From an uncultured Bacilli bacterium (GTDB taxonomy: Bacteria > Bacillota_I > Bacilli_A > RF39 > UBA660): a stretch of DNA of 64,000 bases. Under the pieces are notes generated by a model, which worked only from the letters and a program-made list of their open reading frames with translations, ran no database searches and had not been told where the DNA came from. A program made the translations under genes and the position numbers. The stretch lies in assembly GCA_947623925.1 (NCBI GenBank), contig CANQID010000002.1, forward strand, positions 25,823 through 89,822, in the 5' to 3' direction. Shown here piece after piece: positions 1-64,000 of the stretch (position 1 is the first letter of the stretch; each line of letters begins with the position of its first letter).

Positions 1-1
1 T

Positions 2-85
2 AATTTAGATGTATTAAGAGAATATGATCCAAATGGTGTAGATAATTTTTTAAAAACTAAAAATTCAGATGAATTAGAAAGATAA
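2..85 (+). CDS. 3' end of a CDS entering from upstream (hypothetical, element-borne)
   Basis: The frame is open from the window edge to TAA at 83-85 (...NLDVLREYDPNGVDNFLKTKNSDELER*). Confidence 0.35.
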   Translation, partial: NLDVLREYDPNGVDNFLKTKNSDELER

Positions 86-87
86 CA

Positions 88-2055
88 ATGTCATTAAATA
101 GTATTATTGTTTTAATTATTATATTTATAATACTCATAGTAATAAATTTTGTAGAGCCACTTTTCACAAAAGAAAAAATAAAAGATAATAAAGAACATGG
201 ATCAGCAAGATGGGCAACATTCAATGAAATAAAAAAATATTTTAATGTAGAAAAAACAAATAATATAATTGAAAGTGGTTTTCCAATCTATTATAGTAAG
301 AACAATAAAAAAATATGGTTTGATAGACAAACTCCCCATTGGATTTATTTAGGTTCAACAGGAAGTGGAAAAAGTGTTACTTCGGTAATTCCAATGTGTT
401 CTTTTATAGCTACTGCTAAAGTTAAAAAAAGTGTTTTTATAACAGATCCTAAGGGAGAGATATTTTCGACTACAAGTAAATTGTTTAAAGATAATGGTTA
501 CAATGTTTTAACACTTGATTTTAGACAACCAGAGTATAGTAATCATGTAAATTTGCTAGAGCCAATTATAAGGGAATACGAACTTTATGATAAGTATAAA
601 AAAAAGAGTGAGATAGAGAATAATAAAAAGAAAAAGATGGATTATAAAAACAAATCAATTACTCATTTTGCAGAGGCAAATCAACTCGTAAGTGATATAT
701 GTAAAATGATAATGGAAGATACAACTGCAAAAGAAAAATTTTGGAATAATAGTGCAAGTGATTTATTATATGGAATAATATTTTTATTTTTGGAAGATTA
801 TATAGATGGAAAAATAAAAAGAAATCAAATTACATTGACATCGATAAAAAAATTTCAAAATAGTTCTATGACAGAAAGTAATAACAGAAAATTAAAAAAA
901 TATATTGAAACAAAAACCTACGAAATGAAAAGTAAAGATAAATTATTACCTATTTTAAATATATCAGATACAACATATAGATCTATAATTTCTACATTTA
1001 ATGAAAGAATGACAATATATGATGATGTAAATGTAGAAAATATAACATCAAATTCAGATTTTGATTTTGATATTTTAGGTAAGCAACCAACAGTATTGTA
1101 TTGTTGTATTCCAGATGAATCAAAAATTTATTATTCTTTAATATCAATAATTGTATCATTAATATATAAAACATTGGTATTATTATGTAATGAACAAAAG
1201 AATAAAAGACTTCCTTATGATTTAGTATTTATGTTAGATGAATTTGCAAATACGCCACCACTACCTGATATAACCACGATGGTTAGTGTAGCTAGAAGTA
1301 GGGGAATGTGGTTTAATTTTTATCTACAAAGTTTTGCTCAATTGGATAATTTATATGGTAAAGATGTTAGTCAAATCATACAGGATAATTGTGGTCTTGC
1401 ATATTTAAAAACTAATACACAATCGACAGCAGAGGAAATAAGTAAAAGACTTGGTGTTCATGGAGTTTCTACTTCATCAATTAATTATTCGATGAGTTTT
1501 ACAAATAACAATGGGAGTAAAAATACATCATTAATAAGTAGAAGTTTGATGACTGCTGATGAAATTAAACAACTTCATTATAAAACAATAATTTTTTCTA
1601 CAATAGGTTATCCAATTATTAGAGATACTATTCCTTATAATAGATTTAGTTGTTATAAAGCAGGTATTATTGAAAGGAAAAAAAGACCTCTTGAAAGATT
1701 GGTTAATACTTATTATACAGTAGAAAATATTTTGACAAATGAAAGTTCAAAAGCAACACCAAATTCACAAAAAATAAATTCAGATGAAATAAATGATGAT
1801 TGTAAATCTAAATTAAAAAATATAGTAAAAGAAATTTTAAAAATATTTGTTAATGTAGATTATGAAACTGAATATGTAAATACAAATGATAATAGTAGAA
1901 TTGATTTATATTTATCTTCTATTATGTCTAATAATGATATGTCGTCTTTGTTTGAATTATCAGAAAAAATGGGTTTTCATTTTACTATAATATCTGGTAA
2001 AGATAAGATAGATAAGGAAAATAGAAATTCTAAAATAGAAATAAGTTTGAATTAG
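88..2055 (+). CDS. Type IV secretion coupling protein (VirD4/TraG/TcpA-like ATPase)
   Basis: N-terminal TM helix, Walker A 'YLGSTGSGKSVTS', Walker B 'LVFMLDEFANTP', about 650 aa and its position in a conjugative element. Confidence 0.65.
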   Translation: MSLNSIIVLIIIFIILIVINFVEPLFTKEKIKDNKEHGSARWATFNEIKKYFNVEKTNNIIESGFPIYYSKNNKKIWFDRQTPHWIYLGSTGSGKSVTSVIPMCSFIATAKVKKSVFITDPKGEIFSTTSKLFKDNGYNVLTLDFRQPEYSNHVNLLEPIIREYELYDKYKKKSEIENNKKKKMDYKNKSITHFAEANQLVSDICKMIMEDTTAKEKFWNNSASDLLYGIIFLFLEDYIDGKIKRNQITLTSIKKFQNSSMTESNNRKLKKYIETKTYEMKSKDKLLPILNISDTTYRSIISTFNERMTIYDDVNVENITSNSDFDFDILGKQPTVLYCCIPDESKIYYSLISIIVSLIYKTLVLLCNEQKNKRLPYDLVFMLDEFANTPPLPDITTMVSVARSRGMWFNFYLQSFAQLDNLYGKDVSQIIQDNCGLAYLKTNTQSTAEEISKRLGVHGVSTSSINYSMSFTNNNGSKNTSLISRSLMTADEIKQLHYKTIIFSTIGYPIIRDTIPYNRFSCYKAGIIERKKRPLERLVNTYYTVENILTNESSKATPNSQKINSDEINDDCKSKLKNIVKEILKIFVNVDYETEYVNTNDNSRIDLYLSSIMSNNDMSSLFELSEKMGFHFTIISGKDKIDKENRNSKIEISLN

Positions 2056-2123
2056 AGTGTAGTGAATTTAGTATCTTTAGTGTATAATTATTATAGAAAA
2101 AACATTGGAATTTTGGTGATACG

Positions 2124-2309
2124 ATGGACAATAAAAATTTTGACGAAGAAGAGAAATATGGAGAAAAAGAAAAAGCAATAGCAAATATTATAAGTATTAC
2201 TATATTGTCATTAATAGGAATAGCAGTTATAGTATTTTTAACATTAAAGTATTTATCTAAAGAAATCTCAGAATATCATATGAAACAAAGTATTATTATT
2301 TGGAAGTAA
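2124..2309 (+). CDS. Small membrane protein (61 aa, one TM)
   Basis: ORF with a hydrophobic core 'IANIISITILSLIGIAVIVFLTL', lying between the coupling-protein gene and the giant gene. Confidence 0.35.
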   Translation: MDNKNFDEEEKYGEKEKAIANIISITILSLIGIAVIVFLTLKYLSKEISEYHMKQSIIIWK

Positions 2310-2374
2310 CTGATAAAAATAGAGAAGAAATAATCTCAAGAATTGAACAAGAAAATTAAGAGTATTGTGATTCT

Positions 2375-2521
2375 ATGTATAAAATAGAATTTCATAATTC
2401 ATTTCCAGATTCTACAGATTATACGATTTATTGTGGTGATGAAGGAAATATAACATTTTCAATTGATGGATCTGTTATTGCAACTTATATATTAGAGCAT
2501 GGAAGAACTGAATTAAGATAA
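2375..2521 (+). CDS. Small hypothetical ORF (48 aa)
   Basis: ATG...TAA ORF below the ORF-track cutoff in the gap before the giant gene. No motif was recognised. Confidence 0.2.
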   Translation: MYKIEFHNSFPDSTDYTIYCGDEGNITFSIDGSVIATYILEHGRTELR

Positions 2522-2592
2522 TTATTTAATGATATGAAATATGTTGTCATAATGACAACTTTTTTATTTTACAGAAAGGGGGAATTATAAAC

Positions 2593-5500
2593 TTGAAAGA
2601 TGAATTTAAGGAAGTCTTTTTTCAAACTAGAGATGAAACTTTAGAACTAATAAAAAAAGATAATTACAATTGGAATAAATTTATGAGTTATTGGTCAAAA
2701 TTGTTAGATGGCTATGGTATTGATAATATAATAAATTTATATTCATATAATCCAAATGGAAGAATTTATCATACATTTGATGAGTGGAATAATGATATTA
2801 TTGATAGAAAAATAAAACCTAAAAGTAGAGGTATTCCTATACTCAAAAATGGTAAGAAAATATATGTTTTTGATATAAAGCAAACTTATGGTAAAGATTA
2901 TAATCATTGGAATTATAATCACTTGGTAGATTATGAAATGTTGAGATTTTATCAAAATAGAAATAAAATTATAGATAGTGATATACCAATGAATGAACGA
3001 TATTATAAAGTGTTTTATAATATTGTTGAAGATAATATTCAAAATAATTATAGTAATTTGAACGAAGAAGAAGTTGAGGTTATTACAAAAATGATAACCT
3101 CACTTTTTTTGTATAAATGTAATTTTAATACATATAACTTGTCAAATGGTTTTGAGTTAATTAATGATTTTAACAATGAAGATATTTTAAGATTTATGCA
3201 AGTTGCTAATAAAGAAACAAAAGCAATTTACGAGAAATTTTATATTGATACACAAAAAATGCAAGATGTACAATATAAAATTAAAAATGCTATTATTGAA
3301 CAATATAAAACTAATCAATTTATGCCTAACAGTGATAAGCAGGGATTTTTAGAAAGTATCGAAATTGATAGTGGGTACGATTTTGAGTTATTAAATGATA
3401 TTTATAATAATTTGTTAGACAAGTATTCATATATTAATCAGAAACTATCAAGTTCTAATGATGATAAAAATGTAGAAAGTTTATCGAAAGATATTGATAA
3501 TACAAAAGGTAAAGTTGAGCAGTTATCACTATTTAATGGTATAGAAGATGAATTAGCAAATAAACTTTGTGATATATTTAATTCTTTTGATACAAAATAT
3601 AAAAATACATTTGAAATTCATAATGTCGAACTACAAAAATGGGAACACATAAAATCTAATAAACGAAATTTGTCAATCATTTTATCTAGCCCTATTGCTG
3701 ATATGGGGGAAAATGCTTTTTCACATTTTAATGTTGATAAAACAGATGAAAACAAATTAAATGAAGGAATTGCAAATAATGCTTTTATTCAATCACTATA
3801 TAAAGATAAAGATTTTTCAATTTATATTTCACCTAATTTGGTACATATTTATTGGAACAATTTTGATGAAAAACAATTCGATATGACTATACCTAGTACA
3901 AAATTGATAACTCAAAATGAAATTGATAGTCAAGAATTAGAACACATCGATAATGAAGTATCTGATATTATTGATAATAATATATCTTATAAAGTTACAA
4001 CTGCTAGAATTATACCAACTCGTAATGGTATTGAAACTAATGTAATTGAAGAACATAGTTATAATAGTGTAGGAGAAGAAGTTAAAGAAGAATATCCACC
4101 ACTTAATTATCATATAGATGATGATAAAATTGATACAAGCTTTGGTGCAAAATCAAAGTTTGATGATAATATAAAGGCAATAGAATTATTAAAAAAACTA
4201 GAAAAAGAAAATAGAAATGCAACAAGTGATGAACAGGATATTTTGTCAAAATATGTAGGTTGGGGTGGAATTGCTGATGCTTTCGATGAAAGAAAAGATA
4301 ATTGGAAAAATGAAAGAGAAAAATTAAAATCACTTTTAACCGATGAGGAATATAAAGAATCTGCACATTCTACTTTGTCATCTTTTTATACACCAAATCT
4401 AGCAATAGATGGAATATATAAAGTATTGAAACAATTTGGTTTTGAAAAAGGAAATATATTAGAGCCAAGTTGTGCAATTGGAAACTTTTTTGGAAGATTA
4501 CCTAGTGAATTTGAAAAATCTAAATTATATGGTGTAGAGATAGATAGTATAAGTGGTAGAATTGCTAAAAAACTTTATCCTAACGCTAAAATAGAAATAA
4601 GTGGTTATGAGAATTCGAAAGTTTCAGATGAATTTTTTGATGTTGCAATAGGTAATGTACCTTTTGGTAATAATACAGTATATGACAAAAGATATAAAGA
4701 TAAATTTTTAATTCATGACTATTTTTTTCAAAAAACATTAGATAAAGTTAGAGCTGGAGGATTAATTGCTTTTATAACTACTGATGGAACATTAGATAAG
4801 AAAGATACTAGAGTAAGAGAGTATATAGCAAAAAGAGCAGAATTTTTAGGAGCAATAAGATTACCAAATAACACTTTTTTAGGAAATGCAAATACAAAAG
4901 TTACATCTGATATTATATTTTTGAAAAAAAGAAATGAACTTAAGTTAGATATAAATGATGAAAAATGGATTTATACAAGTGAATATTCTGATGGAATTAC
5001 AATAAATAACTATTATGTTGATAATCCTGATATGATGCTTGGAAAAATGGAATTACAATCGACTGCGTATGGCTATGATAATACATTAAGTCCAACTGAT
5101 GAAGATATTAATATATTAATGGAACAAGCAATACATAATTTACCTAGAAATATTTATGAAAAAGTTACATATAACGAAGAAGAAATAAATAATGAATATG
5201 AAATACTTGATGCAGATGACGATACTATTAAAAATAACGCTTTTGTTATTAAGAATATAAATAATAAAGATGTCATTTATCAAAGATTGGATTCATCATT
5301 AGTACCATATCCGATTCAAGATGGAATGGTAGCAAAAAGAATTATTGGTCTTTGTAAAGTGAAGACAGCTTTAAGATATGTTTTTGATGTACAACTTCAT
5401 GATGGAAGTGATGAAGATTTAGAAATAGCACAACAAATCTTAAATGATGAATATGATGAGTTTTGCAAAAAGTATGGTTATATTAATGATAGTTCAAATG

Positions 5501-8500
5501 AAAGAGCATTTAGTAATGATCCAGATTATTATTTACTTACATCTATTGAAAATATTATAAATAAGGATGAAGATGATAGTAAGCCAATATATGAAAAAGG
5601 AGATGTTTTTACAAAAAGAACTATTAGAAAAAGTAAGAAAGTAACTAAAGCTGAAACTGCTGAGGATGCATTAAGATATTCATTAAATAATCGAGGGTGT
5701 GTTGATTTTGAATATATGAAAAAATTATATCCAAAAGAAGATAATGAGATAATTAATGAATTAGATAATTTAATATTTCAAGATCCTGAAAAAGAAAGTA
5801 ATTCTAATAATGGTTGGGTAATAGCAAGTGAATATTTGAGTGGTAATGTAAAGCATAAACTTAAATTTGCTAAATCAATGAATATTGATAATAAATATGA
5901 CAAAAATATTGAGGCACTCGAAAGGGTACAACCTAAACCTATTGAGTATGACGAAATAAGTGTTAAATTAGGAACAACATGGATACCAGAAGATATATAT
6001 CATGATTTCTGTTGTGAATTATTAGATATATATGGTGAAAATAAAAACCTACTAAAAATAAAATATGTAAAAGAAGCAAACACATGGTTATTTCAAGCAA
6101 GTGGTTTATATAATTATGGAATAAAAAGCACGAGTACTTGGGGAACTCATAGAGCTGATGCTTTAGCTTTAATAAAGAATGCTTTAAATCTTCAAACTGT
6201 AACTGTATACGATCAACTCGAAGATGACAGGAAAGTTGTAAACCCTATTGAAACTGCTAATGCAAGAGAAAAGCAAGAATTAATAAAACAAGAATTTAAA
6301 GATTGGATTTGGAGAGATGAAGAAAGAAGAAATAGATTAACAAAATTATACAATGAACAATTTAATTGTATGAGAGAAAGAGAATTTGATGGTAGTCATT
6401 TAACTTTCGATGGCATGAATCCAAATATAGAACTTAGGACACATCAAAAAAATGCAGTTGCTCGTGTTTTATATGGTGGGAATACATTACTTGCTCATGC
6501 AGTTGGTGCAGGCAAAACATATGAGTGTATAGCAAGTGCTATGGAATTAAAAAGACTTGGTATTGTTAGTAAACCCATGTTTGTTGTTCCAAATCATTTA
6601 CTAGGACAATGGGCAAATGAAATATTAAAACTTTATCCTATGGCAAATATTCTTGTGGCAACTCAAAAAGATTTTGAAAAAACAAGAAGAAAAAAGTTCA
6701 TGGGAAAAATAGCAACAGGGGAATGGGATGCAGTTTTAATTGCACATTCTAGTTTTGGACTTATTCCTATGAGTAAGGAATATGAAGAAAAACATATGCA
6801 AAAACAAATATATGAAATAACTAGTGCTATTGAAAGAATAAAAGAAGAGTCAGGGAAAGGTTTAAGTGTAAAGAAACTTGAACAAATGAAAACAAGCATG
6901 GAAACAAAATTAAAATCATTATTAGATGCACAAAAAGATGATGTAGTTACATTTGAAGAACTTGGCGTAGATGAATTAATTGTTGATGAGGCACATATGT
7001 TTAAAAATCTACCAATGTATTCAAAAATAAGAAATGTTGCAGGAATAAATAATAGTGAAAGTAAAAAGGCTACTGATTTATTTATGAAAGTAAGTTATAT
7101 ACTTGAAAATAATGGTGGAAGAGGAGCAATATTTGCAACAGGTACTCCAATATCTAACTCAATGGGAGAATTATTTGTAATGCAAAGATATCTTCAAATT
7201 GATAGATTAAGAGAAATGAAATTAGAATATTTTGATGAATGGGCTTCAACTTTTGGAGAAATAGTTAATAGTTTTGAAATAGCACCTGATGGTAGTGGTT
7301 TTAGAACAAGAGCAAGATTTGCACAATTTTTTAATATTCCAGAACTTATGACTTTATTTAAAGAAATTGCTGATATTAAAACCTCAAAAATGTTAGATTT
7401 ACCTATTCCTAAATTAAAAGGTGGAGATTATAAGATTGTAGTTGCACCTAAAAGTGAAGAATTAGAAGAGTATATACAAAAATTAGCAGAGAGAAGTGAG
7501 GTAATTAGAGAAGGTTGTGATCCTAGAAAAGATAATATGCTTTTAGTTACAAATGATGGAAGAAAAGCAGCACTCGATTTAAGAATGATAGATCCAAGTA
7601 TGCCAGATTTACCAAATTCAAAGATAAATATGGCAGTAGAAAATATTTATAGAATATGGTTAGAGAACAAAGAAAACAAGCTAACACAACTTGTTTTTTG
7701 TGATTTATCTACACCTAAAAATGATGGTACTTTTAATGTTTATGATGATATTAGAAATAAATTGATTAAAAAGGGTGTACCAAGTGAAGAGATTGAGTTT
7801 ATTCATAATGCTAAAACTAATCAACAAAAATTGAAATTATTTGAAGACATGAGGAATGGAACAAAACGAGTGCTTATAGGCTCAACTTCTAAAATGGGTG
7901 CAGGTATGAATGTTCAAGACAAATTAATTGCTTTACATCATCTTGATTGTCCATGGAGGCCATCTGATATAGAACAAAGAGAGGGGAGAATTTTAAGACA
8001 AGGAAATCAAAATGATGAGGTAGAGATATATAGGTATGTAACAGAGGGTAGTTTTGATGCTTATTCATATCAATTAATTCAAACTAAATCAACTTTTATA
8101 AATCAAATAATGGCTAATAGTAATGGTGGAGGAAGAACAGCAGAAGATTTAGACAGAGATACACTTACTTATGCAGAAGTTAAAGCACTTGCTAGTGGAA
8201 ATCCTTTGATTTTAGAGAAATTTAAAGTTGAGAATGAATTAAAACAATTATATTTATCTAAAAGTAGGTATGATAAAACTCATATTGAACTTGAATCAAA
8301 ATATAATAATGAACTTCCAAAACAATTAAAATACCAAAAACAATATTTAAGCAATCTTGAAGAAGATATAAAAAATGTAAAAGATTTGTCTGCTGATAAT
8401 TTTAAAATTACTATTATGGAAAAAGTATATAATTCAAGAAAAGAAGCAAGTACAAAATTTTACGAAAGTTTGTCATTATTGAAATTAAATGAGGAAATCA

Positions 8501-8874
8501 AATTGGGTAGCATAAGTGGTTTTGATATTGTTGGTATAAAAGATGGATTATGGTATAAACCTATAATTTATATCAAAGGTGCAGGAAAATATAGGGTTGA
8601 GATAAACGATATAGACGAAATTGGTAACATTTATAAATTAGAAAATATGTTAAAAAGTTTTGAAAATAAGATAAATACAGTTAAAGAGCAAATAAGTTAT
8701 AACGAGAAACAACTTATCGATATAAAAGAAGAACTTGACAAACCTTTTAACCAACAAGATAGAATTAAAGAATTGCAAAAAGAAAAAGCTAGAATTGATA
8801 GTGAACTTGATTTAGATAAGCAGGAAAATATGACAAATTTAGATGAACTTGATGAAGAAGTGATTGAAAGATAA
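2593..8874 (+). CDS. Giant (2093 aa) N6-adenine DNA methyltransferase + SNF2/DEAH helicase fusion protein, DarB-like (probable anti-restriction protein of the mobile element)
   Basis: MTase motif I '[12 protein letters not shown]' (aa ~623) and motif IV 'GNVPFGNN' (aa ~686). Helicase motif I '[11 protein letters not shown]' (aa ~1300), 'DEAHMFKN' (aa ~1464) and HELICc '[25 protein letters not shown]' (aa ~1780). About 600 aa at the N terminus have no recognised domain, and the C terminus is coiled-coil. Confidence 0.75.
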
Positions 8875-9185
8875 AACTTTTTAGATTTTTTGCAAAAAAA
8901 CTCTTGCAAAATTTACTTTTTTAAGTGATAAATAAACTGAACAAAAAATGCTGTTAAACATATCTAATTCAAACGATATTAAAGGTGATGTGATAAATAC
9001 TAAAAAATAAAACCTCTTAAAACAGCTTTAAATAGTTCTTATGAAAGAAAAAGAAGAATTTAACCAAGATTTACTGAATTATATTACTGAAACAACAAGT
9101 AATGTCAGAAATTTAATAGATAAATTAGAAAAAAAGGAAGATATAAATAAATTAAAATTTTTAATTTTGAATCGATTGGATTGTA
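8872..9185. repeat. Degenerate duplicate (with two internal deletions) of the promoter/5'-gene module at 10879-11530
   Basis: About 110 bp are near-identical (8872-8990 vs 10879-10990). The copy then continues with fragments matching the start of the 11080 ORF and parts of the 11331 ORF. Confidence 0.8.
8904..8935 (+). promoter_or_regulatory. Putative sigma-A-type promoter (TTGCAA -35, about 17-nt spacer, TG-aTAAAT -10 region), copy 1
   Basis: The sequence 'TTGCAAaatttacttttttaagTGATAAAT' sits immediately after the giant gene's stop and is duplicated at 10911-10942. Confidence 0.35.
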
Positions 9186-9193
9186 TTATATGA
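9041..9193 (+). pseudogene. Chimeric 50-aa ORF fusing the N-terminus of the 11080 ORF to fragments of the 11331 ORF (decayed paralog, no Shine-Dalgarno)
   Basis: It translates to MKEKEEFNQDLLNYITE|TTSNVRNLIDKLEKKEDINKLKFLI|LNRLDCII. The RBS present in copy 2 ('gaaaggag') is deleted here. Confidence 0.45.
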
Positions 9194-9430
9194 TGCTAGT
9201 AAGGGACTGTTAAGAAATTAATCATTTAATTTTTGAACAGTTCCTTTGAACATGATTATAATTTTAAGTCTGGATGGTTACTGTTATTTAAAAAAACAAA
9301 AAACCAGAAATTAGTTGAAAAATGATTTTGAAAGTGATATACTCAAATTAGAAAAATCAGAAAGAGTTTCACAACATATAGATGGGAGGGATGACACAAT
9401 AATATAATGTTTTTTTGAAATTGATTTGAA

Positions 9431-9497
9431 GTATGTTGTATGTTGTGTGTTGTATGTTGTATGTTGTGTGTTGTGTGTTGTATGATGTATGCTGTAG
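9431..9497. repeat. GT-rich microsatellite, imperfect (TGTTGTRTG)n, about 7 units
   Basis: Direct reading gives 'gtatgttgtatgttgtgtgttgtatgttgtatgttgtgtgttgtgtgttgtatgatgtatgctgtag', about 80 bp upstream of the 9580 ORF. Confidence 0.85.
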
Positions 9498-9579
9498 ATT
9501 TTTTTAAGGTAAGGAGGTAGTATGAAAATAATTTTTGTTTTCATGACTATGTGTGCCTTGAATAAAGAGAAAGGAATGT

Positions 9580-10263
9580 GTGGTTATTATGAAAAAATTA
9601 AAAGAAAAAATTTTAAAGATTTTATTAGTAGCAGTACTTGCAGTACCATTTTTTTTATCAAACAGTTCAACTGTTTTAGCATATGAGTCAGACACAATTG
9701 ATGAGGCTTTTAAAAATTTACAAAATAAAATAGATTCTAAACTAGATATAGTGTATGATAATGGTGAATATGTTTACTCATATAATTATGATGATATTAA
9801 AGAAATAATATATAATTCTGGATTTGATTTTGAACAATTTAATGCCAAGTATGGAACAAATTATGACAAAACTTCATTTTTAAATGCTGTTATAACTTCA
9901 ATAGATAGTACAAAATTACATTCAAATGTAGCACCAATTGCAAATTATTGTAATCATGATGAAAGTACTCAAGGATGGAATTATTATAGAGAATTTATGT
10001 CAGAATCTGTGTCAAAAAATACCGTATCAGATTTAAGGCAAACAGCAACTAATTTTAGACTTGGTGGAACAGGAGTAGGGTTGTTAATAGGTACTGTTAG
10101 TAAATTATTTGGAGGAGTATTTAAATTGGGTACAGCATATGATGCTTGGTATTTTGATACATTAGCAAATTCAATAGAAGTTAATATGTCTGGTTGTGGT
10201 ACTGTAACTGACATCAATAAATTTACTACTGTATTTACTGTATGGGATCAAAGAGATTTTTAA
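9580..10263 (+). CDS. Secreted protein (227 aa) with signal peptide and a C-terminal Gly-zipper amphipathic region; putative toxin/bacteriocin-like cargo
   Basis: Signal peptide 'KKLKEKILKILLVAVLAVPFFLSNSSTVLA|YE' and a C-terminal 'LGGTGVGLLIGTVSKLFGGVFKLGTAYDAWYF'. The likelier start is the ATG at 9589. Confidence 0.5.
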   Translation: MVIMKKLKEKILKILLVAVLAVPFFLSNSSTVLAYESDTIDEAFKNLQNKIDSKLDIVYDNGEYVYSYNYDDIKEIIYNSGFDFEQFNAKYGTNYDKTSFLNAVITSIDSTKLHSNVAPIANYCNHDESTQGWNYYREFMSESVSKNTVSDLRQTATNFRLGGTGVGLLIGTVSKLFGGVFKLGTAYDAWYFDTLANSIEVNMSGCGTVTDINKFTTVFTVWDQRDF

Positions 10264-10280
10264 TAAGGAGGTAGCTATTA

Positions 10281-10538
10281 ATGAAATTGGGAAAAAAAAC
10301 CAGTAAGTATATTTATATAATAATATCTTTGCTAGCTGTTTTCTTACTTTTTTTAGGAATCGGTAAAGTGATTGAACTTAGATTGGCTTCATTACTTATT
10401 GAATTTTTGGTTTGTATTACATTTTTAATTGATTCTATTTTTAAGTTTAAAGAAGGTAAAAAGGCAGAAGCATTAACATTTTTAATTTTTGTTATATTAA
10501 TGGTTTTCTTTACTATTTCAAGTCTCCTAAATTATTAG
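10281..10538 (+). CDS. Small membrane protein (85 aa, 2-3 TM), candidate immunity/partner protein
   Basis: The RBS 'taaggaggtag' precedes it, it is hydrophobic throughout, and it lies 18 bp after the secreted-protein gene. Confidence 0.5.
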   Translation: MKLGKKTSKYIYIIISLLAVFLLFLGIGKVIELRLASLLIEFLVCITFLIDSIFKFKEGKKAEALTFLIFVILMVFFTISSLLNY

Positions 10539-10603
10539 TTTTTTGATTTTTTAAGTATATAATGAAAGGGTCTGTTTGGAAATTAAATTATTGATTTTAC
10601 GGC

Positions 10604-10697
10604 TCTTCGAAATCTAGTGGGGGAGTAAAAAATAGTTCTCATCGAAATTTGATGAGGACTTTTTTTCATATTATCTTCGAGTTTTAGTGAGGAGTAA
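10604..10697. repeat. Three imperfect about 24-bp direct repeats (iteron-like), consensus tcYtcgaRwtYtaGtGrGGAGta
   Basis: R1 is 10604-10628 'ctcttcgaaatctagtgggggagtaa', R2 is 10637-10660 'tctcatcgaaatttgatgaggact' and R3 is 10673-10697 'atcttcgagttttagtgaggagtaa'. Confidence 0.6.
10635..10668 (+). terminator. Rho-independent terminator after the secreted/membrane gene pair
   Basis: The stem 'ctcatc' + loop 'gaaattt' + 'gatgag' is followed by 'gactttttttc'. Confidence 0.5.
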
Positions 10698-10910
10698 CAA
10701 AAGGTTGTTATTCACTTTTTTATATGAGATAATTATTATATAATTTATATTACTAGAAAAGGCTCAAAAGTTTAAATGAATTATTATGATGAATTGGCTC
10801 ATCTAACATTAGCTGTTAGAATCATTTATGACTATTATAAATTTTAATTACGAAATTTGGTATAAAGAAAATCCAAATAAAACATTTTTAGATTTTTTGC
10901 AAAAAAACTC

Positions 10911-10942
10911 TTGCAAAATTTACTTTTTTAAGTGATAAATAA
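10911..10942 (+). promoter_or_regulatory. Putative sigma-A-type promoter, copy 2 (drives the 11080/11331 genes)
   Basis: Same sequence as 8904-8935, placed about 140 bp upstream of RBS 'gaaaggag' and the ATG at 11080. Confidence 0.35.
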
Positions 10943-11079
10943 ACTGAACAAAAAATGCTGTTAAACATATCTAATTCAAACGATATTAAAAGTGATGTGG
11001 AGGGTTTGGTAACTATAAGTACTAAAAAATAAAACCTCTTAAAACGGCTTTAATTAGTTCTTATGAAAGGAGTTTATTT

Positions 11080-11316
11080 ATGGAAGAAAAAGAAGAATTT
11101 AACCAAGATTTACTGAACTATATTACTGAAAATTTTAAGGCAACAATGGAAAGTGATTTTGAGGAAAAAGTTTATGGCTTTCCATATACAAGATGTCTTA
11201 ACACATTTTTTCAAAGGTTAAAGAAAGAATATAATATTGATTTTAATGCTGATTTTATAAGTGATAAATTATTAGATAAAGTTGTTGAAGAATTTTTATT
11301 AAATATAACTAAATAG
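11080..11316 (+). CDS. Hypothetical protein (78 aa)
   Basis: Good RBS 'gaaaggag'. Its N-terminus 'MEEKEEFNQDLLNYITE' is duplicated in the chimeric copy at 9041. Confidence 0.5.
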   Translation: MEEKEEFNQDLLNYITENFKATMESDFEEKVYGFPYTRCLNTFFQRLKKEYNIDFNADFISDKLLDKVVEEFLLNITK

Positions 11317-11330
11317 AGGAGGAATGATTT

Positions 11331-11834
11331 ATGTATATTACTGAAACGACAAGTAATGTTAGAAATTTAATAGAGGAATTGGAAAAAAAGGAAGATATAA
11401 ATAAATTAAAATTTTTAATTTATATATTTGGATTATTAAATAATGACCAAATAAATACTGATAATGAATTAAATCCTAGTTTAGTAGAAAAGGATGATAT
11501 GAAAATTTTTAATTTTGAATCAATTGGATTATCAAATAATATATGCACAATATTATTACAATATTTTTCTATGTTATATAATAATATGACAAATACAAAA
11601 GATACATATGAGGACAATGGAAATATTATTGGTGTTAATTATGATAAGGAAGATAAAGAAATTATTTCAAAATTTGAAAAACTTAAATTTAATGAAAAAT
11701 TAGATTTATTTAGTGAAATTATAATTAGATACGATAATGAAACTTACTTTGATAAAAAAATTACAAATCCCTTATTTAATTTAAGGTTGAGTGGATTTGA
11801 AATGGCAAAAATAATTAGAGATTTAAAAATATAG
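11331..11834 (+). CDS. Hypothetical protein (167 aa)
   Basis: RBS 'agaggagg'. The N-terminus 'MYITETTSNVRNLIEELEKKEDINKLKFLI' is partly duplicated at 9090-9170. No motif was recognised. Confidence 0.5.
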   Translation: MYITETTSNVRNLIEELEKKEDINKLKFLIYIFGLLNNDQINTDNELNPSLVEKDDMKIFNFESIGLSNNICTILLQYFSMLYNNMTNTKDTYEDNGNIIGVNYDKEDKEIISKFEKLKFNEKLDLFSEIIIRYDNETYFDKKITNPLFNLRLSGFEMAKIIRDLKI

Positions 11835-12000
11835 TATTAAATCTTTAGAGTGTTATTTGAAAACTTAATATTTAGATAGCATTCTATGGATAAATCTATC
11901 TTCATTACAATATTGAGTTTTCAAATAATGTATTAGGAACTCAATATTTAGAGTTCTTTTTTTCATTTATTCAAATAAGTTTAAATGAGGAGGAGAAATA

Positions 12001-12201
12001 TTGGACAATGGTCTTTCAATTAATATTGCTAAAAAAGAAATTCAAAAAGCAATTATTAATGAACTCTTTAAAAAAGGCGTAATAGATTTTTGTCAATGTA
12101 ACAACATTATAAAGAAGTTAGATGAAGATATTATAAAATTAGAAGATAAATTAGAAAATAAGGAAAATATGACAAATATAATAGTTAAAATTTCAATTTA
12201 A
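12001..12201 (+). CDS. Small acidic/coiled-coil protein (66 aa), candidate recombination directionality factor/regulator
   Basis: RBS 'gaggaggag'. It ends 2 nt before the recombinase RBS region, consistent with translational coupling with the recombinase gene. Confidence 0.4.
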   Translation: MDNGLSINIAKKEIQKAIINELFKKGVIDFCQCNNIIKKLDEDIIKLEDKLENKENMTNIIVKISI

Positions 12202-12218
12202 AAGTGGGAGGAATAACG

Positions 12219-13946
12219 ATGGTACTGAATTTGTATTCAATAAGAAATATTTTATCACAAGGAAAAAAATTAATAGATTTACCACTTCGCGTAACATTTT
12301 ATGCTCGTGTATCAACAGACCATGAAGAACAATTAAATTCATTAGAAAATCAGGTCATGTATTTTGAAAATTATATTAAATCACAAGCAAATTGGATATT
12401 TGTAAATGGCTATGTAGATGAGGGTATAAGTGGAACAAGTGTTAATAAAAGAGATAATTTTCTTAAGATGATAAATGACGCTAAAAAAGGAATGTTTAAT
12501 TTGATATTAACAAAAGAAATATCGAGATTTTCAAGAAATACTATTGATAGTATTCAATATACACAAGAATTATTATCTTATGGTGTTGGAATATATTTCT
12601 TAAATGACAATATTAATACATTTGATTCAGATTCAGAACTTCGTTTAACTATTATGTCATCTATTGCACAAGATGAAATAAGAAAATTATCAGAAAGAAT
12701 TAGATTTGGTTATAAAAGAAGTATTGAAAAAGGAGTAGTCCCTGGAAGTGATAATTTTTATGGTTATAAAAAAAATAAAGGTAAGTTGGAAATAGTAGAA
12801 GAAGAAGCAAAACTAATAAGACTTATTTTTAATGAATATAGTAAAGGAAAAATGGGTACTTCAAAACTAGGGCGTTATTTATATGATGAATATAATATTG
12901 TAAGTAAAACGAATAAAGCATTAGCAGGGGCTGTTATAACAAAAATAATTAGAAATCCAAAATATAAAGGTTATTTTTGCGCTCATAAGGAAACTACAAT
13001 TGACTATCATTCAAAAAAAAGAATTAGATTTAAACCAGAGGAATGGATATTATATAAAGACAATGAGTCATGTCCTCCAATAGTGTCAGAAGAACTATGG
13101 GAAAAATGTAATAAAATATTAGAAGAAAATTCTATAAAACATAAAACGAATACTAGAACTGATATGAGGTATGCTTTATCTGGGAAAATAAAATGTTATC
13201 ATGATGGGGCATCTTTCATAAGAGGTAGCTATAAAAATAGGAGAACAGGAGTAGAGAGCAAGTATTGGGGATGTTCTAATTACAGAAAATATGGAAAATC
13301 CAAAATTAATGGGTGTAGAACTCCTATTATATATTACAATGAATTATTAGATATATTTAAAAAAATAATAAATAATATATTAGATCAAGAAAATGGCGTA
13401 GTCGAAGAAATTTATGGATTAATTGATGAAATAGAACAGAAAACAGACTACACAAAAGAAATAAATGAGGTAGATAGAAAGATAATAGAAATAAAAAAAG
13501 CAAAATCAGAATTAATTAATATGAGGGCAAGAAAAGAAATAGAGAAAGATGAATATAACGAATCGAAAGAAAAATATAATAGTGAATTATTAACTCTTGA
13601 AGAGAGGAAACAAAAATATTTAGCAACAAGTTTAAAAGTAGACTACAAATCCAACATTAATGATTTTATCAAAAAAGTTCGTGATATAGTTTTAGAAGAT
13701 GACGAATCCGTTTTTAGTATATTTGGTTCTGTAATTGATAAAATATTAGTAGAAAAATTAGAATCAAAAGAAGATAATATTCATAAGATAATGTTACATT
13801 TTAAATTGAACATACTTGGCTACGATAAAAGTAGCTTAAATTTAAATGATTTTTTACTGCTTTTTAGTAACCACGACAGACGCAGTTGTGGCGCTTGCAG
13901 AAAAGATAGCGGGAACGGAAGAAATGTTTGTAGATATGATGAATAA
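12219..13946 (+). CDS. Large serine recombinase (resolvase/invertase catalytic domain + recombinase domain + zinc ribbon + coiled coil)
   Basis: The active-site context 'VTFYARVSTDHEEQLNSLENQ' is present. The protein is about 575 aa with a Cys cluster ('CPP...C', 'CYHDG...GCSNYRKYGKSKINGCR'). RBS is GGGAGG and ATG is at 12219. The 3' end overlaps the dac junction. Confidence 0.85.
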   Translation: MVLNLYSIRNILSQGKKLIDLPLRVTFYARVSTDHEEQLNSLENQVMYFENYIKSQANWIFVNGYVDEGISGTSVNKRDNFLKMINDAKKGMFNLILTKEISRFSRNTIDSIQYTQELLSYGVGIYFLNDNINTFDSDSELRLTIMSSIAQDEIRKLSERIRFGYKRSIEKGVVPGSDNFYGYKKNKGKLEIVEEEAKLIRLIFNEYSKGKMGTSKLGRYLYDEYNIVSKTNKALAGAVITKIIRNPKYKGYFCAHKETTIDYHSKKRIRFKPEEWILYKDNESCPPIVSEELWEKCNKILEENSIKHKTNTRTDMRYALSGKIKCYHDGASFIRGSYKNRRTGVESKYWGCSNYRKYGKSKINGCRTPIIYYNELLDIFKKIINNILDQENGVVEEIYGLIDEIEQKTDYTKEINEVDRKIIEIKKAKSELINMRARKEIEKDEYNESKEKYNSELLTLEERKQKYLATSLKVDYKSNINDFIKKVRDIVLEDDESVFSIFGSVIDKILVEKLESKEDNIHKIMLHFKLNILGYDKSSLNLNDFLLLFSNHDRRSCGACRKDSGNGRNVCRYDE

Positions 13947-14667
13947 AAGAGCAAAAGAATTAGGATTAACAGAAACTAACTTTAAAAATGTACATGGATT
14001 ACATGATACAAATCATTATTCAAGCGCATATGATATGTCAATAATAGCTAAAGAACTTGTAAAGCATGAAAAGCTATTTGAATACACGTCAATTTATGAA
14101 GACTACTTAAGACAAAACACAGATCGTAAAATATGGCTAGTTAATACAAATAAACTAGTAAGATTTTATAATGGTGTTGATGGATTAAAAACAGGATATA
14201 CAAAAGAAGCAGGATATTGTTTAACTGCAACAGCAAAAAAAGACAATATGCGTGTAATAGCTGTAGTAATGGGAGAACCCGATAGTCAAACAAGAAATAA
14301 AGAAGTAACGGAAATGCTAGATTATGCTTTTGCTCAATATGAAGTAGAAGAAATATTGTCAAAAAATAGTATTTTAGATAAAGTTAAAGTTTCAAAAGGA
14401 AAAGATGAATATGTAGAAATAGTACCAACACAACAAATAACATTTTTAAATAAAAAAACAGAACCTAAAAAAACAGCTACTTTTGATTTAAATATAAATA
14501 AACTATCTGCTCCTTTAAAAGTTGGAGATAAAGTAGGAACTATTAAAGTAAAAGAAGACGGAATAGAAAGAATAATAGATGTAACAGTTAAAAATGATAT
14601 AGAAAAAGCAAATATATTTGAAGTATATATAAGAAACTTAAAAGATATGCTTGTAGGCAATATGTAG
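13878..14667 (+). pseudogene. Interrupted D-alanyl-D-alanine carboxypeptidase gene (dacF/dacB/PBP5 type): C-terminal about 260 codons only
   Basis: The sequence 'DAVVALAEKIAGTEEMFVDMMNKRAKELGLTETNFKNVHGL...GLKTGYT...' aligns to PBP5-type enzymes from the SGN motif onward. The SGN motif is replaced by element-derived 'TTT', and the SxxK active-site serine region is absent. Confidence 0.65.
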
Positions 14668-14779
14668 TTTATATAAATTTAAAGTTAAAACTAAAATTTT
14701 AACTTTTTTAAAAATTTTAAAAAACCCATAAAACTATTTACAAATAAATAATAATTTTGATAAAATCAAATATAGGGGA

Positions 14780-15910
14780 GTGGGTTTTATGAGTAGTGAA
14801 AAAAATTTAAAATTAATAGTTTTAAAAAGTGCCTTAGAATTAGGAAAAAACGTAGATTTTCATCTTATGAATTTACACAAAAATTCAAATGAAAGTTTTA
14901 TAGTACCTGTTAAAGAAACATGGTTTAGTGATGGACATGGTAAAGTTGAATTATTAGATTCAGTTAGAGACAAAGATGTATATATAATTACAGATATTGG
15001 AAATTATTCAATAGAATACAAAATGAATAAATATATTAATCATACCTCACCAAATGATTTAGCATCACAATTAAAAGATACATTAGGTGCTTGCAAATGT
15101 CATACTAGAACTTTATCAGTAATAATGCCACTATTATACGCAGGAAGACAACACAGAAGAATTAGTAGGGAAGCACTATCATGTGCAACATATTTGCATG
15201 AATTAGATTGTGATTCAAAAGTTAATAGGATAATAACATTTGATGCACATGATGATGGAGTTCAACAAGCATTATTCCAAACAGAATTTGATAATTTTTA
15301 TGCAACAAATATAATGCTAGAACAATTTATTAATAATACAAATATAGAAGAATTAAAAAATATAATTTTCGTCGCACCAGATTCAGGTGCAATAGGAAGA
15401 ATGAACGTTTATTTAAATTCATTTAACAGTGAACATATAGATAAAGATGCAGGAAATTTTTACAAAAGAAGGGATTATAATAAAATAGTCGATGGAAAAC
15501 ATCCAATTATTCAACACTCATATTCAGGAAATCCTAATATAAAAGGTAAAACAGCAATAATAGTAGACGATATGATTTCATCAGGTTCTTCAATGTTAGA
15601 CTCAATAGACACATTAAAAAAAATGGGTGTAGAACATGTATATATAATGTGTACATATGCACTATTTACAGAAGGTATAGAAAAATTTAAAAAATATTAT
15701 GAAGATAAAAAATTTGATGGAATTTATACTACTAATTTAAGTTATATTGATGAAGAATATAAAAAAGAAGAATGGTTAAATATAGTAGATTGTTCAAAAT
15801 ATATTGCAGATATAATATATAACCTTCATAATGGTGATAGTATTTGTAGTTTGTTAAGGGATAAAAGCTATCCATCAAAAGTTCTAGAAAAAAAATTTAA
15901 AAACAGTTAA
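14780..15910 (+). CDS. Ribose-phosphate pyrophosphokinase family protein, long and divergent (376 aa)
   Basis: PRPP-binding loop 'AIIVDDMISSGSSMLDSIDTLKKMGVEHVYIMCTYALFTEG' and a flag-region analogue 'RQHRRISRE'. It carries insertions relative to the canonical ~315-aa Prs. Confidence 0.5.
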   Translation: MGFMSSEKNLKLIVLKSALELGKNVDFHLMNLHKNSNESFIVPVKETWFSDGHGKVELLDSVRDKDVYIITDIGNYSIEYKMNKYINHTSPNDLASQLKDTLGACKCHTRTLSVIMPLLYAGRQHRRISREALSCATYLHELDCDSKVNRIITFDAHDDGVQQALFQTEFDNFYATNIMLEQFINNTNIEELKNIIFVAPDSGAIGRMNVYLNSFNSEHIDKDAGNFYKRRDYNKIVDGKHPIIQHSYSGNPNIKGKTAIIVDDMISSGSSMLDSIDTLKKMGVEHVYIMCTYALFTEGIEKFKKYYEDKKFDGIYTTNLSYIDEEYKKEEWLNIVDCSKYIADIIYNLHNGDSICSLLRDKSYPSKVLEKKFKNS

Positions 15911-16003
15911 TCTGTTTTTTATTATATGATAAAATAGTAAATCATTTTAATTGTAATAAAATGATTTATGTGTTAGAATTAGATGTAGCAATGAGGTGGT
16001 AAC

Positions 16004-16525
16004 ATGGAAAAATATATACCTGATATATACCAAAAAAGTATATACTCTATTGATTATGATAAATTAATAAAAAGAGGAATTAAATGCCTTCTATTTGATT
16101 TAGATAATACAATTGCTCCCATAAATATGAAAATTCCAAGTAAAAAAATAAAAAAATTATTTAGTGATTTAAAAGCAAAAGGTTTTAAAGTAATAATATT
16201 TTCAAATAGTACAAAAAAAAGAGTAAAACCTTTTAAAGATGCATTAGATGTAGATTGTGCTGCAAATGCTTGTAAACCAAGACCTAAAAAATTCCTTCAA
16301 GTCATAAATGAATTTGACTTTTCAATAAGTGAAATTGCGATAATTGGAGACCAAATATTAACAGATGTATTAGGTGGAAATAATGTAGGAATAACTACTA
16401 TATTAGTTAATCAAATAAGCCCTAAAGAATTAATATTTACAAAAATAAATAGAATTAGAGAAAAAAAAGTAATAAAAAAACTAGAACAAAGAGAATTATT
16501 TATAAGAGGAAAATATTATGAATAA
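16004..16525 (+). CDS. yqeG: YqeG-family HAD phosphatase
   Basis: 'LLFDLDNTIAP' HAD motif I, about 170 aa, immediately upstream of yqeH as in Bacillus. Confidence 0.6.
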   Translation: MEKYIPDIYQKSIYSIDYDKLIKRGIKCLLFDLDNTIAPINMKIPSKKIKKLFSDLKAKGFKVIIFSNSTKKRVKPFKDALDVDCAANACKPRPKKFLQVINEFDFSISEIAIIGDQILTDVLGGNNVGITTILVNQISPKELIFTKINRIREKKVIKKLEQRELFIRGKYYE

Positions 16526-17501
16526 ATGTAAAGGTTGTGGTGTTGTACTTCAAAATGAAGATGAAATACAATTAGGATTTACTAAAAATATAGAAAATAA
16601 TTTATGTGAAAGATGCTTTAGAATAATAAATTATAATGAATATAAAGAAGTAGTAAAAGACAATAAAGAATTTATAAAAATACTTGAAAATATAAACAAA
16701 ACAAAAGATTTAGTATTATTAGTAGTAGACTTATTTAATATAAATAAAATAGAAAATATTTTAAAATATATTTCAAATGATATTATATTAGTATTAACAA
16801 AAAGAGATTTACTTCCAAAATCAGTTAAAGATAGTAAATTAATAGAATATGTAAATAAATGTTCAAAAAATGTAAAAGAAACTTTAGTAATAAGTAGTAC
16901 TAAAAATTATAATTTTGACTTGTTATTTAACTTAGTAAATAAATATAAACTAAGTAAAAATGTTTATGTAGTAGGATATACAAATTCAGGTAAATCAACA
17001 ATGATAAATAAAATGATTTATAATTATTCATTAAATGAATCACAAATAACAACAAGTTTACTTCCAAATACAACAGTAGATTTGATAAAAGTAAATATAA
17101 ATGATGATTTAACACTTATAGATACACCAGGTATATTAGATAGTGGAAATATAATAAATTATATAGATAAAAAAAATATAAAAAAATTGCTTCCTAAAAA
17201 AGAGATAAAACCAATAACATATCAATTAAAAAAAGAAACAACTTTAGTTATAGAAGATATAGTAAGAATAGATAGTATAACAGATTCTAATATAACGATT
17301 TTTATATCAAATTTATTTAAAATAAATAGGTATTATAAGACAGATAAATTAAATAATTTAAGTTTTGTAAAACTTGATATATTAAAAGGAGAAGACGTAG
17401 TAATAAATGGACTTTGCTTTATAAAAGTAACAACTAATTGTACTTTAAAAATATATATTACAAAAGACGTAGAAATTTATAAAAGGAAAAGTTTAATTTA
17501 A
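16518..17501 (+). CDS. yqeH: Ribosome biogenesis GTPase YqeH (circularly permuted GTPase with N-terminal zinc finger)
   Basis: 'CKGCGVVLQ...CERCF' zinc finger, with G4 'LTKRDL' before G1 'GYTNSGKST' and then 'DTPG'. Confidence 0.7.
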   Translation: MNKCKGCGVVLQNEDEIQLGFTKNIENNLCERCFRIINYNEYKEVVKDNKEFIKILENINKTKDLVLLVVDLFNINKIENILKYISNDIILVLTKRDLLPKSVKDSKLIEYVNKCSKNVKETLVISSTKNYNFDLLFNLVNKYKLSKNVYVVGYTNSGKSTMINKMIYNYSLNESQITTSLLPNTTVDLIKVNINDDLTLIDTPGILDSGNIINYIDKKNIKKLLPKKEIKPITYQLKKETTLVIEDIVRIDSITDSNITIFISNLFKINRYYKTDKLNNLSFVKLDILKGEDVVINGLCFIKVTTNCTLKIYITKDVEIYKRKSLI

Positions 17502-17550
17502 GTCTTTTTTTTTATATAAAAAAATTGTATAATTTATAATAGGTGATAAT

Positions 17551-19320
17551 ATGTTGGGTAATATAATAGGTACTGATGGTAATAAAGTAATTGTAAAACT
17601 AAAGGTAGAATTAGAAAAAATACATAATTTAATTAATTTATATGTAATTATGGAAGATGAAGAAAAAAAGTTTGTAGGAGAAATAATAGATATTAAAGAT
17701 GGTAATGCAATAATATCTTTACTCGGAGAATTTATGAATGAAAAATTTGTATTTGGTATTATGTCAAAACCATCATTTTCTGCTACAGTAAAATTAATTT
17801 CAAAAGAAAAAGCACCGCTTGTAATAGGTATTGATGACTATAAAGAAAACGTTCATTTATATATAGGAGAAAGTCCCACATATGAAGGTGTTAAAATAGG
17901 AATGAATGTTAATGACTTTTTTAGTAATCATTTTGCTATATTTGGTTCAACAGGAAGTGGTAAATCTTGTAGTGTAGCAAGAATATTACAAAATTTATTT
18001 TCTAAAGAAAAACAAATACCTTATAGAGCAAGTATATTTATATTTGATGCATATGGTGAATATCATAACGCATTTAAAGATTTACATAATAAAGTACCAC
18101 AAATAAATTTTAAAACATATACAACAAATACAAAATCAGATTCAGAACTTATAAGAATACCTATTTGGTTACTTGATACAGATGATTTAGCTATATTACT
18201 TGGTGTAGAAAAAAGTAGTCAAATACCTATAATAGAAAAAGCATTAAAATTAGTTACTATTTTTGGTAGAGAAGAAAAACTTGTTTTAAAACATAAAAAT
18301 GATATAATTGCAAGGGCATTACTTGATATATTATCAAGTGGTAAACAATCAACACAAATAAGGGACCAAATATTTTCTGTTTTATCACATTATCATACAT
18401 CAGAATTAAATCTAGAAACAGAAGTATTTCAACCTGGATATATAAGAACTTTAAAACAATGCTTATTAATAGATGCATCTGGTAAAATGAGAGAAATGGA
18501 ATTATTAGTTAATTTCATTGAAAAATATGTAGATGATACATTAGAATTAACAATGCCAGATAAATCTTTTAGATATACATTAAATGATTTGAGAGAAGCA
18601 TTTGATTTTGCTTTGATTTCAGAAGGTATATTAAAAAGTGATAAAGTATTTGATGAAGTTAATACTTTAAAAGTTAGGTTACATTCACTTATAAATAGTG
18701 ACTATGCCAAATTTTTCGAATATGATAATTTTATAACAGAGGAAGAATATATTAAAGATTTATTGTCAGCGCCTAATAATAGAAAAGCTCAAATTATAAA
18801 TTTTAATATTAATTATGTAGATGATAGATTTGCTAAAGCATTAACTAAAATATATTCAAAAATGTTATTTAATTATTCAAAAGATAGTAATCAAAAAACA
18901 ACATTACCTTTTCATATAATACTAGAAGAAGCACACAGATATGTACAAAATGATAATGATGTTTCTATATTAGGTTATAATATATTTGATAGAATAACTA
19001 AAGAAGGTAGAAAATATGGAGTTTTACTTGGACTTATTTCACAAAGACCATCTGAATTATCTTCAACTTCTCTATCACAATGTAGTAATTTCTTAATATT
19101 TAAAATGTTACATCCAACTGATATAAAATATATACAAGAAATGGTACCAAATATAACAACTGAAACAGTAGAAAAACTAAGAACGCTTCAGCCTGGAACA
19201 TGTATTGCTTTTGGTAATGCATTTAAGGTTCCGGTTTTAGTAAAACTTGAACTTCCAAATCCAACACCTTCAAGTGAAAGTTGTGATATAACTAATACAT
19301 GGTTTTTAGAAAAAGAGTAG
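17551..19320 (+). CDS. HerA/FtsK-like (DUF87) P-loop ATPase, solitary
   Basis: Walker A 'IFGSTGSGKSCS', Walker B/DEAH-like 'IILEEAHRYV', and an N-terminal barrel-like region of about 120 aa before the ATPase core. Confidence 0.55.
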   Translation: MLGNIIGTDGNKVIVKLKVELEKIHNLINLYVIMEDEEKKFVGEIIDIKDGNAIISLLGEFMNEKFVFGIMSKPSFSATVKLISKEKAPLVIGIDDYKENVHLYIGESPTYEGVKIGMNVNDFFSNHFAIFGSTGSGKSCSVARILQNLFSKEKQIPYRASIFIFDAYGEYHNAFKDLHNKVPQINFKTYTTNTKSDSELIRIPIWLLDTDDLAILLGVEKSSQIPIIEKALKLVTIFGREEKLVLKHKNDIIARALLDILSSGKQSTQIRDQIFSVLSHYHTSELNLETEVFQPGYIRTLKQCLLIDASGKMREMELLVNFIEKYVDDTLELTMPDKSFRYTLNDLREAFDFALISEGILKSDKVFDEVNTLKVRLHSLINSDYAKFFEYDNFITEEEYIKDLLSAPNNRKAQIINFNINYVDDRFAKALTKIYSKMLFNYSKDSNQKTTLPFHIILEEAHRYVQNDNDVSILGYNIFDRITKEGRKYGVLLGLISQRPSELSSTSLSQCSNFLIFKMLHPTDIKYIQEMVPNITTETVEKLRTLQPGTCIAFGNAFKVPVLVKLELPNPTPSSESCDITNTWFLEKE

Positions 19321-19321
19321 C

Positions 19322-20254
19322 TTAATAGTTACTCTTTTCTCCTTGATAAATATTTCTTTTTTTCATTTCTTTATCTATATCATTTAATACACAAAATTTT
19401 TTTATTAACCAAGTAGGCTCTATTAAATCTTCTTTTTTAGGGTCCCCTGTTATTCTATTTATTACAATTTCAGGTCTTAAATGAGTTAATTGCTCACATA
19501 CTATATCTATGTATTCTTCTTTAGTTAAAACATGAAATTTTTCTTTTTTATACATAGTTTCTAGTTGTGTATTTTTAAGTATATGTAACATATGTATTTT
19601 GATACCTTGAATATCTAATTTATTTAAGTATTTTACTGTTTCAATCATCATTTCTTTTGTTTCATAAGGCAAACCATTTATTATATGAACAACTACATTT
19701 ATGTTTCTTTCTCTAAGTTTTTTTACCATTTCATAAAAGTTTTCTAAACTATGACATCTATTTATTAAAATACTTGTTTTTTCATGAATAGTTTGTAATC
19801 CAAGTTCTACAGTTAAGTATGTTTTTTTACTTAATTCTTCTAAATAATCTAAACATTCGTTAGTTATTGAATCAGAACGCGTTGCGATATTAAGACCAAC
19901 AACATTGTCAAGTTTTAATATACTTTCGTATTTTTCTTTTAAAACATTAAGCGGAGCATATGTATTTGTATGAGCTTGAAAATATCCTATATATTTACTA
20001 TTAGGCCATTTTTTTAGTAGCATATTTTTAATTGTATCAAATTGTTTAACTAAGTCTAAATTTTTATCTCCAGCAAATTCGCCACTACCTTTGTTGGAAC
20101 AATAAATACAACCTTTAGTTCCAACTTTCCCATCAATATTTGGACAAGTAAATCCAGCATCTAAACTTACTTTAAATACTTTACAACCAAATTTATTTCT
20201 ATAAAAATAGTCTAATGTATGATATCTTTTATTATTATCTGAATACTTAAACAT
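19322..20254 (-). CDS. TIGR01212-family radical SAM protein (YhcC-like)
   Basis: 'FTCPNIDGKVGTKGCIYCSN' matches the CPNxDG...GCxxC signature of the YhcC family. About 310 aa. Confidence 0.7.
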   Translation of the reverse strand: MFKYSDNNKRYHTLDYFYRNKFGCKVFKVSLDAGFTCPNIDGKVGTKGCIYCSNKGSGEFAGDKNLDLVKQFDTIKNMLLKKWPNSKYIGYFQAHTNTYAPLNVLKEKYESILKLDNVVGLNIATRSDSITNECLDYLEELSKKTYLTVELGLQTIHEKTSILINRCHSLENFYEMVKKLRERNINVVVHIINGLPYETKEMMIETVKYLNKLDIQGIKIHMLHILKNTQLETMYKKEKFHVLTKEEYIDIVCEQLTHLRPEIVINRITGDPKKEDLIEPTWLIKKFCVLNDIDKEMKKRNIYQGEKSNY

Positions 20255-20362
20255 CTAATCACCAAATATAATTATACACTAATTATTAGTTTTTTTAATT
20301 TAAATAACATGAAAAATGAGTGAAAATACTTTATTTTTAAATGAAATGTGCTATAATTAACA

Positions 20363-21853
20363 GTGGAGGTAGATAAAATGAAAGAAAATAAAAAAAGTTT
20401 AGATATTTTAATAGCTATTGGAATTGCATTTTTAATATTTATTGTTTTAAGTTATATAATTCCAGTTGGTTATTATAGTTCTACAACTTATACAGGAGGA
20501 GAAACTGAACCTGTTGGACTTGTTGGAATATTTATGAATCCATTATACAGTATTGCTATATTTGTTCAGTATGTAGTAGTATTTCTTGCAATAGGCGGAT
20601 TATACGCTATTATGAATAAGACAGGAGTTTATAGTAGAATAATTGGTGGAGTAGCAAAAAAATTCGAAAATAAGAAAAAAGTATTTTTAATTATAAGTAT
20701 AATTTCATTTGCATTACTTTCATCATTAAGTGGGTTGCCAGTTGTACTATTTACATTAGTGCCATTTGCAACAGCAGTAATTTTACTTCTTGGATATGAT
20801 AAAGTAACTGCGCTTGCTTCAACTGTTGGAGCTATAATTATTGGTTTAATGGGATCAACTTATGGTAATGGTCTAGTATTTAGAAGTTTTTTTGGTTTAG
20901 ATGCAAACAATGGAATACTTTATAAATTTGTTTTATTAATTGTTTTAGTATTCTTACTTATAATGTTTGTTACACTTAAAAGTAGAAGTATAGAAAATAC
21001 TGAAAAAATTGAACAAAAAGAAAAAACAACAAAATCAAAGAAAACTAAAAAGGAAGAAAAAGTAGAAGAAGTTAAAAAAATCGAAATACCTTATTACGAT
21101 GAAAAAAATACAAATAAAAAAAGTTGTGTACCATTGATTATTATAATTTGTTTATTAATTGTAATATCTTTAGTTGGCATGTTTAATTGGTATTATACAT
21201 TTGATATAGATTTATTTAATAAATTAAGCACATCAATAACTTCATTTAAAGTTGGTGGAGTAGCAATATTTTCTAAAATTCTAGGTACATTTACTGAAAT
21301 AGGACAATGGGGTAATTATGAGTTTGCAGCGTTACTATTATTTGCTACTTTATTAATTGCATGGGTTTATAGTATTAAACCAAGTGATGCTGTTGAAACT
21401 TACTTCGATGGAATTAAGTCAATGCTTAAAACTGCTATTTATGTTGCATTAGCTTGCATTGTATTTGCTGTTATGGTAAACAGTGAAAATGGAACAATAA
21501 GTGCTACTATAACAAACTTTATACTTGGTTTATCAAAATCATTTAATGTACTTTTGGTAAGTTTAACAGGTATGGTAGGAGGATTCTTCTATAATGATTT
21601 CCCTTATTTAGTAAGTGGAATGTATGGAGCATTAGGAACTTATGAACAAACTGTTTTACCAGTTATTAGTGTTATATTACAATCAGCATATGGATTTGTA
21701 ATGCTTGTATTACCAGTTAGTGTAATTTTAGTTGCAGGTTTAAAATTCTTAGATGTTTCATATAGAGAATGGATAAAATATATATGGAAACTTTTACTTC
21801 AATTATTTGTAGTAGTTATACTATTTGGACTTATTTTATCAATGATTATTTAG
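20363..21853 (+). CDS. Polytopic membrane transporter, YfcC-like family, with a Lys/Glu-rich cytoplasmic insert
   Basis: About 12 predicted TM segments. An N-terminal 'IIPVGYY' and 'FLAIGGLYAIMNKTG' resemble YfcC. Residues 205-250 are KE-rich. Confidence 0.4.
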   Translation: MEVDKMKENKKSLDILIAIGIAFLIFIVLSYIIPVGYYSSTTYTGGETEPVGLVGIFMNPLYSIAIFVQYVVVFLAIGGLYAIMNKTGVYSRIIGGVAKKFENKKKVFLIISIISFALLSSLSGLPVVLFTLVPFATAVILLLGYDKVTALASTVGAIIIGLMGSTYGNGLVFRSFFGLDANNGILYKFVLLIVLVFLLIMFVTLKSRSIENTEKIEQKEKTTKSKKTKKEEKVEEVKKIEIPYYDEKNTNKKSCVPLIIIICLLIVISLVGMFNWYYTFDIDLFNKLSTSITSFKVGGVAIFSKILGTFTEIGQWGNYEFAALLLFATLLIAWVYSIKPSDAVETYFDGIKSMLKTAIYVALACIVFAVMVNSENGTISATITNFILGLSKSFNVLLVSLTGMVGGFFYNDFPYLVSGMYGALGTYEQTVLPVISVILQSAYGFVMLVLPVSVILVAGLKFLDVSYREWIKYIWKLLLQLFVVVILFGLILSMII

Positions 21854-21874
21854 ATTTAAATTTTAAGTAATAGA

Positions 21875-21905
21875 AGTTCTAATTATATTAATTAGAACTT
21901 TTTAA
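21875..21905 (+). terminator. Rho-independent terminator
   Basis: 'agttctaatt-atatt-aattagaact' followed by 'ttttt'. Confidence 0.55.
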
Positions 21906-22012
21906 TTGCATAAATTTTTATTTAATATAATTTTTGAATAAAAAAATATGATAATTTTGTGTAATTGATAGAAAAAAAATATATTTAATGCTATAATTAT
22001 TATGGTGATGAT

Positions 22013-23111
22013 ATGGAGATTTATGAATTGACGAATATTTACAGTGATTTATTAAATAGAGTAAATGACTTATGGAGGTTACTTTGACACTGATTCAAAG
22101 AATGAAAAAATAAAACAATTAGAATCAAAAATGTTATTACCAAATTTTTGGGATTCAAAAAAAGAAAGTGAAAAAATAATAAATGAGTTAAATGAATTAA
22201 AAAATAAAATTGAAAAAACCACTAATTTAAAAAATAAAATACAAAATAATGTCGATATATTAGAATCTATAAAAAATAATATGGATTTAGAAATAAAAGA
22301 ATTATTAGAAAATGAAATAGATGATTTAAAAGAAGAATTAAGTTTACTTGAAATAGAAACATTACTTTCTAAACCATATGATTCATGTAATGCAATACTT
22401 GAAATACATTCAGGAGCAGGAGGAACAGAAGCATGTGACTGGGCAGAAATGCTTTATAGAATGTATCAAAGATGGTGTGAAAAAAAAGGATATAAAATGG
22501 AAGTCACAGATATTCAAAATGGTGATGAAGCAGGTATAAAAAGTTTAACTGCAATAGTAAAGGGAACTAATGCTTATGGATATTTAAAAAATGAAAAAGG
22601 AATACATAGGTTAGTAAGGATTTCACCATTTGATTCAAATTCAAGAAGACATACTTCATTTGCAGGTATTGATGTAACGCCACTTTTTGAAAATGATAAA
22701 ATTGATATTGAAATAAAACCATCAGATATAAGGATTGATGTATATAGAAGTAGTGGATGTGGTGGACAAGGTGTCAATACAACAGATTCAGCAGTTCGTA
22801 TAACTCATATACCTACGAAAATTGTTGTTACTTGTCAAAATGAAAGAAGTCAGATTCAAAACAAAGAAAAAGCAATGGAAGTTTTATTAAGTAAATTATA
22901 TAAATTAGAAATAGAAAAAAGAAATGATGAATTAAAAAATATAAAAGGTAATTTAGATGACATAAATTTTGGTTCACAAATAAGAAGTTACATAATGTGT
23001 CCTTATACATTGGTTAAAGATCATAGAACAAATGTAGAAGTAACGAACGTAGAAGATGTTTTAAATGGTAATATAGATGTATTTATAAATAGTGTTTTAA
23101 AGGAAGGTTAG
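22013..23111 (+). CDS. prfB: Peptide chain release factor 2, translated via programmed +1 frameshift (22013..22084 joined to 22086..23111)
   Basis: The upstream frame 'MEIYELTNIYSDLLNRVNDLWRLL' ends at CTT TGA C. The downstream frame contains 'SPF' (RISPFDS) and 'SGCGGQGVNTTDSAVRITHIPT'. Confidence 0.9.
22074..22088 (+). promoter_or_regulatory. RF2 autoregulatory +1 frameshift site (internal SD-like GGAGG, then CTT TGA C)
   Basis: 'GGAGGttaCTTTGAC' occurs 24 codons into prfB. This is the canonical shifty site with a UGA stop. Confidence 0.85.
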
Positions 23112-23112
23112 T

Positions 23113-23991
23113 ATGTTTTTTAAGAAGAAAAATGATGAAAAATTTATTTTACAAGAAATTTATTCGAAAACTAGATTAATTAGATATGCACAGTTTTTAG
23201 TAGGGCTTTTACTTGTTTCTGTTGCATTTAATATATTTGTTTTACCATATGGAGTAGTGTATGGTGTAAGTGGACTTGGTGTAATATTAAATAAAACATT
23301 AGGTATAAATCCATCTTTTGTTATTTTAGTTAGTTCAGTTTTATTATTGATTTTAAGTTTTTTAGTTTTAGGTAAAGATAAAACAAGAAATTCAATAGTT
23401 GGTTCACTTTTATATCCATTATTTGTTGAATCAACAAGTTGGATTATACAATATGTAGATTTAGGTTCTACAGAAATAATAGTAATAATTGTTTTTGGCT
23501 CACTTATAAGTGGACTTGGACATGGATTAATATTTAAATCAGGATTTACAACAGGAGGAACTGACATTTTAAATCAAATAGTAGCAACTAAATCTAAGAC
23601 ATCAATAGGGAAAGCAATGTTATTTACAGATGGAGTAATAATACTTAGTTCATTGTTTATATTTGGATGGCAAAATTTTATTTATTCAATTATAAATATG
23701 TATATAATAAGTGTTATAACAGATAAAGTAATACTTGGAATTTCAAGTTCTAAAACGTTTTATATAATAACAGAACATGAAGATAAAGTAAAAGAATTTA
23801 TTTTGCAATATTTAAGTCATGGTGTAACAATTTTAGAAGCCAGAGGAGGTTACACGAATACAAAACAAAAAGTTATAATGTGTACCGTTCCTACTAAAGA
23901 ATATTTCAAAGCAAAAGAAGGAATACATACTATTGATAAAGATGCGTTTTTTCTAGTTACGGATGCATATGAAGTTTATGGAGGAGAATAA
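23113..23991 (+). CDS. YitT-family membrane protein (DUF161 + C-terminal DUF2179)
   Basis: 292 aa with about 5 TMs and a C-terminal soluble domain. The architecture and size fit the YitT/YqfU family. Confidence 0.5.
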   Translation: MFFKKKNDEKFILQEIYSKTRLIRYAQFLVGLLLVSVAFNIFVLPYGVVYGVSGLGVILNKTLGINPSFVILVSSVLLLILSFLVLGKDKTRNSIVGSLLYPLFVESTSWIIQYVDLGSTEIIVIIVFGSLISGLGHGLIFKSGFTTGGTDILNQIVATKSKTSIGKAMLFTDGVIILSSLFIFGWQNFIYSIINMYIISVITDKVILGISSSKTFYIITEHEDKVKEFILQYLSHGVTILEARGGYTNTKQKVIMCTVPTKEYFKAKEGIHTIDKDAFFLVTDAYEVYGGE

Positions 23992-23993
23992 AA

Positions 23994-24689
23994 ATGGATT
24001 TAATTAGATTTCAAAAAGTTACTAAAAAATATAAAAATGGTGTAACAGCTGTAAATGATATAAGTCTTTCAATTGAAAAGGGAGATTTTGTATTTGTAAT
24101 AGGATCTACTGGATGTGGAAAATCTACATTGATAAAGATGTTATATCGTGAAGAAAGACCAACTAGTGGAAAAATAATTGTTGGTGGAATTGATGTTGCA
24201 AAATTAAAAAATTGGAGAGTATTTAAAATAAGAAGAAAAATAGGAGTAGTGTTTCAAGATTTTAAATTGTTATCAAAACTAACAGTGTATGAAAATGTCG
24301 CATTTGCTCTTGAAATTTTTGGATTACCAAAATCTCAAATATATAATAGAGTTATGAAAGTATTAGATTTGGTTGGTTTAAAATCAAAAGCAAAACAATA
24401 TCCAACACAATTATCAGGTGGAGAACAACAAAGAGTTGCAATAGCCCGTGCAATTGTAAATGAACCTAAATTGTTAATATGTGATGAACCAACAGGTAAT
24501 TTGGATGAGGATACTAGTATGGAAATTATGAATGTATTAGATGAGATTAATAAGTTAGGAACAACTATTATAATGGTTACGCATGATACAGAAATAGTGG
24601 AAAAAATGAAGAAAAGAGTAATTTTACTTGATTCAGGTAGAATTTTAAAAGATTATGAGAAAGGAACTTATGTACATGAAAGCAATTAG
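23994..24689 (+). CDS. ftsE: Cell division ABC ATPase FtsE
   Basis: Walker A 'GSTGCGKST', ABC signature 'LSGGEQQRVAIARA', Walker B 'LLICDEPTGNLD'. It is followed by ftsX. Confidence 0.85.
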   Translation: MDLIRFQKVTKKYKNGVTAVNDISLSIEKGDFVFVIGSTGCGKSTLIKMLYREERPTSGKIIVGGIDVAKLKNWRVFKIRRKIGVVFQDFKLLSKLTVYENVAFALEIFGLPKSQIYNRVMKVLDLVGLKSKAKQYPTQLSGGEQQRVAIARAIVNEPKLLICDEPTGNLDEDTSMEIMNVLDEINKLGTTIIMVTHDTEIVEKMKKRVILLDSGRILKDYEKGTYVHESN

Positions 24690-25605
24690 AATTTTTGGAA
24701 GAAATATAAGAGATGCATTTAAAAGTGTTTTTAGAAATTTTTCACTTTCATTTGCTTCAATATCATGTATAACTATAACTCTTTTAGTTGTTTCAATAGC
24801 TGTTATTCTTTCTTATAATGTTAATAATTTTACTAAACTTGTTGAAAAAGATGTAACAATAGTTACATTCTTAGATACAAAAACAACAGATGAAGTTGCT
24901 AACGAATATTTAGAAAAAATTAAATTTATAGATGGAGTAGAATCAGTAGAATATAAATCTAAAATAGAAATTGCAGAAGAGATGATGGAATCATCAGAAG
25001 AGTATAATAATATTATGAGTGAATGGAAGAAAGATGGAGAGTGGATAAGAGATGAAATACCACTACAACCAACTTTACAAGTTAAAGCAGCCTCACTTAC
25101 TAAAATAGATGGAATCGCCGATCAGATACGAAAATTAGATGAAGAAAAAGAAACTATAAAAGTTGTACAATATGGTGAAGATATGGTTAAACAATTAATT
25201 TCTTTATTTGATATTGTTAGAAAAATAAGCATAGGTATGGTAGTAGCATTGATATTGGTTACAGCATTTCTAATTTCTAATACAATTAAAATAACAATTT
25301 TTTCAAGAAAAAAAGAGATTGAAATAATGAGATTGGTTGGTGCCTCAAACTTGAATATTAAAATACCATTTATATTCGAAGGTTTATTTTTAGGTATATT
25401 AGGATCAATTATTCCAATAATAATAACTACTTATGGTTATGTTGCAATATTTAAAAACTTTGATGGTCAGTTATTTTCACCATTTATACGTTTGATAGCG
25501 CCAGAACCATTTATATATTTAGTTTCAGGAATATTATTATTAATAGGAATGGTAGTAGGTATGTTTGGTAGTTTGGTAGCTGTAAGGAAACATTTAAAAA
25601 TATAA
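24670..25605 (+). CDS. ftsX: Cell division permease-like protein FtsX
   Basis: N-terminal TM, an extracellular domain and three C-terminal TMs ('RLVGASNLNI...'). It overlaps the end of ftsE. ATG at 24670 was chosen over the upstream ORF start. Confidence 0.8.
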   Translation: MYMKAIRIFGRNIRDAFKSVFRNFSLSFASISCITITLLVVSIAVILSYNVNNFTKLVEKDVTIVTFLDTKTTDEVANEYLEKIKFIDGVESVEYKSKIEIAEEMMESSEEYNNIMSEWKKDGEWIRDEIPLQPTLQVKAASLTKIDGIADQIRKLDEEKETIKVVQYGEDMVKQLISLFDIVRKISIGMVVALILVTAFLISNTIKITIFSRKKEIEIMRLVGASNLNIKIPFIFEGLFLGILGSIIPIIITTYGYVAIFKNFDGQLFSPFIRLIAPEPFIYLVSGILLLIGMVVGMFGSLVAVRKHLKI

Positions 25606-25612
25606 TAAAAAA

Positions 25613-25645
25613 AGTTCTATTTGAAAAAATAGAACTTTATTTTTT
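25613..25645. terminator. Bidirectional rho-independent terminator between ftsX (+) and the DUF308 gene (-)
   Basis: 'agttctattt-gaaa-aaatagaact' flanked by A-run/T-run. Confidence 0.6.
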
Positions 25646-26170
25646 AATTACATTTTCATTTTTTTGTTTCGGTGTCATAAAATATCCTACTATAGAAACA
25701 ACAGAATAAATAATCATTATCAATCCAATAGAAGAAAATACTAAATTAGATCTAAGTATTACATATAATCCTATTACAAGAAGTAAAATAGAAATAACTA
25801 ACATTTTAATCCAATCATTAGATTTATCTTTTAAATTAATTGCGATTATTAACTTATTGATTCCACCAATTAATATCCAAGCACCTATAAAAAATCTGAA
25901 TACAATTTCAATTATAGGACCACAGAACATTAAAATAATTCCAATAGCAATACAAATTATACCAACAGTAAGTTTTGCATTATAGTTATCATTTTTGTTT
26001 TTATTAGCGTTAAAAATTTTGAATCCACCAATTATAATTACAACAATTCCAAGTAAATAAGATATAAATGATACTATTCCATTAGGATTTGCAAATAAAA
26101 TAATTCCTATTAATAAAAATAATACAGAATTGATAATACTAGATGGATCTTTACTTAATAATTTATTCAT
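25637..26170 (-). CDS. HdeD/DUF308-family small membrane protein
   Basis: 177 aa with 5-6 TMs and repeated 'xIxGIILxxxG' segments typical of DUF308. Confidence 0.4.
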   Translation of the reverse strand: MNKLLSKDPSSIINSVLFLLIGIILFANPNGIVSFISYLLGIVVIIIGGFKIFNANKNKNDNYNAKLTVGIICIAIGIILMFCGPIIEIVFRFFIGAWILIGGINKLIIAINLKDKSNDWIKMLVISILLLVIGLYVILRSNLVFSSIGLIMIIYSVVSIVGYFMTPKQKNENVIKK

Positions 26171-26221
26171 ATATTCACCTCATAGTTAATTTTACACCTT
26201 ATTTAATTAAAATACAACTTA

Positions 26222-26659
26222 TTAATTTTCTATACTACATGAATATCCTTTCTCAGTAAGATTTTTCTTTAAATAGTCTATGCTTGAATTTTTTTTTATG
26301 TTAATTTTTTCTAATGAATTATCAGAATAATTTATATCTATATTAATTATAGCAGTTATCGTGTCATTATCTTTTTTGACTTCTGTATTTGAACCTTTTA
26401 CATTTTCTTTTATTATATTGCTTTCTATTTCATAGTACTTAAATATGTTATCAATATACTTTATCATATCATTATCAAATAATATTTCTTTAGAATTTAT
26501 ATAATTAAAAAGTTTATTATTTTTAAAGTAATATTTTTCTATAATTATTTCTTTACCATAAATGGTAGAGTAATTATATTTAGAACAGTTAAGTGTATAT
26601 TTTGAACATCCTGTTAAAAAAATTAATATAATAAATAATATTTTTTTCATTATTATCAC
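26222..26659 (-). CDS. Lipoprotein (145 aa)
   Basis: Signal peptide + lipobox 'FLTGC'. Confidence 0.5.
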   Translation of the reverse strand: MIIMKKILFIILIFLTGCSKYTLNCSKYNYSTIYGKEIIIEKYYFKNNKLFNYINSKEILFDNDMIKYIDNIFKYYEIESNIIKENVKGSNTEVKKDNDTITAIINIDINYSDNSLEKINIKKNSSIDYLKKNLTEKGYSCSIEN

Positions 26660-26690
26660 TACTTTAATTTATGTGATATAATTGGTATAG

Positions 26691-29285
26691 GTGAATGACA
26701 TGGAAAAAATAATTTTAGTTGATGGAAATAATTTGCTATTTAGAAGTTATTATGCAACTGCATATAATGGAAACTATATGAGAAATAGTAAGGGATTTCC
26801 TACTAATGCTTTATTTGGGTTTGCTAATATGATTAATAAAATAGTATTAGAAGAAAAACCATCATATATTTTAGTTGCCTTTGATAAAGGAAAAACATTT
26901 AGACATGAAAAATATAAAGATTATAAAGCAGGTAGAATAGAAATGCCTGATGAATTAAAACAACAATTCCCAGTTGCAAAACAAATGCTTACATTAATGG
27001 GAATAAAGTATTACGAAATAGAAAATTATGAGGCAGATGATATAATAGGAACATTTGCTAAATTTTGTGATAATACAAACTATATTGGAACAATAATAAG
27101 CAGTGATAAAGACTTACTTCAATTAATATCGGATAGTGTGGATATTAAACTACTAAAGATGAAAGATTATATTAGATATAATAAATCTAGTTTTTATGAT
27201 GAATACAAAATTAATCCAATAAATATAATAGATTTAAAAGCATTAATGGGAGATACTTCAGATAATATAAAGGGAGTTAAAGGTATAGGGGAAAAGACAG
27301 CTTTAAAATTATTACAAGAATATAAAACAATAGATGGAATATATGAAAATATAGATAAAATAAATGGTAAAATAAAGGATAAATTAATAGAAGGTAAAAA
27401 CGATGCATATGAAAGTTATGATTTGGCAACAATTGTAACAAATGTACCTATAGAAATAAGTATAGATGATATTATATATAAAGGAAATCAAAATGGTCTT
27501 AATGATTTGTATGAAGAACTTGAATTTTATTCATTTTTAAAAAATGAAAAAATAGATAAAGAAATACAAAAACCATTTGAAGTTAAAATAATTAAAAACA
27601 TTGATGAAATAAATATTGACAGTAAATGTTCAATATATTTAGAAATATTTGGAACAAATTATCATAATTCCAAAATACTTGGTATGGGTGTATATAATGA
27701 AAAAAATAGTATATTTATACCATTTGAAATATTAAAACAAAATCCTAAATTTTTAACTTCAGTAGAAAAATATACATATGATATAAAAAAAGTTTATGTT
27801 TCACTTAAATGGAATAATATAGAAATTAAAAATGTTGATTATGATACTATGTTAGCAGGATATTTACTTGATTATAACATAAAAGATGATATTGCATATA
27901 TAGCTAATCAATTTGACTATGATGTACCATTTTATGATAGTATTTATGGTAAGAAAAACAAACTTATTGAACCTAATATAGATGTGATTGCTTATACTTG
28001 TGCACTTAAAGCAAAGTTTATTTATGAAACACATGATATTTTTATAGATAAATTAAAAAAAGAAAATTTAATAGATTTATTTAATGATGTCGAAATACCT
28101 TTATCCTATACATTAGGTGATATGGAATATAATGGTGTAATTGTAGATAAAGATATTTTAAATGAAATGGGAATAGAATTTAAGAAAAAAATAGATGAAG
28201 TTGAAAAAGAAATATATAAGTGTGCAGGTCATGAATTTAAAATTGCTTCATCTCAACAACTTGGTACTGTATTATTTGATGAATTAAATTTACCTCATGG
28301 TAAAAAAAGTAAAAATGGCTATTCAACAGCTATAGATGTTCTTAATAAATTAATTGATAAACATCCAATAATAAACATGATAATAGAATATAGAATGCTT
28401 ACTAAATTATATAGTACATATGTAGAAGGTCTGATATCTGCAATTCATTCTGATGGTAGAGTACACACTATTTTTACACAAGCATTAACTCGTACAGGAA
28501 GATTGTCATCAATAGAACCAAATTTACAAAATATTCCTATAAGATATGAATATGGAAAACTTATAAGAAAAGCATTTTTGCCTTCTTCAAATTCGATTAT
28601 TTTAAGTTCAGACTATTCACAAATAGAACTTAGAATTTTAGCGCATGTTTCACAAGTTGAGGCATTAAAAGATGCTTTTAAGAAAGATATAGATATTCAT
28701 ACTAAAACAGCGAGTGATATATTCAAGGTAGATATAAGTGATGTTACAAAAGATATGAGAAGAGTTGCTAAAGCGGTTAATTTTGGAATAATATATGGAA
28801 TAAGTGGTTATGGACTTTCTGAAAATTTAGGAATTACTACTAAAGAAGCAACAAAGTTTATAGATGAATATTTAAATGCATATCCTGGTATAAAAAAATA
28901 TATGGAAGAAACTATAAAAAATGCGCATGAAACTAAATGTGTAAGAACACTATTTAATAGAAAACGAAATATTCCAGAACTTGATAATAAAAATTATTTA
29001 ATAAGAAATAGTGGTGAACGTATTGCGCTTAATACTCCAATACAAGGAACAAGTGCAGATATAATTAAAATAGCTATGATAAATGCAGATAAAGAAATGA
29101 AAAAAAGAAATTTGAAATCTAAAATGATATTACAAGTACATGATGAACTTATATTTGATGTACTAGAAAGTGAATTACAAGAAGTTAAAGATATAGTAAA
29201 AAATACTATGGAAAATGTATGTGATTTAACAGTACCATTAAAAGTTGATATAGAAACAGGTAGTGATTGGTATGAAGCTAAATAA
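26691..29285 (+). CDS. polA: DNA polymerase I
   Basis: 5'-3' exonuclease N-domain ('ILVDGNNLLFRSYYA', 'ADDIIGT'), polymerase motif A 'DYSQIELRILAH', motif B 'RRVAKAVNFGIIYGIS' and motif C 'VHDELIFDV'. 864 aa. Confidence 0.9.
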   Translation: MNDMEKIILVDGNNLLFRSYYATAYNGNYMRNSKGFPTNALFGFANMINKIVLEEKPSYILVAFDKGKTFRHEKYKDYKAGRIEMPDELKQQFPVAKQMLTLMGIKYYEIENYEADDIIGTFAKFCDNTNYIGTIISSDKDLLQLISDSVDIKLLKMKDYIRYNKSSFYDEYKINPINIIDLKALMGDTSDNIKGVKGIGEKTALKLLQEYKTIDGIYENIDKINGKIKDKLIEGKNDAYESYDLATIVTNVPIEISIDDIIYKGNQNGLNDLYEELEFYSFLKNEKIDKEIQKPFEVKIIKNIDEINIDSKCSIYLEIFGTNYHNSKILGMGVYNEKNSIFIPFEILKQNPKFLTSVEKYTYDIKKVYVSLKWNNIEIKNVDYDTMLAGYLLDYNIKDDIAYIANQFDYDVPFYDSIYGKKNKLIEPNIDVIAYTCALKAKFIYETHDIFIDKLKKENLIDLFNDVEIPLSYTLGDMEYNGVIVDKDILNEMGIEFKKKIDEVEKEIYKCAGHEFKIASSQQLGTVLFDELNLPHGKKSKNGYSTAIDVLNKLIDKHPIINMIIEYRMLTKLYSTYVEGLISAIHSDGRVHTIFTQALTRTGRLSSIEPNLQNIPIRYEYGKLIRKAFLPSSNSIILSSDYSQIELRILAHVSQVEALKDAFKKDIDIHTKTASDIFKVDISDVTKDMRRVAKAVNFGIIYGISGYGLSENLGITTKEATKFIDEYLNAYPGIKKYMEETIKNAHETKCVRTLFNRKRNIPELDNKNYLIRNSGERIALNTPIQGTSADIIKIAMINADKEMKKRNLKSKMILQVHDELIFDVLESELQEVKDIVKNTMENVCDLTVPLKVDIETGSDWYEAK

Positions 29286-29327
29286 ATATTTACAAACTAA
29301 TAAATATAATGTATAATTTTACTAGAA

Positions 29328-30119
29328 TTGAGGTATATTATGAAAAAAATTATATTAAAAATTCCTATAGTTATACTATCAATGTTTTGTTTTGTCAATG
29401 TTGTAAATGCTTCTATTGAGTGTAGTTATGAATTTGAAAGTTCTACCGTGAAAAGTTCGTTTCCAGAAAAAGGAAATAAAACAATTTTAAAAAAAGATGA
29501 TGATGGAAATATTTCTTTAACCAATAATGGTAATCCACAGAAAAAAGCAGAAAAGTTTAATATGGATAATTCTTGCCCAGAAAAATTATATTTTACTTAT
29601 GGTGGTATGGCATGTGATTCTACTATGAATGCATGGACTACAGAAAAAGGTGTTAAGTGTTCAACTCAAGCAACTTTTAAATTAGTTTCAAACATATCAA
29701 GTGATAATAATTCAACTACAAATTCAGATAATAACTCAAATACAAATTCAAGTAATAATTCAAACGATGTAAAACTATATGATATAGTAACATGTGGTAA
29801 TAATTTAGAATTACCAGAAGATTTAGTAAAACTTATTTCAATTGTAATTACGGCTATGCAAGTTGCAGTACCAATTATATTAATTGTAATGGGGATGCTT
29901 GACTTTGCTAAGGCTGCTTCAGCTTCAAAAGAAGAGGATATGAAAAAAGCTCAACAGTCATTTGTAAGAAGATTAATAGCTGGTGCATGTGTATTTTTAG
30001 TAATATGTGTTGTAAAAATTGCAGTTGGCATCGTAAATACAGATGATAGTAATGACATGTTAAAATGTGTTGATAAACTTTTGAATGGTGAGACAAGTAC
30101 TGAAAAGAAATCAAATTGA
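29328..30119 (+). CDS. Secreted/membrane protein with N-terminal signal peptide, Asn/Ser-rich linker and a C-terminal two-helix hydrophobic hairpin (pilin-like)
   Basis: Signal 'ILSMFCFVNVVNA|S', low complexity 'NSDNNSNTNSSNNSN', and hairpin 'IVITAMQVAVPIILIVMGMLDFAKAASASKEEDMKKAQQSFVRRLIAGACVFLVICVVKIAVGIV'. Confidence 0.45.
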   Translation: MRYIMKKIILKIPIVILSMFCFVNVVNASIECSYEFESSTVKSSFPEKGNKTILKKDDDGNISLTNNGNPQKKAEKFNMDNSCPEKLYFTYGGMACDSTMNAWTTEKGVKCSTQATFKLVSNISSDNNSTTNSDNNSNTNSSNNSNDVKLYDIVTCGNNLELPEDLVKLISIVITAMQVAVPIILIVMGMLDFAKAASASKEEDMKKAQQSFVRRLIAGACVFLVICVVKIAVGIVNTDDSNDMLKCVDKLLNGETSTEKKSN

Positions 30120-30189
30120 TAAAGTAAATAGAAGTTGATATTATAAAAATATCATAAATAGAAATATTATAATTAAGTCAATGATGGAG

Positions 30190-30372
30190 AATAGTAATAA
30201 ATATATTATTTTATAGAAAGTCAGTGGTTGATGAAAACTGATAATAAATGTTTATGAATCTACTCTTGAGAGAAATGAAAACATTTCCGGTAATACCGTT
30301 ATAAAAATTAAGAGACTGTGTAGGATGGTACCGCATGTATTTGCTCCTACAATATGTCTCTTTTTGTTAAAA
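30190..30372 (+). promoter_or_regulatory. T-box leader (tRNA-sensing riboswitch) upstream of serS
   Basis: T-box sequence 'gtaggatGGTACCGCatg' at 30321-30337. The terminator 'agagactgtgtagga...tcctacaatatgtctct' + 'ttttgtt' overlaps the antiterminator. Confidence 0.6.
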
Positions 30373-30389
30373 AAAGAAAGGAATATAAT

Positions 30390-31670
30390 ATGATAGATAT
30401 AAAATTAATAAGAGAAAATAAAGATATTGTAAAGGAAAATATAAAAAAGAAATTTCAAGATAACAAATTAATTTTGGTAGATGAAGTAGAAAAACTAGAT
30501 AAAGATTTAAGAGAGTTAAAAATACAAGGAGATAATTTAAGAAAAGAAAGAAATACTATTAGTAGTGAAATTGGAAGCTTAATGCGTGATAAAAAAATAG
30601 AAGATGCTAATAACAAAAAAGAAAAAGTAGTAGAAATAAATAATAAATTAGTTGATATTGAACAAAAAGAAAATGAATTAAAAGAAGAAATTAAAAATAG
30701 AATGATGTTAATTCCAAATATAATAGACGAAAGTGTTCCAATTGGAAAAGATGATACTGAAAATGTTGAAATTGAAAAGTTTGGAGAACCTGTAGTTCCT
30801 AGTTATGAAATACCATATCATGCAGATATAATGGAAAAGATGTCAGGTCTTGATAAAGAATCTGCTGGAAGAACAAGTGGTAACGGATTTTATTATTTAA
30901 TAGGTGATATTGCAAGACTTCATGAAGCAACGATTGCTTATGCAAGAGATTTTATGATTAATAAAGGCTTTACATATTGTATACCTCCTTTTATGATAAG
31001 AGGAGATGTCGTTAATGGAGTAATGTCTTTTGCAGAAATGGATTCTATGATGTATAAAATAGAAAATGAAGATTTATATTTAATAGGTACGAGTGAACAT
31101 TCTATGATTGGAAAATTCAAAGGACAGTTAATTGATGAAAAAGAGTTACCTATAGCAATGACTTCATATTCACCATGTTTTAGAAAAGAAGTAGGATCTC
31201 ATGGATTAGAAGAAAGAGGACTTTATAGAGTACATCAATTTGAAAAACAAGAAATGGTTGTTTTATGTAAACCTGAAGATTCTATGAATTGGTATAATAA
31301 AATGTGGAATTTTACTGTAGAATTTTTTAGAAGTTTAGATGTACCTGTTAGAACTTTAGAATGTTGTAGTGGGGATTTGGCTGATTTAAAAGTAAAATCT
31401 TGTGATGTTGAAGCATGGAGTCCAAGACAACAGAAATATTTTGAGGTTGGATCTTGTTCAACACTTGGAGATGCACAAGCAAGAAGATTAGGTATTAGAA
31501 TGAAAACAGAAAATGGCAACGAATATTTAGCAACTTTAAATAATACCGTAGTAGCATCACCAAGAGCTTTGATAGCGATAATTGAAAATAATTATCAAGA
31601 AGATGGAAGTATACTAATTCCAAAAGTATTACAACCATATATGGGTGGAAAAGAAAAAATTGGAATTTAA
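30390..31670 (+). CDS. serS: Seryl-tRNA synthetase
   Basis: N-terminal coiled-coil arm and class II core ('GLYRVHQFEKQEMV', 'FEVGSCSTLGDAQARRLGIR'). The start was moved to ATG 30390 (RBS 'aaaggaat') because the track ORF starts inside the T-box terminator. Confidence 0.9.
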   Translation: MIDIKLIRENKDIVKENIKKKFQDNKLILVDEVEKLDKDLRELKIQGDNLRKERNTISSEIGSLMRDKKIEDANNKKEKVVEINNKLVDIEQKENELKEEIKNRMMLIPNIIDESVPIGKDDTENVEIEKFGEPVVPSYEIPYHADIMEKMSGLDKESAGRTSGNGFYYLIGDIARLHEATIAYARDFMINKGFTYCIPPFMIRGDVVNGVMSFAEMDSMMYKIENEDLYLIGTSEHSMIGKFKGQLIDEKELPIAMTSYSPCFRKEVGSHGLEERGLYRVHQFEKQEMVVLCKPEDSMNWYNKMWNFTVEFFRSLDVPVRTLECCSGDLADLKVKSCDVEAWSPRQQKYFEVGSCSTLGDAQARRLGIRMKTENGNEYLATLNNTVVASPRALIAIIENNYQEDGSILIPKVLQPYMGGKEKIGI

Positions 31671-31738
31671 AATTTTTAAATTCCTTTTTGGTATAAAAAA
31701 TAAAATCTTTCTATAATTAGATTAGGAGGTTATTAATA

Positions 31739-32497
31739 ATGAGGAATACAGAAATTTTAATACCATTTGAATTAGTAAAGAAAAATAGAGATAAAATTGT
31801 ATCAAAAATTAGCGAAGGATGTAAAGAATTAGAAAGATTATTAAATGATTGTATTGATTTAGATATTCAAACTATTGCCTGTTGTGCGGGACATGGATTA
31901 CAATATAAACCATATATTTATATTAGCTATGATACTAATACTAGAAAAAAAATTAATGCGTTTTTAAATAAATTAAAAGACATAAAAGGAATAGAAATTA
32001 CATTTTCAACAACTGGATATACCAATAATCCGTTTTCTATTGCAATATACACAAAAATGAACAATAGAGATAAAGTATTTTCAGTTATTGCGCAATCTTT
32101 AGAAGAAAATAATGAATCTGACTATCTTGATGAAAATATTTCAGTTGCATTACGTTTAGCAATCAATATGGATTATTGTTTTTTAGGAACAGCAATGGTC
32201 ACATTATATAATAGGTCATTTCAAAAAAAATACATGATTGATATGTTTAATTTTCATAAAAATCCAGTTGAAAATATTATGGATAAGTATAGTGATAAAG
32301 AAAAACAAAAATATGAAGTTAAATATTATTTATGTAAAACTAAAGAAAAGTTAGAAATAATTTCTGATAAAATAGAAGAATTATTTCCAAATTTCTATTT
32401 AAAGAATGGTTTTAAAATTTCTTCTCATATATCATTTTCAGAAAAAGTTGATATGATTAGTGAATATAAAAATGAAAATAATATTCATTCAATTTAA
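31739..32497 (+). CDS. Hypothetical protein (252 aa)
   Basis: ORF with RBS 'taggaggtt'. The only motif noted is 'TIACCAGHG', and the function is unknown. Confidence 0.4.
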   Translation: MRNTEILIPFELVKKNRDKIVSKISEGCKELERLLNDCIDLDIQTIACCAGHGLQYKPYIYISYDTNTRKKINAFLNKLKDIKGIEITFSTTGYTNNPFSIAIYTKMNNRDKVFSVIAQSLEENNESDYLDENISVALRLAINMDYCFLGTAMVTLYNRSFQKKYMIDMFNFHKNPVENIMDKYSDKEKQKYEVKYYLCKTKEKLEIISDKIEELFPNFYLKNGFKISSHISFSEKVDMISEYKNENNIHSI

Positions 32498-32576
32498 TAA
32501 TATAAATAGTATTAATTAAAACTATGGAAAAAAATAATTATAAATGATATAATTTTATTGGATATCTTAGGAAGAG

Positions 32577-33278
32577 GTGATTTCATTGCCATTTTTAATA
32601 GGAGTTATAATACTTATTATAGCGGTATTAGTTGGATATTTTATAATAAAGAAAAAAATAAGGGATTTTTCAACACAATTTTTTGGAACATCAAATATAA
32701 AATCTGCAATACAAAAACTAGAAGTAGAAGCAGAAGAAACACCAAAATCTTTATCTGGTATGGAGTCTTTAGCTTTACCAATATTGCAAGAAGATTTTCC
32801 AGATCTTAATATAAACGAAATGAAATCTTTATGTGAAAATAAAATATTAGAGTGTTTTAAAAAAGTAAATGATGCAAATAATGATGAACATTTTGAATCA
32901 CAAAAAATAGAAAATTGGGTTAAAGATAAAATTTCAAAATCAACTAAATACGATTCTATAAAAATACATAATACAATATTGAATAAATATAATAAAATAG
33001 ATAATATTGCTACATTATATTTCAGAACAGCTTTACAATATGTTTACAGTGATGATAACATTAAAAATAAAAAAGTTCAAACTAGGTTTGAGACTGAATT
33101 TATATATATAATTGATTCATCAAAGTTATCTGAAAATCAAAAAGGATTGTCACTTAATTGTCCAAATTGTGGTGCTCCAATAAAAAATTTAAAACAAAAG
33201 TATTGTGTTTACTGTAATTGTGGTATAATAGATATAGTTAAAAAGGTATGGACTTTTAACAATATAAAAGAGTTTTAG
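32577..33278 (+). CDS. Membrane-anchored protein with C-terminal zinc ribbon
   Basis: N-terminal TM 'LPFLIGVIILIIAVLVGYFII' and a C-terminal 'CPNCGAP...CVYCNCG'. Confidence 0.45.
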   Translation: MISLPFLIGVIILIIAVLVGYFIIKKKIRDFSTQFFGTSNIKSAIQKLEVEAEETPKSLSGMESLALPILQEDFPDLNINEMKSLCENKILECFKKVNDANNDEHFESQKIENWVKDKISKSTKYDSIKIHNTILNKYNKIDNIATLYFRTALQYVYSDDNIKNKKVQTRFETEFIYIIDSSKLSENQKGLSLNCPNCGAPIKNLKQKYCVYCNCGIIDIVKKVWTFNNIKEF

Positions 33279-33289
33279 GAGGAAAAGAA

Positions 33290-34612
33290 ATGGGATTAAT
33301 AAAAGCCTTAACAAGTTCAGTATCTTCAGGACTTGGAGATCAATTTAAGGAATATGTTGAATGTCCTCAAATTGCAAATGATGTAATTATTCAAAGAGGA
33401 ATGGTTAAACATGGAGAAGGAAACAAAAATTATTCAGAAGGTATAATTTCAAATGGAAGTACAATTGCAGTTCCAGAAGGAATGGCTATGATGATTGTAG
33501 ATAATGGTAGAATTGCTGAATTTTCTGCTGAACCGGGCACATATACTTGGGATACAAGTAGTGAACCTAGTGTATTTACAGGTGGTTTCTTTAAAGGAGT
33601 TGGAGAAACTATAAAAAATATAGGTAACCGTTTTACATATGGTGGCCAAACTGCAAAAGATCAGAGAGTGTATTTTGTAAATACTAAAATTATACCAAGT
33701 AATACTTTTGGTTCAACACAACCAGAAACAGTGTTTGATCCAGTGTATGGAAGTGTAGAAATAACTTACAATGGAGAATATTCAATAAGAATTGCAGATC
33801 CTGTAATTTTAGTAAGTAATGTAATTGGTGCAAATCCAAAAGATACATTAACATTTGATGACATATTTGTTTCAACAGGACAAAATATATTAAAATCAAA
33901 ATTTGCTCAAAAGGTAAGTGAAGCAATTTCTAATATTATGACAATGCATAATGTATCATTCAATAGAATTCAAAATTATAAATCAGATATTACTGATCAA
34001 ATGAATGAAATTCTAGATAGTGAATGGATGCAAAAATATGGAATTAGAGTAGAAGATGTTGCGTTAAGAATAAATGCAACAGATGAAGCTAGAAAAATTA
34101 TTCAAGAAATGGATTCAGAAATTGCTAAAACAACTCGTATGGGTCAAGTTTATAGTAATAACATGGCTGGAACAATGGCAGCAGCAAGTGCGGAAGCTAT
34201 GAAAAATGCTGCAGCAAATCCAAATGGATCAATGATGGGATTCATGGGAATGGGATTTGCTCAACAACAAGGTGCTAACATGATGGGGGCAGTTGCAGGA
34301 ATGCCTCAAGGACAATCTGAAAATCCAAGTACAAATAATGCAAATAATATGAATAGTGATATGCCACAACCAGGAACAATTTTTGGAACACCTAAACAAG
34401 CAGAGAATCAAGAACAACCAACATCAGAGCAAGCAGCACCAGCTCAAGAAATTGCAGCGCAAGCATCAGAACAAGAACAATCTGCTCAGGAAACTGCAAC
34501 ACAAACTTCAGAACAAACACAACCTACACAATCAGCTAAAAAGTTCTGTACAAATTGTGGTGCTGAAGCAACAGGAGCTTATTGTGGAAATTGTGGTCAA
34601 AAGATACAATAA
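33290..34612 (+). CDS. SPFH/Band-7 domain protein (YdjI-like) with Q/A-rich linker and C-terminal zinc ribbon
   Basis: The N-terminus 'MGLIKALTSSVSSGLGDQFKEY...IQRGMV' is characteristic of YdjI-type SPFH proteins. The C-terminus has 'CTNCGAEATGAYCGNCGQ'. Confidence 0.55.
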   Translation: MGLIKALTSSVSSGLGDQFKEYVECPQIANDVIIQRGMVKHGEGNKNYSEGIISNGSTIAVPEGMAMMIVDNGRIAEFSAEPGTYTWDTSSEPSVFTGGFFKGVGETIKNIGNRFTYGGQTAKDQRVYFVNTKIIPSNTFGSTQPETVFDPVYGSVEITYNGEYSIRIADPVILVSNVIGANPKDTLTFDDIFVSTGQNILKSKFAQKVSEAISNIMTMHNVSFNRIQNYKSDITDQMNEILDSEWMQKYGIRVEDVALRINATDEARKIIQEMDSEIAKTTRMGQVYSNNMAGTMAAASAEAMKNAAANPNGSMMGFMGMGFAQQQGANMMGAVAGMPQGQSENPSTNNANNMNSDMPQPGTIFGTPKQAENQEQPTSEQAAPAQEIAAQASEQEQSAQETATQTSEQTQPTQSAKKFCTNCGAEATGAYCGNCGQKIQ

Positions 34613-34691
34613 ATAAATTTATAAATGTTTAAAAAGAATGAGTTATTCATTCTTTTTTGTGTTACAATATTTATATACAAAAGGTGGTAAT

Positions 34692-37007
34692 ATGAAGCAA
34701 TATATAAATACAGGTCTTACTGATAAAGAAATAAAAGAAAGAATTGATAAAAATTTAGTAAATTACGATACTTCTTTACCGACTAAATCAGTAAAGAAAA
34801 TAATATTTGATAATGTTTTTACACTATTTAATATAATAAATTTAGTATTGGGATTATTAATATTTATAACAGGTTCTTATAAAAATATGTTATTTTTAGG
34901 TGTAATATTATGTAATACATTAATAAGTACAATACAAGAAATTCGTTCAAAAAAAACAATAGATAAATTATCTTTACTTGTGGAAACAAAAGCAAAAGTT
35001 ATTAGAAATAGTAAAGAAATTGAAATAGATATAAATGATATTGTAAAAGATGATTTAATATTATTAAAAATAGGAAATCAAATAATGGTTGATTCTACTA
35101 TATTAGACGGAAGTGTAGAAGTTAATGAGTCGTGTATAACGGGTGAATCAGAACTTGTATATAAACAAAAGGGAGATATGTTATTATCAGGTAGTTTTAT
35201 AGTAAGTGGTAAATGTAAAGCTAAAGTAGAACATGTTGGAGTTGAAAATTATTCATCAAAAATATCTGCAGGTGCAAAATATGTAAAAAAAGTAAATTCT
35301 GAAATAATGAATTCACTTGAAAAAATAATAAAAATTATATCAATATTAATAATTCCAATAGCAGTATTATTATTTATAAATCAATATTATTTGATAAATA
35401 ATAATTTAAATGATTCCATAATAAATACCGTTGCTGCACTTATTTCAATGATACCAGAGGGTCTTGTATTATTAACAAGTACAGTACTTGCAGTAAGCGT
35501 TGTAAGATTATCAAAATATAATGTTTTAGTTCAAGAACTTTATTGTATTGAAACACTTGCTAGAGTAGATGTTATATGCTTTGATAAAACAGGTACATTA
35601 ACAGAAGGGAAAATGGAAGTATCACAATATATAAATTTATCTAAAATAGATGAAAAAAAATACATAAAAGAATTTTGTAATGTTTTAAATGATAATATAA
35701 CTATGAATGCTATAACAGAAAAATATGGTACTTCTAATAATTTTATAGTAGAAGAAATAGTTCCTTTTTCATCTGAGAAAAAATGGTCTGGTGTAACATT
35801 TAAAAATGAAGGAACTTATATAATAGGTGCTCCAGAATTTATATTAAAAGATACATCAAAAATAGATGATTATTTAAATAAATATGCTAAAGAAAATAGA
35901 GTTTTATTATTTGCTCATTCTAAAAATAAATTTATAAATAAGAATTTACCAAATAATATAGAAATACTTGGATTAATATTACTTAATGATAAAATCAGAA
36001 AAGAATCATTAAATACTATAAATTATTTTAAAAAACAAGGTGTAGAAGTTAAAATAATATCTGGTGATAATCCTGATACAGTAAGTAATGTTGCAAAAAA
36101 ATTAGGGATAGATTTTAAATCATCTGTAGACATGAGTAAAATAAAAGACGATGAAATTAAAAATTATATAGATACATCAATATTTGGTAGAGTAACACCT
36201 AGCCAAAAACAAGAAATTATAAAACAATTAAAAACAAAATATACAGTTGCATATGTAGGTGATGGTGTTAATGATGTCTTAGCGCTTAAGGAATCAGATT
36301 GTAGTATATCACCGATAAATGGAAGTGATGCTGCAAGAACTGTTTCACAATTAGTTTTAATGGATTCTAATTTTGATTCAATGCCTATAATAGTTGATGA
36401 AGGTAGAAAGACAATAAACAATATAGAAAGATCAGCAAGTTTATTTATTGTTAAAACAGTATATGCTACATTACTTGCAATAATATTTATATTTGTTAAA
36501 TTAAAATATCCATTTGTACCAATTCAACTAACACTTACAAGTGCACTTACAATAGGCATACCTTCTTTTGTTTTAGCGCTCGAACCTAATTATGAAAAAA
36601 TAAAAGGTAATTTCTTCATAAATATTTTCAGTGCTGCTATACCAACCGCACTTACAATAGTAATAAATATATTGATTGCTGTGATACTTGGTAGTATATT
36701 AAAACTAACAGATGAACAAGTTTCAACAATTTCAGTCATACTTACAGGTTTTGTAGGATTTATGCATATTTATAGGATATGTAAGCCACTTAATACATTA
36801 AGGTCTTTATTATTAAGTGTACTCATAATTATATTTGTTGTAGGTATAGTTGGTCTAAGAACACTTTTCTCACTTGCTTTTATTACTCCAAAAATATTAA
36901 TACTTACACTTATATTAATGTTAAATACTCTTTTAATATTTGTTTTTATGACAAATCTATTTTATAAATATATATATAAATTTATTAAGAGGATAAGTGA
37001 AAAATAA
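34692..37007 (+). CDS. Cation-transporting P-type ATPase
   Basis: 'CFDKTGTLT' phosphorylation motif, 'VGDGVNDVLAL' hinge motif, 'TGES' and about 8 TMs. The start was moved to ATG 34692 (RBS 'aaggtgg'). Confidence 0.85.
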   Translation: MKQYINTGLTDKEIKERIDKNLVNYDTSLPTKSVKKIIFDNVFTLFNIINLVLGLLIFITGSYKNMLFLGVILCNTLISTIQEIRSKKTIDKLSLLVETKAKVIRNSKEIEIDINDIVKDDLILLKIGNQIMVDSTILDGSVEVNESCITGESELVYKQKGDMLLSGSFIVSGKCKAKVEHVGVENYSSKISAGAKYVKKVNSEIMNSLEKIIKIISILIIPIAVLLFINQYYLINNNLNDSIINTVAALISMIPEGLVLLTSTVLAVSVVRLSKYNVLVQELYCIETLARVDVICFDKTGTLTEGKMEVSQYINLSKIDEKKYIKEFCNVLNDNITMNAITEKYGTSNNFIVEEIVPFSSEKKWSGVTFKNEGTYIIGAPEFILKDTSKIDDYLNKYAKENRVLLFAHSKNKFINKNLPNNIEILGLILLNDKIRKESLNTINYFKKQGVEVKIISGDNPDTVSNVAKKLGIDFKSSVDMSKIKDDEIKNYIDTSIFGRVTPSQKQEIIKQLKTKYTVAYVGDGVNDVLALKESDCSISPINGSDAARTVSQLVLMDSNFDSMPIIVDEGRKTINNIERSASLFIVKTVYATLLAIIFIFVKLKYPFVPIQLTLTSALTIGIPSFVLALEPNYEKIKGNFFINIFSAAIPTALTIVINILIAVILGSILKLTDEQVSTISVILTGFVGFMHIYRICKPLNTLRSLLLSVLIIIFVVGIVGLRTLFSLAFITPKILILTLILMLNTLLIFVFMTNLFYKYIYKFIKRISEK

Positions 37008-37639
37008 TGAAATTTGAACTCGATGGTAAAGAATATGAAGTAATAATACAAAAGAAAAACAACAAAAATACATATATAAGAGTTAAAGATGACTTAAAAA
37101 TATATGTTACAACTTCATATTTTGTAAGTAAGCAATATATATTTAGATTATTAGATGAAAATAAAGATTATTTAAGAAAAGTAATTTCTAAAAAAGAAGA
37201 AAAAAATGAAAACACATTATATAATTATTTAGGTAATAGTTATCAAGTTATAACTTGTAATTTATTTGATAAAATAGAATTTGATAATGATAAAATATAT
37301 ATACCAAATGAAAAAGAATTAGAAAAATTTATAAAAAATAAAATTAATACATTATTTAAAGAAAGATTAGATTATAATTATAATTTATTTATAGAAAATA
37401 TACCTTACCCAAAATTAAAAATAAGAAGTATGAAAACAAGGTGGGGTGTTTGTAATATAAAAGATAATTCTGTTACACTAAATTCAAAATTAATAGAATA
37501 TGACATAGAAGCATTAGATTATGTAATAGTACATGAATTATCGCATTTTATACATTTTAATCACTCAAAAGAATTTTGGCTTTTAGTGAGTAAATATAAA
37601 CCTAATTATAAACAAATAAGAAAATATTTAAGAGATTAG
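37007..37639 (+). CDS. YgjP-like (DUF45) metal-dependent hydrolase
   Basis: 'VIVHELSHFIHFNHSKEFW', an HExxH...H motif, in a 210-aa protein. Confidence 0.6.
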   Translation: MKFELDGKEYEVIIQKKNNKNTYIRVKDDLKIYVTTSYFVSKQYIFRLLDENKDYLRKVISKKEEKNENTLYNYLGNSYQVITCNLFDKIEFDNDKIYIPNEKELEKFIKNKINTLFKERLDYNYNLFIENIPYPKLKIRSMKTRWGVCNIKDNSVTLNSKLIEYDIEALDYVIVHELSHFIHFNHSKEFWLLVSKYKPNYKQIRKYLRD

Positions 37640-37649
37640 TAGGTGTAGT

Positions 37650-38600
37650 ATGAATCATTTAATTTCAATAATTGTTCCAATTTATAATACTGAAAAATAT
37701 TTAAAAAAATGTATTGAAAGTATATTACATCAAACATATAAAAATATAGAATTAATATTAGTTGATAATAATTCAAATGATAATAGTTTACGAATATGTA
37801 ATAGTTACTTAAAAGATAAAAGAGTGAATGTTTTTATAAATAAAAAAAGAGGAGTATCAAATACAAGAAATTATGGTTTAAAACAAGCTAAAGGAGATTT
37901 TATAACGTTTGTAGATTCAGATGATTATATAGATAAAGATTATATAAAAATTTTATATAATAATATCTTATATAGTAATTCTGATGTAAGTATTTGTAAT
38001 TATAATAATATTTATAAAAGTAAAGTAGAAAAATTTTGTAAAAAAAATGTAACATTTGAAAATGAAGGCAATTGTTTAAATTTATTATTAGAACATAAAT
38101 ATTTTAAAGGACAAGTATGGGGTAAATTATATAAAAAAAGTATAATAAAAAATATAAAATTTTCATCTGATTTAGATTATTATGAAGATTTACTATTTAA
38201 TTTTGAAGTTTTTAAAGAAGTTAATAAAGTAATTTATGATTCGACTCCACTTTATAATTATTTATATAAAGAAAATAGTTATAATTATAATAAATTATTA
38301 TTTATGGATGTTTGTAATAAATTTGAAAAATATTATATAGAAAATAATTACAATGTAAATATTGTATATAGTTTGATAGATTACTTTTATATATGTAATG
38401 TAAATTCAATGTCAATTAATTTTAATAATAATGATTTTGATAAATATAAGTTACTAGTAAAACATATTAAAGATAATATATTAAGAATAATATTTAAAGA
38501 TAAGATGAATTTTAAATATAAATTTGCATCAATTATAATATTTATAAATAAAAATTTATATATAAAATTGTCAAAGTATATAAATAAAGATAAGGTGTAA
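37650..38600 (+). CDS. Family 2 glycosyltransferase
   Basis: 'ISIIVPIYNTEKYLKKCIESILHQTY', 'ILVDNNSND' and the 'DSDD' DxD motif. Confidence 0.75.
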   Translation: MNHLISIIVPIYNTEKYLKKCIESILHQTYKNIELILVDNNSNDNSLRICNSYLKDKRVNVFINKKRGVSNTRNYGLKQAKGDFITFVDSDDYIDKDYIKILYNNILYSNSDVSICNYNNIYKSKVEKFCKKNVTFENEGNCLNLLLEHKYFKGQVWGKLYKKSIIKNIKFSSDLDYYEDLLFNFEVFKEVNKVIYDSTPLYNYLYKENSYNYNKLLFMDVCNKFEKYYIENNYNVNIVYSLIDYFYICNVNSMSINFNNNDFDKYKLLVKHIKDNILRIIFKDKMNFKYKFASIIIFINKNLYIKLSKYINKDKV

Positions 38601-38601
38601 T

Positions 38602-39972
38602 ATGGAAAAATTAAAGGAAAAACTAAAAAAAGTAGACTATAAATTTTTAATAATTAATTTATTAATAATAGTGTCATATGTATTAATTTTAAGTGCTTTT
38701 GGTTTACATGGACATGATGATGAATTTGCTTATACTTATTATTCCAATCCAACTATGTCATTTATAGAAAAAATAAAACAGATTATAGGTAGAGGAATAC
38801 ATTGGAATTTTAGAATAGGGGAATTATTATATTTTGCATTTGGAGCTTTTCCACTTTGGGTTTCATATATAATGCATTCTATTATCATGATAACTTTTTT
38901 GAATTTAGTTGTTTACTATGCATTAGGATATGATAAATATAAAAAAAGTAATATTAAAAATATTTTACTTGTAGTAGCTTTTTTAATATTTATGTTAGTT
39001 AATCCAATAATATCTGAAGTGTTTTTTTGGACAGGTGGGATATTTAATCATTTATTTTCTGTTGTTATAATATTACTTGTTGGTATCCCTTTTAGAAATT
39101 TAATGGATAATTATGATAATCTAAATTGCTTTAATAAAAAATATTTTTTATATTTGATATTTTGTTTTTTAGCCAGTTTTAATGTCGAATCTACGGTAGC
39201 AACTTTAATAGTTGGTTTATTTGTTATTAATTTAGTTTTGTTAATTAAAAATAAAAAAATTGATATTTTAAAACTACTTCCATTAGTTGTGTTGTGTATT
39301 GGTTTTTTTGCATTTTTATTATTGTCTAAATATCGTGTTGTTGCTCAATCTATGGAGAGCTATAGTGCTTATAGTAAGGAAAATATGTTTTCATTATTTA
39401 TGGCTAATAGATTACTAGAAATAATTATGCTTATAGCTATGACTTTGTTGTATTTTATAGTGTTTAGATTAAGTGATGCAAATCAATATAAGAAAAGACT
39501 TTACATTTTACTTGTATCTTTCTCATCATTTATAGCTATGATGATTTCTCCATATTATGTTGATAGGGGTGTTTTAATATTAGATGTATGTATTGTTATA
39601 TATGTAATATATATTTTATATAAAATTATTGGTAAAATAAAAAATAAATTGGTATTTATACCTATATATATTTTACTAGGTATATTAGTAATATTTATAA
39701 CTTACAATTATAGACAATTGTTTATAGATTATAATGAGTTTGATAAAATAAGAGATTCATATATAAGAGAGCAAATAGAAGATGGAAAAGAGTTTATATA
39801 TTATACTTATGACAATAAGTATAATATTAAATTTATATATAAATTTAATGAGAGATTAACTAATATTATTGACGGTAATGAGTCTACTAAGGAAACAATT
39901 GAATTTAAATATGGATATAAAGGTAATTATTATACAGAGTGGAATAAAAATAATATACCTTTAAGAAAATGA
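38602..39972 (+). CDS. Polytopic membrane protein (about 12 TM), probable glycan polymerase/glycosyl-transfer partner of the adjacent GT2
   Basis: Tightly coupled to the GT2 gene (a 1-nt gap) and hydrophobic throughout. Confidence 0.35.
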   Translation: MEKLKEKLKKVDYKFLIINLLIIVSYVLILSAFGLHGHDDEFAYTYYSNPTMSFIEKIKQIIGRGIHWNFRIGELLYFAFGAFPLWVSYIMHSIIMITFLNLVVYYALGYDKYKKSNIKNILLVVAFLIFMLVNPIISEVFFWTGGIFNHLFSVVIILLVGIPFRNLMDNYDNLNCFNKKYFLYLIFCFLASFNVESTVATLIVGLFVINLVLLIKNKKIDILKLLPLVVLCIGFFAFLLLSKYRVVAQSMESYSAYSKENMFSLFMANRLLEIIMLIAMTLLYFIVFRLSDANQYKKRLYILLVSFSSFIAMMISPYYVDRGVLILDVCIVIYVIYILYKIIGKIKNKLVFIPIYILLGILVIFITYNYRQLFIDYNEFDKIRDSYIREQIEDGKEFIYYTYDNKYNIKFIYKFNERLTNIIDGNESTKETIEFKYGYKGNYYTEWNKNNIPLRK

Positions 39973-40025
39973 GTTGATGTTTTTTAATAAATATGTTAAT
40001 ATGATTTTTAGAATAGGAGTGTTAT

Positions 40026-41243
40026 ATGAAGAGTTTAAAGAAAGTATTTGTATTATTTTTAACAACTATGTTTATTTGTGGTTGTAGTATGAAATCGGAA
40101 TTTTCAATGAATATAAAAAGTGACAAGTCAATGGATTTTTCGGTTTTAATGGCTGTTGATGATAAGTTGATGAATGCTATGATGTCTATGCAAAATAGTT
40201 CAGAAGATGAACAATCAAAGGAATATACTGAAGAAGAAAAATGGAAATTTTTAGAGTCTAGTATTTCTGAACAATATTCTTCAGAAGGTTTTGAAAAAGA
40301 AAGATATGAACAAGATGAATATAAAGGTATTAAATTAAGTAAAAAAATTTCTAATATAGATGATATAACAGGTGATACAATCAACTTTAGTTTTGAAAAT
40401 TATGCTAATATTGATAAATCAATAGTGTTTGTAAAAAATGGCGATAAATATAAAGCTACGCTAACTTCAGAAGGGCTTGTTAATGTAGGTTCAGAAAACT
40501 CAGGTGACAATTCTTACGATATGTCTGATATTGATTATGATGTAAAATTTATCGTTACTTTACCAAATAAACCAATATCTCATAATGCTACTAGTGTATC
40601 TAGCGATGGAAAAACATTAACTTGGGATTTGTCAAATGCAAATGAAATAAGTAATATGGAATTTGAATTTTCATTTCAAAATAATAACTTTATTATATAT
40701 TTAGTAATAGGTGTTGTAGGAGCTATAGTAATAGCAGGAGTAATATTTATTATATTAAAACGCAAAAAAAACAATTCAAATATAAATAATTCAGGTAATC
40801 AAAATTTTGGAGAACCAATAAATCAAGTAAATTTGGCATCAACAGTAGAGCAACCAATAAATCAAATAAATCAGGCATCAACAGTAGATCAACCAATAAA
40901 TCAAATAAATCAGGCACCAATAGTAGAACAACCAGTAAATCAAGTAAATCAGGCACCAATAGTAGAGCAACCAATAAATCAAATAAATCAGGCACCAATA
41001 GTAGAGCAACCAGTAAATCAAATAAATCCGACGCTAATAGTGGAGCAACCAATAAATCAAGTAAATCAGGCACCAATAGTAGAACAACCAGTAAATCAAG
41101 TAAATCAGACACCAATAGTGGAACAATCAAGTACTATAGATATAAATTCAATGATAGAACAGTCAATTGATGTAAGCAATGTACAAAATTCTCAGTTACA
41201 AAATAATACTACTGGAAATAATGATGATACAAATATAAAATAA
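40026..41243 (+). CDS. Lipoprotein/membrane protein with C-terminal 13-aa tandem repeats
   Basis: Lipobox 'FICGC', a TM 'IIYLVIGVVGAIVIAGVIFIIL', then about 8 copies of 'PINQ(I/V)NQAPIVEQ'. Confidence 0.55.
   Translation: MKSLKKVFVLFLTTMFICGCSMKSEFSMNIKSDKSMDFSVLMAVDDKLMNAMMSMQNSSEDEQSKEYTEEEKWKFLESSISEQYSSEGFEKERYEQDEYKGIKLSKKISNIDDITGDTINFSFENYANIDKSIVFVKNGDKYKATLTSEGLVNVGSENSGDNSYDMSDIDYDVKFIVTLPNKPISHNATSVSSDGKTLTWDLSNANEISNMEFEFSFQNNNFIIYLVIGVVGAIVIAGVIFIILKRKKNNSNINNSGNQNFGEPINQVNLASTVEQPINQINQASTVDQPINQINQAPIVEQPVNQVNQAPIVEQPINQINQAPIVEQPVNQINPTLIVEQPINQVNQAPIVEQPVNQVNQTPIVEQSSTIDINSMIEQSIDVSNVQNSQLQNNTTGNNDDTNIK
40816..41127. repeat. Tandem 39-bp in-frame repeat, about 8 copies
   Basis: 'caaccaataaatcaaataaatcaggcaccaatagtagag' and variants, seen directly. 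Confidence 0.85.
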
Positions 41244-41326
41244 AATATATTAAAATAAATCAAGTTTACTTGGTTTATTTTTTTCATATTTTAATTTATT
41301 TTTAATATAATTAATTGGGTGATTTT

Positions 41327-42094
41327 ATGGATTTTGAAATAGGAGATTTGGTAACAAGAAATTCCCATAATAATGATTTAATATTTATTATTACGGATGT
41401 AATTGATGATATATATTATTTAAAAGGAGTAAATATAAGATTAATTGCTGATGCTGAAAAGGAAGATTTGAAACTATATGAGGATGGAGATATTGAGGAA
41501 GAACAAGAATTTTTAGATAGAATAAAACCAACAAATGATTTAGATAGAAGTGATTACTTTTATCTTCCAGGTAAAATACTTCATATAGATGGTGACAAAG
41601 AATATTTAGATAGGTGTTTAAAGTATTATGAAGAAGCTAATATTTGGGCAATGGGAATAAATGAAACAGAAGAAAATATTCCTTTTAAAATAAGAGAGTT
41701 ATTGGAAGAGTATAGACCAAATATAGTAATAATAACAGGGCATGATGCTTACTATAAAAATAGAAATGGAGAATATAAAAATAGTGATAACTTTGTTAAT
41801 GCAGTAAAAGAAGCAAGAAAATATGAAAAAGAACATGATAAATTAATAATAATAGCTGGTGCTTGTCAATCAAATTATGAGGAATTAATAAGAGCAGGCG
41901 CTAATTTTGCATCTAGTCCTAAAAGAATAAATATACATGCTTTAGATCCTGCAATAATTGCTACTAAAATAAGTCTAACAGATGTAAATAAAGAAATAGA
42001 TGTAAAAGCAATATTAAAAGAAACAAAATATGGGGAATCTGGAATAGGTGGAATAATTACGAAAGGGACCATGTATGTTGGTTATCCTAGATAG
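41327..42094 (+). CDS. yabG: Sporulation-specific protease YabG
   Basis: 'MDFEIGDLVTRNSHNNDLIFIITDV...IRLIADAE' matches the YabG N-terminal signature. It is followed by veg as in Bacillus. Confidence 0.65.
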   Translation: MDFEIGDLVTRNSHNNDLIFIITDVIDDIYYLKGVNIRLIADAEKEDLKLYEDGDIEEEQEFLDRIKPTNDLDRSDYFYLPGKILHIDGDKEYLDRCLKYYEEANIWAMGINETEENIPFKIRELLEEYRPNIVIITGHDAYYKNRNGEYKNSDNFVNAVKEARKYEKEHDKLIIIAGACQSNYEELIRAGANFASSPKRINIHALDPAIIATKISLTDVNKEIDVKAILKETKYGESGIGGIITKGTMYVGYPR

Positions 42095-42102
42095 GAGATA
42101 AA

Positions 42103-42324
42103 ATGAAATTAGAAGAGATAAAGACTAAACTTAATGAATATGTTGGTAAAAAAGTTACAATAAAATATAATTTAGGTAGAAATAAATTTGAAGAATATGA
42201 TGTAAGAATAAAAGAATTATATAATAATGTTTTTTTAGTTGAACTTGATAATAACGAAAATAAAGAAATAAAATCTTTCTCATATACAGATATAATTACA
42301 AAAACAATAAAAATAAATTATTAG
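42103..42324 (+). CDS. veg: Veg protein
   Basis: 73 aa with 'KVTIKYNLGRNKFEEYDVRIKELYNNVFLVELDNNENKEIKSFSYTDII', matching the Veg family. Confidence 0.7.
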   Translation: MKLEEIKTKLNEYVGKKVTIKYNLGRNKFEEYDVRIKELYNNVFLVELDNNENKEIKSFSYTDIITKTIKINY

Positions 42325-42441
42325 TGCAAAATAATGTAAAATAATGGAAAAATGTATTGATTTTTAATGTTTCATATTATATAATCAAATTGTAACATAT
42401 GAACAATGTAAATTTTGCATTGACTGAAGGGAGAGATTTGC

Positions 42442-42699
42442 TTGAAAATTACATCTGTAAATGTTCGTAAAGTTGAAAAAGAAGATTCAAGAATGAAAGG
42501 AATAGCATCTGTTTTAATAGATGATTGCTTTGCAGTTCATGATATTAGAATCATTGAAGGAGATAATGGGTTATTTATTGCAATGCCTAGTCGTAAAACT
42601 GCAACAGGTGGTTATAGAGATATAGCACATCCAATAAATCAAGAAATAAGAACTCTATTTGAACAAGAAATTTTAAAAGCATATAATGAAGCTGAATAA
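42442..42699 (+). CDS. spoVG: Septation/sporulation regulator SpoVG
   Basis: 'MKITSVNVRKVEKEDSRMKGIASVLIDDCFAVHDIRIIEGDNGLFIAMPSRKT...DIAHPIN' is highly conserved SpoVG sequence. It has a TTG start. Confidence 0.85.
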   Translation: MKITSVNVRKVEKEDSRMKGIASVLIDDCFAVHDIRIIEGDNGLFIAMPSRKTATGGYRDIAHPINQEIRTLFEQEILKAYNEAE

Positions 42700-42763
42700 A
42701 CTCTTATAGAGTTTTTTTCATATATATTTTTTTAGTACATATAATTTTATAGGAGGAAATTAT

Positions 42764-43048
42764 ATGGACAAGGATAACATATCATTAAATCATAGTATTG
42801 TAATTAATGAAAGAAAAAATATAAATTTAACAGGGGTAAAAAAAATTGATAATTTTGATAATGAAGAATTTTTAATGGAAACAAATATGGGATATATTAT
42901 AATAAAAGGTGAAGATTTAGAAATAGTAAAATTGGATACTTATCAAGGAAATGTAATGATAAAAGGGAAGGTAAATAGTTTAGCGTATGTAGATGGAAAT
43001 AATAAAAAAAATAAGGAAGATGGGATTTTTAGTAAACTATTTAAATGA
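42764..43048 (+). CDS. yabP: Sporulation protein YabP
   Basis: About 94 aa, with the yabP-yabQ-divIC gene order following spoVG. Confidence 0.55.
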   Translation: MDKDNISLNHSIVINERKNINLTGVKKIDNFDNEEFLMETNMGYIIIKGEDLEIVKLDTYQGNVMIKGKVNSLAYVDGNNKKNKEDGIFSKLFK

Positions 43049-43332
43049 TGAATATTAATATACAATTTGTTACAATAGGTATTTCATTTTTATTTGGAAT
43101 ATTATTTTCATTACAATTATCTTTAACATATAAATTTATTTATTCAAATAAAAAATTTTATAAAATAATTTTTACCTTTTTACTCGTCTTTGTTAATACA
43201 TTATTATATTTTATATTATTAAAAAAATTTAATAATGGAATTTTACATCCATATGGAATTATTTTTATAATAATAGGTTTTATTGTAGAAATATTTGTTA
43301 AAACATTAGTTGTAAAAAGATTTCATAGATGA
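43045..43332 (+). CDS. yabQ: Spore cortex biosynthesis membrane protein YabQ
   Basis: 95 aa with 3 TMs, overlapping the yabP stop. Confidence 0.5.
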   Translation: MMNINIQFVTIGISFLFGILFSLQLSLTYKFIYSNKKFYKIIFTFLLVFVNTLLYFILLKKFNNGILHPYGIIFIIIGFIVEIFVKTLVVKRFHR

Positions 43333-43361
43333 TATAATTTATCATAAGGTAGGTGTGTTAA

Positions 43362-43781
43362 ATGGTAAAAAGAAAGGTTACAAAAAAATCAAAAAGAAGA
43401 TTAGCCATTTTTGGCACACTTTCCATAGTTATGATTGTGTATGCAATATTTACTACTATATATTATGGTGCAAATTTGTTTAAAGTAAAAAATGAAAAAA
43501 AATCGTTAGAAACTCAATTAAAAGATTTACAAAATGATGAAGAAAATTTAAGGATTGAAATTCAAAAATTAAAAGATCCAGAATATGTTGCAAGGTATGC
43601 TCGTGAAAACTATTTATACTCAAAAGATGGAGAATATATTATTAAACTGGACTCAAATGAAGAAACAAAAGAGCCAGAAAAAGTAGAAGATAATAATTAT
43701 ATATATTATGCAATAGTTGGAGTTTGCGTCATAGTTATATTAGTAATAATAATTCCTAAAAAAAGAAAGCCTGCAAAGTAA
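43362..43781 (+). CDS. divIC: Septum formation initiator (DivIC/FtsB family)
   Basis: N-terminal TM, a coiled coil 'LETQLKDLQNDEENLRIEIQKLKDPEYVARYARENY', in the position after yabQ. Confidence 0.55.
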   Translation: MVKRKVTKKSKRRLAIFGTLSIVMIVYAIFTTIYYGANLFKVKNEKKSLETQLKDLQNDEENLRIEIQKLKDPEYVARYARENYLYSKDGEYIIKLDSNEETKEPEKVEDNNYIYYAIVGVCVIVILVIIIPKKRKPAK

Positions 43782-43791
43782 ATTGCAGGTT

Positions 43792-44334
43792 TTATAATCT
43801 AAAATCATTTATAATTTCATCATCCATATTTTTTCCATCATAATATGTTTTTTTCTTGTATCTAAATATTAAAGCAACTAAAACTGATGGAAAAGAATGA
43901 GCATATTTGTTATAATCAGTTATTATGTCATTATAATATTTTCTTAAAGCAGACATTTCAACTTCAGATTCACGTATTTCTAAATCTATTTTCATAAATT
44001 CTTCATTTTCTTTTAAATTACTATGTCTTTCTTTAATAACATTAAATTCATTAATGCATTCATATAACTTTCTATCTAATTCAAAATTACTTAATTTTTT
44101 ACTTCTTAAATTAGCTATATTTTCAAGTACATCAGTTTCTTTTGTATTTTCTTTTATTATACCAATTGATTTATTTAAAAGGTCATATCTTTTTCTTAAA
44201 GTAGTATCAATATTTTCCTCAGCAGCATTAGATCTTATAATTAATTCTTGAAACTTGTTATAACAACTAGTTCCCCATAGGATAACTAAACATCCAATTA
44301 TAAGAGTAATTAAAGTAATTGTAAATATAAACAT
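43792..44334 (-). CDS. lemA: LemA family membrane protein
   Basis: N-terminal TM, then 'YNKFQELIIRSNAAEENIDTTLRKRYDLLN', the typical LemA start. Confidence 0.6.
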   Translation of the reverse strand: MFIFTITLITLIIGCLVILWGTSCYNKFQELIIRSNAAEENIDTTLRKRYDLLNKSIGIIKENTKETDVLENIANLRSKKLSNFELDRKLYECINEFNVIKERHSNLKENEEFMKIDLEIRESEVEMSALRKYYNDIITDYNKYAHSFPSVLVALIFRYKKKTYYDGKNMDDEIINDFRL

Positions 44335-44375
44335 ACTATCACCTTAATTAATTATAGCAAACTAGAACTTAAAAA

Positions 44376-44729
44376 TCAATTATTTGGTATAAATTCTTGA
44401 CTATAGTTTATTTGTTCATCAAATGTAATAAAATCAACATATATCATTAGCAATAAATACCAGTTACCTGTTGTTGGATCACTTAATATTATATGGTCCC
44501 TTCCAGATTGTTCTATAACACCTCTAAATTCTCTATCCCTAAATTCATTTGAATCTGGAAATGTCATGTGTACAGTAACCTTTTTACCTTTATTTAACCT
44601 CAAAATATTTTCAATATAAGATTGTTCCATAGGTAATTCAGTATTATTTACAATTGATTGATTTGGAGTTGGTATATTTCCTGTATATAATGGATTACCT
44701 GGAAATATATTTTTGTAAGCATTATTCAC
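44376..44729 (-). CDS. gerQ: Spore coat protein GerQ
   Basis: C-terminal domain 'MEQSYIENILRLNKGKKVTVHMTF...GRDHIILSDPTTGNWYLLLMIYVDFITFDE' matches the GerQ/YwdL core. Confidence 0.6.
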   Translation of the reverse strand: MNNAYKNIFPGNPLYTGNIPTPNQSIVNNTELPMEQSYIENILRLNKGKKVTVHMTFPDSNEFRDREFRGVIEQSGRDHIILSDPTTGNWYLLLMIYVDFITFDEQINYSQEFIPNN

Positions 44730-44814
44730 AATATCATTCCTTTCATTTAAATATATTATTAATACATTATTTTATGATATTAATATTAAAAATATGGTAT
44801 AATTTTTATGGAGA

Positions 44815-45390
44815 GTGGAGTATATGGAAATAAAAGTAGGTGTATCAAATAGACATATACATTTATGTAAAAATGATTTAGAAATATTGTTTGGAAAAGA
44901 TTATAAACTTACAAAATTAAAAGATTTAACACAACCAGGTCAATTTGCTTGTAACGAAATTGTTACAATAAAAACAGAGAAAAACGAAATATCAAAAGTT
45001 AGAATAATTGGTCCTATTAGAAATTATACTCAAGTAGAAATTTCAAAAACTGATTCATATGTATTAGGAATAGATCCACCAATTAGAGATTCTGGAAATT
45101 TAAAAGGTAGTAGCGCCATTACGGTAATAGGACCAAAAGGAAGTATCGATTTGAAAGAAGGATGTATTATATCTAATAGACATATACATGCAACAAAAAA
45201 AGATATAAAAAAATATAATTTAGACGGATCTAAATTATATGATGTAATAATAAAAGGTGAAAAAGGTGGAGTAATAAGTGGAGTTAAAATTAAAGTAGAT
45301 GATAATTATTCATTTGAGTTACATATAGATACTGATGATGCAAATGCACATCTTGTTAAAAGTGGAGATATATTAGAACTTAAAAATTAA
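44815..45390 (+). CDS. pduL: Phosphate propanoyltransferase PduL-family phosphotransacylase
   Basis: 'KVGVSNRHIHL' and a second 'ISNRHIHAT' repeat show the duplicated PduL fold. About 190 aa. Confidence 0.6.
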   Translation: MEYMEIKVGVSNRHIHLCKNDLEILFGKDYKLTKLKDLTQPGQFACNEIVTIKTEKNEISKVRIIGPIRNYTQVEISKTDSYVLGIDPPIRDSGNLKGSSAITVIGPKGSIDLKEGCIISNRHIHATKKDIKKYNLDGSKLYDVIIKGEKGGVISGVKIKVDDNYSFELHIDTDDANAHLVKSGDILELKN

Positions 45391-47358
45391 TTATTGTACT
45401 TTTATAGTAGGAATAGAATCATCAAGTGAAACTTGTTTGCTAGTTGGTTCTGTTCCTTTTATATAATATAGTATTTTTTTATTTTTTGTTTTTTCTGTTG
45501 CAAGTTCACCACTTATTGGATCAACTAGAACACCAACAACATTAGATGGTATTTCATACCAATTATCATCTTTATCTTTTAAACAATTTTCAATTGTTTC
45601 AATCCATATATTTTGTGAGATTTTTCTATCTTCTGTAGGTGTTTGTTTATTATCATCGTATCCAGTCCAAACACCAACAACTAAATCTTTATTATATCCA
45701 AATATTAATCTATCATAGTCTGTAGTACCAGTTTTTATTGCATATTTTTTAGTCATTTTGTCTTTATAATTTATCATAGTAGGGTAACTATAATCATTAA
45801 AACTAGGAGAGTAAGTGTTAGTTAGAAGTTCATTTAATATAAATACTAAACTTTTATTTAAAACATTAGTTTTATCTTCTTCATGTTGATATAAAATATT
45901 TCCTTCTAAATCTGTTACTTTTTCTATTAAATATCCATCAACTTTATATCCTTCATTTGCAAATGTAGAATATGCCTCAGTCATATCTACTAAATTTATT
46001 TCTTGTGAACCTAATGCAAGAGATGGTACCGGATTTAATTTTTCATTTATTCCTATTCTATTTCCTAAATTTACTAAAGTTTCCTCACCTAAAAATAAAT
46101 GAGTTTTAACTGCATATATATTATCAGAATAAGCAATCGCTGTTGCCATTGTTATAGGTTTTTCTGCATATATGTTTCCATAATTTTGTGGACTATATGT
46201 TTTATCATTAGCAAATGTAAAAGTTGTTTGTTCGCTTGTAAAAGTGGTACTTGAAGTAAATCCATTTTCAAGTGCGGCATAATATAAAAAAGGTTTCATT
46301 GTAGAGCCAACTTGTCTTTTAGAATTAGTGGCTCTATTATATTGACTTTTAGAATAATTTTTCCCACCTACGAGCGCTAAAATCTTGCCAGTATTTGGAT
46401 CCATTACAACACTTGCAACTTCTATTTCTTCATTCTCATTTGTATTTTTTTTAACACTTTCTTCTAATATTTTTTGATAGTCCAAATTTATATTTGTATA
46501 TATTTTTAAACCACCTGTTTCTAAAAATGAAGTCGGAATTGTTTTAATACTTTTTAGTTCTTCAATAACTGCATCTTGATAATACATTACGGATGATATA
46601 TCACTTAAAGGATTTTTTCCATAAAATACTAATTGTTCATTTAATGCTTCATTTTCTTCTTCTTGTGTTATATATTTATTTTCTACCATAGAATCTAAAA
46701 TAGTTTTTTGTCTTGCCTTTGCGTTTCCTATATTAGATATTGGATTATAATACACGGGTGATTTAGGTATTCCTGCAAGTATTGTTGCTTCAGCTAAAGT
46801 TAAATCTTTACTACTTTTATTAAAATAATATAGTGATGCATTTTCTATACCAAAAACTCCACCATAGTTAATAGTATTTAAATATCCTTCAAGTATTTCA
46901 TTTTTAGAATAGTGAGATTCTAGTCTAATAGTAAGCCAAGCTTCTTCTATTTTTCTTTCCCAAGTTTTATCAAAAGTTAAAAATAAATTTTTTGCGTATT
47001 GTTGTGTAATAGTAGAAGCACCTTGTATATTTTTTCCACTTTTAAAATTTATATATAAAGATTTTAGTATTCTTAAATAATCAAAACCTATATGTTCATA
47101 AAAGTGTTTATCTTCAATAGATATAGTTGCGTTTATTAAATTTTGTGAAATATCACCTAAACTAACCCAGTTGTCATTGTTTCCATTGTATAAATTTTCG
47201 TTTACATCGTAAAAATAATAATTATTAGCTGAATTTATAGAAAGTTTAGGAGTGAGTCTTGCATATACATATAATCCTATATAAAATAAAAGTAAAATAC
47301 CAATTATAATTAAAAAAGTAATAAATATTTTTTTTAAAACTTTCATTTTATCACGCAC
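45391..47358 (-). CDS. Class A penicillin-binding protein (glycosyltransferase GT51 + transpeptidase)
   Basis: GT51 motifs 'IEDKHFYEHIGFD' and 'GASTITQQYAKN'. Transpeptidase motifs 'GSTMKPF' (SxxK), 'SDN' and 'KTGTT'. Confidence 0.85.
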   Translation of the reverse strand: MRDKMKVLKKIFITFLIIIGILLLFYIGLYVYARLTPKLSINSANNYYFYDVNENLYNGNNDNWVSLGDISQNLINATISIEDKHFYEHIGFDYLRILKSLYINFKSGKNIQGASTITQQYAKNLFLTFDKTWERKIEEAWLTIRLESHYSKNEILEGYLNTINYGGVFGIENASLYYFNKSSKDLTLAEATILAGIPKSPVYYNPISNIGNAKARQKTILDSMVENKYITQEEENEALNEQLVFYGKNPLSDISSVMYYQDAVIEELKSIKTIPTSFLETGGLKIYTNINLDYQKILEESVKKNTNENEEIEVASVVMDPNTGKILALVGGKNYSKSQYNRATNSKRQVGSTMKPFLYYAALENGFTSSTTFTSEQTTFTFANDKTYSPQNYGNIYAEKPITMATAIAYSDNIYAVKTHLFLGEETLVNLGNRIGINEKLNPVPSLALGSQEINLVDMTEAYSTFANEGYKVDGYLIEKVTDLEGNILYQHEEDKTNVLNKSLVFILNELLTNTYSPSFNDYSYPTMINYKDKMTKKYAIKTGTTDYDRLIFGYNKDLVVGVWTGYDDNKQTPTEDRKISQNIWIETIENCLKDKDDNWYEIPSNVVGVLVDPISGELATEKTKNKKILYYIKGTEPTSKQVSLDDSIPTIKVQ

Positions 47359-47437
47359 CGTTCTATTGTTATTATTAATAAAATCAACAATTTTATAATA
47401 AAAATTAAAACTAATATAAAAAAATTTAAAATATTAG

Positions 47438-47465
47438 TTGCAAATATCTAGATGTATGCTATAAT
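47438..47465 (+). promoter_or_regulatory. Sigma-A promoter for the ywiB-argS-rpoE operon
   Basis: 'TTGCAA' - 16 nt - 'TGcTATAAT' (extended -10), about 45 bp upstream of the first ATG. Confidence 0.55.
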
Positions 47466-47490
47466 TAATGCGGGAAAAAGTAGGTGATGT

Positions 47491-47853
47491 ATGCCAAAAA
47501 TAAAAATAAAAGTTTCACTTACTTGTAATGAAAGTATAATATATAATGACCATAAGTTTATAGGAATAAAAACATCAAATGAAATAAAATACAAAGAAAA
47601 TGATGTAATGGTTACTATTAAAATAAATGGAAATCAAATTGAAATGCAAAGATTAAATGACGAATATAAATTAGATTTAATTTTCATAGAAAATAAAGAA
47701 ACAATTTGTTTATATGAACTTAATAAATATGGTACTATAAAGTTAAAATTATTTACAAAAAAAATAATTTGTGATAATCATATTAGTATAGAATATTATA
47801 TAAATAAACAAGATGAACTTTATAAATTTGATTTATACTATGAGGTGATATAG
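47491..47853 (+). CDS. DUF1934-like small protein (YwiB-like) preceding argS
   Basis: 120 aa, overlapping the argS start as in the Bacillus ywiB-argS arrangement. No catalytic motif was found. Confidence 0.4.
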   Translation: MPKIKIKVSLTCNESIIYNDHKFIGIKTSNEIKYKENDVMVTIKINGNQIEMQRLNDEYKLDLIFIENKETICLYELNKYGTIKLKLFTKKIICDNHISIEYYINKQDELYKFDLYYEVI

Positions 47854-49523
47854 TGGACATAAAAGAACAATTAAAAAATGATGTATACGAAGTATTAAAA
47901 GATTATGTAAAAAAAGAAGATATAATTATAGAAAAACCTAAAATGAGGCAAATGGGAGATTATGCTTTACCTTGTTTTACATATTCAAAAATACTTAAAA
48001 AATCTCCAAATGATATAGCTAATTTAATAAAAGAAAATTTAAAAAATTATGAAATTAATGTAATAAATGGATATGCTAATGTATTTATAAATAAAAAAGA
48101 TTTTTCTAAAAACATATTAAATAAAATATTACTTGATAAAGAAAATTATGGTAGTTCAAATATAGGTAATAATAAAAAAATAGTAATTGAATATTCATCC
48201 CCTAATGTAGCAAAACCATTTGGAGTAGGGCATTTAAGAAGTACTGCAATAGGTGAGGCTTTAAAAAATATATGCTTAAAAACAGGATATAAAGTTTATA
48301 CAATAAATTACTTAGGTGATTATGGAACACAATTTGGAAAACTTATATATGCTTATAAAAAATGGGGAAATGAAGAAGAAGTTAAAAAAAATCCAATTGT
48401 TGAACTTAAAAAACTTTATGTTAAGTTTCATGAGGAAGCAATTACTAATCCATCTCTTGAAGATGAAGGAAGAAAATGGTTTAAAAAGTTAGCTGAAAAT
48501 GATAGTGAGGCTTTAGAACTTTGGAATTGGTTTAAAGAAGAATCAATAAAAGAATATGAAAAAACTTATAACTTGTTAGGAATAAATAAATTTGATTCAT
48601 ATATAGGAGAATCATATTATAAAGATGCTTGTAATGAAGTTGTAAAAGAAATAGAACAAAAAGGTCTTTCTAAAATAAGTGAAGGCGCAACTATAGTAGA
48701 TTTAGGAGAAGATAAAGTACCTGCTATTATTAAAAAAAGCGATGGAACTACTCTTTATATAACTAGAGATATTGCTGCTCTATTAGATAGAAAAAAAACA
48801 TATGATTTTGATGAGATGTTATATGTAGTAGGAACTGAACAAAAGTTGCATTTTGAACAATTAAAAGAAGTATTAAATAAAATGGGATATGATTATAATA
48901 TTACTCATATTGGATTTGGAATGGTTTTACAAGATGGTAAGAAAATGTCTACTAGAGGAGGTAAAACTGCTTCATTAGAAAGTTTATTAAATGATTCTAT
49001 TGATTTAGCTCGAAAAATAATAGATGAAAAAAACCCTAATTTAAAAAATAAAGAAGAAGTTATAAAACAAGTAGGTGTAGGCGCTGTAATATTTAATGAT
49101 TTAAAAAATTATAGAATCAATGACATAGAATTTAAATTAGAGGATATATTAAAATTTGAAGGTGAAACAGGTCCTTATGTTCAATATACACATGCAAGGA
49201 TAAATTCACTTATAAAAAATATGAATAATATTAACATAAATTATGATTTAATAAATATTAATGAATATGAATGGAATGTATTATTTAGTCTAGGGGAATT
49301 TAAAGATGTTATTGTTAAATCAAAACTTAATTATGACCCTAGTTTGATTGCTAAATATATAATTGATTTAGCCCAAGATTTTAATAAGTTATATGCTAAT
49401 TATAAATTTATAATTGAAGATGAAAATTTAATGGAATTTAGATTACAAATAGCTTACTGTACTAAAATAATTCTTAAAGAAGGAATGCGTTTACTTGGAA
49501 TAAATGCACCAGATGAAATGTAG
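47853..49523 (+). CDS. argS: Arginyl-tRNA synthetase
   Basis: 'SSPNVAKPFGVGHLRS' (HIGH region), 'MSTRGG' (KMSK-like), 556 aa. Confidence 0.9.
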   Translation: MDIKEQLKNDVYEVLKDYVKKEDIIIEKPKMRQMGDYALPCFTYSKILKKSPNDIANLIKENLKNYEINVINGYANVFINKKDFSKNILNKILLDKENYGSSNIGNNKKIVIEYSSPNVAKPFGVGHLRSTAIGEALKNICLKTGYKVYTINYLGDYGTQFGKLIYAYKKWGNEEEVKKNPIVELKKLYVKFHEEAITNPSLEDEGRKWFKKLAENDSEALELWNWFKEESIKEYEKTYNLLGINKFDSYIGESYYKDACNEVVKEIEQKGLSKISEGATIVDLGEDKVPAIIKKSDGTTLYITRDIAALLDRKKTYDFDEMLYVVGTEQKLHFEQLKEVLNKMGYDYNITHIGFGMVLQDGKKMSTRGGKTASLESLLNDSIDLARKIIDEKNPNLKNKEEVIKQVGVGAVIFNDLKNYRINDIEFKLEDILKFEGETGPYVQYTHARINSLIKNMNNININYDLININEYEWNVLFSLGEFKDVIVKSKLNYDPSLIAKYIIDLAQDFNKLYANYKFIIEDENLMEFRLQIAYCTKIILKEGMRLLGINAPDEM

Positions 49524-49533
49524 GAGGAAAAAT

Positions 49534-49971
49534 ATGAAATTAAAAAACATGACTAAGGAAGAAATTGAGGCTCTTTCTTACACTGATTTAACTTTTATTT
49601 TATTAACTGAAAACAGGAAACCAATGACAACAGCAGAAATTTTTAAAAAAATATGTGAACTTTTAGATTTTACTGATGAAGAATACTCAGAAAAAATAGG
49701 AGACTTTTATACATCACTTACTATAGATAAAAGATTTGTTTTACTTGATGATGCTAAATGGGATTTAAGACAAAACCATGCAATAGAAATAACTGTTGAT
49801 GAAGATGATGAGGATATAGAGGAAGAAGAACAAGAAGAAGATATTGAAGATGATGAAACAGAAGAAGATGATAGTATAGAAGAATCTATAGATGATGAAG
49901 ATATAGATGTAGATGATGATTTAGATGACTTATCAGTATTACCAGATGAAGAATTAGAAGAAGAAAACTAA
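49534..49971 (+). CDS. rpoE: RNA polymerase delta subunit
   Basis: N-terminal HARE-HTH 'LSYTDLTFILLTENRKPMTTAEIFKKICELL' plus a long Asp/Glu-rich C-terminal tail. The ATG is at 49534 after 'aggagg'. Confidence 0.8.
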   Translation: MKLKNMTKEEIEALSYTDLTFILLTENRKPMTTAEIFKKICELLDFTDEEYSEKIGDFYTSLTIDKRFVLLDDAKWDLRQNHAIEITVDEDDEDIEEEEQEEDIEDDETEEDDSIEESIDDEDIDVDDDLDDLSVLPDEELEEEN

Positions 49972-50124
49972 TTCTTTTTTTTTTATAAAATTATTAATTA
50001 ATAATTTTTATAAATCTGTAAAGTAGATATTAAAAACAATTATTTTTTAAATATTATTTTTATATGATACTTGACAAAAGTTATAAAGTTCATATATTAT
50101 ATACTTAGAATAGGAGAGTTGTAA

Positions 50125-52089
50125 ATGAGAAAAGGATTTACATTAGTAGAATTATTAGCAGTAATAGTAATACTTGCAATAATAGCGTTAATAACAGTAC
50201 CATTAATAATAAATATAGTGGAATCATCAAGAAAAGGAGCAGCAAGATCATCAGCATATGGATATATGGAAGGAGTAAATATATTTTATTCAAAAGAATT
50301 ATTAAAAGGAAGCAATTTTACATTAAATGGTACACTTAATGTAGATGAAAATGGATATTTAGAAGATAATAAAATAGAAGTAGAAGGAACAATGGCAAAA
50401 GGAGGACATTTAACATATAATAATGGAAAAGTAAGTGAAGGATGTCTAACAATAAATGAGTATAAAGTAAGTATAGAAAATGATGAAGTAACAAATGTAG
50501 AAAAAGGTAGTTGTGATGGAACAAGTACAGAACCTGTTGAACCTGTTATCGAAGAAAGTCCAACAGAATGGTTTATATTTGAAGATAATAGTGATGGAAC
50601 AGCAACATTAAAAAGTCTTTCTACTAAATGGGAAGAATTAGAAGATGAAAATAAATATAATATAGGAATTCCGTCAAAAACAGAAGAAGGAAAAGATGTA
50701 ACAATTATTGCTTCTAATGCTTTTGGACATTTAAATATAGAAAGTAAACATAATTTTTCTGTGTCAATTCCTGATACGGCTTTGAATATAGGTGAAAGGG
50801 CGTTCGCGGGTTCTGGAATTAAGAATGTAAAATTTGGAAACAATGTTCAAGAAATAGGACCAAGTGCATTTGCATCAACACACATTGATGGTGAAGATAG
50901 ATATAATTATTTAACTTCTATAAAAATCCCAAATAGTGTAATAACAATAGGAGAGGGTGCATTTGCTGAAAATAATATTACTAATTTAGATTTAGGAACA
51001 GGTGTACAAGTAATAGGGTATTCTGCATTTTATGAAAATAATCTTATTAGCGTGACAATTCCAGATAGTGTTACAACAATAAGCGGGAATCCAAATGGTT
51101 ATGAAGCATCTTATGCTCCTCGTACTGGTGCATTTGAAGCAAACAATCTTACAGATATAACAATTCCAAGTAGAGTTACATCAATAGGACAAAATGCATT
51201 TAAAAATAATATTATAAAAAATGTAATAATTCCAAATAGTGTAACAGAAATAGGGAATTCTGCATTTAATAATAATTTATTACCTGATGATCAAGCATTT
51301 ATTTATGAAAGAAATGATGATGGAACAGAGGATAAGAGTATATTAATTAGTTATGGAGGTGCAAAAAAGGATATAATAATCCCAGATAATGTTAAATCAA
51401 TAAAATATTCTGCATTTGAAAATAACAGTCTTACAAGTGTAACAATACCAAGAAGTGTAACAAAAATAGAAAATGGTGCATTTAATAATAATTTATTACC
51501 TGATGATCAAGCATTCATTTATAAAAGAAATGATGATGGAACAGAGGATAGGAGTACGGTAATTAGTTATGGAGGTGCAAAAAAGGATGTAATAATCCCA
51601 GATAATGTAATAACAATAGGAGAAAGTGCATTTTATGAAAATAATCTTACAAGTGTAACAATTTCAAATAATGTCATAACAATAGAAGATGGTGCATTTG
51701 CTGAAAATAATATTACTAATTTAGATCTAGGAACAAGTGTACAAGTAATAGGGGCTTTTGCATTCGATAATAATAATCTTACAGGAGAGTTAATAATTCC
51801 AAATTGCGTCACAGAAATAAAATATTATGCATTTATGGGTAATAATCTCACAAGTGTAGATATAGGAACTGGGGTCCAAATAATAGGGGGAAGTTCATTT
51901 GATAAGTATAAAGGTTCCGGTTCTGCATCAAATCCAAATTTAACAAAGATAATAAATAGAACAGGTAGAGCATTTGATTGGGGTAGTATAATTGGTGGTA
52001 GTAATGTACTTGGTGGTTTTGATCCTTTCGTAACAGGAGAAATCGAAACCGATGCTGGAAATGTTAGAATAACAAATGGTGAGGAATAA
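50125..52089 (+). CDS. Prepilin-type (type IV pilin-like) N-terminus fused to a large BspA-type leucine-rich-repeat surface domain
   Basis: Class III signal 'MRKG|FTLVELLAVIVILAIIALI' with Glu at +5. Repeated about 23-aa LRR units follow ('IPNSVTEIGNSAF', 'IPDSVTTISG', 'IPNCVTEIKYYAF'). Confidence 0.7.
   Translation: MRKGFTLVELLAVIVILAIIALITVPLIINIVESSRKGAARSSAYGYMEGVNIFYSKELLKGSNFTLNGTLNVDENGYLEDNKIEVEGTMAKGGHLTYNNGKVSEGCLTINEYKVSIENDEVTNVEKGSCDGTSTEPVEPVIEESPTEWFIFEDNSDGTATLKSLSTKWEELEDENKYNIGIPSKTEEGKDVTIIASNAFGHLNIESKHNFSVSIPDTALNIGERAFAGSGIKNVKFGNNVQEIGPSAFASTHIDGEDRYNYLTSIKIPNSVITIGEGAFAENNITNLDLGTGVQVIGYSAFYENNLISVTIPDSVTTISGNPNGYEASYAPRTGAFEANNLTDITIPSRVTSIGQNAFKNNIIKNVIIPNSVTEIGNSAFNNNLLPDDQAFIYERNDDGTEDKSILISYGGAKKDIIIPDNVKSIKYSAFENNSLTSVTIPRSVTKIENGAFNNNLLPDDQAFIYKRNDDGTEDRSTVISYGGAKKDVIIPDNVITIGESAFYENNLTSVTISNNVITIEDGAFAENNITNLDLGTSVQVIGAFAFDNNNLTGELIIPNCVTEIKYYAFMGNNLTSVDIGTGVQIIGGSSFDKYKGSGSASNPNLTKIINRTGRAFDWGSIIGGSNVLGGFDPFVTGEIETDAGNVRITNGEE
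51262..51610. repeat. Internal about 135-bp near-identical duplication within the LRR gene (two copies about 210 bp apart)
   Basis: 'aataatttattacctgatgatcaagcattt...ggaggtgcaaaaaaggat.taataatcccagataatgt' occurs at about 51262-51398 and 51474-51610. Confidence 0.8.
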
Positions 52090-52639
52090 TATGAAGAAAT
52101 ATATATTAATAACATTAATAACTGCGCTTATACTAACAGGATGTGGAAATAAAGAAAATAAAGTAATAGAAGAAGCAATAAATAATACAACAATAAGTAA
52201 TAATAAAATAACAAGTTATAGAGCAAAAGTAAAAATAAAAGGAAAAGATATAAATGAAAATTATATTGTAGAAAATAAAAACAATGAAGAATATGAAATA
52301 ACTATAAATGATGAAGAAGAAAAAGTAATAACAATAAAAGATGGAAAATCAAGTGAAGAAACAAAATATGACTATACAAAAACAGATTTATTTATAGAAC
52401 AATTAAAAGAAATAGAAAAAACAAATGAAAGAAAAGAAACAATAGGAAATGAAGAATATACAATATATGAATTTAAAATAAAAAAAGATGACATAAATAA
52501 AATATTAAATATATTTAATAAAACAACAGAAGAAGAAGGAACAGGATATGTATATTTAGATAGTAAAAATAATGTATATATAGTAAACTACGATATAGAT
52601 GGAATAAATATAAATGTAAGTTATACTAGATTAAAATAA
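52076..52639 (+). CDS. Lys/Glu-rich lipoprotein (187 aa)
   Basis: Lipobox 'ILTGC'. It overlaps the 3' end of the LRR gene by 14 nt. Confidence 0.5.
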   Translation: MVRNNMKKYILITLITALILTGCGNKENKVIEEAINNTTISNNKITSYRAKVKIKGKDINENYIVENKNNEEYEITINDEEEKVITIKDGKSSEETKYDYTKTDLFIEQLKEIEKTNERKETIGNEEYTIYEFKIKKDDINKILNIFNKTTEEEGTGYVYLDSKNNVYIVNYDIDGININVSYTRLK

Positions 52640-52771
52640 GTTTCATGTTTAACATGATTCTTTTTTTTAAATGTAAAATTATAATTATTGTAAAATAACA
52701 TATATTATGGTATCATGTATAATGAATTTTAATTAATAATAAATTTTATTAACTTATTGAGGAGAAAAAGT

Positions 52772-53827
52772 ATGATAGAGAGATTAGATGCTATAGAAAA
52801 AAGATATAATGAATTATCAGAAGAAATGGTTAAACCAGAAGTTATTTCAGATATAAAAAAAACACTTGAATTAACTAAAGAACAATCTTCACTTAAAGAT
52901 GCATATGAAATATATCAAACATATAAAACAGTTTTATCAGATATTTCAACTGCAAAAGAAATGGTAAAAGATCCTGAAATGAGTGAATTTGCTAAAGAAG
53001 AATTAAATAAATTAGAAGAACAAAAATCAAAATTAGAAAATGAAATAGAAATACTTTTATTACCAAAAGATCCTAATGATAACAAAAATGTTATAGTTGA
53101 AATAAGAGGAGCAGCAGGTGGAGATGAAGGAAATATATTTGCTGGAGACTTATTTGATATGTATAAAAAATATTGTGAAAATAATGGTTGGAAAATAGAA
53201 GTATTAGAAGAAGAAAAATCAGAAGCAGGTGGATATTCATTAATAAGTTTTTCAGTAAAAGGAGATAATGTTTATTCTAAACTTAAATATGAAAGTGGTG
53301 CTCATAGAGTACAAAGAGTACCTGTAACAGAAACACAAGGAAGAGTACATACTTCAACTGCAACTGTTCTTGTAATGCCCGAGGCAGAAGAAGTTGATTT
53401 TGAACTAGATATGAATGAAGTTAGAATCGATATTACAAGAAGTAGTGGATGTGGAGGACAAGGAGTTAATACAACAGATTCAGCAGTAAGACTTACACAT
53501 ATACCAACAGGAATTGTTGTTTATTCGCAAACTGAAAGAAGTCAAATAAAAAACAAAGAAAAAGCAATTAAAATTTTACAAACTAGATTATATGACTTAA
53601 AAATGCAAGAAAGAGAAAAAGAATTAGGAGAAGAAAGAAAAAGCAAAATAGGTACAGGTGATCGTTCAGAAAAAATAAGAACATATAATTATCCGCAAAA
53701 TAGAGTAACAGATCATAGAATTGGATTTACATTAAACACTCTTGATAGAGTAATGAATGGAGAAATAGGTAAAGTAATAGATGCACTTATAATTGAAGAT
53801 CAAAATAGAAAGTTAAGAGGAGAATAA
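52772..53827 (+). CDS. prfA: Peptide chain release factor 1
   Basis: 'PVT' tripeptide (RVPVTETQGRVHTS) and 'SSGCGGQGVNTTDSAVRLTHIPTGIVV'. The ATG is at 52772 after 'gaggag'. Confidence 0.9.
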   Translation: MIERLDAIEKRYNELSEEMVKPEVISDIKKTLELTKEQSSLKDAYEIYQTYKTVLSDISTAKEMVKDPEMSEFAKEELNKLEEQKSKLENEIEILLLPKDPNDNKNVIVEIRGAAGGDEGNIFAGDLFDMYKKYCENNGWKIEVLEEEKSEAGGYSLISFSVKGDNVYSKLKYESGAHRVQRVPVTETQGRVHTSTATVLVMPEAEEVDFELDMNEVRIDITRSSGCGGQGVNTTDSAVRLTHIPTGIVVYSQTERSQIKNKEKAIKILQTRLYDLKMQEREKELGEERKSKIGTGDRSEKIRTYNYPQNRVTDHRIGFTLNTLDRVMNGEIGKVIDALIIEDQNRKLRGE

Positions 53828-53928
53828 AAAGTATTATATAATTAATACTTTTTTTATAAAAATAAATTTTATTATTGAAATTTGCAATTAAATTTGTTTT
53901 AATATATATAGTAAGGTAGGTAAGTATA

Positions 53929-54771
53929 ATGGAATTATTGTTTTACTTTTTTGCTATTATAATTTTATTAATATATATAGCTAAATCAATATTTAGTTCA
54001 ATTGATAGAAAAAAATCAATAAAAAATACTTTTGGTTCAGATGAAAAAATAAGAATTCAACTTTCAAAAGATATTACTACTTCAGAAAGAACCTTTAAAG
54101 ATAAATATTTTCCAATTATAGTTTTAATTTGTTCATTTGTACTAGGAACTATTATTACAATTATTTTAACAAACAACAAACTAAATAATTTAGCACTCAT
54201 TTTAGATATTGTTATATTTGTATGTGCTTTTATTGTTATATCAATTTTTAGATTAACAGAAACTTATTTTATAATTAGAGAAATAAAAAAATATGCAATA
54301 AAAAAGTTTAATGATGATATTCATTTTGAAAAAAAACCTAATATAGAATTGATTAAATCAGCAACTAGTTATAAAAACCAGGAAAGAAAAAGGTATTTAT
54401 TAAGTTTCTATGTTTCAAAATATGACTGTTATATAAAGAATTATTATATAGAAGTATTAGTCAATATAAATAATACTAATCAAATGGATTTTGTAGAACA
54501 AAAAAATTTATTTGAATACAGTTATGATTTAAGTAAATATAATATAGATAATTTAAATAATTTATTAGAAAATGAAAATATAAAAAAAGAAATTGAAATT
54601 TTAAAAAATGAAAAATTTATTGATATATCATTAGATGACAATTTTTTCAAAATAACAAAAGAGACAGTATTTCATGGTTATTCAAAAAAAGATGCTTATA
54701 ATGATATAAATGATATAGATAGATTTTATGAAGAATTAGTGAAGAGAATATTAGAAATAAAAAATATATAA
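53929..54771 (+). CDS. Hypothetical membrane protein (280 aa, 3-4 N-terminal TMs + cytoplasmic domain)
   Basis: ORF with N-terminal hydrophobic segments. It is the first gene of the block inserted between prfA and prmC. Confidence 0.4.
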   Translation: MELLFYFFAIIILLIYIAKSIFSSIDRKKSIKNTFGSDEKIRIQLSKDITTSERTFKDKYFPIIVLICSFVLGTIITIILTNNKLNNLALILDIVIFVCAFIVISIFRLTETYFIIREIKKYAIKKFNDDIHFEKKPNIELIKSATSYKNQERKRYLLSFYVSKYDCYIKNYYIEVLVNINNTNQMDFVEQKNLFEYSYDLSKYNIDNLNNLLENENIKKEIEILKNEKFIDISLDDNFFKITKETVFHGYSKKDAYNDINDIDRFYEELVKRILEIKNI

Positions 54772-54790
54772 ATATATAGGTGGTGTAGAT

Positions 54791-55867
54791 ATGGGAGTTA
54801 ATGAAGCGGTTTTAGATAATAAATGCCCAAATTGTGGTGCGGTATTAAAATTCAATCCGCAATTAGGGAAATGGAGTTGTGATTATTGTGATAGTGTTTT
54901 TACATTAGAAGAATTACAAAAACATAATAATGCAAGTTCAGTTAAAAATAATATAAAAGAAAATACAGAAGAAGTAGATATTTCTAAAAATTCATATCAT
55001 TGTAATAACTGTGGTGCAGAAATAATTGCAGATGAACAAACAGCTGCAACATTTTGTGTTTATTGTGGAAATACTGCTATACTTAAAAGTAAATTGTCTT
55101 ATCAATTTGCTCCAAGTAGAATAATTCCATTTAAAACAGAAAAAAAGCAAGCAGTAGAAGCCTTTAAAAAATTATCTAAAGGAAAACCTCTAGTTCCAAG
55201 AGATTTTGTAAGTGAAAAAAATATAGAAAAAATAAGAGGTATTTATATTCCATTTTGGTTATATGATGTAAAAGTAGAAGGAAGTTTAGATTGTGATGCA
55301 CAAAAAGTAGATTCTTGGACTGTAGGAGATACTCACTATACAAAAACAAGTACATATAAACTATATAGAACAGGTTCTATGGAATTTTATGGTGTTCCAG
55401 TAGATGGATCTACAAGATTTGCAAACGATATTATGAATACACTAGAACCATTTAAATATGAGGATTTAACAGAGTATAATCATGCTTATTTATCAGGATT
55501 TTATGCAGAAAAATATGATGTAGATTCAGATACAGCATTTGAAGATGCAAAAAAAAGAAGTTTAGAATCTGCTAAAGAAACGATGATGAATGATAGTATA
55601 GGGTACACATCTAAAGTTATAACTCAAAATACACTAGCACCATCTATAATAAAAAAAGAATATATATTACTCCCTGTTTGGATGGTTAATATAAAATATA
55701 AAAATGAGATGTATCTTTTTGCAATGAATGGTCAAACAGGAGAATTTATAGGTAATATTCCACTTGATAAAACAAAAGCAGTAGTGTATGGAGTAATAAT
55801 TTTCGTAGTATCTGCTTTAATTTGCGTATTAGTTAGTTATGTAATGTTTATGTATGGAGTGATTTAA
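54791..55867 (+). CDS. Double zinc-ribbon protein with C-terminal TM anchor
   Basis: 'CPNCGAVLKF...CDYCDSVF' and 'CNNCGAEII...CVYCGNTAIL', with a C-terminal TM 'VVYGVIIFVVSALICVLVSYVMFMYGVI'. Confidence 0.5.
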   Translation: MGVNEAVLDNKCPNCGAVLKFNPQLGKWSCDYCDSVFTLEELQKHNNASSVKNNIKENTEEVDISKNSYHCNNCGAEIIADEQTAATFCVYCGNTAILKSKLSYQFAPSRIIPFKTEKKQAVEAFKKLSKGKPLVPRDFVSEKNIEKIRGIYIPFWLYDVKVEGSLDCDAQKVDSWTVGDTHYTKTSTYKLYRTGSMEFYGVPVDGSTRFANDIMNTLEPFKYEDLTEYNHAYLSGFYAEKYDVDSDTAFEDAKKRSLESAKETMMNDSIGYTSKVITQNTLAPSIIKKEYILLPVWMVNIKYKNEMYLFAMNGQTGEFIGNIPLDKTKAVVYGVIIFVVSALICVLVSYVMFMYGVI

Positions 55868-55868
55868 T

Positions 55869-56804
55869 ATGAAAAAAATAAAGAAAATTTTATGTTTGTT
55901 TATAGTATTTTTTATGTTTATTACAGTATCTAATGCTTCAGTACAAACTTTTGATAGACAAGAACTTGAAAATTATGGTGTAAACAAAAAATGGAATATA
56001 AATTCTAGTAACTTATCAAACGTTTTAAATACATATAAAGTAAATGCAAGTGAAAAAATATATGATTATTCTGATATACTAACAGATGAAGAAGAAAAAG
56101 AAATATATAAAGAAATAGATGAATTTATTAAAAAAACAAATATAGATATGGTATTTGTTTCGGTAGATTTACCATATCAAAGTGATAAAACAAATGAAGA
56201 TTTTGCTGCTGATTTTTATGACTATAATGATTTCGGAATTGATTTTAAAAATTATAGTGGTATTTTGTTATTAAGAAATACATATGAAGAAGATCCTTAT
56301 TTTAATATATATACATTTGGTGATGCACAATTATATTTTTCTTTTAATAGATTAGAAAATACATTAGATTCAATATATGATGATTTTCATAGTGGTAGAT
56401 ATTATGATGGTATTGATATATTTATAAAAAAAATGACTTCATATTACAATTCAGGAATAGCAAATGAAATGAAAGAATATGAAGTAAATGAAGATGGATA
56501 TTTGTATAAAGCATATAGAATACCATATATACCGGTTATATTAATATCTGGAGCGCTTACATTCATAGTTATGTTTATTTTAGTTAAGAAAAATAAAATG
56601 GTTTCAACAGCTACAAAGGCAACAGAATATTTAGATAAAAGTAGTATTAATTATACGAATAAACAAGATAATTTTATAACATCACATACAAGTAGTTATG
56701 TAATGTCTTCATCAAGTGGCGGAGGCGGAGGCGGGGGAAGTTTTCATTCTTCTGGCGGAAGCAGTGGTGGAGGCCATAGTTCTGGTGGAGGACGACACGG
56801 ATAG
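55869..56804 (+). CDS. TPM-domain (YgcG-like) membrane protein with Gly-rich C-terminal tail
   Basis: Signal peptide, 'IYDYSDILTDEEEKEIYKEIDEFIKKTNIDMVFVSVD' (TPM core), a TM, and the tail 'SSSGGGGGGGSFHSSGGSSGGGHSSGGGRHG'. Confidence 0.6.
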   Translation: MKKIKKILCLFIVFFMFITVSNASVQTFDRQELENYGVNKKWNINSSNLSNVLNTYKVNASEKIYDYSDILTDEEEKEIYKEIDEFIKKTNIDMVFVSVDLPYQSDKTNEDFAADFYDYNDFGIDFKNYSGILLLRNTYEEDPYFNIYTFGDAQLYFSFNRLENTLDSIYDDFHSGRYYDGIDIFIKKMTSYYNSGIANEMKEYEVNEDGYLYKAYRIPYIPVILISGALTFIVMFILVKKNKMVSTATKATEYLDKSSINYTNKQDNFITSHTSSYVMSSSSGGGGGGGSFHSSGGSSGGGHSSGGGRHG

Positions 56805-56943
56805 AATAAAAATGTAAATAAGTGTAAAAAATAATATATATAGTATAATATTTTTGCTATTTTAAATATTGTTTGGTATTATATATATAGAAATATCATT
56901 AGATTTTATATAGATTTAATGAGTAAGTAACAGGAGGTGTATA

Positions 56944-57234
56944 ATGGATAATTCATTTGAACACATTTATGATAATATGACAAATAACCGTGGTTATCTA
57001 GATTCAATGATTTCATCAGTATACGATGATTTTAAGGGTAACCCAACTGATGAATATTTAAAACAAATATTAGAAGGACTTGTTAATGTTTATAAAGGTA
57101 TGCTTTCTACTCAAGCAGAATTTACTTCTAGTTATGCTGATCCTTCAATTAAAGAAAATATGGTTTCAAGTTTACAAGATAAATTAAATGATTTGGAAAA
57201 ATTTTCGAATCAAATATCATCTAGAACAAAGTAA
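56944..57234 (+). CDS. Hypothetical protein (96 aa)
   Basis: ORF with RBS 'aggaggtg'. No motif was recognised. Confidence 0.35.
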   Translation: MDNSFEHIYDNMTNNRGYLDSMISSVYDDFKGNPTDEYLKQILEGLVNVYKGMLSTQAEFTSSYADPSIKENMVSSLQDKLNDLEKFSNQISSRTK

Positions 57235-57309
57235 GTTTATAAAAAATTGTTATTAGATTTAAATATTGATTATTTCAATATTTTTTTCTATAAATAGATA
57301 GGTGTTTAT

Positions 57310-58032
57310 ATGACTGATATTGAATATTTAAAAAAATATTTACCTAATGATAAATTAGAGTATGGATTAGAACAGTTAAAAAAAGGAATTCCTGTTCAAT
57401 ATATAATTGGTAATGTTGATTTCTATGGCTATAAAATAAACGTTAATAAAAATGTTTTAATTCCAAGGTTTGAAACTGAACAATTAGTTTTTAAAACAAT
57501 CGATTATATAAATAAAATGTTTGATAAAAAATTAAATATTTTGGATATAGGAACAGGTAGCGGTTGCATTTCCATTACTTTAAAAAAAGAACTTGATAAT
57601 GTGAATATAACTGCAGTAGATATATCAGATGAAGCATTAGAAGTAGCTATTAACAATGCAAAAGAAAATGATTGTGAAATAAATTTTATAAAGAGTGATT
57701 TATTTAGTAATATTAATGATAAGTATGATGTTATAATAAGCAATCCACCATATATAAGTTATAATGAAGAAATAATGGATATTGTTAAAAATAATGAACC
57801 TAATATTGCTCTTTATGCTGAAGATAATGGATTATATTTTTATAAACAAATACTAAGTAAATGCAATGATTATTTATTTGAGAAAAGTATAATTGCGTTT
57901 GAAATAGGATACACTCAAGCATCAGCAATAAGTAAGTTAGCTAAAATATATTTTCCAACATCAAAGATAGTAGTAGAAAAAGATTTACAAGGAAAAGATA
58001 GATTCTTATTTATAATAAATAAAGGAGATTAG
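57310..58032 (+). CDS. prmC: Release-factor glutamine N5-methyltransferase PrmC (HemK)
   Basis: 'LDIGTGSGCISI' SAM-binding motif and 'ISNPPYIS' NPPY motif. 240 aa. Confidence 0.8.
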   Translation: MTDIEYLKKYLPNDKLEYGLEQLKKGIPVQYIIGNVDFYGYKINVNKNVLIPRFETEQLVFKTIDYINKMFDKKLNILDIGTGSGCISITLKKELDNVNITAVDISDEALEVAINNAKENDCEINFIKSDLFSNINDKYDVIISNPPYISYNEEIMDIVKNNEPNIALYAEDNGLYFYKQILSKCNDYLFEKSIIAFEIGYTQASAISKLAKIYFPTSKIVVEKDLQGKDRFLFIINKGD

Positions 58033-58033
58033 T

Positions 58034-58510
58034 ATGAAAAATGAAATTAATATAACTATAGATGATAAAGATGATTTTTATAATAAATTTGATAATACAA
58101 AGATATCTGATGATTTAGGAAGTTATATACATTCTCAAAGTTTAGGAATGCCACTTAAAAATAATTTTGCGATAAATATTAAAACTAGTTTTGAATTAAG
58201 CCCTAAAGAAATAAATGATATAACTGATATGATTAGACAATATTTTGGTTTACAAGTGCAAGAAACACTTATATATAATAAATTTGACAATTTAAAAAGA
58301 ATTTTTTTATCTATTTTAGGAATAATACTTATTTTTATTTCACATTTTGTACAAATAAAAAATGAGTTTCTAATTTCTGAAGTATTTTTAATAGTAGGTT
58401 GGGGTGCAATATGGGAAGTGTTTGATAATGTACTTCTTAGTAATAATAAACAAAAATATAATTTAAAATTGTTAAAAAAATTAGTAAAAAGTAAAATTTC
58501 ATTTATGTAA
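58034..58510 (+). CDS. Hypothetical membrane protein (158 aa, 2 TMs)
   Basis: ORF immediately after prmC, with hydrophobic segments 'IFLSILGIILIFISHFV' and 'VFLIVGWGAIWEVF'. Confidence 0.35.
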   Translation: MKNEINITIDDKDDFYNKFDNTKISDDLGSYIHSQSLGMPLKNNFAINIKTSFELSPKEINDITDMIRQYFGLQVQETLIYNKFDNLKRIFLSILGIILIFISHFVQIKNEFLISEVFLIVGWGAIWEVFDNVLLSNNKQKYNLKLLKKLVKSKISFM

Positions 58511-58600
58511 TATAGTTTATACAAAATCTAATATAAAGTTAAATTACCCTTAATATTGACAAATATTAAGGGAGTATAATATAATCGTAATGAATAAGGA

Positions 58601-59332
58601 GTGAATAAAATGAATGAAGAAAATAACAATTTAAGTAATGGCATAAACAACAGTGGAAATACAGTAAAGGTAGTATTAATAACACTATTAGTTGTAGTAG
58701 TAATAGGTTTGATAGGATTTATAGTATATGATAAAGTAATTAAAAAAGATAATGTAGGTAACAATCAAACAAATACTGGAGAAAATAGTAATCAATCGAA
58801 TTCAGGAATAAATAATGAAAATCAAGAAAATAATAATAATGGAGAAAATAATAATAATTTTACTGAATCAAAAAATAAGTATTCTTTAGTAAGTGTTTCT
58901 TCTGAAGAACAAAATGAAATAGATAGATATAGTGAGCCATTTGGTAGTGAAGTTCTTTCGGATGGAAAGTCTATTACAGCTGGTACTGGATGGGAATACG
59001 GAATAGAAAATGCAAATACTGTAATATTTTATAGTGATGGTATTGAAACTAAAATAAAATTAGACGAAAATGTAAAATATTGGGTACCGATTTTTAGTTT
59101 TGATGATGAAAAAAATTATGATTCGGCATATTTTTTAACTGAATCTGGAAAACTATATGTTTGTGATGATAGTTGTTTAAAAACTGGTAAGGACATGAGT
59201 GATTTAGAATATATTTTAACAAATACTAAAATTGAAGGATTGGGTAGTTTTGCTTTAGATTCAACCGGTAATGATACTTTGTGTGTAAAGACATCCGATG
59301 ATGGAATAAAAAAATTAGTTATTAATGAATAA
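58601..59332 (+). CDS. Membrane-anchored protein with Asn/Gln-rich linker (243 aa)
   Basis: TM 'VVLITLLVVVVIGLIGFIVY', then 'NQTNTGENSNQSNSGINNENQENNNNGENNNN', then a globular C-terminal domain. Confidence 0.4.
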   Translation: MNKMNEENNNLSNGINNSGNTVKVVLITLLVVVVIGLIGFIVYDKVIKKDNVGNNQTNTGENSNQSNSGINNENQENNNNGENNNNFTESKNKYSLVSVSSEEQNEIDRYSEPFGSEVLSDGKSITAGTGWEYGIENANTVIFYSDGIETKIKLDENVKYWVPIFSFDDEKNYDSAYFLTESGKLYVCDDSCLKTGKDMSDLEYILTNTKIEGLGSFALDSTGNDTLCVKTSDDGIKKLVINE

Positions 59333-59341
59333 AACTTATAA

Positions 59342-59370
59342 AAAGCATTTACTAAAATGCTTTTTTTTTG
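59342..59370 (+). terminator. Rho-independent terminator upstream of polC
   Basis: 'aagcattt-actaa-aatgctt' + 'ttttttttt'. Confidence 0.55.
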
Positions 59371-59393
59371 ATATACTTATTAAGGTGATAAAT

Positions 59394-62300
59394 ATGCATG
59401 ATAAGTTAAAACTTTTATTAGAACAAATAAATTTACCAATAGAAAACTATGAATATTTTAAAGATGGCAATCTAGTAAAAATAATTTCTAATAAAAATAA
59501 AGAATCATATGTTTTTATAATACAAATACAAAACATATTACCTGTTAATATATATGATTTATTTATAAATTTACTAAAAGAAAGATATAAAACAGTAGAA
59601 AATGTAGATGTAAAATTTGAAGTTTTAAATAAGGATTTAAACTTAATAAAAGATTATTACAAATACATAATAACAAATAAAAAAGAAGAAAATCCATTAT
59701 TAGAAACATTTATAGACTATAATGCATATTTAGAAGATGAAAAAATATATATAGAGTGTGCGAATATAGCAGAACAAATGAAATTAGAAACAATTACAAA
59801 AGATTTAGAAAATTTATTTTCTTCTGTAGGATATGGCAATATAAAAACTAATATAAAAATAAATCCTTCATTAAATGAGGATTTACTTGAAGAAGTAAAA
59901 CAAAGTTTAGTTGTAGAAATACCTAAAGAAGAAATAAAAAAAGAAACAGTTGAAGAAAAACCAAAACAAAAATACAGTGGAATGCATAGAAGAGTAAAAA
60001 CAGAAGATAGTCCTAATGTTGTTTTAGGAAGAACAATAGATTCTATTGCAACTGACATAAGAAACATAAAAACAGAAATAGATGATGTAACAGTTAATGC
60101 AAATGTATTTGGAATAGATTATTTCGAATCAAGCAAATCAAATTTTAAAATAATAACACTTAAAATAACAGATTTAACTGACAGTATATATTGTAAAATA
60201 TTTTCAAAAGATGATGAAGAATATAATACATTAAAAAGTAAATTAAAAGAAGGAAAATACTATAAAATAAGAGGATATACAAAAAATGATATATATTCAA
60301 AAGAATTAGTATTAAATGCAAGAGATATAAATATATTAGATAAAGTAATAGAACCAAGAAAAGATGAAGAAGAAATAAAAAGAGTTGAATTACATGCTCA
60401 TACTATGATGAGCCAAATGGATGGATTAACTAAAGTAGATTTAGGAAAACATACATGTGAACTTGTTAGTAGAGCAATCGATATGGGGTATAGAGGAGTT
60501 GCAATAACAGATCATAATGGTTGTCAAGCATTTCCAATTGCATATGGAATAATAAATTCTTATAATAAAAAAATAGAAGATAAAGATAAACATTTTAAAG
60601 GTTTATATGGAACAGAATTAACACTCGTAGATGATACAGTTAATGTTGTAGTAAGACCTACTGATTTGCCACTTAAAGAAACTACATATGTCGTATTTGA
60701 TACAGAAACAACAGGATTTAATGCAGCAGGAGAAGATCAAATGATAGAAATAGGTGCAGTTAAAATATGCAATGGAGAAATAATTGATAGATTTGATGAA
60801 TTAATAGACCCGGGTAGACATATACCAGATAAAATAACAGAACTTACTTGTATAACTGATGAAATGGTAAAAGGTAAAGACAATGAAGAAACTGTAACAC
60901 GCAAATTTTTAGAGTGGGCAAGTGATTTACCAATGGTTGCTCATAATGCTAAATTTGATATTTCATTTATAGAAATGGCAATGAAAAAATATAATATTGG
61001 ACAATTTAAAAATACTGTAATTGATACATTAGAATTATCAAGAACATTAGACCAAGGATTTGCTCGTCATAGTTTATCAGCTTTAGTAAAAAGATATGAT
61101 GTTGAATGGGACGAAGATGCACATCATAGAGCAGATTATGATGCACAAGGTACTGCATATGTATTCCACAAAATGTTACAAAAATTAACTGCTCAAAATT
61201 TTAAAAAAATAAGTGATTTAGATAAACTAATATCAAAAGATGAAATACATAAATTTGGTAGAACTTTTCATTTTAATGCGATAGCAGTTAATAAAAAAGG
61301 ACTTAAAAACTTGTTTAAAATAATTTCTCTTGCAAATACAGTTTATTTATATAAAACACCTAGAATACTTAGAAGTAAATTAGAAGAATTAAGAGAAGGC
61401 TTACTTATAGGTAGTGGTTGTTATGAATCAGAAGTATTTATAGAAGCAAGAAGTAAAGAAGGACAAGAATTAACAAACATAATAAACTTTTATGATTATG
61501 TAGAAGTTCAACCTCCAGAAGTATATGGTCATTTAATTCAAACAGGAGACTTTAATAATGAAATAGAACTACAAAACCATATTAAAAAAATAATAGAAGA
61601 AACAAAAAATGCAGGAAAAATAATAGTCGCAACAGGAGATGTACATCATTTTGATAGAGAAGATAAAATATATAGAGAAATAATTATAAATCAAAAAGTT
61701 CCAGGTGGAGGAAGGCACCCACTTTGTAAAAAAAGTATAACAGAAATACCTTCTCAACATTTTAGAACGACAGAAGAAATGTTACAAGATTTCAGTTTTC
61801 TAGATAAAAAACTTGCTTATGAAATAGTTGTTGAAAATACAAATAAAGTACTAGACATGGTAGAAGAAATAGAAGTAATAATAGATACAGGCGGAATACC
61901 TTTTTCACCAAGGGTAAAAAGTGATGATGGTAAGTCTTATCTTGATTGCCCAAGTGTAGTAACAGAACTTGTTTATTCAAAAGCTAAATCATGGTATGGA
62001 GATAATTTACCATATAATATAGAAGAAAGAATAGCTAAAGAATTATATGGTGATATTGTATATAAATGTTGGAATGAAAAAGTAAAACTTGAAAATCCAA
62101 ATATGACAGAAGAAGAAATAGAAAAAAATACATTTTTAAACTTACATGAAAACATATTAAAAGGATTTGATTCAGTAAAAGAAACAATAAGAAATTACTT
62201 AAAAGAAAATTGGGATGAAGAAGAATTTAGTGATGAACTACTAGAAAAGAAAGTAAAAAAAGAACTAGGTGGAATAATAGGTGGTGGATTTGACCCTATA

Positions 62301-64000
62301 TATTTAATTGCTCAAAGGCTTGTAAAACACTCCAATGATGAAGGATATCTAGTAGGTTCCCGTGGTTCAGTTGGTTCGTCCTTTGTTGCGACTATGATGG
62401 GAATAACAGAAGTAAATCCACTTCCCGCACACTATAGATGTTTAAAATGTAGAACAAGTATATTTGAAGATGAATCTGGGAATGCATTAGGTGCAACATA
62501 TTCATCAGGATTCGATTTGCCAGATAAAATTTGTCCAAATTGTGGTGAAAAGATGTATAAAGATGGTCAAGATATGCCATTTGCTACATTCTTAGGTTTT
62601 AATGCAGATAAAGTACCTGATATAGACCTTAACTTTTCAGATTTAAATCAAGCTTCTGCTCATGATTATACTAAAGTATTATTTGGTGTTGATAATGTTT
62701 ATAGGGCAGGTACAATTGGTACTGTTGCAGATAAAACAGCATTTGGATTTGTAAAAGGATATTGTGAAGAAAAAGGAATATCTTTGCGTATTGCTGAAGT
62801 AGAAAGACTTGCTTTAGGTTGTACAGGAGTTAAAAGAACAACAGGACAACACCCCGGGGGAATAGTAGTTGTACCAGATTATATGGATGTTTCAGATTTC
62901 ACACCTTTTCAATTTCCAGCAGACGATGCAACTTCTCCTTGGAGAACAACACACTTTGATTACCATGCAATCGATCAAGATTTATTAAAACTTGATATAT
63001 TAGGTCATTCAGACCCAACTCAACTTCGTATGATACAAGATTTAACTAAAACAGATATCCTAAAAGTACCTTTAGATGATAAAGATACTATGAGTATATT
63101 TACTTCTACTGCAGCGTTAGGAGTTACAAATGAACAAATTATGTGTCCAACAGGTACATTAGGTATACCAGAATTTGGTACACCATTTACAATAAGTATG
63201 GTTGAAGAAACAAAACCAACTACATTTGCTGAATTAGTAAAAATTTCAGGTTTGTCACATGGTACTGATGTTTGGCTTGGTAATGCACAGGAATTAATAA
63301 AAAATAATATTGTTCCATTTAAAGAAGTAATAGGTTGTCGTGATGATATTATGGTTTATTTAATGTATAAAGGTGTTGAACCAATAAAAGCATTTAAAAT
63401 AATGGAATTTGTTCGTAAAGGAAGAGCAAGTAAAGATCCAGATACATGGGCTTTACATAGAAAGACGATGGAAGAAGCTGGAATCGAAGAATGGTTTATT
63501 GATTCATGTCAAAAAATAAAATACATGTTCCCAAAAGCACATGCTGCAGCATATGTCATTAGTGCATTTAGAATAGCTTGGTATAAAGTACATATGCCGG
63601 TATATTTCTATGCATCATGGCTTACTTCTAAAGCAACAGATGTAGATGTAGAAACAATGATAAAAGGATATGATGATATAAAAAATAAAATAATTGAAAT
63701 AGAAAATAAAGGTTATGATGCTACAAATAAAGAAAATGGTCAATTAGAAAGTTTAAAGGTAAGTTTAGAAGCAACAGCACGAAATATTAAATTTTTACCA
63801 GTAGACTTAAATAAGAGTTTAGCGACCACTTGGGATGTAGCAGATGAAACATCAATTTATCCTCCTTTTTCATCTATAGATGGGCTTGGTGATACGGTTG
63901 CTCAAAACATAGTTGAAGAAAGAGAAAAGAAAGAATTTTTAAGTATAGAAGATTTACAAAGAAGAGCTAAAATATCTACAACATTAATAGAAAAAATGAA
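59394..64000 (+). CDS. polC: DNA polymerase III PolC-type (5' about 1535 codons; continues beyond window)
   Basis: PHP domain 'VELHAHTMMSQMDG', DEDD exonuclease 'VVFDTETTGFNAAGEDQMIEIGAV', and the Pol III alpha core 'GGIIGGGFDPIYLIAQRLVKHSNDEGYLVGSRGSVGSSFVATMMGITEVNPL'. There is no stop before the window end. Confidence 0.9.
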   Translation, partial: MHDKLKLLLEQINLPIENYEYFKDGNLVKIISNKNKESYVFIIQIQNILPVNIYDLFINLLKERYKTVENVDVKFEVLNKDLNLIKDYYKYIITNKKEENPLLETFIDYNAYLEDEKIYIECANIAEQMKLETITKDLENLFSSVGYGNIKTNIKINPSLNEDLLEEVKQSLVVEIPKEEIKKETVEEKPKQKYSGMHRRVKTEDSPNVVLGRTIDSIATDIRNIKTEIDDVTVNANVFGIDYFESSKSNFKIITLKITDLTDSIYCKIFSKDDEEYNTLKSKLKEGKYYKIRGYTKNDIYSKELVLNARDINILDKVIEPRKDEEEIKRVELHAHTMMSQMDGLTKVDLGKHTCELVSRAIDMGYRGVAITDHNGCQAFPIAYGIINSYNKKIEDKDKHFKGLYGTELTLVDDTVNVVVRPTDLPLKETTYVVFDTETTGFNAAGEDQMIEIGAVKICNGEIIDRFDELIDPGRHIPDKITELTCITDEMVKGKDNEETVTRKFLEWASDLPMVAHNAKFDISFIEMAMKKYNIGQFKNTVIDTLELSRTLDQGFARHSLSALVKRYDVEWDEDAHHRADYDAQGTAYVFHKMLQKLTAQNFKKISDLDKLISKDEIHKFGRTFHFNAIAVNKKGLKNLFKIISLANTVYLYKTPRILRSKLEELREGLLIGSGCYESEVFIEARSKEGQELTNIINFYDYVEVQPPEVYGHLIQTGDFNNEIELQNHIKKIIEETKNAGKIIVATGDVHHFDREDKIYREIIINQKVPGGGRHPLCKKSITEIPSQHFRTTEEMLQDFSFLDKKLAYEIVVENTNKVLDMVEEIEVIIDTGGIPFSPRVKSDDGKSYLDCPSVVTELVYSKAKSWYGDNLPYNIEERIAKELYGDIVYKCWNEKVKLENPNMTEEEIEKNTFLNLHENILKGFDSVKETIRNYLKENWDEEEFSDELLEKKVKKELGGIIGGGFDPIYLIAQRLVKHSNDEGYLVGSRGSVGSSFVATMMGITEVNPLPAHYRCLKCRTSIFEDESGNALGATYSSGFDLPDKICPNCGEKMYKDGQDMPFATFLGFNADKVPDIDLNFSDLNQASAHDYTKVLFGVDNVYRAGTIGTVADKTAFGFVKGYCEEKGISLRIAEVERLALGCTGVKRTTGQHPGGIVVVPDYMDVSDFTPFQFPADDATSPWRTTHFDYHAIDQDLLKLDILGHSDPTQLRMIQDLTKTDILKVPLDDKDTMSIFTSTAALGVTNEQIMCPTGTLGIPEFGTPFTISMVEETKPTTFAELVKISGLSHGTDVWLGNAQELIKNNIVPFKEVIGCRDDIMVYLMYKGVEPIKAFKIMEFVRKGRASKDPDTWALHRKTMEEAGIEEWFIDSCQKIKYMFPKAHAAAYVISAFRIAWYKVHMPVYFYASWLTSKATDVDVETMIKGYDDIKNKIIEIENKGYDATNKENGQLESLKVSLEATARNIKFLPVDLNKSLATTWDVADETSIYPPFSSIDGLGDTVAQNIVEEREKKEFLSIEDLQRRAKISTTLIEKM

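Follow-up and report, generated by a model that had tools for sequence, protein, structure and literature searches.

Why should the same promoter-like stretch of DNA occur twice near the right end of a mobile element, once directly behind a giant gene and once ahead of the element's last operon? The question arises in a window of 64 kb from an uncultured Bacilli bacterium (the window being the whole stretch of DNA that was analyzed). A first-pass annotation of the window took the region for a place where promoter-plus-leader modules are reused in front of different cargo. We consider here a different answer, that the repeat is probably a scar, left when cargo was acquired at a hotspot of an integrative conjugative element (ICE).

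A control region present twice at the right end of an ICE

The window covers the right end of an ICE, whose left part falls outside the 64 kb. A TraG/VirD4 gene is followed by a gene encoding an SNF2-type protein of 2093 aa, then by a large serine recombinase gene, and finally by a truncated dac gene. Positions 88-2055 match T4SS-DNA_transf at 2e-56, and also TraG-D_C and TrwB_AAD_bind (all from Pfam), the signature of a type IV coupling protein. In the protein encoded by the giant gene (2593-8874, on the forward strand, as are the element's other features described below), Pfam reports SNF2-rel_dom, ResIII, and Helicase_C domains and no methylase domain. A giant gene encoding an SNF2/COG4646 methylase-helicase has been described in Tn5252 and Tn1549 (PMC7168690). 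The coupling protein, the giant SNF2-type gene, and the terminal site-specific recombinase are all points of resemblance to ICEs of the Tn5252/Tn1549 type, a likeness of gene content only; strict membership would call for relaxase, coupling protein, and VirB4 that are each over 40% identical to those of a family reference, together with attL/attR.

The last operon begins with a 78-aa gene (11080-11316), occupying a slot that varies within the family, as it does not align to the 76-aa gene found in most relatives. It is followed by conserved genes of 167 aa (11331-11834, with 617 homologues) and 66 aa (12001-12201, found in all relatives that carry the serine recombinase) and then by the recombinase itself (12204-13946; Pfam Resolvase, Recombinase, and Zn_ribbon_recom), which marks the right end of the ICE. 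The 167-aa protein has no match in Pfam, NCBIfam, PHROGs, or PDB, nor did a fold search with its AF2 model (pLDDT 70) yield one. Adjoining the recombinase is a truncated Peptidase_S11 gene (13846-14667) that begins at position 102 of the Pfam profile, so the terminal recombinase lies beside an interrupted target gene. Relatives are inserted in the same Peptidase_S11 gene family, but in different chromosomal neighborhoods.

The repeat is unmistakable. Between 8870-8992 and 10877-10999 the identity is about 99%, and the similarity extends through four more collinear blocks, as far as 9182 in one copy and 11530 in the other. As defined by a repeat finder and gapped alignment, the first block (8873-8992, matching 10880-10999) extends over 120 nt with 1 substitution and a 1-nt indel at 8876/8877. 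It is followed by 8993-9047 matching 11015-11069 (3 mismatches), 9048-9092 matching 11087-11131 (1 mismatch), 9093-9167 matching 11347-11421 (5 mismatches), and 9168-9182 matching 11516-11530 (1 mismatch). A 50-nt core occurs exactly 2 times in the window, against 0.00 expected from 100 shuffles. The first-pass annotation had already noted a block of about 110 bp present twice, and it had placed the features to within 1-9 nt.

Could the repeat have been created by the assembly? The element is known from metagenome-assembled genomes of uncultured Bacilli, where variants of a strain might be collapsed or chained, and one short Logan contig (L002) ends inside the repeat, at 11026. Nonetheless, the copies differ at about 5% of positions and by four indels, which makes an artefact very unlikely indeed, close to negligible. 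Moreover, 1.7 kb of unique sequence lies between them, an ENA assembly from a separate deposit (L001) has the same structure at 100% identity over 5 kb, and four further contigs have the same gene neighborhood.

What has been duplicated begins with a short block, which we call the P module, found at 8870-8933 (copy 1) and, differing only by a 1-nt indel, at 10877-10940 (copy 2). The left edge of copy 1 is the stop codon of the giant gene (8872-8874). The module consists of an A/T palindrome, AGATTTTTTGCAAAAAAACT (8883-8902 in copy 1), then TTGCAA (8904-8909), a 17-nt spacer, and GATAAAT (8927-8933). Its core, CTCTTGCAAARTTNNNTTTTTTAAGTGATAAAT, is conserved in all relatives, and the combination of TTGCAA, 17 nt, and GATAAA is nearly invariant across the family. 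The block may well be a promoter, though its putative -10 sequence (GATAAA) is imperfect. A simple scan for the sigma-70 consensus does not call the module, since it breaks the rule that requires T at position 6 of the -10 element. Promoter-like sites are not in general more frequent in this AT-rich region than chance would have it (33, versus 29.9 in shuffles).

The P module is followed by a leader, about 140 nt long in copy 2 (10941-11079), which is predicted to fold as a three-way junction and which ends in a ribosome-binding site (RBS). Within the window, a covariance model of the leader matches only the two copies of the repeat. RNAalifold predicts a fold of 25 pairs, in which covariation is modest: compensatory changes affect 4 pairs, spread over three of the four helices. 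Of the alignment's cells, 95.2% are paired, a share that drops to 33-50% if each partner is slid along. As many as four pairs with changes on both sides arose in 9 of 500 shuffles, and the covariation score, 0.157, was reached by 1 of 500, figures that come from 12 closely related sequences, only about 8 of them distinct. In its position between a promoter-like block and an RBS and in its conserved predicted fold, the leader is similar to structured 5' leaders of other mobile-element genes. Unlike known cis-regulatory RNAs, it matches no family in Rfam 15 (4227 families; none at E <= 1 within 8000-12500), nor do the leaders of three relatives (L003, L024, and L034) at E <= 0.5. Neither a ligand, nor a terminator or anti-terminator, nor a helix that would sequester the RBS came to light for the leader. 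As an observation in its own right, a conserved leader with a predicted structure precedes the recombinase operon.

Decay of the upstream copy

Judging from the sequence, copy 1 is the decaying copy, and copy 2 is the intact, working one. Compared with copy 2, copy 1 lacks sequence at four places: 15 bp, whose junction shows no microhomology; 17 bp including the GGAG RBS, lying between TTATGRAAG repeats (8/9 match); 215 bp bounded by perfect 13-nt repeats of TATATTACTGAAA (13/13); and 94 bp bounded by perfect 14-nt repeats of AAAATTTTTAATTT (14/14), with a resulting shift of frame. The 15-nt and 17-nt segments are found in every relative, and none of the four deletions is shared by the outgroups, which thus polarize the differences as losses from copy 1. 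The 15-nt and 17-nt losses fall in the leader of copy 1 (8934-9040). The first of them took away the 5' arm of helix 4, and the leader scores only 86.7 bits with the covariance model, compared with 134.6 for copy 2. Private substitutions are also unequally distributed, 10 in copy 1 versus 1 in copy 2 (binomial p = 0.012).

Redundant duplicates in bacteria are prone to decay into pseudogenes, and direct repeats give rise to slipped-strand or short-homology deletions. Copy 1 follows the pattern well: at each of the three junctions with short homology one repeat has been retained (9, 13, and 14 nt), while only about 0.12 13-mers would be expected by chance between the two genes. A translation signal has been lost, a frame has been shifted, and substitutions are about tenfold more numerous in the redundant copy. 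The 17-, 215-, and 94-bp losses may thus be counted as short-homology deletions, the process that the first-pass annotation had proposed. The 15-bp loss departs from the pattern, and so does the undecayed promoter portion of the copy.

The outcome is an open reading frame of 50 codons (9041-9193) that is chimeric, in accord with the first-pass annotation. Its first 13 residues correspond to the start of the 78-aa gene, and residues 14-42 to residues 2-30 encoded by the 167-aa gene. A tail of 8 residues follows, for which codons 57-67 of the latter gene are read in another frame. It is conceivable that the fusion created a new functional micro-protein, as the frame is intact and begins with ATG. 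This is highly improbable: the deletion of the RBS, also reported by the first-pass annotation, lies within the 17 bp lost, the tail is out of frame, and two residues that all sisters conserve have been altered in the portion derived from the 167-aa gene. The frame matches no protein family, and the gene callers of public collections call no gene there. With its RBS deleted, its frame shifted by the 94-bp loss, and its excess of private substitutions, copy 1 has the marks of a decaying duplicate and the frame those of a pseudogene.

The decay has not been uniform. The 106 nt at 8878-8983, comprising the promoter and the early leader, are free of all 10 substitutions and all 4 deletions that affect the rest of copy 1 (p = 0.014). 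Perhaps, then, copy 1 has been kept because it is useful, as a second operator that titrates a regulator or as the source of an orphan leader RNA whose action in trans would fall on the intact leader or on the control of excision. It is consistent with this idea that the sole substitution in helix 1 (9024, G to A) converts a U.G pair to U-A and that the leader of copy 1 remains more stably folded than shuffled versions of itself (z = -1.87). The statistics, however, depend on only 10 substitutions, and the core could have been kept intact just as well by gene conversion from copy 2. Furthermore, the 15-nt deletion destroys helix 4, and the arrangement has been seen in one lineage only. All in all, we regard a retained function as unlikely, if deserving of some thought. 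A more elaborate version, in which the leader of about 140 nt is a new cis-regulatory RNA that gates the excision/integration operon of the ICE, with copy 1 (8870-9040) kept as a modulator, strikes us as quite improbable. If it were true, the orphan copy would titrate a regulator or act as a trans RNA, and the duplication would then be regulatory rather than a neutral scar.

The cargo segment and its hotspot

Between the two copies lies a foreign segment of about 1.7 kb (9183-10876). Just past the end of homology at 9182 is a long hairpin of about 21 bp (9201-9247; -23.6 kcal/mol, z = -5.17, with 0 of 200 shuffles folding as well). It may serve as a terminator or an insulator, but it has no canonical U tract, so termination is not assured, and a terminator scan does not call it. 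A promoter scan finds the cargo's own promoter, TTGAAA-17-TATACT with an upstream TG (9315-9343), within a promoter and 5'UTR region (9284-9520) that also contains 9.4 repeats of GTATGTT (9431-9496) and an RBS near 9510. The first cargo gene (9589-10263) encodes a protein of 224 aa with a signal-peptide-like N-terminus and, according to family searches, no known family. The second (10281-10538) encodes a hydrophobic, membrane-like protein of 85 aa and always accompanies the first. The unit is closed by an intrinsic terminator (10634-10660; a 12-bp stem and then TTTTTTT, from the terminator scan), and a second hairpin with a T run can be read directly from the sequence at about 10690-10725. Homologues of the 224-aa gene occur in other mobile-element contexts (L009-L014). 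The flanks of the segment, 9183-9283 and 10543-10876, have no match anywhere searched.

If the promoter and leader constituted a portable unit that is moved ahead of different cargo, then copy 1 would be there to drive the genes of 224 and 85 aa. It does lie upstream of them and in the same orientation, no change has touched its promoter core, and the site of insertion is hypervariable. We nonetheless consider this idea decidedly unlikely. The module and its leader are found in single copy in more than 20 related loci, always ahead of the operon with the 167-aa gene, and twice only in the element of the window; no relative examined has an internal duplication. In the relatives, the module lies directly 3' of the stop codon of the upstream gene (an orthologue of the giant gene, 2100-2129 aa) and is followed by a small ORF, the 167-aa gene, the 66-aa gene, and the recombinase, the single-copy architecture seen in L003-L008, L015-L019, L033, and L034. 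Moreover, where the cargo cassette occurs elsewhere, in three contexts (L009-L014), a search with the covariance model finds no P module. A promoter belonging to the cargo itself is conserved in L014 and L037, in both cases with no P module upstream, and the hairpin at 9201-9247 stands between copy 1 and the cargo. Finally, the duplicated stretch includes useless fragments of genes, as expected from a by-product of recombination but not from a promoter cassette. A different module, made up of the promoter and 5'UTR that belong to the cargo (9284-9446), is the one that does recur ahead of unlike genes; it precedes the 224-aa gene here and, at 87% identity (L037 130-296), a 98-aa gene in L037. 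It may be remarked separately that this region, with its variable-number heptamer repeat, stands ahead of different predicted secreted-protein genes.

In calling the region prone to recombination, the first-pass annotation was right. The site behind the giant SNF2 gene is a cargo hotspot, and relatives close and distant have different inserts there, every junction falling no more than about 30 bp from the stop codon and palindrome. Five other states of occupancy are seen (at least six by another count). The site may hold a 285-aa gene (L036, L038-L040), genes of 98, 80, and 235 aa (L037, where a remnant of the 285-aa gene persists), a 186-aa gene (L024-L031), or an operon of at least nine genes (L032). 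The family is also mosaic. The giant gene of the window is 99.1% identical to that of L036. The right-hand module of the window, by contrast, has only 96% identity with that of L036 but 99.2-99.3% with those of L039, L040, and L042. Since the nearest relatives of the two parts differ, exchange between elements must be frequent.

Hotspots for variable DNA are a known feature of ICEs, HS1-HS5 of SXT/R391 being examples. The accretion and decay of elements has also been described within ICEs of Firmicutes of the Tn5252/Tn1549 type (PMC7168690). The site considered here has much in common with such hotspots: a fixed intergenic point within a conserved backbone, accessory genes that differ among relatives, elements made mosaic by recombination with one another, and lingering remnants of old insertions. 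It is unlike them in that the insertion came with a 650-bp duplication of a control region and the starts of genes, which is true of no other state of occupancy in the family.

Origin and meaning of the duplication

The most probable account, then, is that the repeat is a scar of cargo acquisition. Ancestrally, a conserved control region, consisting of the A/T palindrome, the promoter-like block, and the leader, would have headed the last operon of the ICE. A single recombination event probably placed the foreign segment after the SNF2 gene and at the same time duplicated about 650 bp, a stretch that starts with the control region, spans the 78-aa gene, and takes in the first 200 nt of its 167-aa neighbor. 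The segment would have brought with it its own hairpin, promoter, genes for a predicted secreted protein and a membrane protein, and terminators. The event could have been an unequal or illegitimate exchange between related elements (for example, by way of tandem copies followed by deletion) or else a single-crossover (Campbell-type) insertion of a circle with about 650 bp of homology. No donor with the cargo upstream of a P module was found in the sequences searched, and the actual event cannot be reconstructed.

Thereafter, the downstream copy would have retained its function, while the redundant upstream copy decayed, losing 15 bp of its leader, its RBS, the greater part of the 78-aa gene, and some of the 167-aa gene. 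Slippage between direct repeats of 9-14 nt would account for three of the four losses and for the chimera of 50 codons, presumably untranslatable, that resulted. The intact promoter core of the upstream copy probably still binds a regulator or fires, giving a short orphan transcript that would run into the hairpin at 9201-9247, and the cargo would be expressed from its own promoter.

The age of the duplication is a complication. Copy 1 has diverged by about 5%, compared with 0.8% between copy 2 and its closest sisters, which lack the duplication. Therefore, either an old duplication was followed by recombination that replaced the right-hand part, or copy 1 comes from a lineage that has not been sampled. 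On the side of the scar account, a derived G is common to both copies (at 8990 and 10997). Neither the outgroups nor the sisters that are otherwise closest (L039, L040, and L042) have this G, although two other sisters, L037 and L038, do carry it.

For annotation, the ORF at 9041-9193 is best left without a gene call, and a flag should mark the second copy of the promoter. The duplication, present in one lineage, left intermediates that display decay by slippage, and no new mechanism is revealed. The locus is a clean but ordinary, well-resolved case of the gain of cargo by an ICE in uncultured gut Bacilli, and the fixed hotspot behind the giant SNF2 gene helps to locate cargo in this family of ICEs.

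The repeated segment and its setting

An integrative conjugative element (ICE) has its right end in the first 14 kb of the window: a TraG/VirD4 coupling protein (88-2055), a SNF2/helicase protein of 2093 aa (2593-8874, here the giant gene) and a large serine recombinase (12204-13946), bordered by a D-Ala-D-Ala carboxypeptidase gene that lacks its 5' end. Giant SNF2/COG4646 genes and such coupling proteins have been described for Tn5252- and Tn1549-type ICEs (PMC7168690). The insertion target is this Peptidase_S11 (D-Ala-D-Ala carboxypeptidase) gene (13846-14667), which the recombinase gene overlaps in its truncated form; the related loci L003-L008 show the same target family in differing chromosomal neighbourhoods, and now and then other genes (PGA_cap in L005, iPGM in L007).

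Between the giant gene and the recombinase, one segment occurs twice, as copy 1 (8870-9182) and copy 2 (10877-11530). A repeat finder and gapped alignment agree in pairing 8873-8992 with 10880-10999, 120-nt stretches that differ by a single substitution and a 1-nt indel, and the alignment continues through four further collinear blocks, 93-98% identical (8993-9047 with 11015-11069, 9048-9092 with 11087-11131, 9093-9167 with 11347-11421, and 9168-9182 with 11516-11530). The 50-nt core of the repeat is found exactly twice in the 64-kb window, where chance predicts none, and the same 5 kb is present at 100% identity in a separately deposited ENA assembly. The duplication proposed in the first-pass annotation is thus confirmed. 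Among species-representative genomes, those with an exact match to the core are MAGs from human and goat gut that bear the label uncultured Bacilli.

Four pieces of copy 2 have no counterpart in copy 1: 15 bp, where the junction shows no microhomology; 17 bp that include the GGAG ribosome-binding site (RBS), with TTATGRAAG repeats at both sides; 215 bp flanked by perfect 13-nt repeats of TATATTACTGAAA; and 94 bp flanked by perfect 14-nt repeats of AAAATTTTTAATTT, the last shifting the reading frame. What remains encodes a 50-aa ORF (9041-9193) that is, as had been described, a chimera. The accompanying account of its decay, by deletions between short direct repeats with loss of the RBS, fits three of the four events; the 15-bp deletion must be exempted.

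The direction of change was judged against sister elements that encode an identical 78-aa protein (loci L036-L042). Both the 15-nt segment and the one with the RBS are present throughout the outgroups, so their absence from copy 1 represents deletion. Private substitutions number ten in copy 1 (8984, 8997, 9024, 9032, 9079, 9094, 9106, 9121, 9122 and 9174) and one in copy 2 (11381; binomial p = 0.012). Copy 1 is thus a decaying duplicate of a copy-2-like sequence, with slippage the main agent of decay. Its derivation from a sampled lineage other than that of copy 2 is ruled out, since each of its differences occurs in copy 1 alone. A derived G at 8990/10997 is common to both copies and to the sisters L037 and L038 but absent from the outgroups and from L039, L040 and L042, otherwise the closest to copy 2; this fits descent of both copies from one source, though not decisively. 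The decay is uneven: the promoter-like block and the leader's first 50 nt (8878-8983) have escaped all ten substitutions and all four deletions (p = 0.014). Either selection or gene conversion would explain this.

The control region in related elements

The 167-aa protein encoded behind copy 2 has 617 homologues, and about 40 loci were read. In L003-L008, L015-L019, L033 and L034, the order is constant: the stop codon of the giant gene, at once the conserved promoter-like block (P; 8870-8933 and 10877-10940 in the window), a leader of about 140 nt, genes of 76, 167 and 66 aa, and the serine recombinase. The core of P, CTCTTGCAAARTTNNNTTTTTTAAGTGATAAAT, preceded by an A/T palindrome, is invariant across all distinct relative sequences read and may be read as TTGCAA, 17 nt, GATAAA. 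A simple consensus promoter scan did not list the core, such scans being uninformative at 24% G+C; position and conservation suggest that P is a promoter. Scans for the exact core pattern returned three loci in species-representative genomes, one in JGI metagenomes and two in IMG/VR, all single-copy.

For the leader (10941-11079), RNAalifold gives a three-way junction of 25 pairs, in which 95% of the cells are paired, versus 33-50% with the partners slid. Four pairs show compensatory changes on both sides, and the covariation score was reached in 1 of 500 shuffles. Since the set is small (12 sequences) and closely related, the predicted structure is plausible but not established. Neither the window region nor its relatives matched an Rfam family. 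The leader is seen also at, for example, L003 5616-5757 and L034 6011-6153 (minus strand), two relatives giving z = -2.7 to -3.3; an additional outer helix (GAACGAA/TTCGTT), left out of the pair count, appears to covary.

Between the leader and the 167-aa gene lies a slot occupied by a 78-aa gene in the window (11080-11316) and by a 76-aa gene in most relatives (5755-5985 in L003 and L019). BLASTP gives no alignment between the two proteins, so the slot holds small genes that are unrelated or unrecognisably diverged. Its gene is internally deleted in L023 (about 5900-6000) and L032 and absent from L024-L031. What replaces the 66-aa gene and the serine recombinase in these last loci (e.g., L024 5793-9227) is a pair of genes of 201 and 119 aa and a tyrosine integrase of 587 aa, joined to the same promoter-leader and a 170-aa gene: the control region is conserved, and the recombinase module behind it has been exchanged.

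The cargo and its insertion site

The segment between the copies (9183-10876) carries two genes with expression signals of their own. A good promoter (TTGAAA-17-TATACT, with TG before it; 9315-9343) precedes a 5'UTR in which the array (GTATGTT)x9.4 (9431-9496) stands between the promoter and the RBS of a 224-aa gene. The product of that gene has a signal-peptide-like N-terminus, the 85-aa product of the second gene is hydrophobic, and an intrinsic terminator lies at 10634-10660. A hairpin of about 21 bp and exceptional stability (9201-9247; -23.6 kcal/mol, z = -5.2), which begins 18 nt past the end of the repeat homology and has no U tract, is a candidate terminator, processing site or recombination site. 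The similarity of 9215-9247 to 10565-10597 (33 nt, 79%) was set aside as evidence of cassette-flanking repeats, matches of equal quality being common in AT-rich sequence. On the 3' side of the 85-aa gene, 10590-10725 contains two hairpins in series with T runs, a similar motif of about 24 nt preceding each (CTTCGAAATCTAGTGGGGGAGTAA and CTTCGAGTTTTAGTGAGGAGTAAC). For the 340 bp that separate the cargo from copy 2, none of the searches gave a match.

A 54-codon ORF (9522-9686) has a strong RBS (AAGGAGG, 5 nt before its ATG) and overlaps, in another frame, the start of the 224-aa gene (ATG at 9589), whose RBS is weaker. It may act as an upstream ORF or in translational coupling.

The two-gene cassette is found elsewhere in mobile contexts devoid of P. 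In L009-L011 it neighbours a Mob_Pre relaxase and a serine recombinase, in L013 it lies within another ICE-like region, and in L014 a group II intron adjoins it. In L014, the intron domain (RF02001, 110 bits; 1360-1531) lies directly 3' of the closest homologue of the cassette. The stretch with the cargo promoter and 5'UTR (9284-9446) shares 87% identity with L037 130-296, there ahead of a gene for a 98-aa secreted protein, and is conserved at about 110-260 in L014, ahead of its 224-aa gene. The first-pass annotation supposed that a promoter-leader module is reused before different cargo. For P this is unsupported, P being single-copy in relatives and the cassette occurring elsewhere without it; the module seen before different genes is instead the cargo promoter and 5'UTR. 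No viral sequence scanned contained the cargo-promoter motif. The heptamer runs to 9.4 copies in the window, about 5 in L014 (221-256) and about 2 in L037 (281-297); it may allow expression to vary in phase or level, or serve as an array to which a protein binds.

Searches for function returned little. Megablast of 8800-12300 against plasmid and phage collections gave no match, and the 224-, 85-, 78-, 167-, 66- and 50-aa products had nothing above noise in Pfam, NCBIfam or PHROGs. Against the PDB, a profile of the 167-aa family drew weak, chance-level matches only, and the AlphaFold model of the 167-aa protein (pLDDT 70) had no Foldseek match in PDB at E <= 0.001; the model of the 224-aa protein, from six sequences, was too poor for a fold search (pLDDT 55).

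Relatives differ from one another in the 30 bp or so that precede the palindrome, and the site behaves as a cargo hotspot. In the canonical state nothing is inserted. L036 and L038-L040 carry a 285-aa gene that uses the last codons and stop of the giant gene; L037 has genes of 98, 80 and 235 aa plus a remnant of the 285-aa gene; L024-L031, the sub-family with a tyrosine integrase replacing the serine recombinase, have a 186-aa gene; and L032 has an operon for nucleotide metabolism with nine genes or more. None of these states includes a second copy of the module.

Origin of the arrangement

A single recombination event would have produced the order P-78-167' (the truncated copy), cargo, P-78-167 and onward. 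Two routes may be envisaged, each calling for one illegitimate junction (9182|9183) plus homology. In the first, two related elements, perhaps in tandem and one of them with cargo upstream of P, would undergo unequal exchange or a deletion between them. The second would be a Campbell-type single crossover with a circle bearing about 650 bp of homology and the cargo. The donor was not found among the sequences searched, so no choice is made between them.

One tension attends either route: the private divergence of copy 1 is 5%, whereas copy 2 differs by 0.8% from its nearest sisters, none of which has the duplication. The 3' end of the giant gene (7000-8858) is 99.1% identical to L036, while the P-78-167 region (10877-11856) shares 99.2-99.3% identity with L039, L040 and L042 but 96% with L036. 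This split implies recent homologous exchange among co-circulating elements, the family being mosaic. Given that mosaicism, the right-hand part may later have been replaced by homologous exchange, which would reconcile the two divergences. The feature is best read as an ordinary scar that the acquisition of cargo left in an ICE, though an unusually legible one.

Follow-up and report, generated by a model that had tools for sequence, protein, structure and literature searches.

A candidate toxin-immunity module formed by an exported protein of an unannotated family and its small membrane partner

Introduction

Pore-forming colicins (A, E1, Ia, N) have a soluble globular toxin domain with a hydrophobic hairpin near the C-terminus. 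Colicin immunity proteins are small proteins with three to four TM segments that act within the membrane, and the small mobilizable elements that carry colicins have few other cargo genes. SdpC and EF1097 (EntV) are exported as pre-proteins of ~170-200 aa that have a disulfide and whose active part is hydrophobic; they act as precursors from which the peptides SDP and EntV, respectively, are released; SdpC is accompanied by a membrane immunity protein. A disulfide is also essential in dysgalacticin, which belongs with streptococcin A-M57 (SA-M57) to a group of Sec-dependent class III bacteriocins of streptococci that are large, heat-labile and non-lytic. The dysgalacticin preprotein, encoded on a mobile replicon, is 220 aa long and begins with ~28 aa of Sec leader, and the mature protein is ~21 kDa; the product of the adjoining dysI gene is a membrane-associated immunity factor, and the toxin disturbs membrane potential and permeability via a membrane receptor (PMC8308785). 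In the TelE/TipE system, a Gly-rich segment is proposed to destabilise membranes and is antagonised by a small cognate protein encoded by the neighboring gene (PMC10434224).

Here we describe a pair of adjacent genes from an uncultured Bacilli bacterium, located in a 64,000-nucleotide stretch of DNA (the window) whose numbering is used throughout. The large protein, with a predicted Sec signal peptide and a mature form of ~193 aa, is encoded next to a small membrane protein. In size, export route and gene arrangement the pair matches dysgalacticin/SA-M57 with DysI, and this likeness to dysgalacticin and SA-M57 (AY907345, AY648561) is one of description rather than of direct sequence comparison. 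The likeness to pore-forming colicins lies in the hydrophobic hairpin near the C-terminus, the small TM partner of immunity type and the small mobilizable carriers; the large protein is not a colicin-type all-alpha ten-helix bundle enclosing a hydrophobic helical hairpin. With the glycine-zipper toxins (TelE/TipE and TspA/TsaI of T7SSb, Tse4 and Ssp6 of T6SS, CdzC/D) the pair has in common a Gly-rich small-xxx-small segment and a small protein encoded next to it, here a candidate cognate, but those toxins rely on specialised secretion instead of Sec, and there is no LXG, WXG or T6SS context here. Indeed, no domains for T7SS, T6SS or T1SS delivery were found in the large protein, and no such secretion genes are linked nearby. 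Another difference is position: here the segment forms a loop inside a folded domain instead of a C-terminal tail, and the strict motif is seen in 8 of 65 family members. TipE falls in the DUF5085 family, whereas the 85-aa partner described here matches no Pfam family. SdpC/SdpI and EF1097 differ in that conservation and the structure model of the large protein point to one folded domain, not a propeptide.

By these comparisons the pair would parallel dysgalacticin/DysI and colicin-type pore formers, and it does not demonstrably belong to either group. The family lacks annotation and any fold match in the libraries used; systems of this general kind are familiar. The reading we favor, to which we assign a probability of about one half, is a new family of Sec-exported, non-enzymatic and membrane-targeting protein toxins, with putative toxicity neutralised by a cognate membrane immunity protein.

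Results and Discussion

Two genes in one operon

An earlier reading made from the sequence alone had noticed two same-strand ORFs at this place, and both are borne out by the ORF calls and by selection acting on each of them. The large gene (9589-10263, plus strand, stop codon at 10261-10263) encodes a preprotein of 224 aa. Translation starts at the ATG of position 9589, which aligns with the invariant M1 of all close homologues, and not at GTG 9580, the source of the earlier 227-aa product; the homologous large gene at locus L009 has a good RBS before the aligned start. The small gene (10281-10538, plus strand) encodes a basic membrane protein of 85 aa, a candidate immunity or partner protein, and is preceded by a canonical ribosome-binding site (AAGGAGG, 10265-10271, plus strand) that lies 9 nt 5′ of its ATG at 10281. 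The intergenic gap is 17 nt, one less than first counted.

Both genes belong to one operon that terminates at 10634-10660 (plus strand) in an intrinsic-terminator-like hairpin of 12 pairs followed by a T-run; three terminator-like sites were found where 0.3 were expected from shuffles. The region upstream of the large gene (9365-9496, plus strand) is probably a promoter or leader, and combines a part conserved with the L009 module (9365-9460) with a (GTATGTT)x9.4 tandem repeat at 9431-9496. Promoter-like hexamers (9233-9262, 9315-9343, 9415-9444) are no more frequent than expected by chance, the fold of the leader RNA is unremarkable (z = -2.6), and Rfam has no match anywhere in the window. 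Compared with the L009 module, which is 82% identical, the large gene has a dN/dS of 0.25 and the small gene one of 0.67, dS being similar (~0.4) in the two. Selection on both genes at similar dS indicates that both are real and are inherited together.

An unannotated family of exported proteins

A word-indexed search of 5.8 billion proteins returned six relatives of the large protein, one of them identical to the query, and an alignment-based word-index search added few. Profile search of 1.84 billion cluster representatives found 91, with 36 at E ≤ 1e-30, so the family is small. Family members are nearly all 205-260 aa in length, are covered by a single domain or one matched stretch, and bear without exception the source-given name 'hypothetical protein'. 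Among their carriers are uncultured Clostridia, Erysipelothrix and other Erysipelotrichaceae, Breznakia, and Enterococcus, where some members lie on E. faecalis plasmids. When two family members were compared by tblastn with 72,556 plasmids, the only homologues were from Enterococcus and none was streptococcal. Phage and viral collections gave no homologue, and contigs from viral, phage and JGI metagenome sets gave nothing or a single locus.

The sequence-only reading could name no family for either protein, and the databases agree with it. Pfam and NCBIfam gave nothing above chance for the window protein and the 65 aligned members, PHROGs and PADLOC had no match for the window proteins (including no PADLOC defence model for either protein of the pair), and a profile search of PDB sequences was without match. 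A fold search with the confident AlphaFold model likewise gave no significant match in the libraries used. SdpC-type, lactococcin 972-type and other named bacteriocin models of Pfam and NCBIfam do not match the 65 members consistently. The best of the weak matches are at chance level: JUQZ_fam_ocin in 3 of 65 members (E = 0.012) and BacteriocIIc_cy in one member (E = 0.02). JUQZ-1 is a secreted Brevibacillus protein of 116 aa and ~12 kDa (PMC11747845), and membership of JUQZ_fam_ocin was rejected with the three weak matches judged to be chance. The large protein therefore founds an unannotated family of exported proteins of ~205-260 aa.

Export, fold and conserved residues of the large protein

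The Sec signal peptide proposed earlier stands as a prediction, with heuristic features that are all present: five K/R within the first 10 residues, a hydrophobic core and a VLA/YE cleavage site. It would occupy residues 1-31 (9589-9681, plus strand), reading MKKLKEKILKILLVAVLAVPFFLSNSSTVLA with YE following, so that cleavage after Ala31, likewise placed heuristically, would leave the mature protein of ~193 aa. Similar N-termini occur in 57 of 65 family members; P0004 and P0092 are without a signal peptide as called. There is no lipobox, the signal peptide being devoid of Cys, and the C-terminus shows no sorting signal.

An AlphaFold2 model built on the 65-sequence alignment (pLDDT 87, pTM 0.76) places a signal-peptide helix at residues 2-22, followed by an alpha/beta domain with helices at 37-49, 67-75, 81-88 and 94-107 and strands at 53-57, 60-64, 125-128 and 132-137. 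The C-terminal part of the model consists of a long helix (139-157), a Gly-rich stretch of low confidence (158-181), a further helix (182-198) and a beta-hairpin (205-220). In the family alignment W130, G204 and Q221 are invariant and Y61, N131 and N210 nearly so, and no catalytic-type residue set is conserved. The 38 residues that follow the Gly-rich loop (WYFDTLANSIEVNMSGCGTVTDINKFTTVFTVWDQ) are the most conserved part of the family.

These residues can also be viewed in another light. Invariant or near-invariant W, N, Q and Y, in the absence of any catalytic set, would suit a secreted binding protein, i.e. a non-toxic adhesin or a carbohydrate or wall binder, with the small ORF unrelated or merely co-transcribed. 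The enterococcal loci, which lie among WxL surface-protein genes and a gene for a GW-domain protein, fit such a role as well. However, searches by sequence and by fold linked the large protein to no structural or cell-wall-binding protein, a link that the sequence-only reading had named as refuting it, and Pfam detects none of LysM, SH3b, GW, CWB2, WxL or LPXTG in the 65 members. A chance neighbor is also hard to reconcile with a membrane partner that is adjacent in 11 of 15 lineages and moves together with the large gene, and we consider a binding protein very unlikely.

A hydrophobic loop bracketed by a cysteine pair

The sequence-only reading leaned on a C-terminal glycine-zipper segment. 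This segment (LGGTGVGLLIGTVSKLFGGVFKLGTAYDA, residues 158-186, 10060-10146, plus strand) is internal, lying between helices 139-157 and 182-198 with 38 further residues after it. Strict GxxxGxxxG spacing (G160-G164-G168) is found in the window protein and in only 8 of 65 family members, and a relaxed small-xxx-small-xxx-small pattern in 49. The main structural argument made for a toxin was therefore inaccurate, as the segment is an internal loop and few members have the strict zipper. Across the family the loop has a median length of 29 aa, with 18% Gly, 42% G+A+S, one charged residue and frequently a central Pro; the loop of the window protein has two Lys, which is atypical. It is the least conserved part of the protein between the most conserved globular parts, and the region of low confidence within an otherwise confident model.

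Two cysteines, Cys121 (codon 9949-9951, plus strand) and Cys203 (codon 10195-10197, plus strand, within a conserved CGTVxDxNKFT motif), lie on either side of the helix-loop-helix arm. Of the 65 members, 46 have both and 18 have neither, with one mismatch (Fisher p = 4e-15, a value not corrected for phylogeny), and the residues that replace them are varied (Y/T, A/V, Y/A, S/H, Y/G). We read this co-variation as a disulfide, which would put both ends of the loop outside the cytoplasm. On the Hessa scale the best 19-mer of the loop scores +5.2 kcal/mol here and +4.2 in the family median, with no value ≤0 among 65 members, whereas the partner proteins do have segments ≤0. From these positive sums the loop should pass the Sec translocon and not anchor the protein. 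A role of the hydrophobic segment as a single-span stop-transfer sequence is rejected on account of the co-variation of the flanking cysteines together with the positive Hessa sums.

The composition of the loop resembles that of hydrophobic class II or circular bacteriocins, and one member gives the weak BacteriocIIc_cy match noted above. One hypothesis is hence that the large protein is a precursor, from which a protease would free the Gly/Ala-rich segment after export as a membrane-active peptide in the manner of SDP and EntV, with the small protein as immunity or signalling partner. In Enterococcus the gene that follows the pair encodes a secreted C47 staphopain-like peptidase with a GW domain, which would fit, but this peptidase is limited to the enterococcal subfamily. 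Moreover, the globular parts on both sides are the best conserved and the very segment to be released is the least, the co-varying Cys pair brackets an arm within a confident single-domain model, and the SdpC-type and other toxin models of NCBIfam and Pfam are without match. A precursor is improbable on this evidence.

The small membrane partner

The 85-aa protein was described earlier as all-TM. Three helices are indeed predicted (3-27, 33-57 and 61-83; structure model, pLDDT 75), of which only the two outer ones score as TM-grade (segments 10-28 and 65-83). In a search against 5.8 billion proteins it retrieved its own sequence only.

Co-occurrence of the two genes, which the sequence-only reading had proposed as a check, is supported by most intact lineages and by co-mobility, with four lineages lacking the downstream partner. 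In 11 of 15 intact lineages (window/L009, L004, L011, L013, L014, L015/16, L023, L024, L025, L028 and L030), the large gene is followed directly, on its own strand, by a small ORF of 53-157 aa with two to four TM segments; the spacing ranges from overlapping to ~105 nt and is mostly below 35 nt. The lineages without it are L010, where a DUF3846 gene follows the large gene instead, L008/L012, which also lack a signal peptide, L022 and L026. In three of the four, a multi-TM ORF is found in another position, upstream or divergent.

Partner sequences change quickly. Between the window and L009 the partners are 55% identical and the large proteins 81%; for L013 and L014, which are carried by one Erysipelothrix MAG as two diverged pairs, the partners are 26% identical (E = 6e-9) and the large paralogues 56%. 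Identity being lower for the partner in both comparisons, it diverges much faster than the large protein. In most other comparisons between lineages no similarity of the partners is detectable.

A discrete insertion that moves as a unit

The pair had been described as ICE cargo, and the surrounding genes agree. Genes for a VirB4/TraC-like ATPase, an M23 peptidase and an SSB lie upstream of the window on the same contig, and genes for a TraG/VirD4 coupling protein and a 2093-aa SNF2 helicase lie upstream of the pair within it. Downstream, a large serine recombinase gene (12204-13946) runs into a 5′-truncated D-Ala-D-Ala carboxypeptidase gene, which marks the right end of the ICE. By this gene content the host element of the pair is an ICE.

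Within this element the cassette sits between direct repeats of ~300 bp. The right repeat (10880-11530, plus strand) is the intact copy; two genes that follow the cassette, encoding 78 and 167 aa, begin in it, and it also contains the intergenic region. The left repeat (8873-9182, plus strand; repeat families D1, D2, D4, D5 and D11) is a degraded version of it, being an internally deleted copy of 10880-11131, 11334-11421 and 11499-11530 at 94-98% identity. From this make-up, the 50-aa ORF at 9041-9193 is a chimera left over from the 78-aa and 167-aa genes. Together with the ICE genes, the flanking repeats show the cargo label to be correct and the cargo to be a discrete insertion of ~1.7 kb. 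Similarity between the window and L009 is limited to 9365-9460 and 9584-10542 and ends at the edges of the module, so the leader and both genes travel together as a unit.

Other contexts of the pair are an ICE with sortase and adhesin genes, an integrase-proximal site and E. faecalis plasmids. In L004, the pair lies on a 5.4-kb IME between two tRNA-Gly genes; a Mob_Pre relaxase, a serine recombinase and one unannotated 96-aa ORF account for all other genes of the segment, leaving the pair and this ORF as sole cargo. Several chromosomal loci (L013/L014, L023, L025, L028) are without mobile-element genes nearby. Two loci show decay. L017 is a pseudogene with two in-frame stops, and in L018 the large gene is destroyed by a 424-bp deletion and a frameshift, whereas the small gene is intact with three point changes. 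The latter is a single recent deletion and could be a neutral loss.

Exclusion and defence genes are often found in accessory regions of this kind. The position of the pair by recombinase or integrase genes in ICEs, an IME and a prophage-like element could accordingly suit a non-toxic envelope module, in which the exported protein would be held on the outer face of the producer's membrane by the loop, the small protein or both and would alter the cell surface, with entry or superinfection exclusion, a block of phage DNA injection or another benefit to the host as possible roles. A loop too short to span the membrane fits peripheral or re-entrant anchoring, the membrane partner is tightly linked, and a transporter or regulator of the type seen in bacteriocin loci is absent. 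However, an exclusion or defence role finds no PADLOC or PHROG match and no homologue in phage or viral collections, and the chromosomal loci listed above have no mobile-element genes nearby. The rapid divergence of the partner, the two diverged pairs in one genome and the retention of the small gene are more typical of toxin-immunity pairs. We regard an envelope module as unlikely, and favor an exported toxin with its immunity protein.

A proposed mode of action

The toxin reading draws on several lines of evidence: Sec export, a probable extracellular disulfide and an exposed loop resembling a fusion peptide; a linked, fast-diverging membrane partner carried as minimal cargo on mobilizable elements; and duplicated, diverged pairs together with the loss of a large gene while its small gene was kept. 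More specifically, and tentatively, the family may represent unrecognised disulfide-stapled, Sec-exported toxins whose weapon is a fusion-peptide-like Gly/Ala-rich loop on a helical arm, and which travel with a fast-diverging immunity partner; ICEs, IMEs and plasmids would spread this minimal pair of genes among Clostridia, Erysipelotrichales and Enterococcus, clinical E. faecalis plasmids included.

In such a scheme, Sec would export the 224-aa product and cleavage would release the mature protein. As suggested by co-variation, an extracellular Cys121-Cys203 disulfide would staple the base of the helix-loop-helix arm to the alpha/beta core. At the tip of the arm would be the loop of ~29 residues, Gly/Ala-rich and nearly uncharged like a fusion peptide, and probably too weakly hydrophobic to be trapped in the producer membrane during export. 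The loop may insert into the target membrane, or wedge into a membrane-embedded receptor, leading to depolarisation or permeabilisation; with no invariant catalytic-type residues, the action would be non-enzymatic. The small protein, with its three predicted helices in the producer membrane, would neutralise the inserted loop or shield the receptor. A pore or insertion mechanism is speculative, since ~29 residues, often with a central Pro, are too few for two bilayer crossings. Points against the toxin reading are the four partner-less lineages, the two Lys in this particular loop and the lack of a dedicated regulator, transporter or processing gene beside the pair in the window; in addition, invariant W, N, Q and Y are residues that a carbohydrate-binding site could use. 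The toxin-immunity interpretation first offered for this locus is thus partly supported, and we infer the toxicity of the large protein, its target and the protection afforded by the small protein from the features above.

If correct, this reading would bring a new structural family into a very small group, the large non-lytic protein bacteriocins that have been characterised in Gram-positive bacteria. Its membrane-targeting element, a Gly/Ala-rich loop lying internally on a stapled helical arm, would be unlike that of known pore formers, and minimal toxin-immunity cargo would contribute to keeping ICEs, IMEs and plasmids in gut Bacillota. If it is wrong, the pair is still a conserved, unannotated module of a secreted protein and a membrane partner that deserves a name. 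The homologue on E. faecalis plasmids (a WP_202572044-type gene with a 120-aa partner, on plasmids similar to LR962583) offers a genetically tractable system for testing. Beside this E. faecalis homologue is encoded a 595-aa protein that we considered as BacL1 of Bac41; it is instead the C47 staphopain-like peptidase with a GW domain.

Entry of the cassette and apparent insertion site of the conjugative element

The cassette made up of the large exported-protein gene and its small membrane-protein partner is bracketed by direct repeats of approximately 300 bp (window 8873-9193 and 10880-11530) that are 94-98% identical. Internal deletion has reduced the left repeat to a chimera of remnants from the 78-aa and 167-aa genes that lie to the right, leaving a 50-aa ORF (9041-9193). 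These repeats are the scar left by the entry of the cassette into the ICE.

The ICE itself appears to lie inside a dac/PBP5-type gene. Its serine recombinase gene is followed directly by a D-Ala-D-Ala carboxypeptidase gene that lacks the first ~100 residues (both genes together, window 12204-14667), with the Peptidase_S11 profile match limited to positions 102-237 of 239. An insertion of this kind is reminiscent of the intervening elements found within split sporulation genes. At locus L008, the recombinase of a related ICE adjoins split Peptidase_U57 (YabG) ORFs.

Sequence upstream of the large gene

Shortly before the large gene begins, the heptanucleotide GTATGTT is repeated 9.4 times in tandem (window 9431-9496), and a shorter version of this repeat precedes the homologous, 82%-identical module of L009. 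The repeat may have a regulatory role or represent a variable element. A strong ribosome-binding site (AAGGAGG) precedes the ATG at 9522 of a 54-aa ORF in another frame (window 9507-9686), which extends across the start of the large gene. L009 does not conserve this ORF, which may represent either a leader ORF or a chance occurrence.

Gene neighborhoods of homologous loci

Homologues of the large gene are found in several other settings. In contig L004, two tRNA-Gly genes (anticodons ccc and tcc) flank a 5.4-kb segment (9521-15074) containing a Mob_Pre relaxase gene, a serine recombinase gene (as two ORFs), an unannotated 96-aa ORF and the pair, and has the appearance of a minimal integrative mobilizable element. 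Enterococcus loci carry two further genes after the pair (6993-9461 in L024 and 7780-10029 in L028), one coding for a conserved secreted protein of ~218 aa and the other for a cysteine peptidase of the C47 staphopain-like type, likewise secreted. The resulting four-gene cluster occurs on E. faecalis plasmid LR962583 and on the chromosome of Enterococcus sp. DIV0212c, and the E. faecalis copy of the peptidase in L024 additionally carries a GW cell-wall-binding domain.

In two Erysipelotrichaceae genomes, genes for an AgrB-like 176-aa protein with five TM segments and a small PadR-like regulator, both tentatively assigned by eye from motifs, precede the family gene by ~0.8-1.1 kb (L015 6376-7199; L016 8086-8909). 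These putative neighbors may hint at control by quorum sensing. Adjoining the family gene of L025, on the opposite strand (4828-5375, minus strand), is an ORF whose 103-aa product has a long hydrophobic stretch rich in Gly and Ala; after it comes a 71-aa ORF with two TM segments. An ABC transporter is encoded nearby, and the two ORFs may constitute a second bacteriocin-like pair.

Decayed copies

The Breznakia copy (L017 9960-10690) is probably a pseudogene, as in-frame stop codons interrupt it at two places, the invariant Trp of the GWNY motif and a Cys of the signal peptide. No recognizable partner ORF follows it. Comparison of two closely related Erysipelothrix contigs (L018 4680-5310 versus L013 4700-5760) showed that 424 bp are deleted in L018, which also has a 1-bp frameshift; most of the large gene has thereby been lost, and the small membrane-protein gene is intact.

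What the first reader, a model, noticed from the sequence alone, without database searches (positions are those of the whole stretch)
12219..14667. Conjugative element integrated inside a PBP5/DacF-type D,D-carboxypeptidase gene, with the serine recombinase reading across the junction
The host ORF downstream of the element aligns to D-Ala-D-Ala carboxypeptidases only from the SxN motif onward, through 'GLKTGYT' to the end. The active-site SxxK half of the gene is missing from this side, and the codons at the junction read 'TTTD' instead of 'SGND'. The large serine recombinase gene's last ~23 codons overlap this region, so its C-terminus would change on excision. In spore formers, intervening elements removed by a terminal large serine recombinase (skin in sigK, SPbeta in spsM) reconstitute sporulation genes. 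This organism carries yabG, spoVG, yabPQ and gerQ, and DacF/DacB are sporulation carboxypeptidases. The insertion could therefore be a developmentally excised element, or simply an ICE that inactivates this PBP.
Basis: partly seen in the sequence, partly recalled or inferred. Interest (0 to 1): 0.65.

Follow-up and report, generated by a model that had tools for sequence, protein, structure and literature searches.

The report
Conjugative element splitting a sporulation carboxypeptidase gene
A conjugative mobile element, inserted by a large serine recombinase, cleanly splits a spore-associated cell-wall carboxypeptidase gene in an uncultured low-GC spore-forming bacterium, and it belongs to a large, previously undescribed family of elements that all hit the same codon of this gene.

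Summary
Window 13879-14667 is codons 120-381 of a 381-aa PBP5-type D,D-carboxypeptidase gene. The first 119 codons lie at the other end of the element, on the same public contigs. Other assemblies of what appears to be the same species (about 94-98% DNA identity) carry the uninterrupted gene in the same synteny. Homology to that empty site stops on both sides at one shared GA (window 13879-13880), which is the 2-bp crossover expected of a serine recombinase. Joining the halves gives a 381-aa ORF.

The element is at least 24 kb and carries VirD4, VirB4, an M23 hydrolase and a weak relaxase match. A 575-aa large serine recombinase sits at its right end. Its last 22 codons and its stop codon are host DNA.

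New here: more than 100 related recombinase clusters (70-100% identity) all end in frame-shifted dac sequence. About 90 distinct N-terminal Dac fragments end in a conserved element-encoded tail. Family members range from about 4 kb and 5.5 kb cassettes to this conjugative element. All share a 66-aa ORF plus the recombinase.

By synteny the gene is DacF-like, but it carries a conserved sigmaE-like promoter. Sporulation-timed excision is neither shown nor excluded. The ordinary reading, a site-specific mobile element in a dispensable conserved gene, is favoured.

The parts
1..13880 (+). Right-hand 13.9 kb of the integrated conjugative element. The window begins inside the element; its left end (attL) lies outside the window.
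   Evidence: 100% identical to L001/L003 of ENA contig NODE_71, which extends the element another 9.9 kb upstream. Homology to the empty-site locus L006 begins only at 13879.
88..2055 (+). Type IV secretion coupling protein (VirD4/TraG-like), 655 aa
   Evidence: Pfam T4SS-DNA_transf 2e-56, TraG-D_C 1e-29, TrwB_AAD_bind 2.5e-18
2593..8874 (+). 2093-aa SNF2-type helicase fused to an N6-adenine-methyltransferase-like region, a typical accessory gene of conjugative elements
   Evidence: Pfam SNF2-rel_dom, ResIII, Helicase_C. PADLOC orphan methyltransferase match at residues 590-728. Homologous large helicases sit upstream of the recombinase module in L098 and L105.
11935..11958 (+). Hairpin plus T-run (terminator-like), conserved immediately upstream of the recombination module
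   Evidence: The only terminator-like site in 11000-15000, against 0.2 expected. Conserved in all five family members compared.
12001..12201 (+). 66-aa ORF directly upstream of the recombinase. Candidate recombination directionality factor or regulator (inferred).
   Evidence: Present in the same position in every family element examined, including the ~4-kb and 5.5-kb minimal ones. No Pfam or PHROG match.
12219..13946 (+). Large serine recombinase, 575 aa. The last 22 codons and the stop codon are host dac DNA read in another frame.
   Evidence: Three diagnostic Pfam domains. PHROG integrase 4e-109. The RVSTD motif with the catalytic Ser is invariant in 35 homologues. The exact protein is found on 6 public contigs.
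13843..13878 (+). Element-side arm of attR (one half of attP), lying inside the recombinase coding sequence
   Evidence: Reconstructed attP has 21/36 dyad matches at zero shift, against 8-11 at other shifts. It includes a perfect 10-nt inverted repeat ACTGCTTTTT / AAAAAGCAGT. The arm is conserved in L098, L104, L106 and L107.
13879..13880 (+). GA crossover dinucleotide
   Evidence: The only bases shared by attL (L091), attR (window) and attB (L006). L091 aligns to L006 up to position 583, and L006 aligns to the window from position 582 (= window 13879).
13879..14667 (+). 3' part of the D,D-carboxypeptidase gene: codons 120-381 plus stop. It lacks the signal peptide and the SxxK active site.
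   Evidence: tblastn of P0001 residues 120-381, 96.9% identity. Pfam S11 profile positions 102-237 plus PBP5_C.

Best explanation
An integrative conjugative element sits inside a sporulation-associated PBP5-type D,D-carboxypeptidase gene.

Shown:
- The element's large serine recombinase site (attP) and the host site (attB) share only a central GA. This GA is the first two bases of the Asp codon that follows the Ser-Gly-Asn motif.
- Integration leaves a 137-aa N-terminal stub, which keeps SxxK but lacks everything after the SxN motif, KTG included. It also leaves a leaderless 3' fragment.
- The insertion is clean, with no target duplication beyond GA.
- The recombinase gene's own 3' end contains one attP half-site, so in the integrated state its last 22 codons and stop codon come from host DNA.
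- The same recombinase clade, always with a 66-aa upstream ORF and a conserved left arm of about 130 bp ending in a hairpin, drives elements from about 4 kb to more than 24 kb into this same codon in hosts whose Dac proteins are only about 53% identical.

Inferred:
- The enzyme is inactive while the element is resident.
- The recombinase, probably with the 66-aa protein as directionality factor, excises the element precisely. This rebuilds the gene and a 588-aa recombinase ORF followed by the left-arm hairpin.
- The excised circle is then transferred by the element's type IV secretion system.
- The site is used because it is a highly conserved sequence in a gene whose loss is tolerated, not because the host needs timed excision.
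For: - Domains of the recombinase and the dac fragment.
- Empty-site alleles in the same synteny, L006-L010.
- The attL fragment P0121 on L091.
- The in-silico join gives a 381-aa ORF, 373/381 identical to P0001.
- Homology to the empty site breaks exactly at GA on both sides.
- attP dyad symmetry of 21/36.
- Conjugation genes: VirD4, VirB4-like ATPase, M23 peptidase and SSB, and a sub-threshold relaxase match of 7.7e-5.
- 119 of the 120 listed recombinase homologues end in '...DFLLLFSN'. About 100 then carry a variable Cys/Ser/Gly-rich tail that is frame-shifted dac sequence. The P0242 tail equals the shifted translation of the L011 dac gene exactly.
- About 90 of the 120 listed N-terminal Dac fragments end in a conserved element-encoded tail.
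- A complete 5,515-bp family member lies between the two dac halves in L100-L104. The join there gives a 383-aa ORF.
- A tandem pair of elements occurs in L098.
- Both hits of a right-arm pattern in the metagenome-contig collection are attR-dac junctions.
- Intact and split alleles coexist in four lineages.
- The closest solved relative is a C. difficile conjugative-transposon recombinase, 3g13, 3.4e-40.
- TndX of Tn5397 also uses a central GA and targets a conserved protein-coding domain (PMC4430133).
- No sporulation-type promoter is conserved within 700 bp upstream of the recombinase.
Against: - The left part of this particular element, between L091 and L003, could not be retrieved. Its full size (24-38 kb is my estimate from contig coordinates) and a confident relaxase or oriT are missing.
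- No excised circle or transfer event is observed.
- The dac gene has a conserved sigmaE-like promoter.
- Some family members are tiny non-conjugative cassettes found in many samples. This would also fit domesticated, sporulation-excised intervening elements.
- Nothing shows that loss of the gene is tolerated in this lineage.
Confidence: 0.68

Rival explanations
1. Sporulation-gene intervening element, like skin, SPbeta, vfbin or gin. The recombinase and its directionality factor are switched on in the mother cell. They excise the element and rebuild a functional carboxypeptidase gene for cortex synthesis, while the forespore chromosome keeps the element.
For: - The host is a spore-former lineage: YabG, YabP, GerQ in the window; CotE and SpoVAC/D/E in related loci.
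- The dac gene carries a conserved [GT]HATAnn-N13-CATAnnnT motif 43-46 nt upstream of the start codon. The strict form is in 10/28 loci against 1% background, the relaxed form in 19/28 against 8%.
- The motif's spacing matches the yabP promoter in this window.
- It fits the sigmaE consensus tabulated in PMC3416734.
- The insertion is inside the ORF and is precisely reversible.
- The machinery is the same as in known cases: a large serine recombinase plus a small candidate directionality factor.
- Minimal non-conjugative family members occur in many samples.
- Non-phage intervening elements are already known, for example gin (PMC5595907).
Against: - No sigmaE, K, F or G-like promoter is conserved within 700 bp upstream of the 66-aa/recombinase module in five elements. 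That region is a conserved hairpin plus T-run followed directly by the ribosome-binding site.
- By sequence and synteny the gene is DacF-like. DacF is forespore-expressed in B. subtilis (PMC3416734, PMC5376575).
- The element is polymorphic, present in some assemblies and absent from others.
- It carries conjugation genes that give excision another purpose.
- Large serine recombinase elements commonly target conserved coding sequence with no developmental role, for example Tn5397 in fic.
Confidence: 0.2
2. Immobilised or decaying insertion. The element no longer excises, and the carboxypeptidase gene is permanently knocked out in carrier strains.
For: No attP or excised form of this element was found. 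An attP-specific pattern gave no match in JGI metagenomes. The relaxase match is sub-threshold.
Against: - All large ORFs are intact: 655, 2093 and 575 aa.
- The catalytic Ser motif is invariant.
- Element copies from several samples are 100% identical over 12-14 kb, which suggests recent spread.
- The split gene halves carry no disabling mutations.
Confidence: 0.08
3. Ancestrally truncated gene or assembly chimera, not an insertion.
For: None beyond the absence of the 5' half from the window itself.
Against: - The 5' half is found at the other element end.
- The empty site is found in other assemblies.
- The breakpoints are exact.
- The same junction occurs in independent ENA and Logan assemblies and in many other species.
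Confidence: 0.01

Closest known systems
Tn5397 / TndX (Clostridioides difficile conjugative transposon with a large serine recombinase)
   Same: A conjugative element whose terminal large serine recombinase integrates it at a central GA dinucleotide. The preferred target lies inside a conserved protein-coding domain (PMC4430133).
   Different: The target is fic, not dac. TndX is reported to be sufficient for both integration and excision, whereas here a conserved 66-aa ORF accompanies the recombinase. Sequence relatedness to TndX was not measured. The conjugation genes seen here (VirB4/VirD4, a large SNF2-methylase) were not compared with the Tn916-type module.
C. difficile 'putative conjugative transposon recombinase' (PDB 3g13)
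   Same: Best solved-structure match to the catalytic domain: 3.4e-40 over residues 23-177.
   Different: Only the N-terminal domain is solved. Its att sites and target were not examined here.
Sporulation-gene intervening elements: skin (sigK), SPbeta (spsM), vfbin (spoVFB), vrin (spoVR), gin (gerE)
   Same: An element bearing a large serine recombinase interrupts the ORF of a sporulation-associated gene in a spore former. Precise excision would rebuild the gene. A small accessory protein could act as directionality factor (PMC5595907, PMC4191935).
   Different: Developmental excision is not shown. No sporulation promoter was found on the recombinase module. The element is a conjugative element with type IV secretion genes. 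The target, a D,D-carboxypeptidase, was not mentioned in the three intervening-element and gene-integrity papers checked, and no full-text search found it.
Myxophage Mx8 intP and SSV1 int (attP inside the integrase gene)
   Same: The attachment site lies within the integrase coding sequence, so integration changes the integrase C-terminus. This comparison is from my own knowledge and was not tested here.
   Different: Those are tyrosine recombinases. Here only about 22-35 C-terminal codons are swapped. They fall in a region that AlphaFold2 models with pLDDT below 50, so a functional effect is doubtful.

Membership tests
Large serine recombinase (serine integrase) | N-terminal resolvase catalytic domain with a serine nucleophile | tested here: met
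   PF00239 1.4e-29. R30-V31-S32-T33-D34 are invariant in 35 homologues.
Large serine recombinase (serine integrase) | Recombinase domain plus zinc-ribbon domain with a coiled-coil insertion | tested here: met
   PF07508 2.3e-18 and PF13408 1.8e-09. Long helices at 394-471 in the AF2 model, at moderate confidence.
Large serine recombinase (serine integrase) | attP x attB exchange at a 2-bp central dinucleotide with no further target duplication, and an imperfect dyad in attP | tested here: met
   GA is the only overlap between attL, attR and attB. attP dyad is 21/36 against 8-11 when shifted.
Large serine recombinase (serine integrase) | Catalysis of integration, and of excision with a directionality factor | not testable with these tools
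   Needs an in vitro or in vivo recombination assay.
Integrative conjugative element | Integration module, defined ends and an empty site | tested here: met
   attR in the window, attL on L091, attB on L006-L010.
Integrative conjugative element | Type IV secretion: coupling protein and VirB4-type ATPase | tested here: met
   VirD4 at 88-2055. TraC-like/DUF87 834-aa ATPase and M23 hydrolase in L003.
Integrative conjugative element | Relaxase and oriT | tested here: inconclusive
   L003 5211-6575 matches Pfam Relaxase at 7.7e-5 with 23.4 bits, just below the 24.6-bit cut-off. The left part of the element was not retrievable.
Integrative conjugative element | Excision to a circle and conjugative transfer | not testable with these tools
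   An attP pattern scan of JGI metagenomes found nothing. The only attP-like junction seen is a tandem array in L098.
Sporulation-gene intervening element (skin/SPbeta/gin type) | Interrupts the coding sequence of a sporulation gene | tested here: met
   All ~50 Bacillaceae best hits are dacF followed by spoIIAA-spoIIAB-sigF. Related MAGs keep dac near STAS-sigma-spoVA. The promoter is a conserved sporulation type with a CATA -10 box.
Sporulation-gene intervening element (skin/SPbeta/gin type) | Target gene is expressed in the mother cell | tested here: inconclusive
   The promoter looks sigmaE-like, with the same spacing as yabP. Orthology by synteny points to forespore-expressed DacF.
Sporulation-gene intervening element (skin/SPbeta/gin type) | Recombinase or directionality factor under sporulation-specific control | tested here: not met
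   No sigmaE, K, F or G-like motif is conserved within 700 bp upstream of the recombinase in five elements. A regulator elsewhere in the element is not excluded.
Sporulation-gene intervening element (skin/SPbeta/gin type) | Excision during sporulation that reconstitutes the gene | not testable with these tools
   Needs PCR or sequencing of vegetative against sporulating cells.

The most novel reading that the evidence does not exclude
The whole family, from 4-kb cassettes to this conjugative element, consists of sporulation-gene intervening elements. The recombinase and the 66-aa factor excise them in the mother cell to rebuild a sigmaE-driven cortex carboxypeptidase gene. This would be the first intervening element found in a peptidoglycan-remodelling gene, and the first that is a self-transmissible conjugative element. 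It would be spread across an uncultured gut spore-former lineage.
Probability: 0.2. Interest if true: 0.75.

Novelty: new member of a known kind. Interest (0 to 1): 0.45.

Why it matters
The analysis defines a large and apparently undescribed clade of serine integrases, with attB, attP and crossover mapped to the base. The target is conserved across hosts whose Dac proteins are only about 53% identical. That is useful for annotating mobile elements in gut metagenomes and as candidate integrase/att pairs for genome engineering.

It also explains why many assemblies of this lineage report 'truncated' carboxypeptidase genes of about 136 aa and 247-275 aa.

If excision proved to be sporulation-timed, regulated gene rearrangement would extend to a cortex enzyme and to a conjugative element. 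As it stands, this is a clean, well-bounded case of a known kind of event.

Tried and rejected
Two look-ups of the attL fragment P0121 returned only a 1.1-kb contig. The left third of this element and its exact length therefore remain unseen.
- The recombinase and dac fragment with the ORF listing start codons were not on record. The ATG at 12219 is the annotated start.
- The genome-contig scan with the intact Dac returned only uninterrupted loci. The window's species is not among the 80 loci kept.
- Sigma-70 promoter scans around the recombinase module and at attL gave counts near shuffle expectation (32 vs 30.8 ± 5.1; 16 vs 8.9 ± 3.0) and singled out no site.
- I first concluded that the gene is forespore-type DacF, which would argue against a skin-like model. 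I withdrew that as decisive after finding the conserved sigmaE-like promoter.
- A weak sigmaE-like match upstream of the 66-aa ORF (CAATATT-N15-CATTTATT) was rejected. Its spacing and -10 box are off, and it is not conserved in L098_B or L104.
- The attP-junction pattern found nothing in JGI metagenomes.
- PHROG and Pfam give nothing for the 66-aa ORF or the other small element ORFs.
- Literature searches found no report of dac or dacF as an integration target.
- The listing of cluster members gave no organism names.
- The AF2 model of the recombinase is only moderate (mean pLDDT 64.6). I used it only to note that residues 533-575 are low-confidence.
Full report
**What is in the window**

The region is very AT-rich, about 25% GC. 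Window 12219-13946(+) encodes a 575-aa large serine recombinase with Resolvase, Recombinase and Zn_ribbon_recom domains. It has a GGGAGG ribosome-binding site 7 nt upstream of the ATG. The exact protein occurs on six public contigs.

The overlapping ORF at 13846-14667 matches Peptidase_S11 only from profile position 102 of 239 onward, plus PBP5_C.

Upstream lie a VirD4-type coupling protein (88-2055) and a 2093-aa SNF2/methylase-like protein (2593-8874). On ENA contig NODE_71 the sequence is 100% identical to the window. The 10 kb upstream there adds a VirB4-like ATPase, an M23 peptidase, an SSB, an HTH regulator and a 454-aa protein with a sub-threshold relaxase match. The window therefore begins inside a conjugative element.

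**Proof of insertion**

A search with the dac fragment found P0001, an intact 381-aa protein 97% identical to it. P0001 is encoded on five contigs from other samples, in the same synteny: tRNA-Gly, dac, prs-like, yqeG, yqeH, HerA-like.

A search with P0001 residues 1-119 found P0121, 137 aa. Its first 119 residues are identical to P0001 and are followed by an 18-aa foreign tail. P0121, the recombinase (P0241) and the 3' fragment (P0002) are each listed on 4 contigs with the same longest contig of 125,298 nt.

L091 gives the attL sequence.

- L091 aligns to the empty-site locus L006 up to L006 position 583.
- L006 aligns to the window from L006 position 582, which is window 13879.
- The only overlap is GA, at window 13879-13880.
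- Joining L091 to window 13879-14667 gives a 381-aa ORF that is 373/381 identical to P0001.
- P0001 matches the window only with residues 120-381.

The rival explanations 'ancestral truncation' and 'assembly artefact' are excluded.

**The att sites**

| Site | Sequence |
|---|---|
| attB | ...GCAAGTGGTAAT-GA-TGCAGTTGTAGCG... |
| attL | ...GGCAAT-GA-GGTAGAAGTTGTGAAAAAGCAG... |
| attR | ...ACTGCTTTTTAGTAACCACGACA-GA-CGCAGTTGTGGCG... |

The reconstructed attP is an imperfect palindrome about GA. It has 21/36 matches at zero shift against 8-11 at other shifts, with a perfect 10-nt inverted repeat.

A 2-bp crossover with no other duplication is the signature of serine recombinases. A central GA is also the target feature of TndX of Tn5397, which likewise prefers a conserved coding domain (PMC4430133). 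The closest solved relative of the catalytic domain is a C. difficile conjugative-transposon recombinase, 3g13.

**The recombinase reads across the junction**

One attP half-site (13843-13878) lies within the recombinase ORF, where it encodes ...LNLNDFLLLFSNHD. The last 22 codons and the stop codon are host dac DNA read in another frame.

In the excised circle the ORF would instead run into the element's left arm. That gives 588 aa, ending just before a conserved hairpin plus T-run.

AlphaFold2 models residues 533-575 at pLDDT below 50. The host-encoded tails of homologues vary from 0 to about 25 residues. The tail is therefore probably dispensable, and the conserved 'DFLLLFSN' may reflect the DNA site rather than the protein. 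This last point is inference.

**A large family at the same codon**

- All 120 listed recombinase homologues are 70-100% identical to this one, and 119 of them carry '...FLLLFSN' near the C-terminus.
- About 100 then have a Cys/Ser/Gly/Arg-rich tail, which is what dac 'DAVVA[LM]AE...' gives when read out of frame. The P0242 tail equals the shifted translation of the L011 dac gene exactly.
- The roughly 19 very short tails arise where a T precedes GA and so creates a TGA stop. This was seen directly in L107.
- Conversely, about 90 of the 120 listed N-terminal Dac fragments (56-100% identical) end in the tail D[AV]VV[TV]KKQ.QVI.EEI.I, or a version of it cut short.
- Both independent hits of a right-arm pattern in another collection are attR-dac junctions.

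Family members differ widely in cargo:

| Locus | Element |
|---|---|
| window | at least 24 kb, conjugative |
| L093 | at least 10 kb: PHP, two DegT, LysR, APH, ABC-F, radical SAM |
| L098 | two elements in tandem, the inner one about 4 kb |
| L100-L104 | complete 5,515-bp element with a lipase-like gene |

The L100-L104 element sits in a Dac only 53% identical to those of the window's lineage. Its join gives a 383-aa ORF.

Three things are shared by the family. The first is about 2.4 kb at the right end, 81% identical in DNA between the window and L098/L099. The second is about 128 bp at the left end, 84% identical. The third is the pair of genes common to all: the recombinase and a 66-aa ORF immediately upstream of it. 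I take the 66-aa ORF as the candidate directionality factor. This is inference.

Intact and split alleles coexist in four lineages. Element copies from several samples are 100% identical over 12-14 kb. Both observations fit active spread.

**What kind of dac gene, and the developmental question**

The host lineage forms spores. YabG, SpoVG, YabP and GerQ are in the window. CotE and SpoVAC/D/E are in related loci. NCBI labels the related MAGs Bacilli, Tenericutes, Mollicutes or Clostridium sp..

Every one of about 50 Bacillaceae best hits (50-55% identity) is dacF followed by spoIIAA-spoIIAB-sigF. In related MAGs, dac lies next to or a few kb from a STAS-sigma-spoVA cluster, and pdp lies upstream as in Bacillus. 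By sequence and synteny the gene is DacF-like. DacF is forespore-expressed in B. subtilis (PMC3416734, PMC5376575).

However, the dac genes of this lineage carry a conserved [GT]HATAnn-N13-CATAnnnT motif 43-46 nt upstream of the start codon.

- The strict form is in 10/28 loci, against 1% of random 100-nt windows.
- The relaxed form is in 19/28, against 8%.
- The spacing equals that of the yabP promoter in this window, TCATATA-N13-CATATAAT at 42718.
- L037 reads TCATATTT...TCATACATTT, a perfect match to the tabulated sigmaE hexamers.

The spacing is 3 nt too short for sigmaG as I recall that consensus. The compartment of expression is therefore unresolved, and the promoter leans towards the mother cell. 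Known intervening elements all sit in mother-cell genes (PMC5595907).

Against a developmental switch:
- No sporulation-type promoter is conserved within 700 bp upstream of the recombinase module.
- That region is a hairpin plus T-run followed directly by the ribosome-binding site.
- The element is polymorphic.
- It has its own reason to excise, namely transfer.

I put the developmental reading at about 0.2.

**Verdict**

The observation and the structural interpretation are confirmed to the base. The thing is a new member of a known kind: an integrative conjugative element driven by a large serine recombinase, with a gene-internal target. It belongs to a large, modular and apparently undescribed dac-targeting family. 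No report of dac as such a target was found. Whether excision is tied to sporulation needs junction-read or culture experiments.

Noticed in passing
L006 135-224; L011-L040, L093 and L104 upstream of dac; window 42718-42745: The dac genes of this lineage share a conserved sigmaE-like promoter ([GT]HATAnn-N13-CATAnnnT) at a fixed 43-46 nt from the start codon. Its spacing is the same as the yabP promoter in the window. This is at odds with the DacF (forespore) orthology suggested by synteny.
   Followed up: partly
L011 19607-20625; L030 11344-12320; L029 12483-13469; L100 17593-18603: The spoIIA-like operon in these MAGs is a STAS protein directly followed by a SigF-like sigma factor, with no room for the SpoIIAB anti-sigma kinase. 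A conserved 0A-box-like TTTGTCGAA lies upstream.
   Followed up: no
L105 4120-6134: In one genome the same dac gene is split a second time, further downstream at ...WLVNTNK|, by a different 481-aa serine recombinase element with a phage-like neighbour gene. The gene seems to be a hotspot for several recombinase lineages. Some N-terminal fragments also end in other tails (DAVVTGKRKNYI, DAVVAIRKS, ELAWTE).
   Followed up: no
L098 10001-15740: Two family elements sit in tandem at the dac site. The first recombinase reads into the left arm of a second element of about 4 kb (radical SAM gene, 66-aa ORF, recombinase). This creates an attP-like hybrid junction.
   Followed up: partly
window 8873-9182 and 10880-11530; 9431-9496: A partial duplication (90-98% identical) of the starts of the 78-aa and 167-aa ORFs brackets a segment of about 1.7 kb. 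That segment holds a 227-aa and an 85-aa ORF and looks like a secondary insertion within the element. A 7-nt tandem repeat (GTATGTT x9.4) lies inside it.
   Followed up: no
window 14780-15910 and 17551-19320: A Prs-like phosphoribosyltransferase lies just downstream of dac. It has weak PRTase-CE and PADLOC PRTase hits and is absent from the sister species L011/L012. A HerA-like ATPase (PADLOC HerA 6e-114) lies in the host flank without an obvious partner gene.
   Followed up: no
PMC3416734 (Epulopiscium genome paper): The authors report that only about 50% of the 5' end of the putative dacF homologue was found and that no full-length gene could be obtained by PCR. This is reminiscent of a split dacF, but it was not examined here.
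   Followed up: no

What the first reader, a model, noticed from the sequence alone, without database searches (positions are those of the whole stretch)
50125..52639. Orphan type IV prepilin leader fused to a BspA-type LRR adhesin domain with an internal recent duplication
The N-terminus is a textbook class III (prepilin peptidase) signal with Glu+5. The remaining ~600 aa are leucine-rich repeats of the BspA/Treponema LRR type, which are found in host-adhesion proteins. A ~135-bp segment is duplicated nearly identically within the gene, indicating ongoing repeat expansion. No pilB/pilC/pilD or com genes are nearby. Such a protein could be a pilus-tip or pseudopilin adhesin, an unusual combination.
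Basis: partly seen in the sequence, partly recalled or inferred. Interest (0 to 1): 0.5.

Follow-up and report, generated by a model that had tools for sequence, protein, structure and literature searches.

The report
Type IV pilin carrying an LRR adhesin
This gene from an uncultured low-GC gut Bacillus-class bacterium encodes a complete type IV pilin fused to a large leucine-rich-repeat binding domain; the design is already catalogued as a "modular pilin" but has never been studied experimentally, so this is a new example of a known kind.

Summary
The observation largely holds. Window 50125-52089 (+) encodes a 654-aa protein with a class III (prepilin) signal, MRKG|FTLVE with Glu+5, and a BspA-type LRR_5 region (E 1.7e-68). 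The stated end, 52639, is wrong: it takes in a separate co-transcribed lipoprotein gene (52091-52639).

The N-terminus is a whole pilin module, not just a leader. It has a 54-residue alpha1 helix, a small beta-sheet head and a conserved Cys pair. It is 40-52% identical to stand-alone ~137-aa pilins.

The "nearly identical 135-bp duplication" is 137 nt at 93% identity, inside a 216-nt tandem unit at 84%.

The fusion is not unusual. 68 of the 120 best homologs have it, and Raynaud et al. 2021 list IPR012902-IPR026906 among the commonest modular-pilin architectures, with no function assigned.

No pilus genes lie in the window. Relatives (SerRS 72-80% identical) carry a conserved pilC-pilD pair. 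I could not test whether this genome has one.

A paralog in the same assembly shares a 98.8%-identical pilin module and has a divergent LRR region.

Verdict: a probable pilus-displayed adhesin, a new member of a known kind, of modest interest.

The parts
50071..50100 (+). Promoter-like site, TTGACA-16/18 nt-TATATT/TATTAT
   Evidence: 11 of 12 matches to the sigma-70 consensus. It lies inside the 49991-50124 stretch that is 94% identical to the upstream region of the paralog. This is a consensus match only; function is inferred.
50112..50118 (+). Ribosome-binding site AGGAGAG, 6 nt before the ATG
   Evidence: Read directly from the sequence.
50125..52089 (+). CDS of the 654-aa modular type IV pilin (stop codon included)
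   Evidence: ORF. The same gene is called on ENA ERZ27249657 NODE_71. Pfam N_methyl + LRR_5.
50125..50136 (+). Predicted leader peptide MRKG, with cleavage expected after Gly4
   Evidence: TIGR02532 and PF07963 score above their cut-offs. Gly or Ala at -1 in homologs. Cleavage itself is inferred.
50137..50304 (+). alpha1 helix (aa 5-60): hydrophobic alpha1N with Phe+1 and Glu+5, then amphipathic alpha1C
   Evidence: AF2 helix at 7-60, pLDDT about 82-92. T6 and E9 invariant. Sequence matches to the solved pilins MshA 9lab (5.8e-7) and S. sanguinis PilE1 8pfb (4e-4).
50305..50514 (+). Pilin globular head (aa 61-130): 4-5 beta-strands with the Cys107...Cys130 pair
50515..50568 (+). Pro/Glu-rich linker (aa 131-148, DGTSTEPVEPVIEESPTE)
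   Evidence: pLDDT below 50 at residues 133-138. Only 78% nt identity to the paralog from this point onward.
50569..51924 (+). BspA-type LRR_5 solenoid (aa 149 to about 600)
   Evidence: PF13306, E 1.7e-68. AF2 pLDDT mostly above 90. Foldseek matches LRR_5 surface proteins 4fs7 (2e-12), PcpA 4cp6, 4h09, 4gt6 and TpLRR 6mlx.
51154..51585 (+). Tandem duplication of a 216-nt (72-aa, three-repeat) unit
   Evidence: 84% identity.
51256..51392 (+). Near-identical core, copy 1 (copy 2 at 51472-51608)
   Evidence: 128/137 = 93% identity. In 45 codons there are 1 synonymous and 6 non-synonymous differences. It encodes the insert-bearing repeat NNLLPDDQAFIYxRNDDGTED..ISYGGAKKD.
51472..51608 (+). Near-identical core, copy 2
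51925..52086 (+). Conserved C-terminal cap (SNPNLTKIINRTGRAFDW...GNV). No sortase motif and no C-terminal TM segment.
   Evidence: Conserved in the A1 consensus. 88% nt identity to the paralog. AF2 strands at 608-650.
52091..52639 (+). Co-transcribed 182-aa lipoprotein gene (MKKYILITLITALILTGC...). Function unknown.
   Evidence: Starts 2 nt after the pilin stop, with its RBS GGTGAGGA inside the pilin 3' end. The gene is called in L001. No Pfam match. A 32%-identical lipoprotein lies directly downstream of the LRR pilin in L011.
52644..52668 (+). Possible weak terminator: TCATG-TTTAA-CATGA hairpin followed by a T-run
   Evidence: Read directly from the sequence. The terminator scan did not report it because the stem is AT-rich.

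Best explanation
The gene encodes a modular (bimodular) type IV pilin. The proposed mechanism has four steps.

1. The prepilin is inserted in the membrane through its hydrophobic alpha1N.
2. A PilD-type prepilin peptidase cleaves after Gly4, removing MRKG, and methylates Phe+1.
3. The 130-residue pilin module (54-residue alpha1, beta-sheet head, Cys107-Cys130 loop) is taken up by a type IV filament machinery through alpha1 packing, with Glu+5 in register.
4. A flexible Pro/Glu-rich linker holds a solenoid of about 450-500 residues, of the BspA/LRR_5 type, away from the filament. Given its bulk, this is most likely at the tip, where it would act as the adhesin for a host or microbial surface ligand.

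In mechanism it would work like Streptococcus sanguinis PilB (vWA module) and PilC (lectin module).

Shown here: the domain architecture, the conservation of the processing and assembly residues, the predicted fold, the homology of the module to stand-alone pilins, and the presence of pilC-pilD in relatives.

Inferred: cleavage, incorporation into a filament, tip location, adhesion and the ligand.

The gene has its own promoter and forms a two-gene unit with a small lipoprotein. The same genome holds at least one paralog with the same promoter and pilin module and a different LRR module.
For: - Class III signal above curated cut-offs (PF07963 and TIGR02532).
- T6 and E9 invariant and F5, L7, L10-I14 at least 90% conserved in 53 homologs. 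Gly or Ala at -1 in 68 of the 120 best hits.
- AF2 model of the full protein, pLDDT 89.3: helix 7-60, sheet 69-127, disordered linker, LRR solenoid. Module-only model, pLDDT 84, gives the same elements.
- Conserved Cys pair, with C130 invariant.
- The module alone retrieves 670 proteins. The best are stand-alone 126-145-aa N_methyl pilins at 40-52% identity over 80-98% of its length, and some are named PilA by JGI.
- The LRR region matches solved LRR_5 surface proteins, including the pneumococcal adhesin PcpA and TpLRR.
- Relatives with SerRS 72-80% identical to the window's carry dnaG-sigA-trmK-yqfQ-pilC-pilD. The pilC C-terminal domain has 5837 homologs at E<=1e-30.
- LRR pilins lie 3-7 kb from pilC-pilD in L014 and L003.
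- Class III pilins are embedded in Tad-like loci (TadE x2, TadZ, T2SSE, T2SSF x2) in L051 (Pfam scan). L084 shows the same ORF layout and ATPase Walker motif but was not scanned against Pfam.
- The architecture is catalogued as a modular pilin, and PilB of that class is a proven adhesin (PMC8179133).
Against: - No prepilin peptidase, platform protein or assembly ATPase in the 64-kb window or in the 10 kb upstream.
- The pilC-pilD pair that sits just upstream of serS in four relatives (L003, L014, L079, L096) is absent upstream of the window's serS, where polA lies instead.
- I could not show that this genome has any type IV machinery. Three candidate PilC proteins looked up came from other samples.
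- No canonical PilB/PilT ATPase is adjacent to pilC-pilD in the gut-Bacilli loci.
- There are no expression, processing or binding data.
- The large number of big class III proteins per genome is more than classical pili use as minor pilins.
Confidence: 0.68

Rival explanations
1. Surface display without a filament. The class III signal and pilin module serve only as a membrane anchor or export tag, comparable to archaeal class III signal sugar-binding proteins (the "bindosome"). The LRR domain would then be held at the cell surface and not polymerised into a pilus.
For: - The gene is an orphan among housekeeping genes here and in L002, L004 and L088.
- Genomes of this lineage encode many large class III proteins. 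73 of 100 complete ORFs in the fetched loci are at least 200 aa, there are tandem arrays such as five copies of about 685 aa in L010, and the grafted modules are diverse. That looks more like a general display system than a set of minor pilins.
Against: - A full pilin head and Cys loop are conserved, not just the signal.
- The module is homologous along its length to stand-alone pilins of ordinary size.
- Glu+5, which matters for assembly more than for cleavage (established T4P knowledge), is invariant.
- Modular pilins of S. sanguinis are filament-borne (PMC8179133).
Confidence: 0.17
2. It is a minor pseudopilin of a competence (ComG) pseudopilus or of a T2SS- or Tad-like short filament, not of a long adhesive type IV pilus.
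For: - Weak N-terminal similarity to ComGC, ComGE, ComGF and GspG models.
- Monoderm host.
- Tad-like loci carrying class III pilins exist in the lineage: L051 by Pfam scan, and L084 by shared ORF layout and ATPase motif.
Against: - All Com and Gsp model scores are far below their cut-offs and cover only the shared alpha1N: ComGC 25.7 against 75, GspG 21.8 against 88.85.
- A 500-aa LRR module has no known role in DNA uptake.
- TadE/Flp-type pilins have a different signature. The pilin here is of the GFTLxE type.
Confidence: 0.08
3. It is a functionless relic. The genome has lost its pilus machinery, and the N-terminus now acts as an uncleaved type II membrane anchor or the gene is decaying.
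For: - pilC-pilD are missing from the position upstream of serS where four relatives have them.
- No machinery in about 74 kb examined.
Against: - The 654-codon ORF is intact, with a strong promoter-like site and an RBS.
- A second intact paralog has a 98.8%-identical module with 3 synonymous and 2 non-synonymous changes.
- In L089 pilC-pilD are followed by sepF, not serS, so the serS adjacency is variable.
- Only about 10% of a genome of roughly 1.5 Mb was seen. That size is taken from a relative's 1.49-Mb chromosome, OW818670.1.
Confidence: 0.07

Closest known systems
Modular type IV pilins as defined by Raynaud et al. 2021 (PNAS 118:e2102092118; PMC8179133): S. sanguinis PilB (pilin + vWA) and PilC (pilin + lectin)
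   Same: An N-terminal IPR012902 class III motif and a small pilin module are joined by a short linker to a bulky, generic binding domain. The host is a monoderm. The predicted role is a filament-presented adhesin. The exact architecture IPR012902-IPR026906 (BspA-type LRR) is in their Dataset S1 with 18 + 6 proteins.
   Different: The grafted module here is an LRR_5 solenoid, for which that paper states no clear function. The gene is not in a pil operon. It has a same-genome paralog with an almost identical pilin module. Nothing has been tested experimentally.
BspA-type LRR_5 surface proteins: Tannerella forsythia BspA, pneumococcal PcpA (4cp6), T. pallidum TpLRR (6mlx), and JCSG gut-bacterial LRR proteins 4fs7, 4h09 and 4gt6
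   Same: The same repeat family (PF13306, E 1.7e-68) and the same solenoid fold (Foldseek E 2e-12 to 1e-5). These are surface-exposed, and several are adhesins according to their depositors or the literature (my own knowledge for BspA and PcpA).
   Different: Those proteins use Sec or lipoprotein signals, choline-binding domains, or T9SS or other anchors. None has a pilin module.
HupY/LrrG LRR adhesin of Streptococcus agalactiae (NCBIfam NF047961)
   Same: It is the best-scoring NCBIfam model for the LRR region (138.7 bits).
   Different: The score is far below the equivalog cut-off of 1250, and only repeats match. The protein is not a member.
Large tip-located minor pilins with extra domains: ETEC CofB, T2SS GspK and Thermus ComZ (discussed in PMC8179133)
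   Different: In those proteins the extra domains are system-specific and not recognisable generic modules. In GspK the extra domain is inserted within the pilin fold.

Membership tests
Type IV pilin (type 4 filament subunit) | Class III signal peptide: a short basic leader ending in Gly or Ala, then Phe/Met +1 and Glu +5 | tested here: met
   MRKG|FTLVE. PF07963 scores 26.0 against 21.2 and TIGR02532 scores 29.3 against 16.3. T6 and E9 are invariant in 53 homologs.
Type IV pilin (type 4 filament subunit) | alpha1 helix of about 50 residues with a hydrophobic N-terminal half | tested here: met
   AF2 helix 7-60 in two independent models. This is a prediction, not a solved structure.
Type IV pilin (type 4 filament subunit) | Globular head: an antiparallel beta-sheet packed on alpha1C, recognisably similar to solved pilins | tested here: inconclusive
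Type IV pilin (type 4 filament subunit) | C-terminal disulfide-bonded loop, common though not universal | tested here: met
   Cys107 and Cys130. C130 is invariant, and a partner Cys is present in all but one of the 17 aligned modules. The bond itself is inferred.
Type IV pilin (type 4 filament subunit) | A cognate prepilin peptidase (Peptidase_A24) and assembly machinery in the same genome | not testable with these tools
   None in the window or in the 10 kb upstream. Present in relatives L003, L014, L079, L089, L090 and L096. The rest of this genome could not be reached.
Type IV pilin (type 4 filament subunit) | Cleavage, N-methylation and polymerisation into a filament | not testable with these tools
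   Requires experiment.
Modular pilin (Raynaud et al. 2021) | [quoted passage not shown] | tested here: met
   N_methyl + pilin module + linker + LRR_5. The architecture is listed in their Dataset S1, and IPR026906 is the BspA-type LRR region.
BspA-type LRR (Pfam LRR_5, PF13306) | Score above the gathering threshold, and an LRR solenoid fold | tested here: met
   228.8 bits against 27.7. Foldseek matches 4fs7, 4cp6, 4h09, 4gt6 and 6mlx.
Competence pseudopilins ComGC/ComGE/ComGF | NCBIfam equivalog score above the cut-off | tested here: not met
   ComGC 25.7 against 75, ComGE 19.7 against 49, ComGF 16.4 against 80. The matches cover alpha1N only.
T2SS major pseudopilin GspG | TIGR01710 score above the cut-off | tested here: not met
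   21.8 against 88.85.
HupY/LrrG adhesin (NF047961) | Equivalog score above the cut-off | tested here: not met
   138.7 against 1250.

The most novel reading that the evidence does not exclude
Uncultured small-genome gut Bacilli may use type IV filaments as a programmable display scaffold. Each genome would carry many class III "carrier" pilin modules fused to different binding or enzymatic modules, including LRR_5, DUF6273, DUF285, Ig-like, EndoS/GH18-like and many with no Pfam match. Within a genome, the promoter and pilin module would be kept nearly identical by gene conversion (98.8% nt identity here) while the adhesin modules diverge (70-78%) and change repeat number. That would give a cassette-like repertoire of alternative pilus-tip adhesins for host or niche variation.
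Probability: 0.3. Interest if true: 0.55.

Novelty: new member of a known kind. Interest (0 to 1): 0.3.

Why it matters
LRR-type modular pilins are common in metagenomes. They make up more than half of the closest LRR_5 relatives of this protein, and LRR_5 is the most frequent identifiable module among large class III proteins of these gut Bacilli. Yet none has been characterised, and the one survey that lists the architecture assigns it no function.

If these proteins are pilus-tip adhesins, they are likely colonisation factors of an abundant, uncultured, low-GC gut lineage. The paralog pair found here gives a concrete system for testing module swapping on a constant pilin carrier.

For the scan itself, the finding is real but ordinary in kind. 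It is not a new architecture.

Tried and rejected
1. Prepilin peptidase in the same genome. I searched the PilC C-terminal domain of a relative and looked up three candidates: P0150, P0163 and P0149. All came from other samples.
2. One look-up was wasted on window 58601-59332, because the gene on record starts at a different codon.
It sampled pilin-module relatives and not specifically LRR pilins, and it did not recover the window's own species.
5. ComG or GspG membership is rejected on NCBIfam scores.
6. HupY/LrrG equivalence is rejected on score.
7. The idea that P0002 was an ortholog from a related strain is rejected. It lies on a different contig of the same assembly at the same coverage (7.65x against 7.62x) and the same GC content, in a different gene neighbourhood.
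8. A conserved partner role for the downstream lipoprotein is not established. I found only one other locus (L011) with a homolog in the same position.
9. My crude LRR regex undercounted LRR proteins. I replaced it with a Pfam scan.
Full report
**What is at the coordinates**

The finding spans two genes, not one. The first is window 50125-52089 (+), a 654-aa ORF. The second is 52091-52639 (+), which encodes a 182-aa protein with a lipoprotein signal (MKKYILITLITALILTGC). It starts 2 nt after the first stop codon, and its ribosome-binding site lies inside the end of the first gene.

Upstream of the first gene there is a near-consensus promoter-like site, TTGACA-16/18-TATATT, at 50071-50100 (11 of 12 matches), and an AGGAGAG ribosome-binding site. 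After the lipoprotein gene there is only a weak AT-rich hairpin followed by a T-run.

The window is 24% G+C. It comes from a spore-former: SpoVG, YabP, GerQ and YabG are nearby. It lies on a 98.6-kb metagenomic contig, ENA ERZ27249657 NODE_71, at 7.6x coverage.

**Checking the observation**

- The N-terminus MRKG|FTLVELLAVIVILAIIALI passes the curated thresholds of both prepilin models. PF07963 scores 26.0 against 21.2 and TIGR02532 scores 29.3 against 16.3.
- It is the only such motif in all six frames of the window.
- The rest of the protein matches LRR_5 (BspA type) at E 1.7e-68.
- The internal duplication is real but less clean than described. A 216-nt (72-aa) unit is repeated in tandem at 84% identity (51154-51369 / 51370-51585). 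Within it, 137 nt (51256-51392 against 51472-51608) are 93% identical.
- That core encodes an insert-bearing repeat, NNLLPDDQAFIYxRNDDGTED..ISYGGAKKD. The motif is conserved in distant homologs and present 0, 1, 2 or 3 times per protein, in 29, 20, 26 and 2 of 77 proteins respectively. Copy number therefore does vary in the family. Part of the similarity, however, reflects constraint and AT-biased codons.
- No T2SSE, T2SSF or Peptidase_A24 gene lies in the window or in the 10 kb upstream of it.

**Anatomy**

I aligned 53 homologs (A1) and ran AlphaFold2 on the alignment. The model is confident, with mean pLDDT 89.3. It contains:

- one continuous helix, residues 7-60;
- a small sheet with strands at 69-73, 94-99, 102-110, 113-118 and 121-127;
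- a low-confidence Pro/Glu-rich linker, roughly residues 131-148;
- an LRR solenoid from about residue 150 to 600, followed by a conserved C-terminal cap.

A module-only model (residues 1-138, pLDDT 84) gives the same elements.

Cys107 and Cys130 bracket the last strands. C130 is invariant, and a partner Cys is present in all but one of the 17 aligned modules. This is the usual position of the pilin disulfide loop.

The N-terminal 130 residues are therefore a complete pilin module, not just a leader.

Sequence searches agree. Against the PDB, the module hits only pilins: MshA 9lab at 5.8e-7, S. sanguinis PilE1 8pfb at 4e-4, plus PilA, FimA and GspG. Against the metagenomic protein set, it retrieves 670 proteins. 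The best are stand-alone 126-145-aa N_methyl proteins, 40-52% identical over 80-98% of the module, and some are named PilA by JGI.

The LRR part matches solved LRR_5 surface proteins of gut bacteria (4fs7, 4h09, 4gt6), the pneumococcal antigen PcpA (4cp6) and TpLRR (6mlx).

**How common is the fusion?**

It is common. Of the 120 best hits to the whole protein, 68 start with a class III motif, either G|FTLxE or A|FTLIE, followed by LRR_5. In the 53-sequence alignment, T6 and E9 are invariant, and F5, L7 and L10-I14 are at least 90% conserved.

The genome-collection scan places relatives of the pilin module almost only in uncultured animal-gut MAGs. These are labelled Bacilli, Tenericutes, Mycoplasmatota or Erysipelotrichaceae, and often several loci come from one genome.

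In those loci I found 122 class III ORFs of 120-1666 aa. Of 72 that are complete and at least 250 aa, 71 match N_methyl. LRR_5 is the commonest identifiable grafted module (15 proteins), followed by DUF6273, DUF285, Ig-like, EndoS/GH18-like and ALK_LTK_GRD. Most carry no Pfam domain beyond N_methyl.

**What is already known**

Raynaud et al. 2021 (PMC8179133) defined modular pilins as an IPR012902 pilin module carrying a grafted generic domain. They showed that S. sanguinis PilB (vWA module) is a pilus-borne adhesin.

Their Dataset S1 lists IPR012902-IPR026906 with 18 proteins, plus 6 with two copies, as the 7th most frequent architecture. The text groups it with modules of "no clear function". 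[quoted passage not shown]

A literature search for BspA, leucine-rich repeat and type IV pilin returned only three papers. None of their titles or abstracts concerns such a fusion, and I did not read them.

**Machinery**

The window's SerRS is 80%, 76% and 72% identical to those of L003, L079 and L014. Those genomes, together with L089, L090/L091 and L096, carry a conserved block: dnaG-sigA-trmK-yqfQ-pilC-pilD. PilC there has a Lys/Glu-rich N-terminal extension of about 300 aa, and pilD is a Peptidase_A24 gene. The PilC C-terminal domain has 5837 homologs at E<=1e-30.

LRR pilins sit 3-7 kb from this pair in L014 and L003.

In L051, a class III pilin is embedded in a Tad-like locus comprising TadE x2, TadZ, a T2SSE ATPase and T2SSF x2. 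L084 shows the same ORF layout and the same ATPase Walker motif, but I did not scan it against Pfam.

The lineage therefore has prepilin peptidases and type 4 filament machinery. For the window's own genome I could not show this. In the window, serS (30354-31670) is preceded by polA and not by pilC-pilD. The three PilC candidates I could look up came from other samples. In L089, pilD is followed by sepF and not serS, so the serS adjacency is not fixed.

**A paralog in the same genome**

The closest homolog, P0002 (444 aa), lies on another contig of the same assembly, NODE_497. Its coverage is 7.65x against 7.62x, its GC content is also 24%, and its neighbours are different, with secG upstream.

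The two genes compare as follows:

| Region | Identity |
|---|---|
| 133 nt upstream | 94% |
| 405 nt encoding the pilin module | 98.8% (400/405; 3 synonymous and 2 non-synonymous codon changes) |
| Linker and N-cap | 78% |
| LRR region | 70-78% |
| C-terminal cap | 88% |

P0002 has one copy of the insert-bearing repeat, where the window gene has two.

This pattern fits a recent duplication or gene conversion of promoter plus carrier module, with divergence and repeat-number change in the binding module. That reading is an inference from two genes.

**Interpretation**

The best explanation (confidence about 0.68) is a PilD-processed modular minor pilin that presents an LRR_5 adhesin on a type 4 filament, probably at the tip.

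The rivals are:

- surface display through the pilin-like anchor without polymerisation (0.17), supported by the orphan location and by the large number of big class III proteins per genome;
- a Com, T2SS or Tad pseudopilin role (0.08), not supported by the family scores;
- a relic in a genome that has lost its machinery (0.07), argued against by two intact paralogs that are kept homogeneous.

**Verdict**

The architecture is already catalogued, so this is a new member of a known kind. Its interest is modest: it lies mainly in the untested function of LRR-type modular pilins and in the constant-carrier, variable-module paralog pair.

Noticed in passing
window 88-14667: The first ~14 kb is the end of a conjugative element. 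It carries a VirD4-like coupling protein (88-2055), a 2093-aa SNF2/helicase protein (2593-8874) and a large serine recombinase (12204-13946). T4SS genes (TraC-like/DUF87, Peptidase_M23, SSB) lie upstream in L005. The adjoining Peptidase_S11/PBP5 ORF (13846-14667) matches only profile positions 102-237, so the dac gene looks interrupted by the element.
   Followed up: partly
window 17551-19320; L094 8214-10414; L095; L029; L038: The window's HerA-like DUF87 ATPase has orthologs (70-73% and 49% identity) that are each immediately followed by a class III pilin gene, in four loci from at least three genomes. In the window the next gene is instead a minus-strand radical-SAM gene. I have no explanation for this synteny between a non-T2SSE ATPase and pilins.
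   Followed up: partly
L088 10001-11335 (ENA ERZ27249657 NODE_497): This is a same-genome paralog (P0002, 444 aa). Its pilin module is 98.8% nt-identical and its upstream region 94% identical, but its LRR region is only 70-78% identical and it has one fewer insert-bearing repeat.
   Followed up: yes
P0004, P0005, P0010-P0016 and others (hits): A second large group of close LRR_5 relatives lacks the pilin module. Instead it carries an N-terminus with the motif SYAYF(T/A)AT, precomputed PF12389 (camelysin/TasA family), and weak sub-threshold matches to TIGR04090 (BsaA, a SipW-dependent biofilm matrix protein). The same LRR module may therefore be grafted onto a different fibre-type scaffold.
   Followed up: partly
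L003 147-3172; L079 5506-8474; L014 774-3863; L089 10001-12848; L096 10001-12912: In this lineage pilC and pilD form a stand-alone pair after dnaG-sigA-trmK-yqfQ. PilC carries a Lys/Glu-rich N-terminal extension of about 300 aa, and no PilB/PilT-type ATPase is adjacent.
   Followed up: partly
L051 9992-16069; L084 79-7164: In L051 a GFTLxE-type class III pilin (334 aa) is embedded in a Tad-like locus just upstream of murC: TadE-like x2, TadZ/ParA-like, a T2SSE ATPase and T2SSF x2 (Pfam scan). L084 holds a 341-aa class III pilin with a matching ORF layout and ATPase Walker motif, but its ORFs were not scanned against Pfam.
   Followed up: partly
L010 4444-15202: Five tandem paralogs of about 685 aa each carry a class III signal, in one uncultured Bacilli MAG. 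In another MAG (L008) a single class III protein of 1666 aa has 14 LRR_5 stretches.
   Followed up: no
window 52091-52639; L011 12503-13120: A small lipoprotein with no Pfam match lies directly downstream of the LRR pilin. A 32%-identical lipoprotein (E 5e-12) occupies the same position after the LRR pilin of a distant Bacillota MAG. The pairing is absent from the other loci checked.
   Followed up: partly
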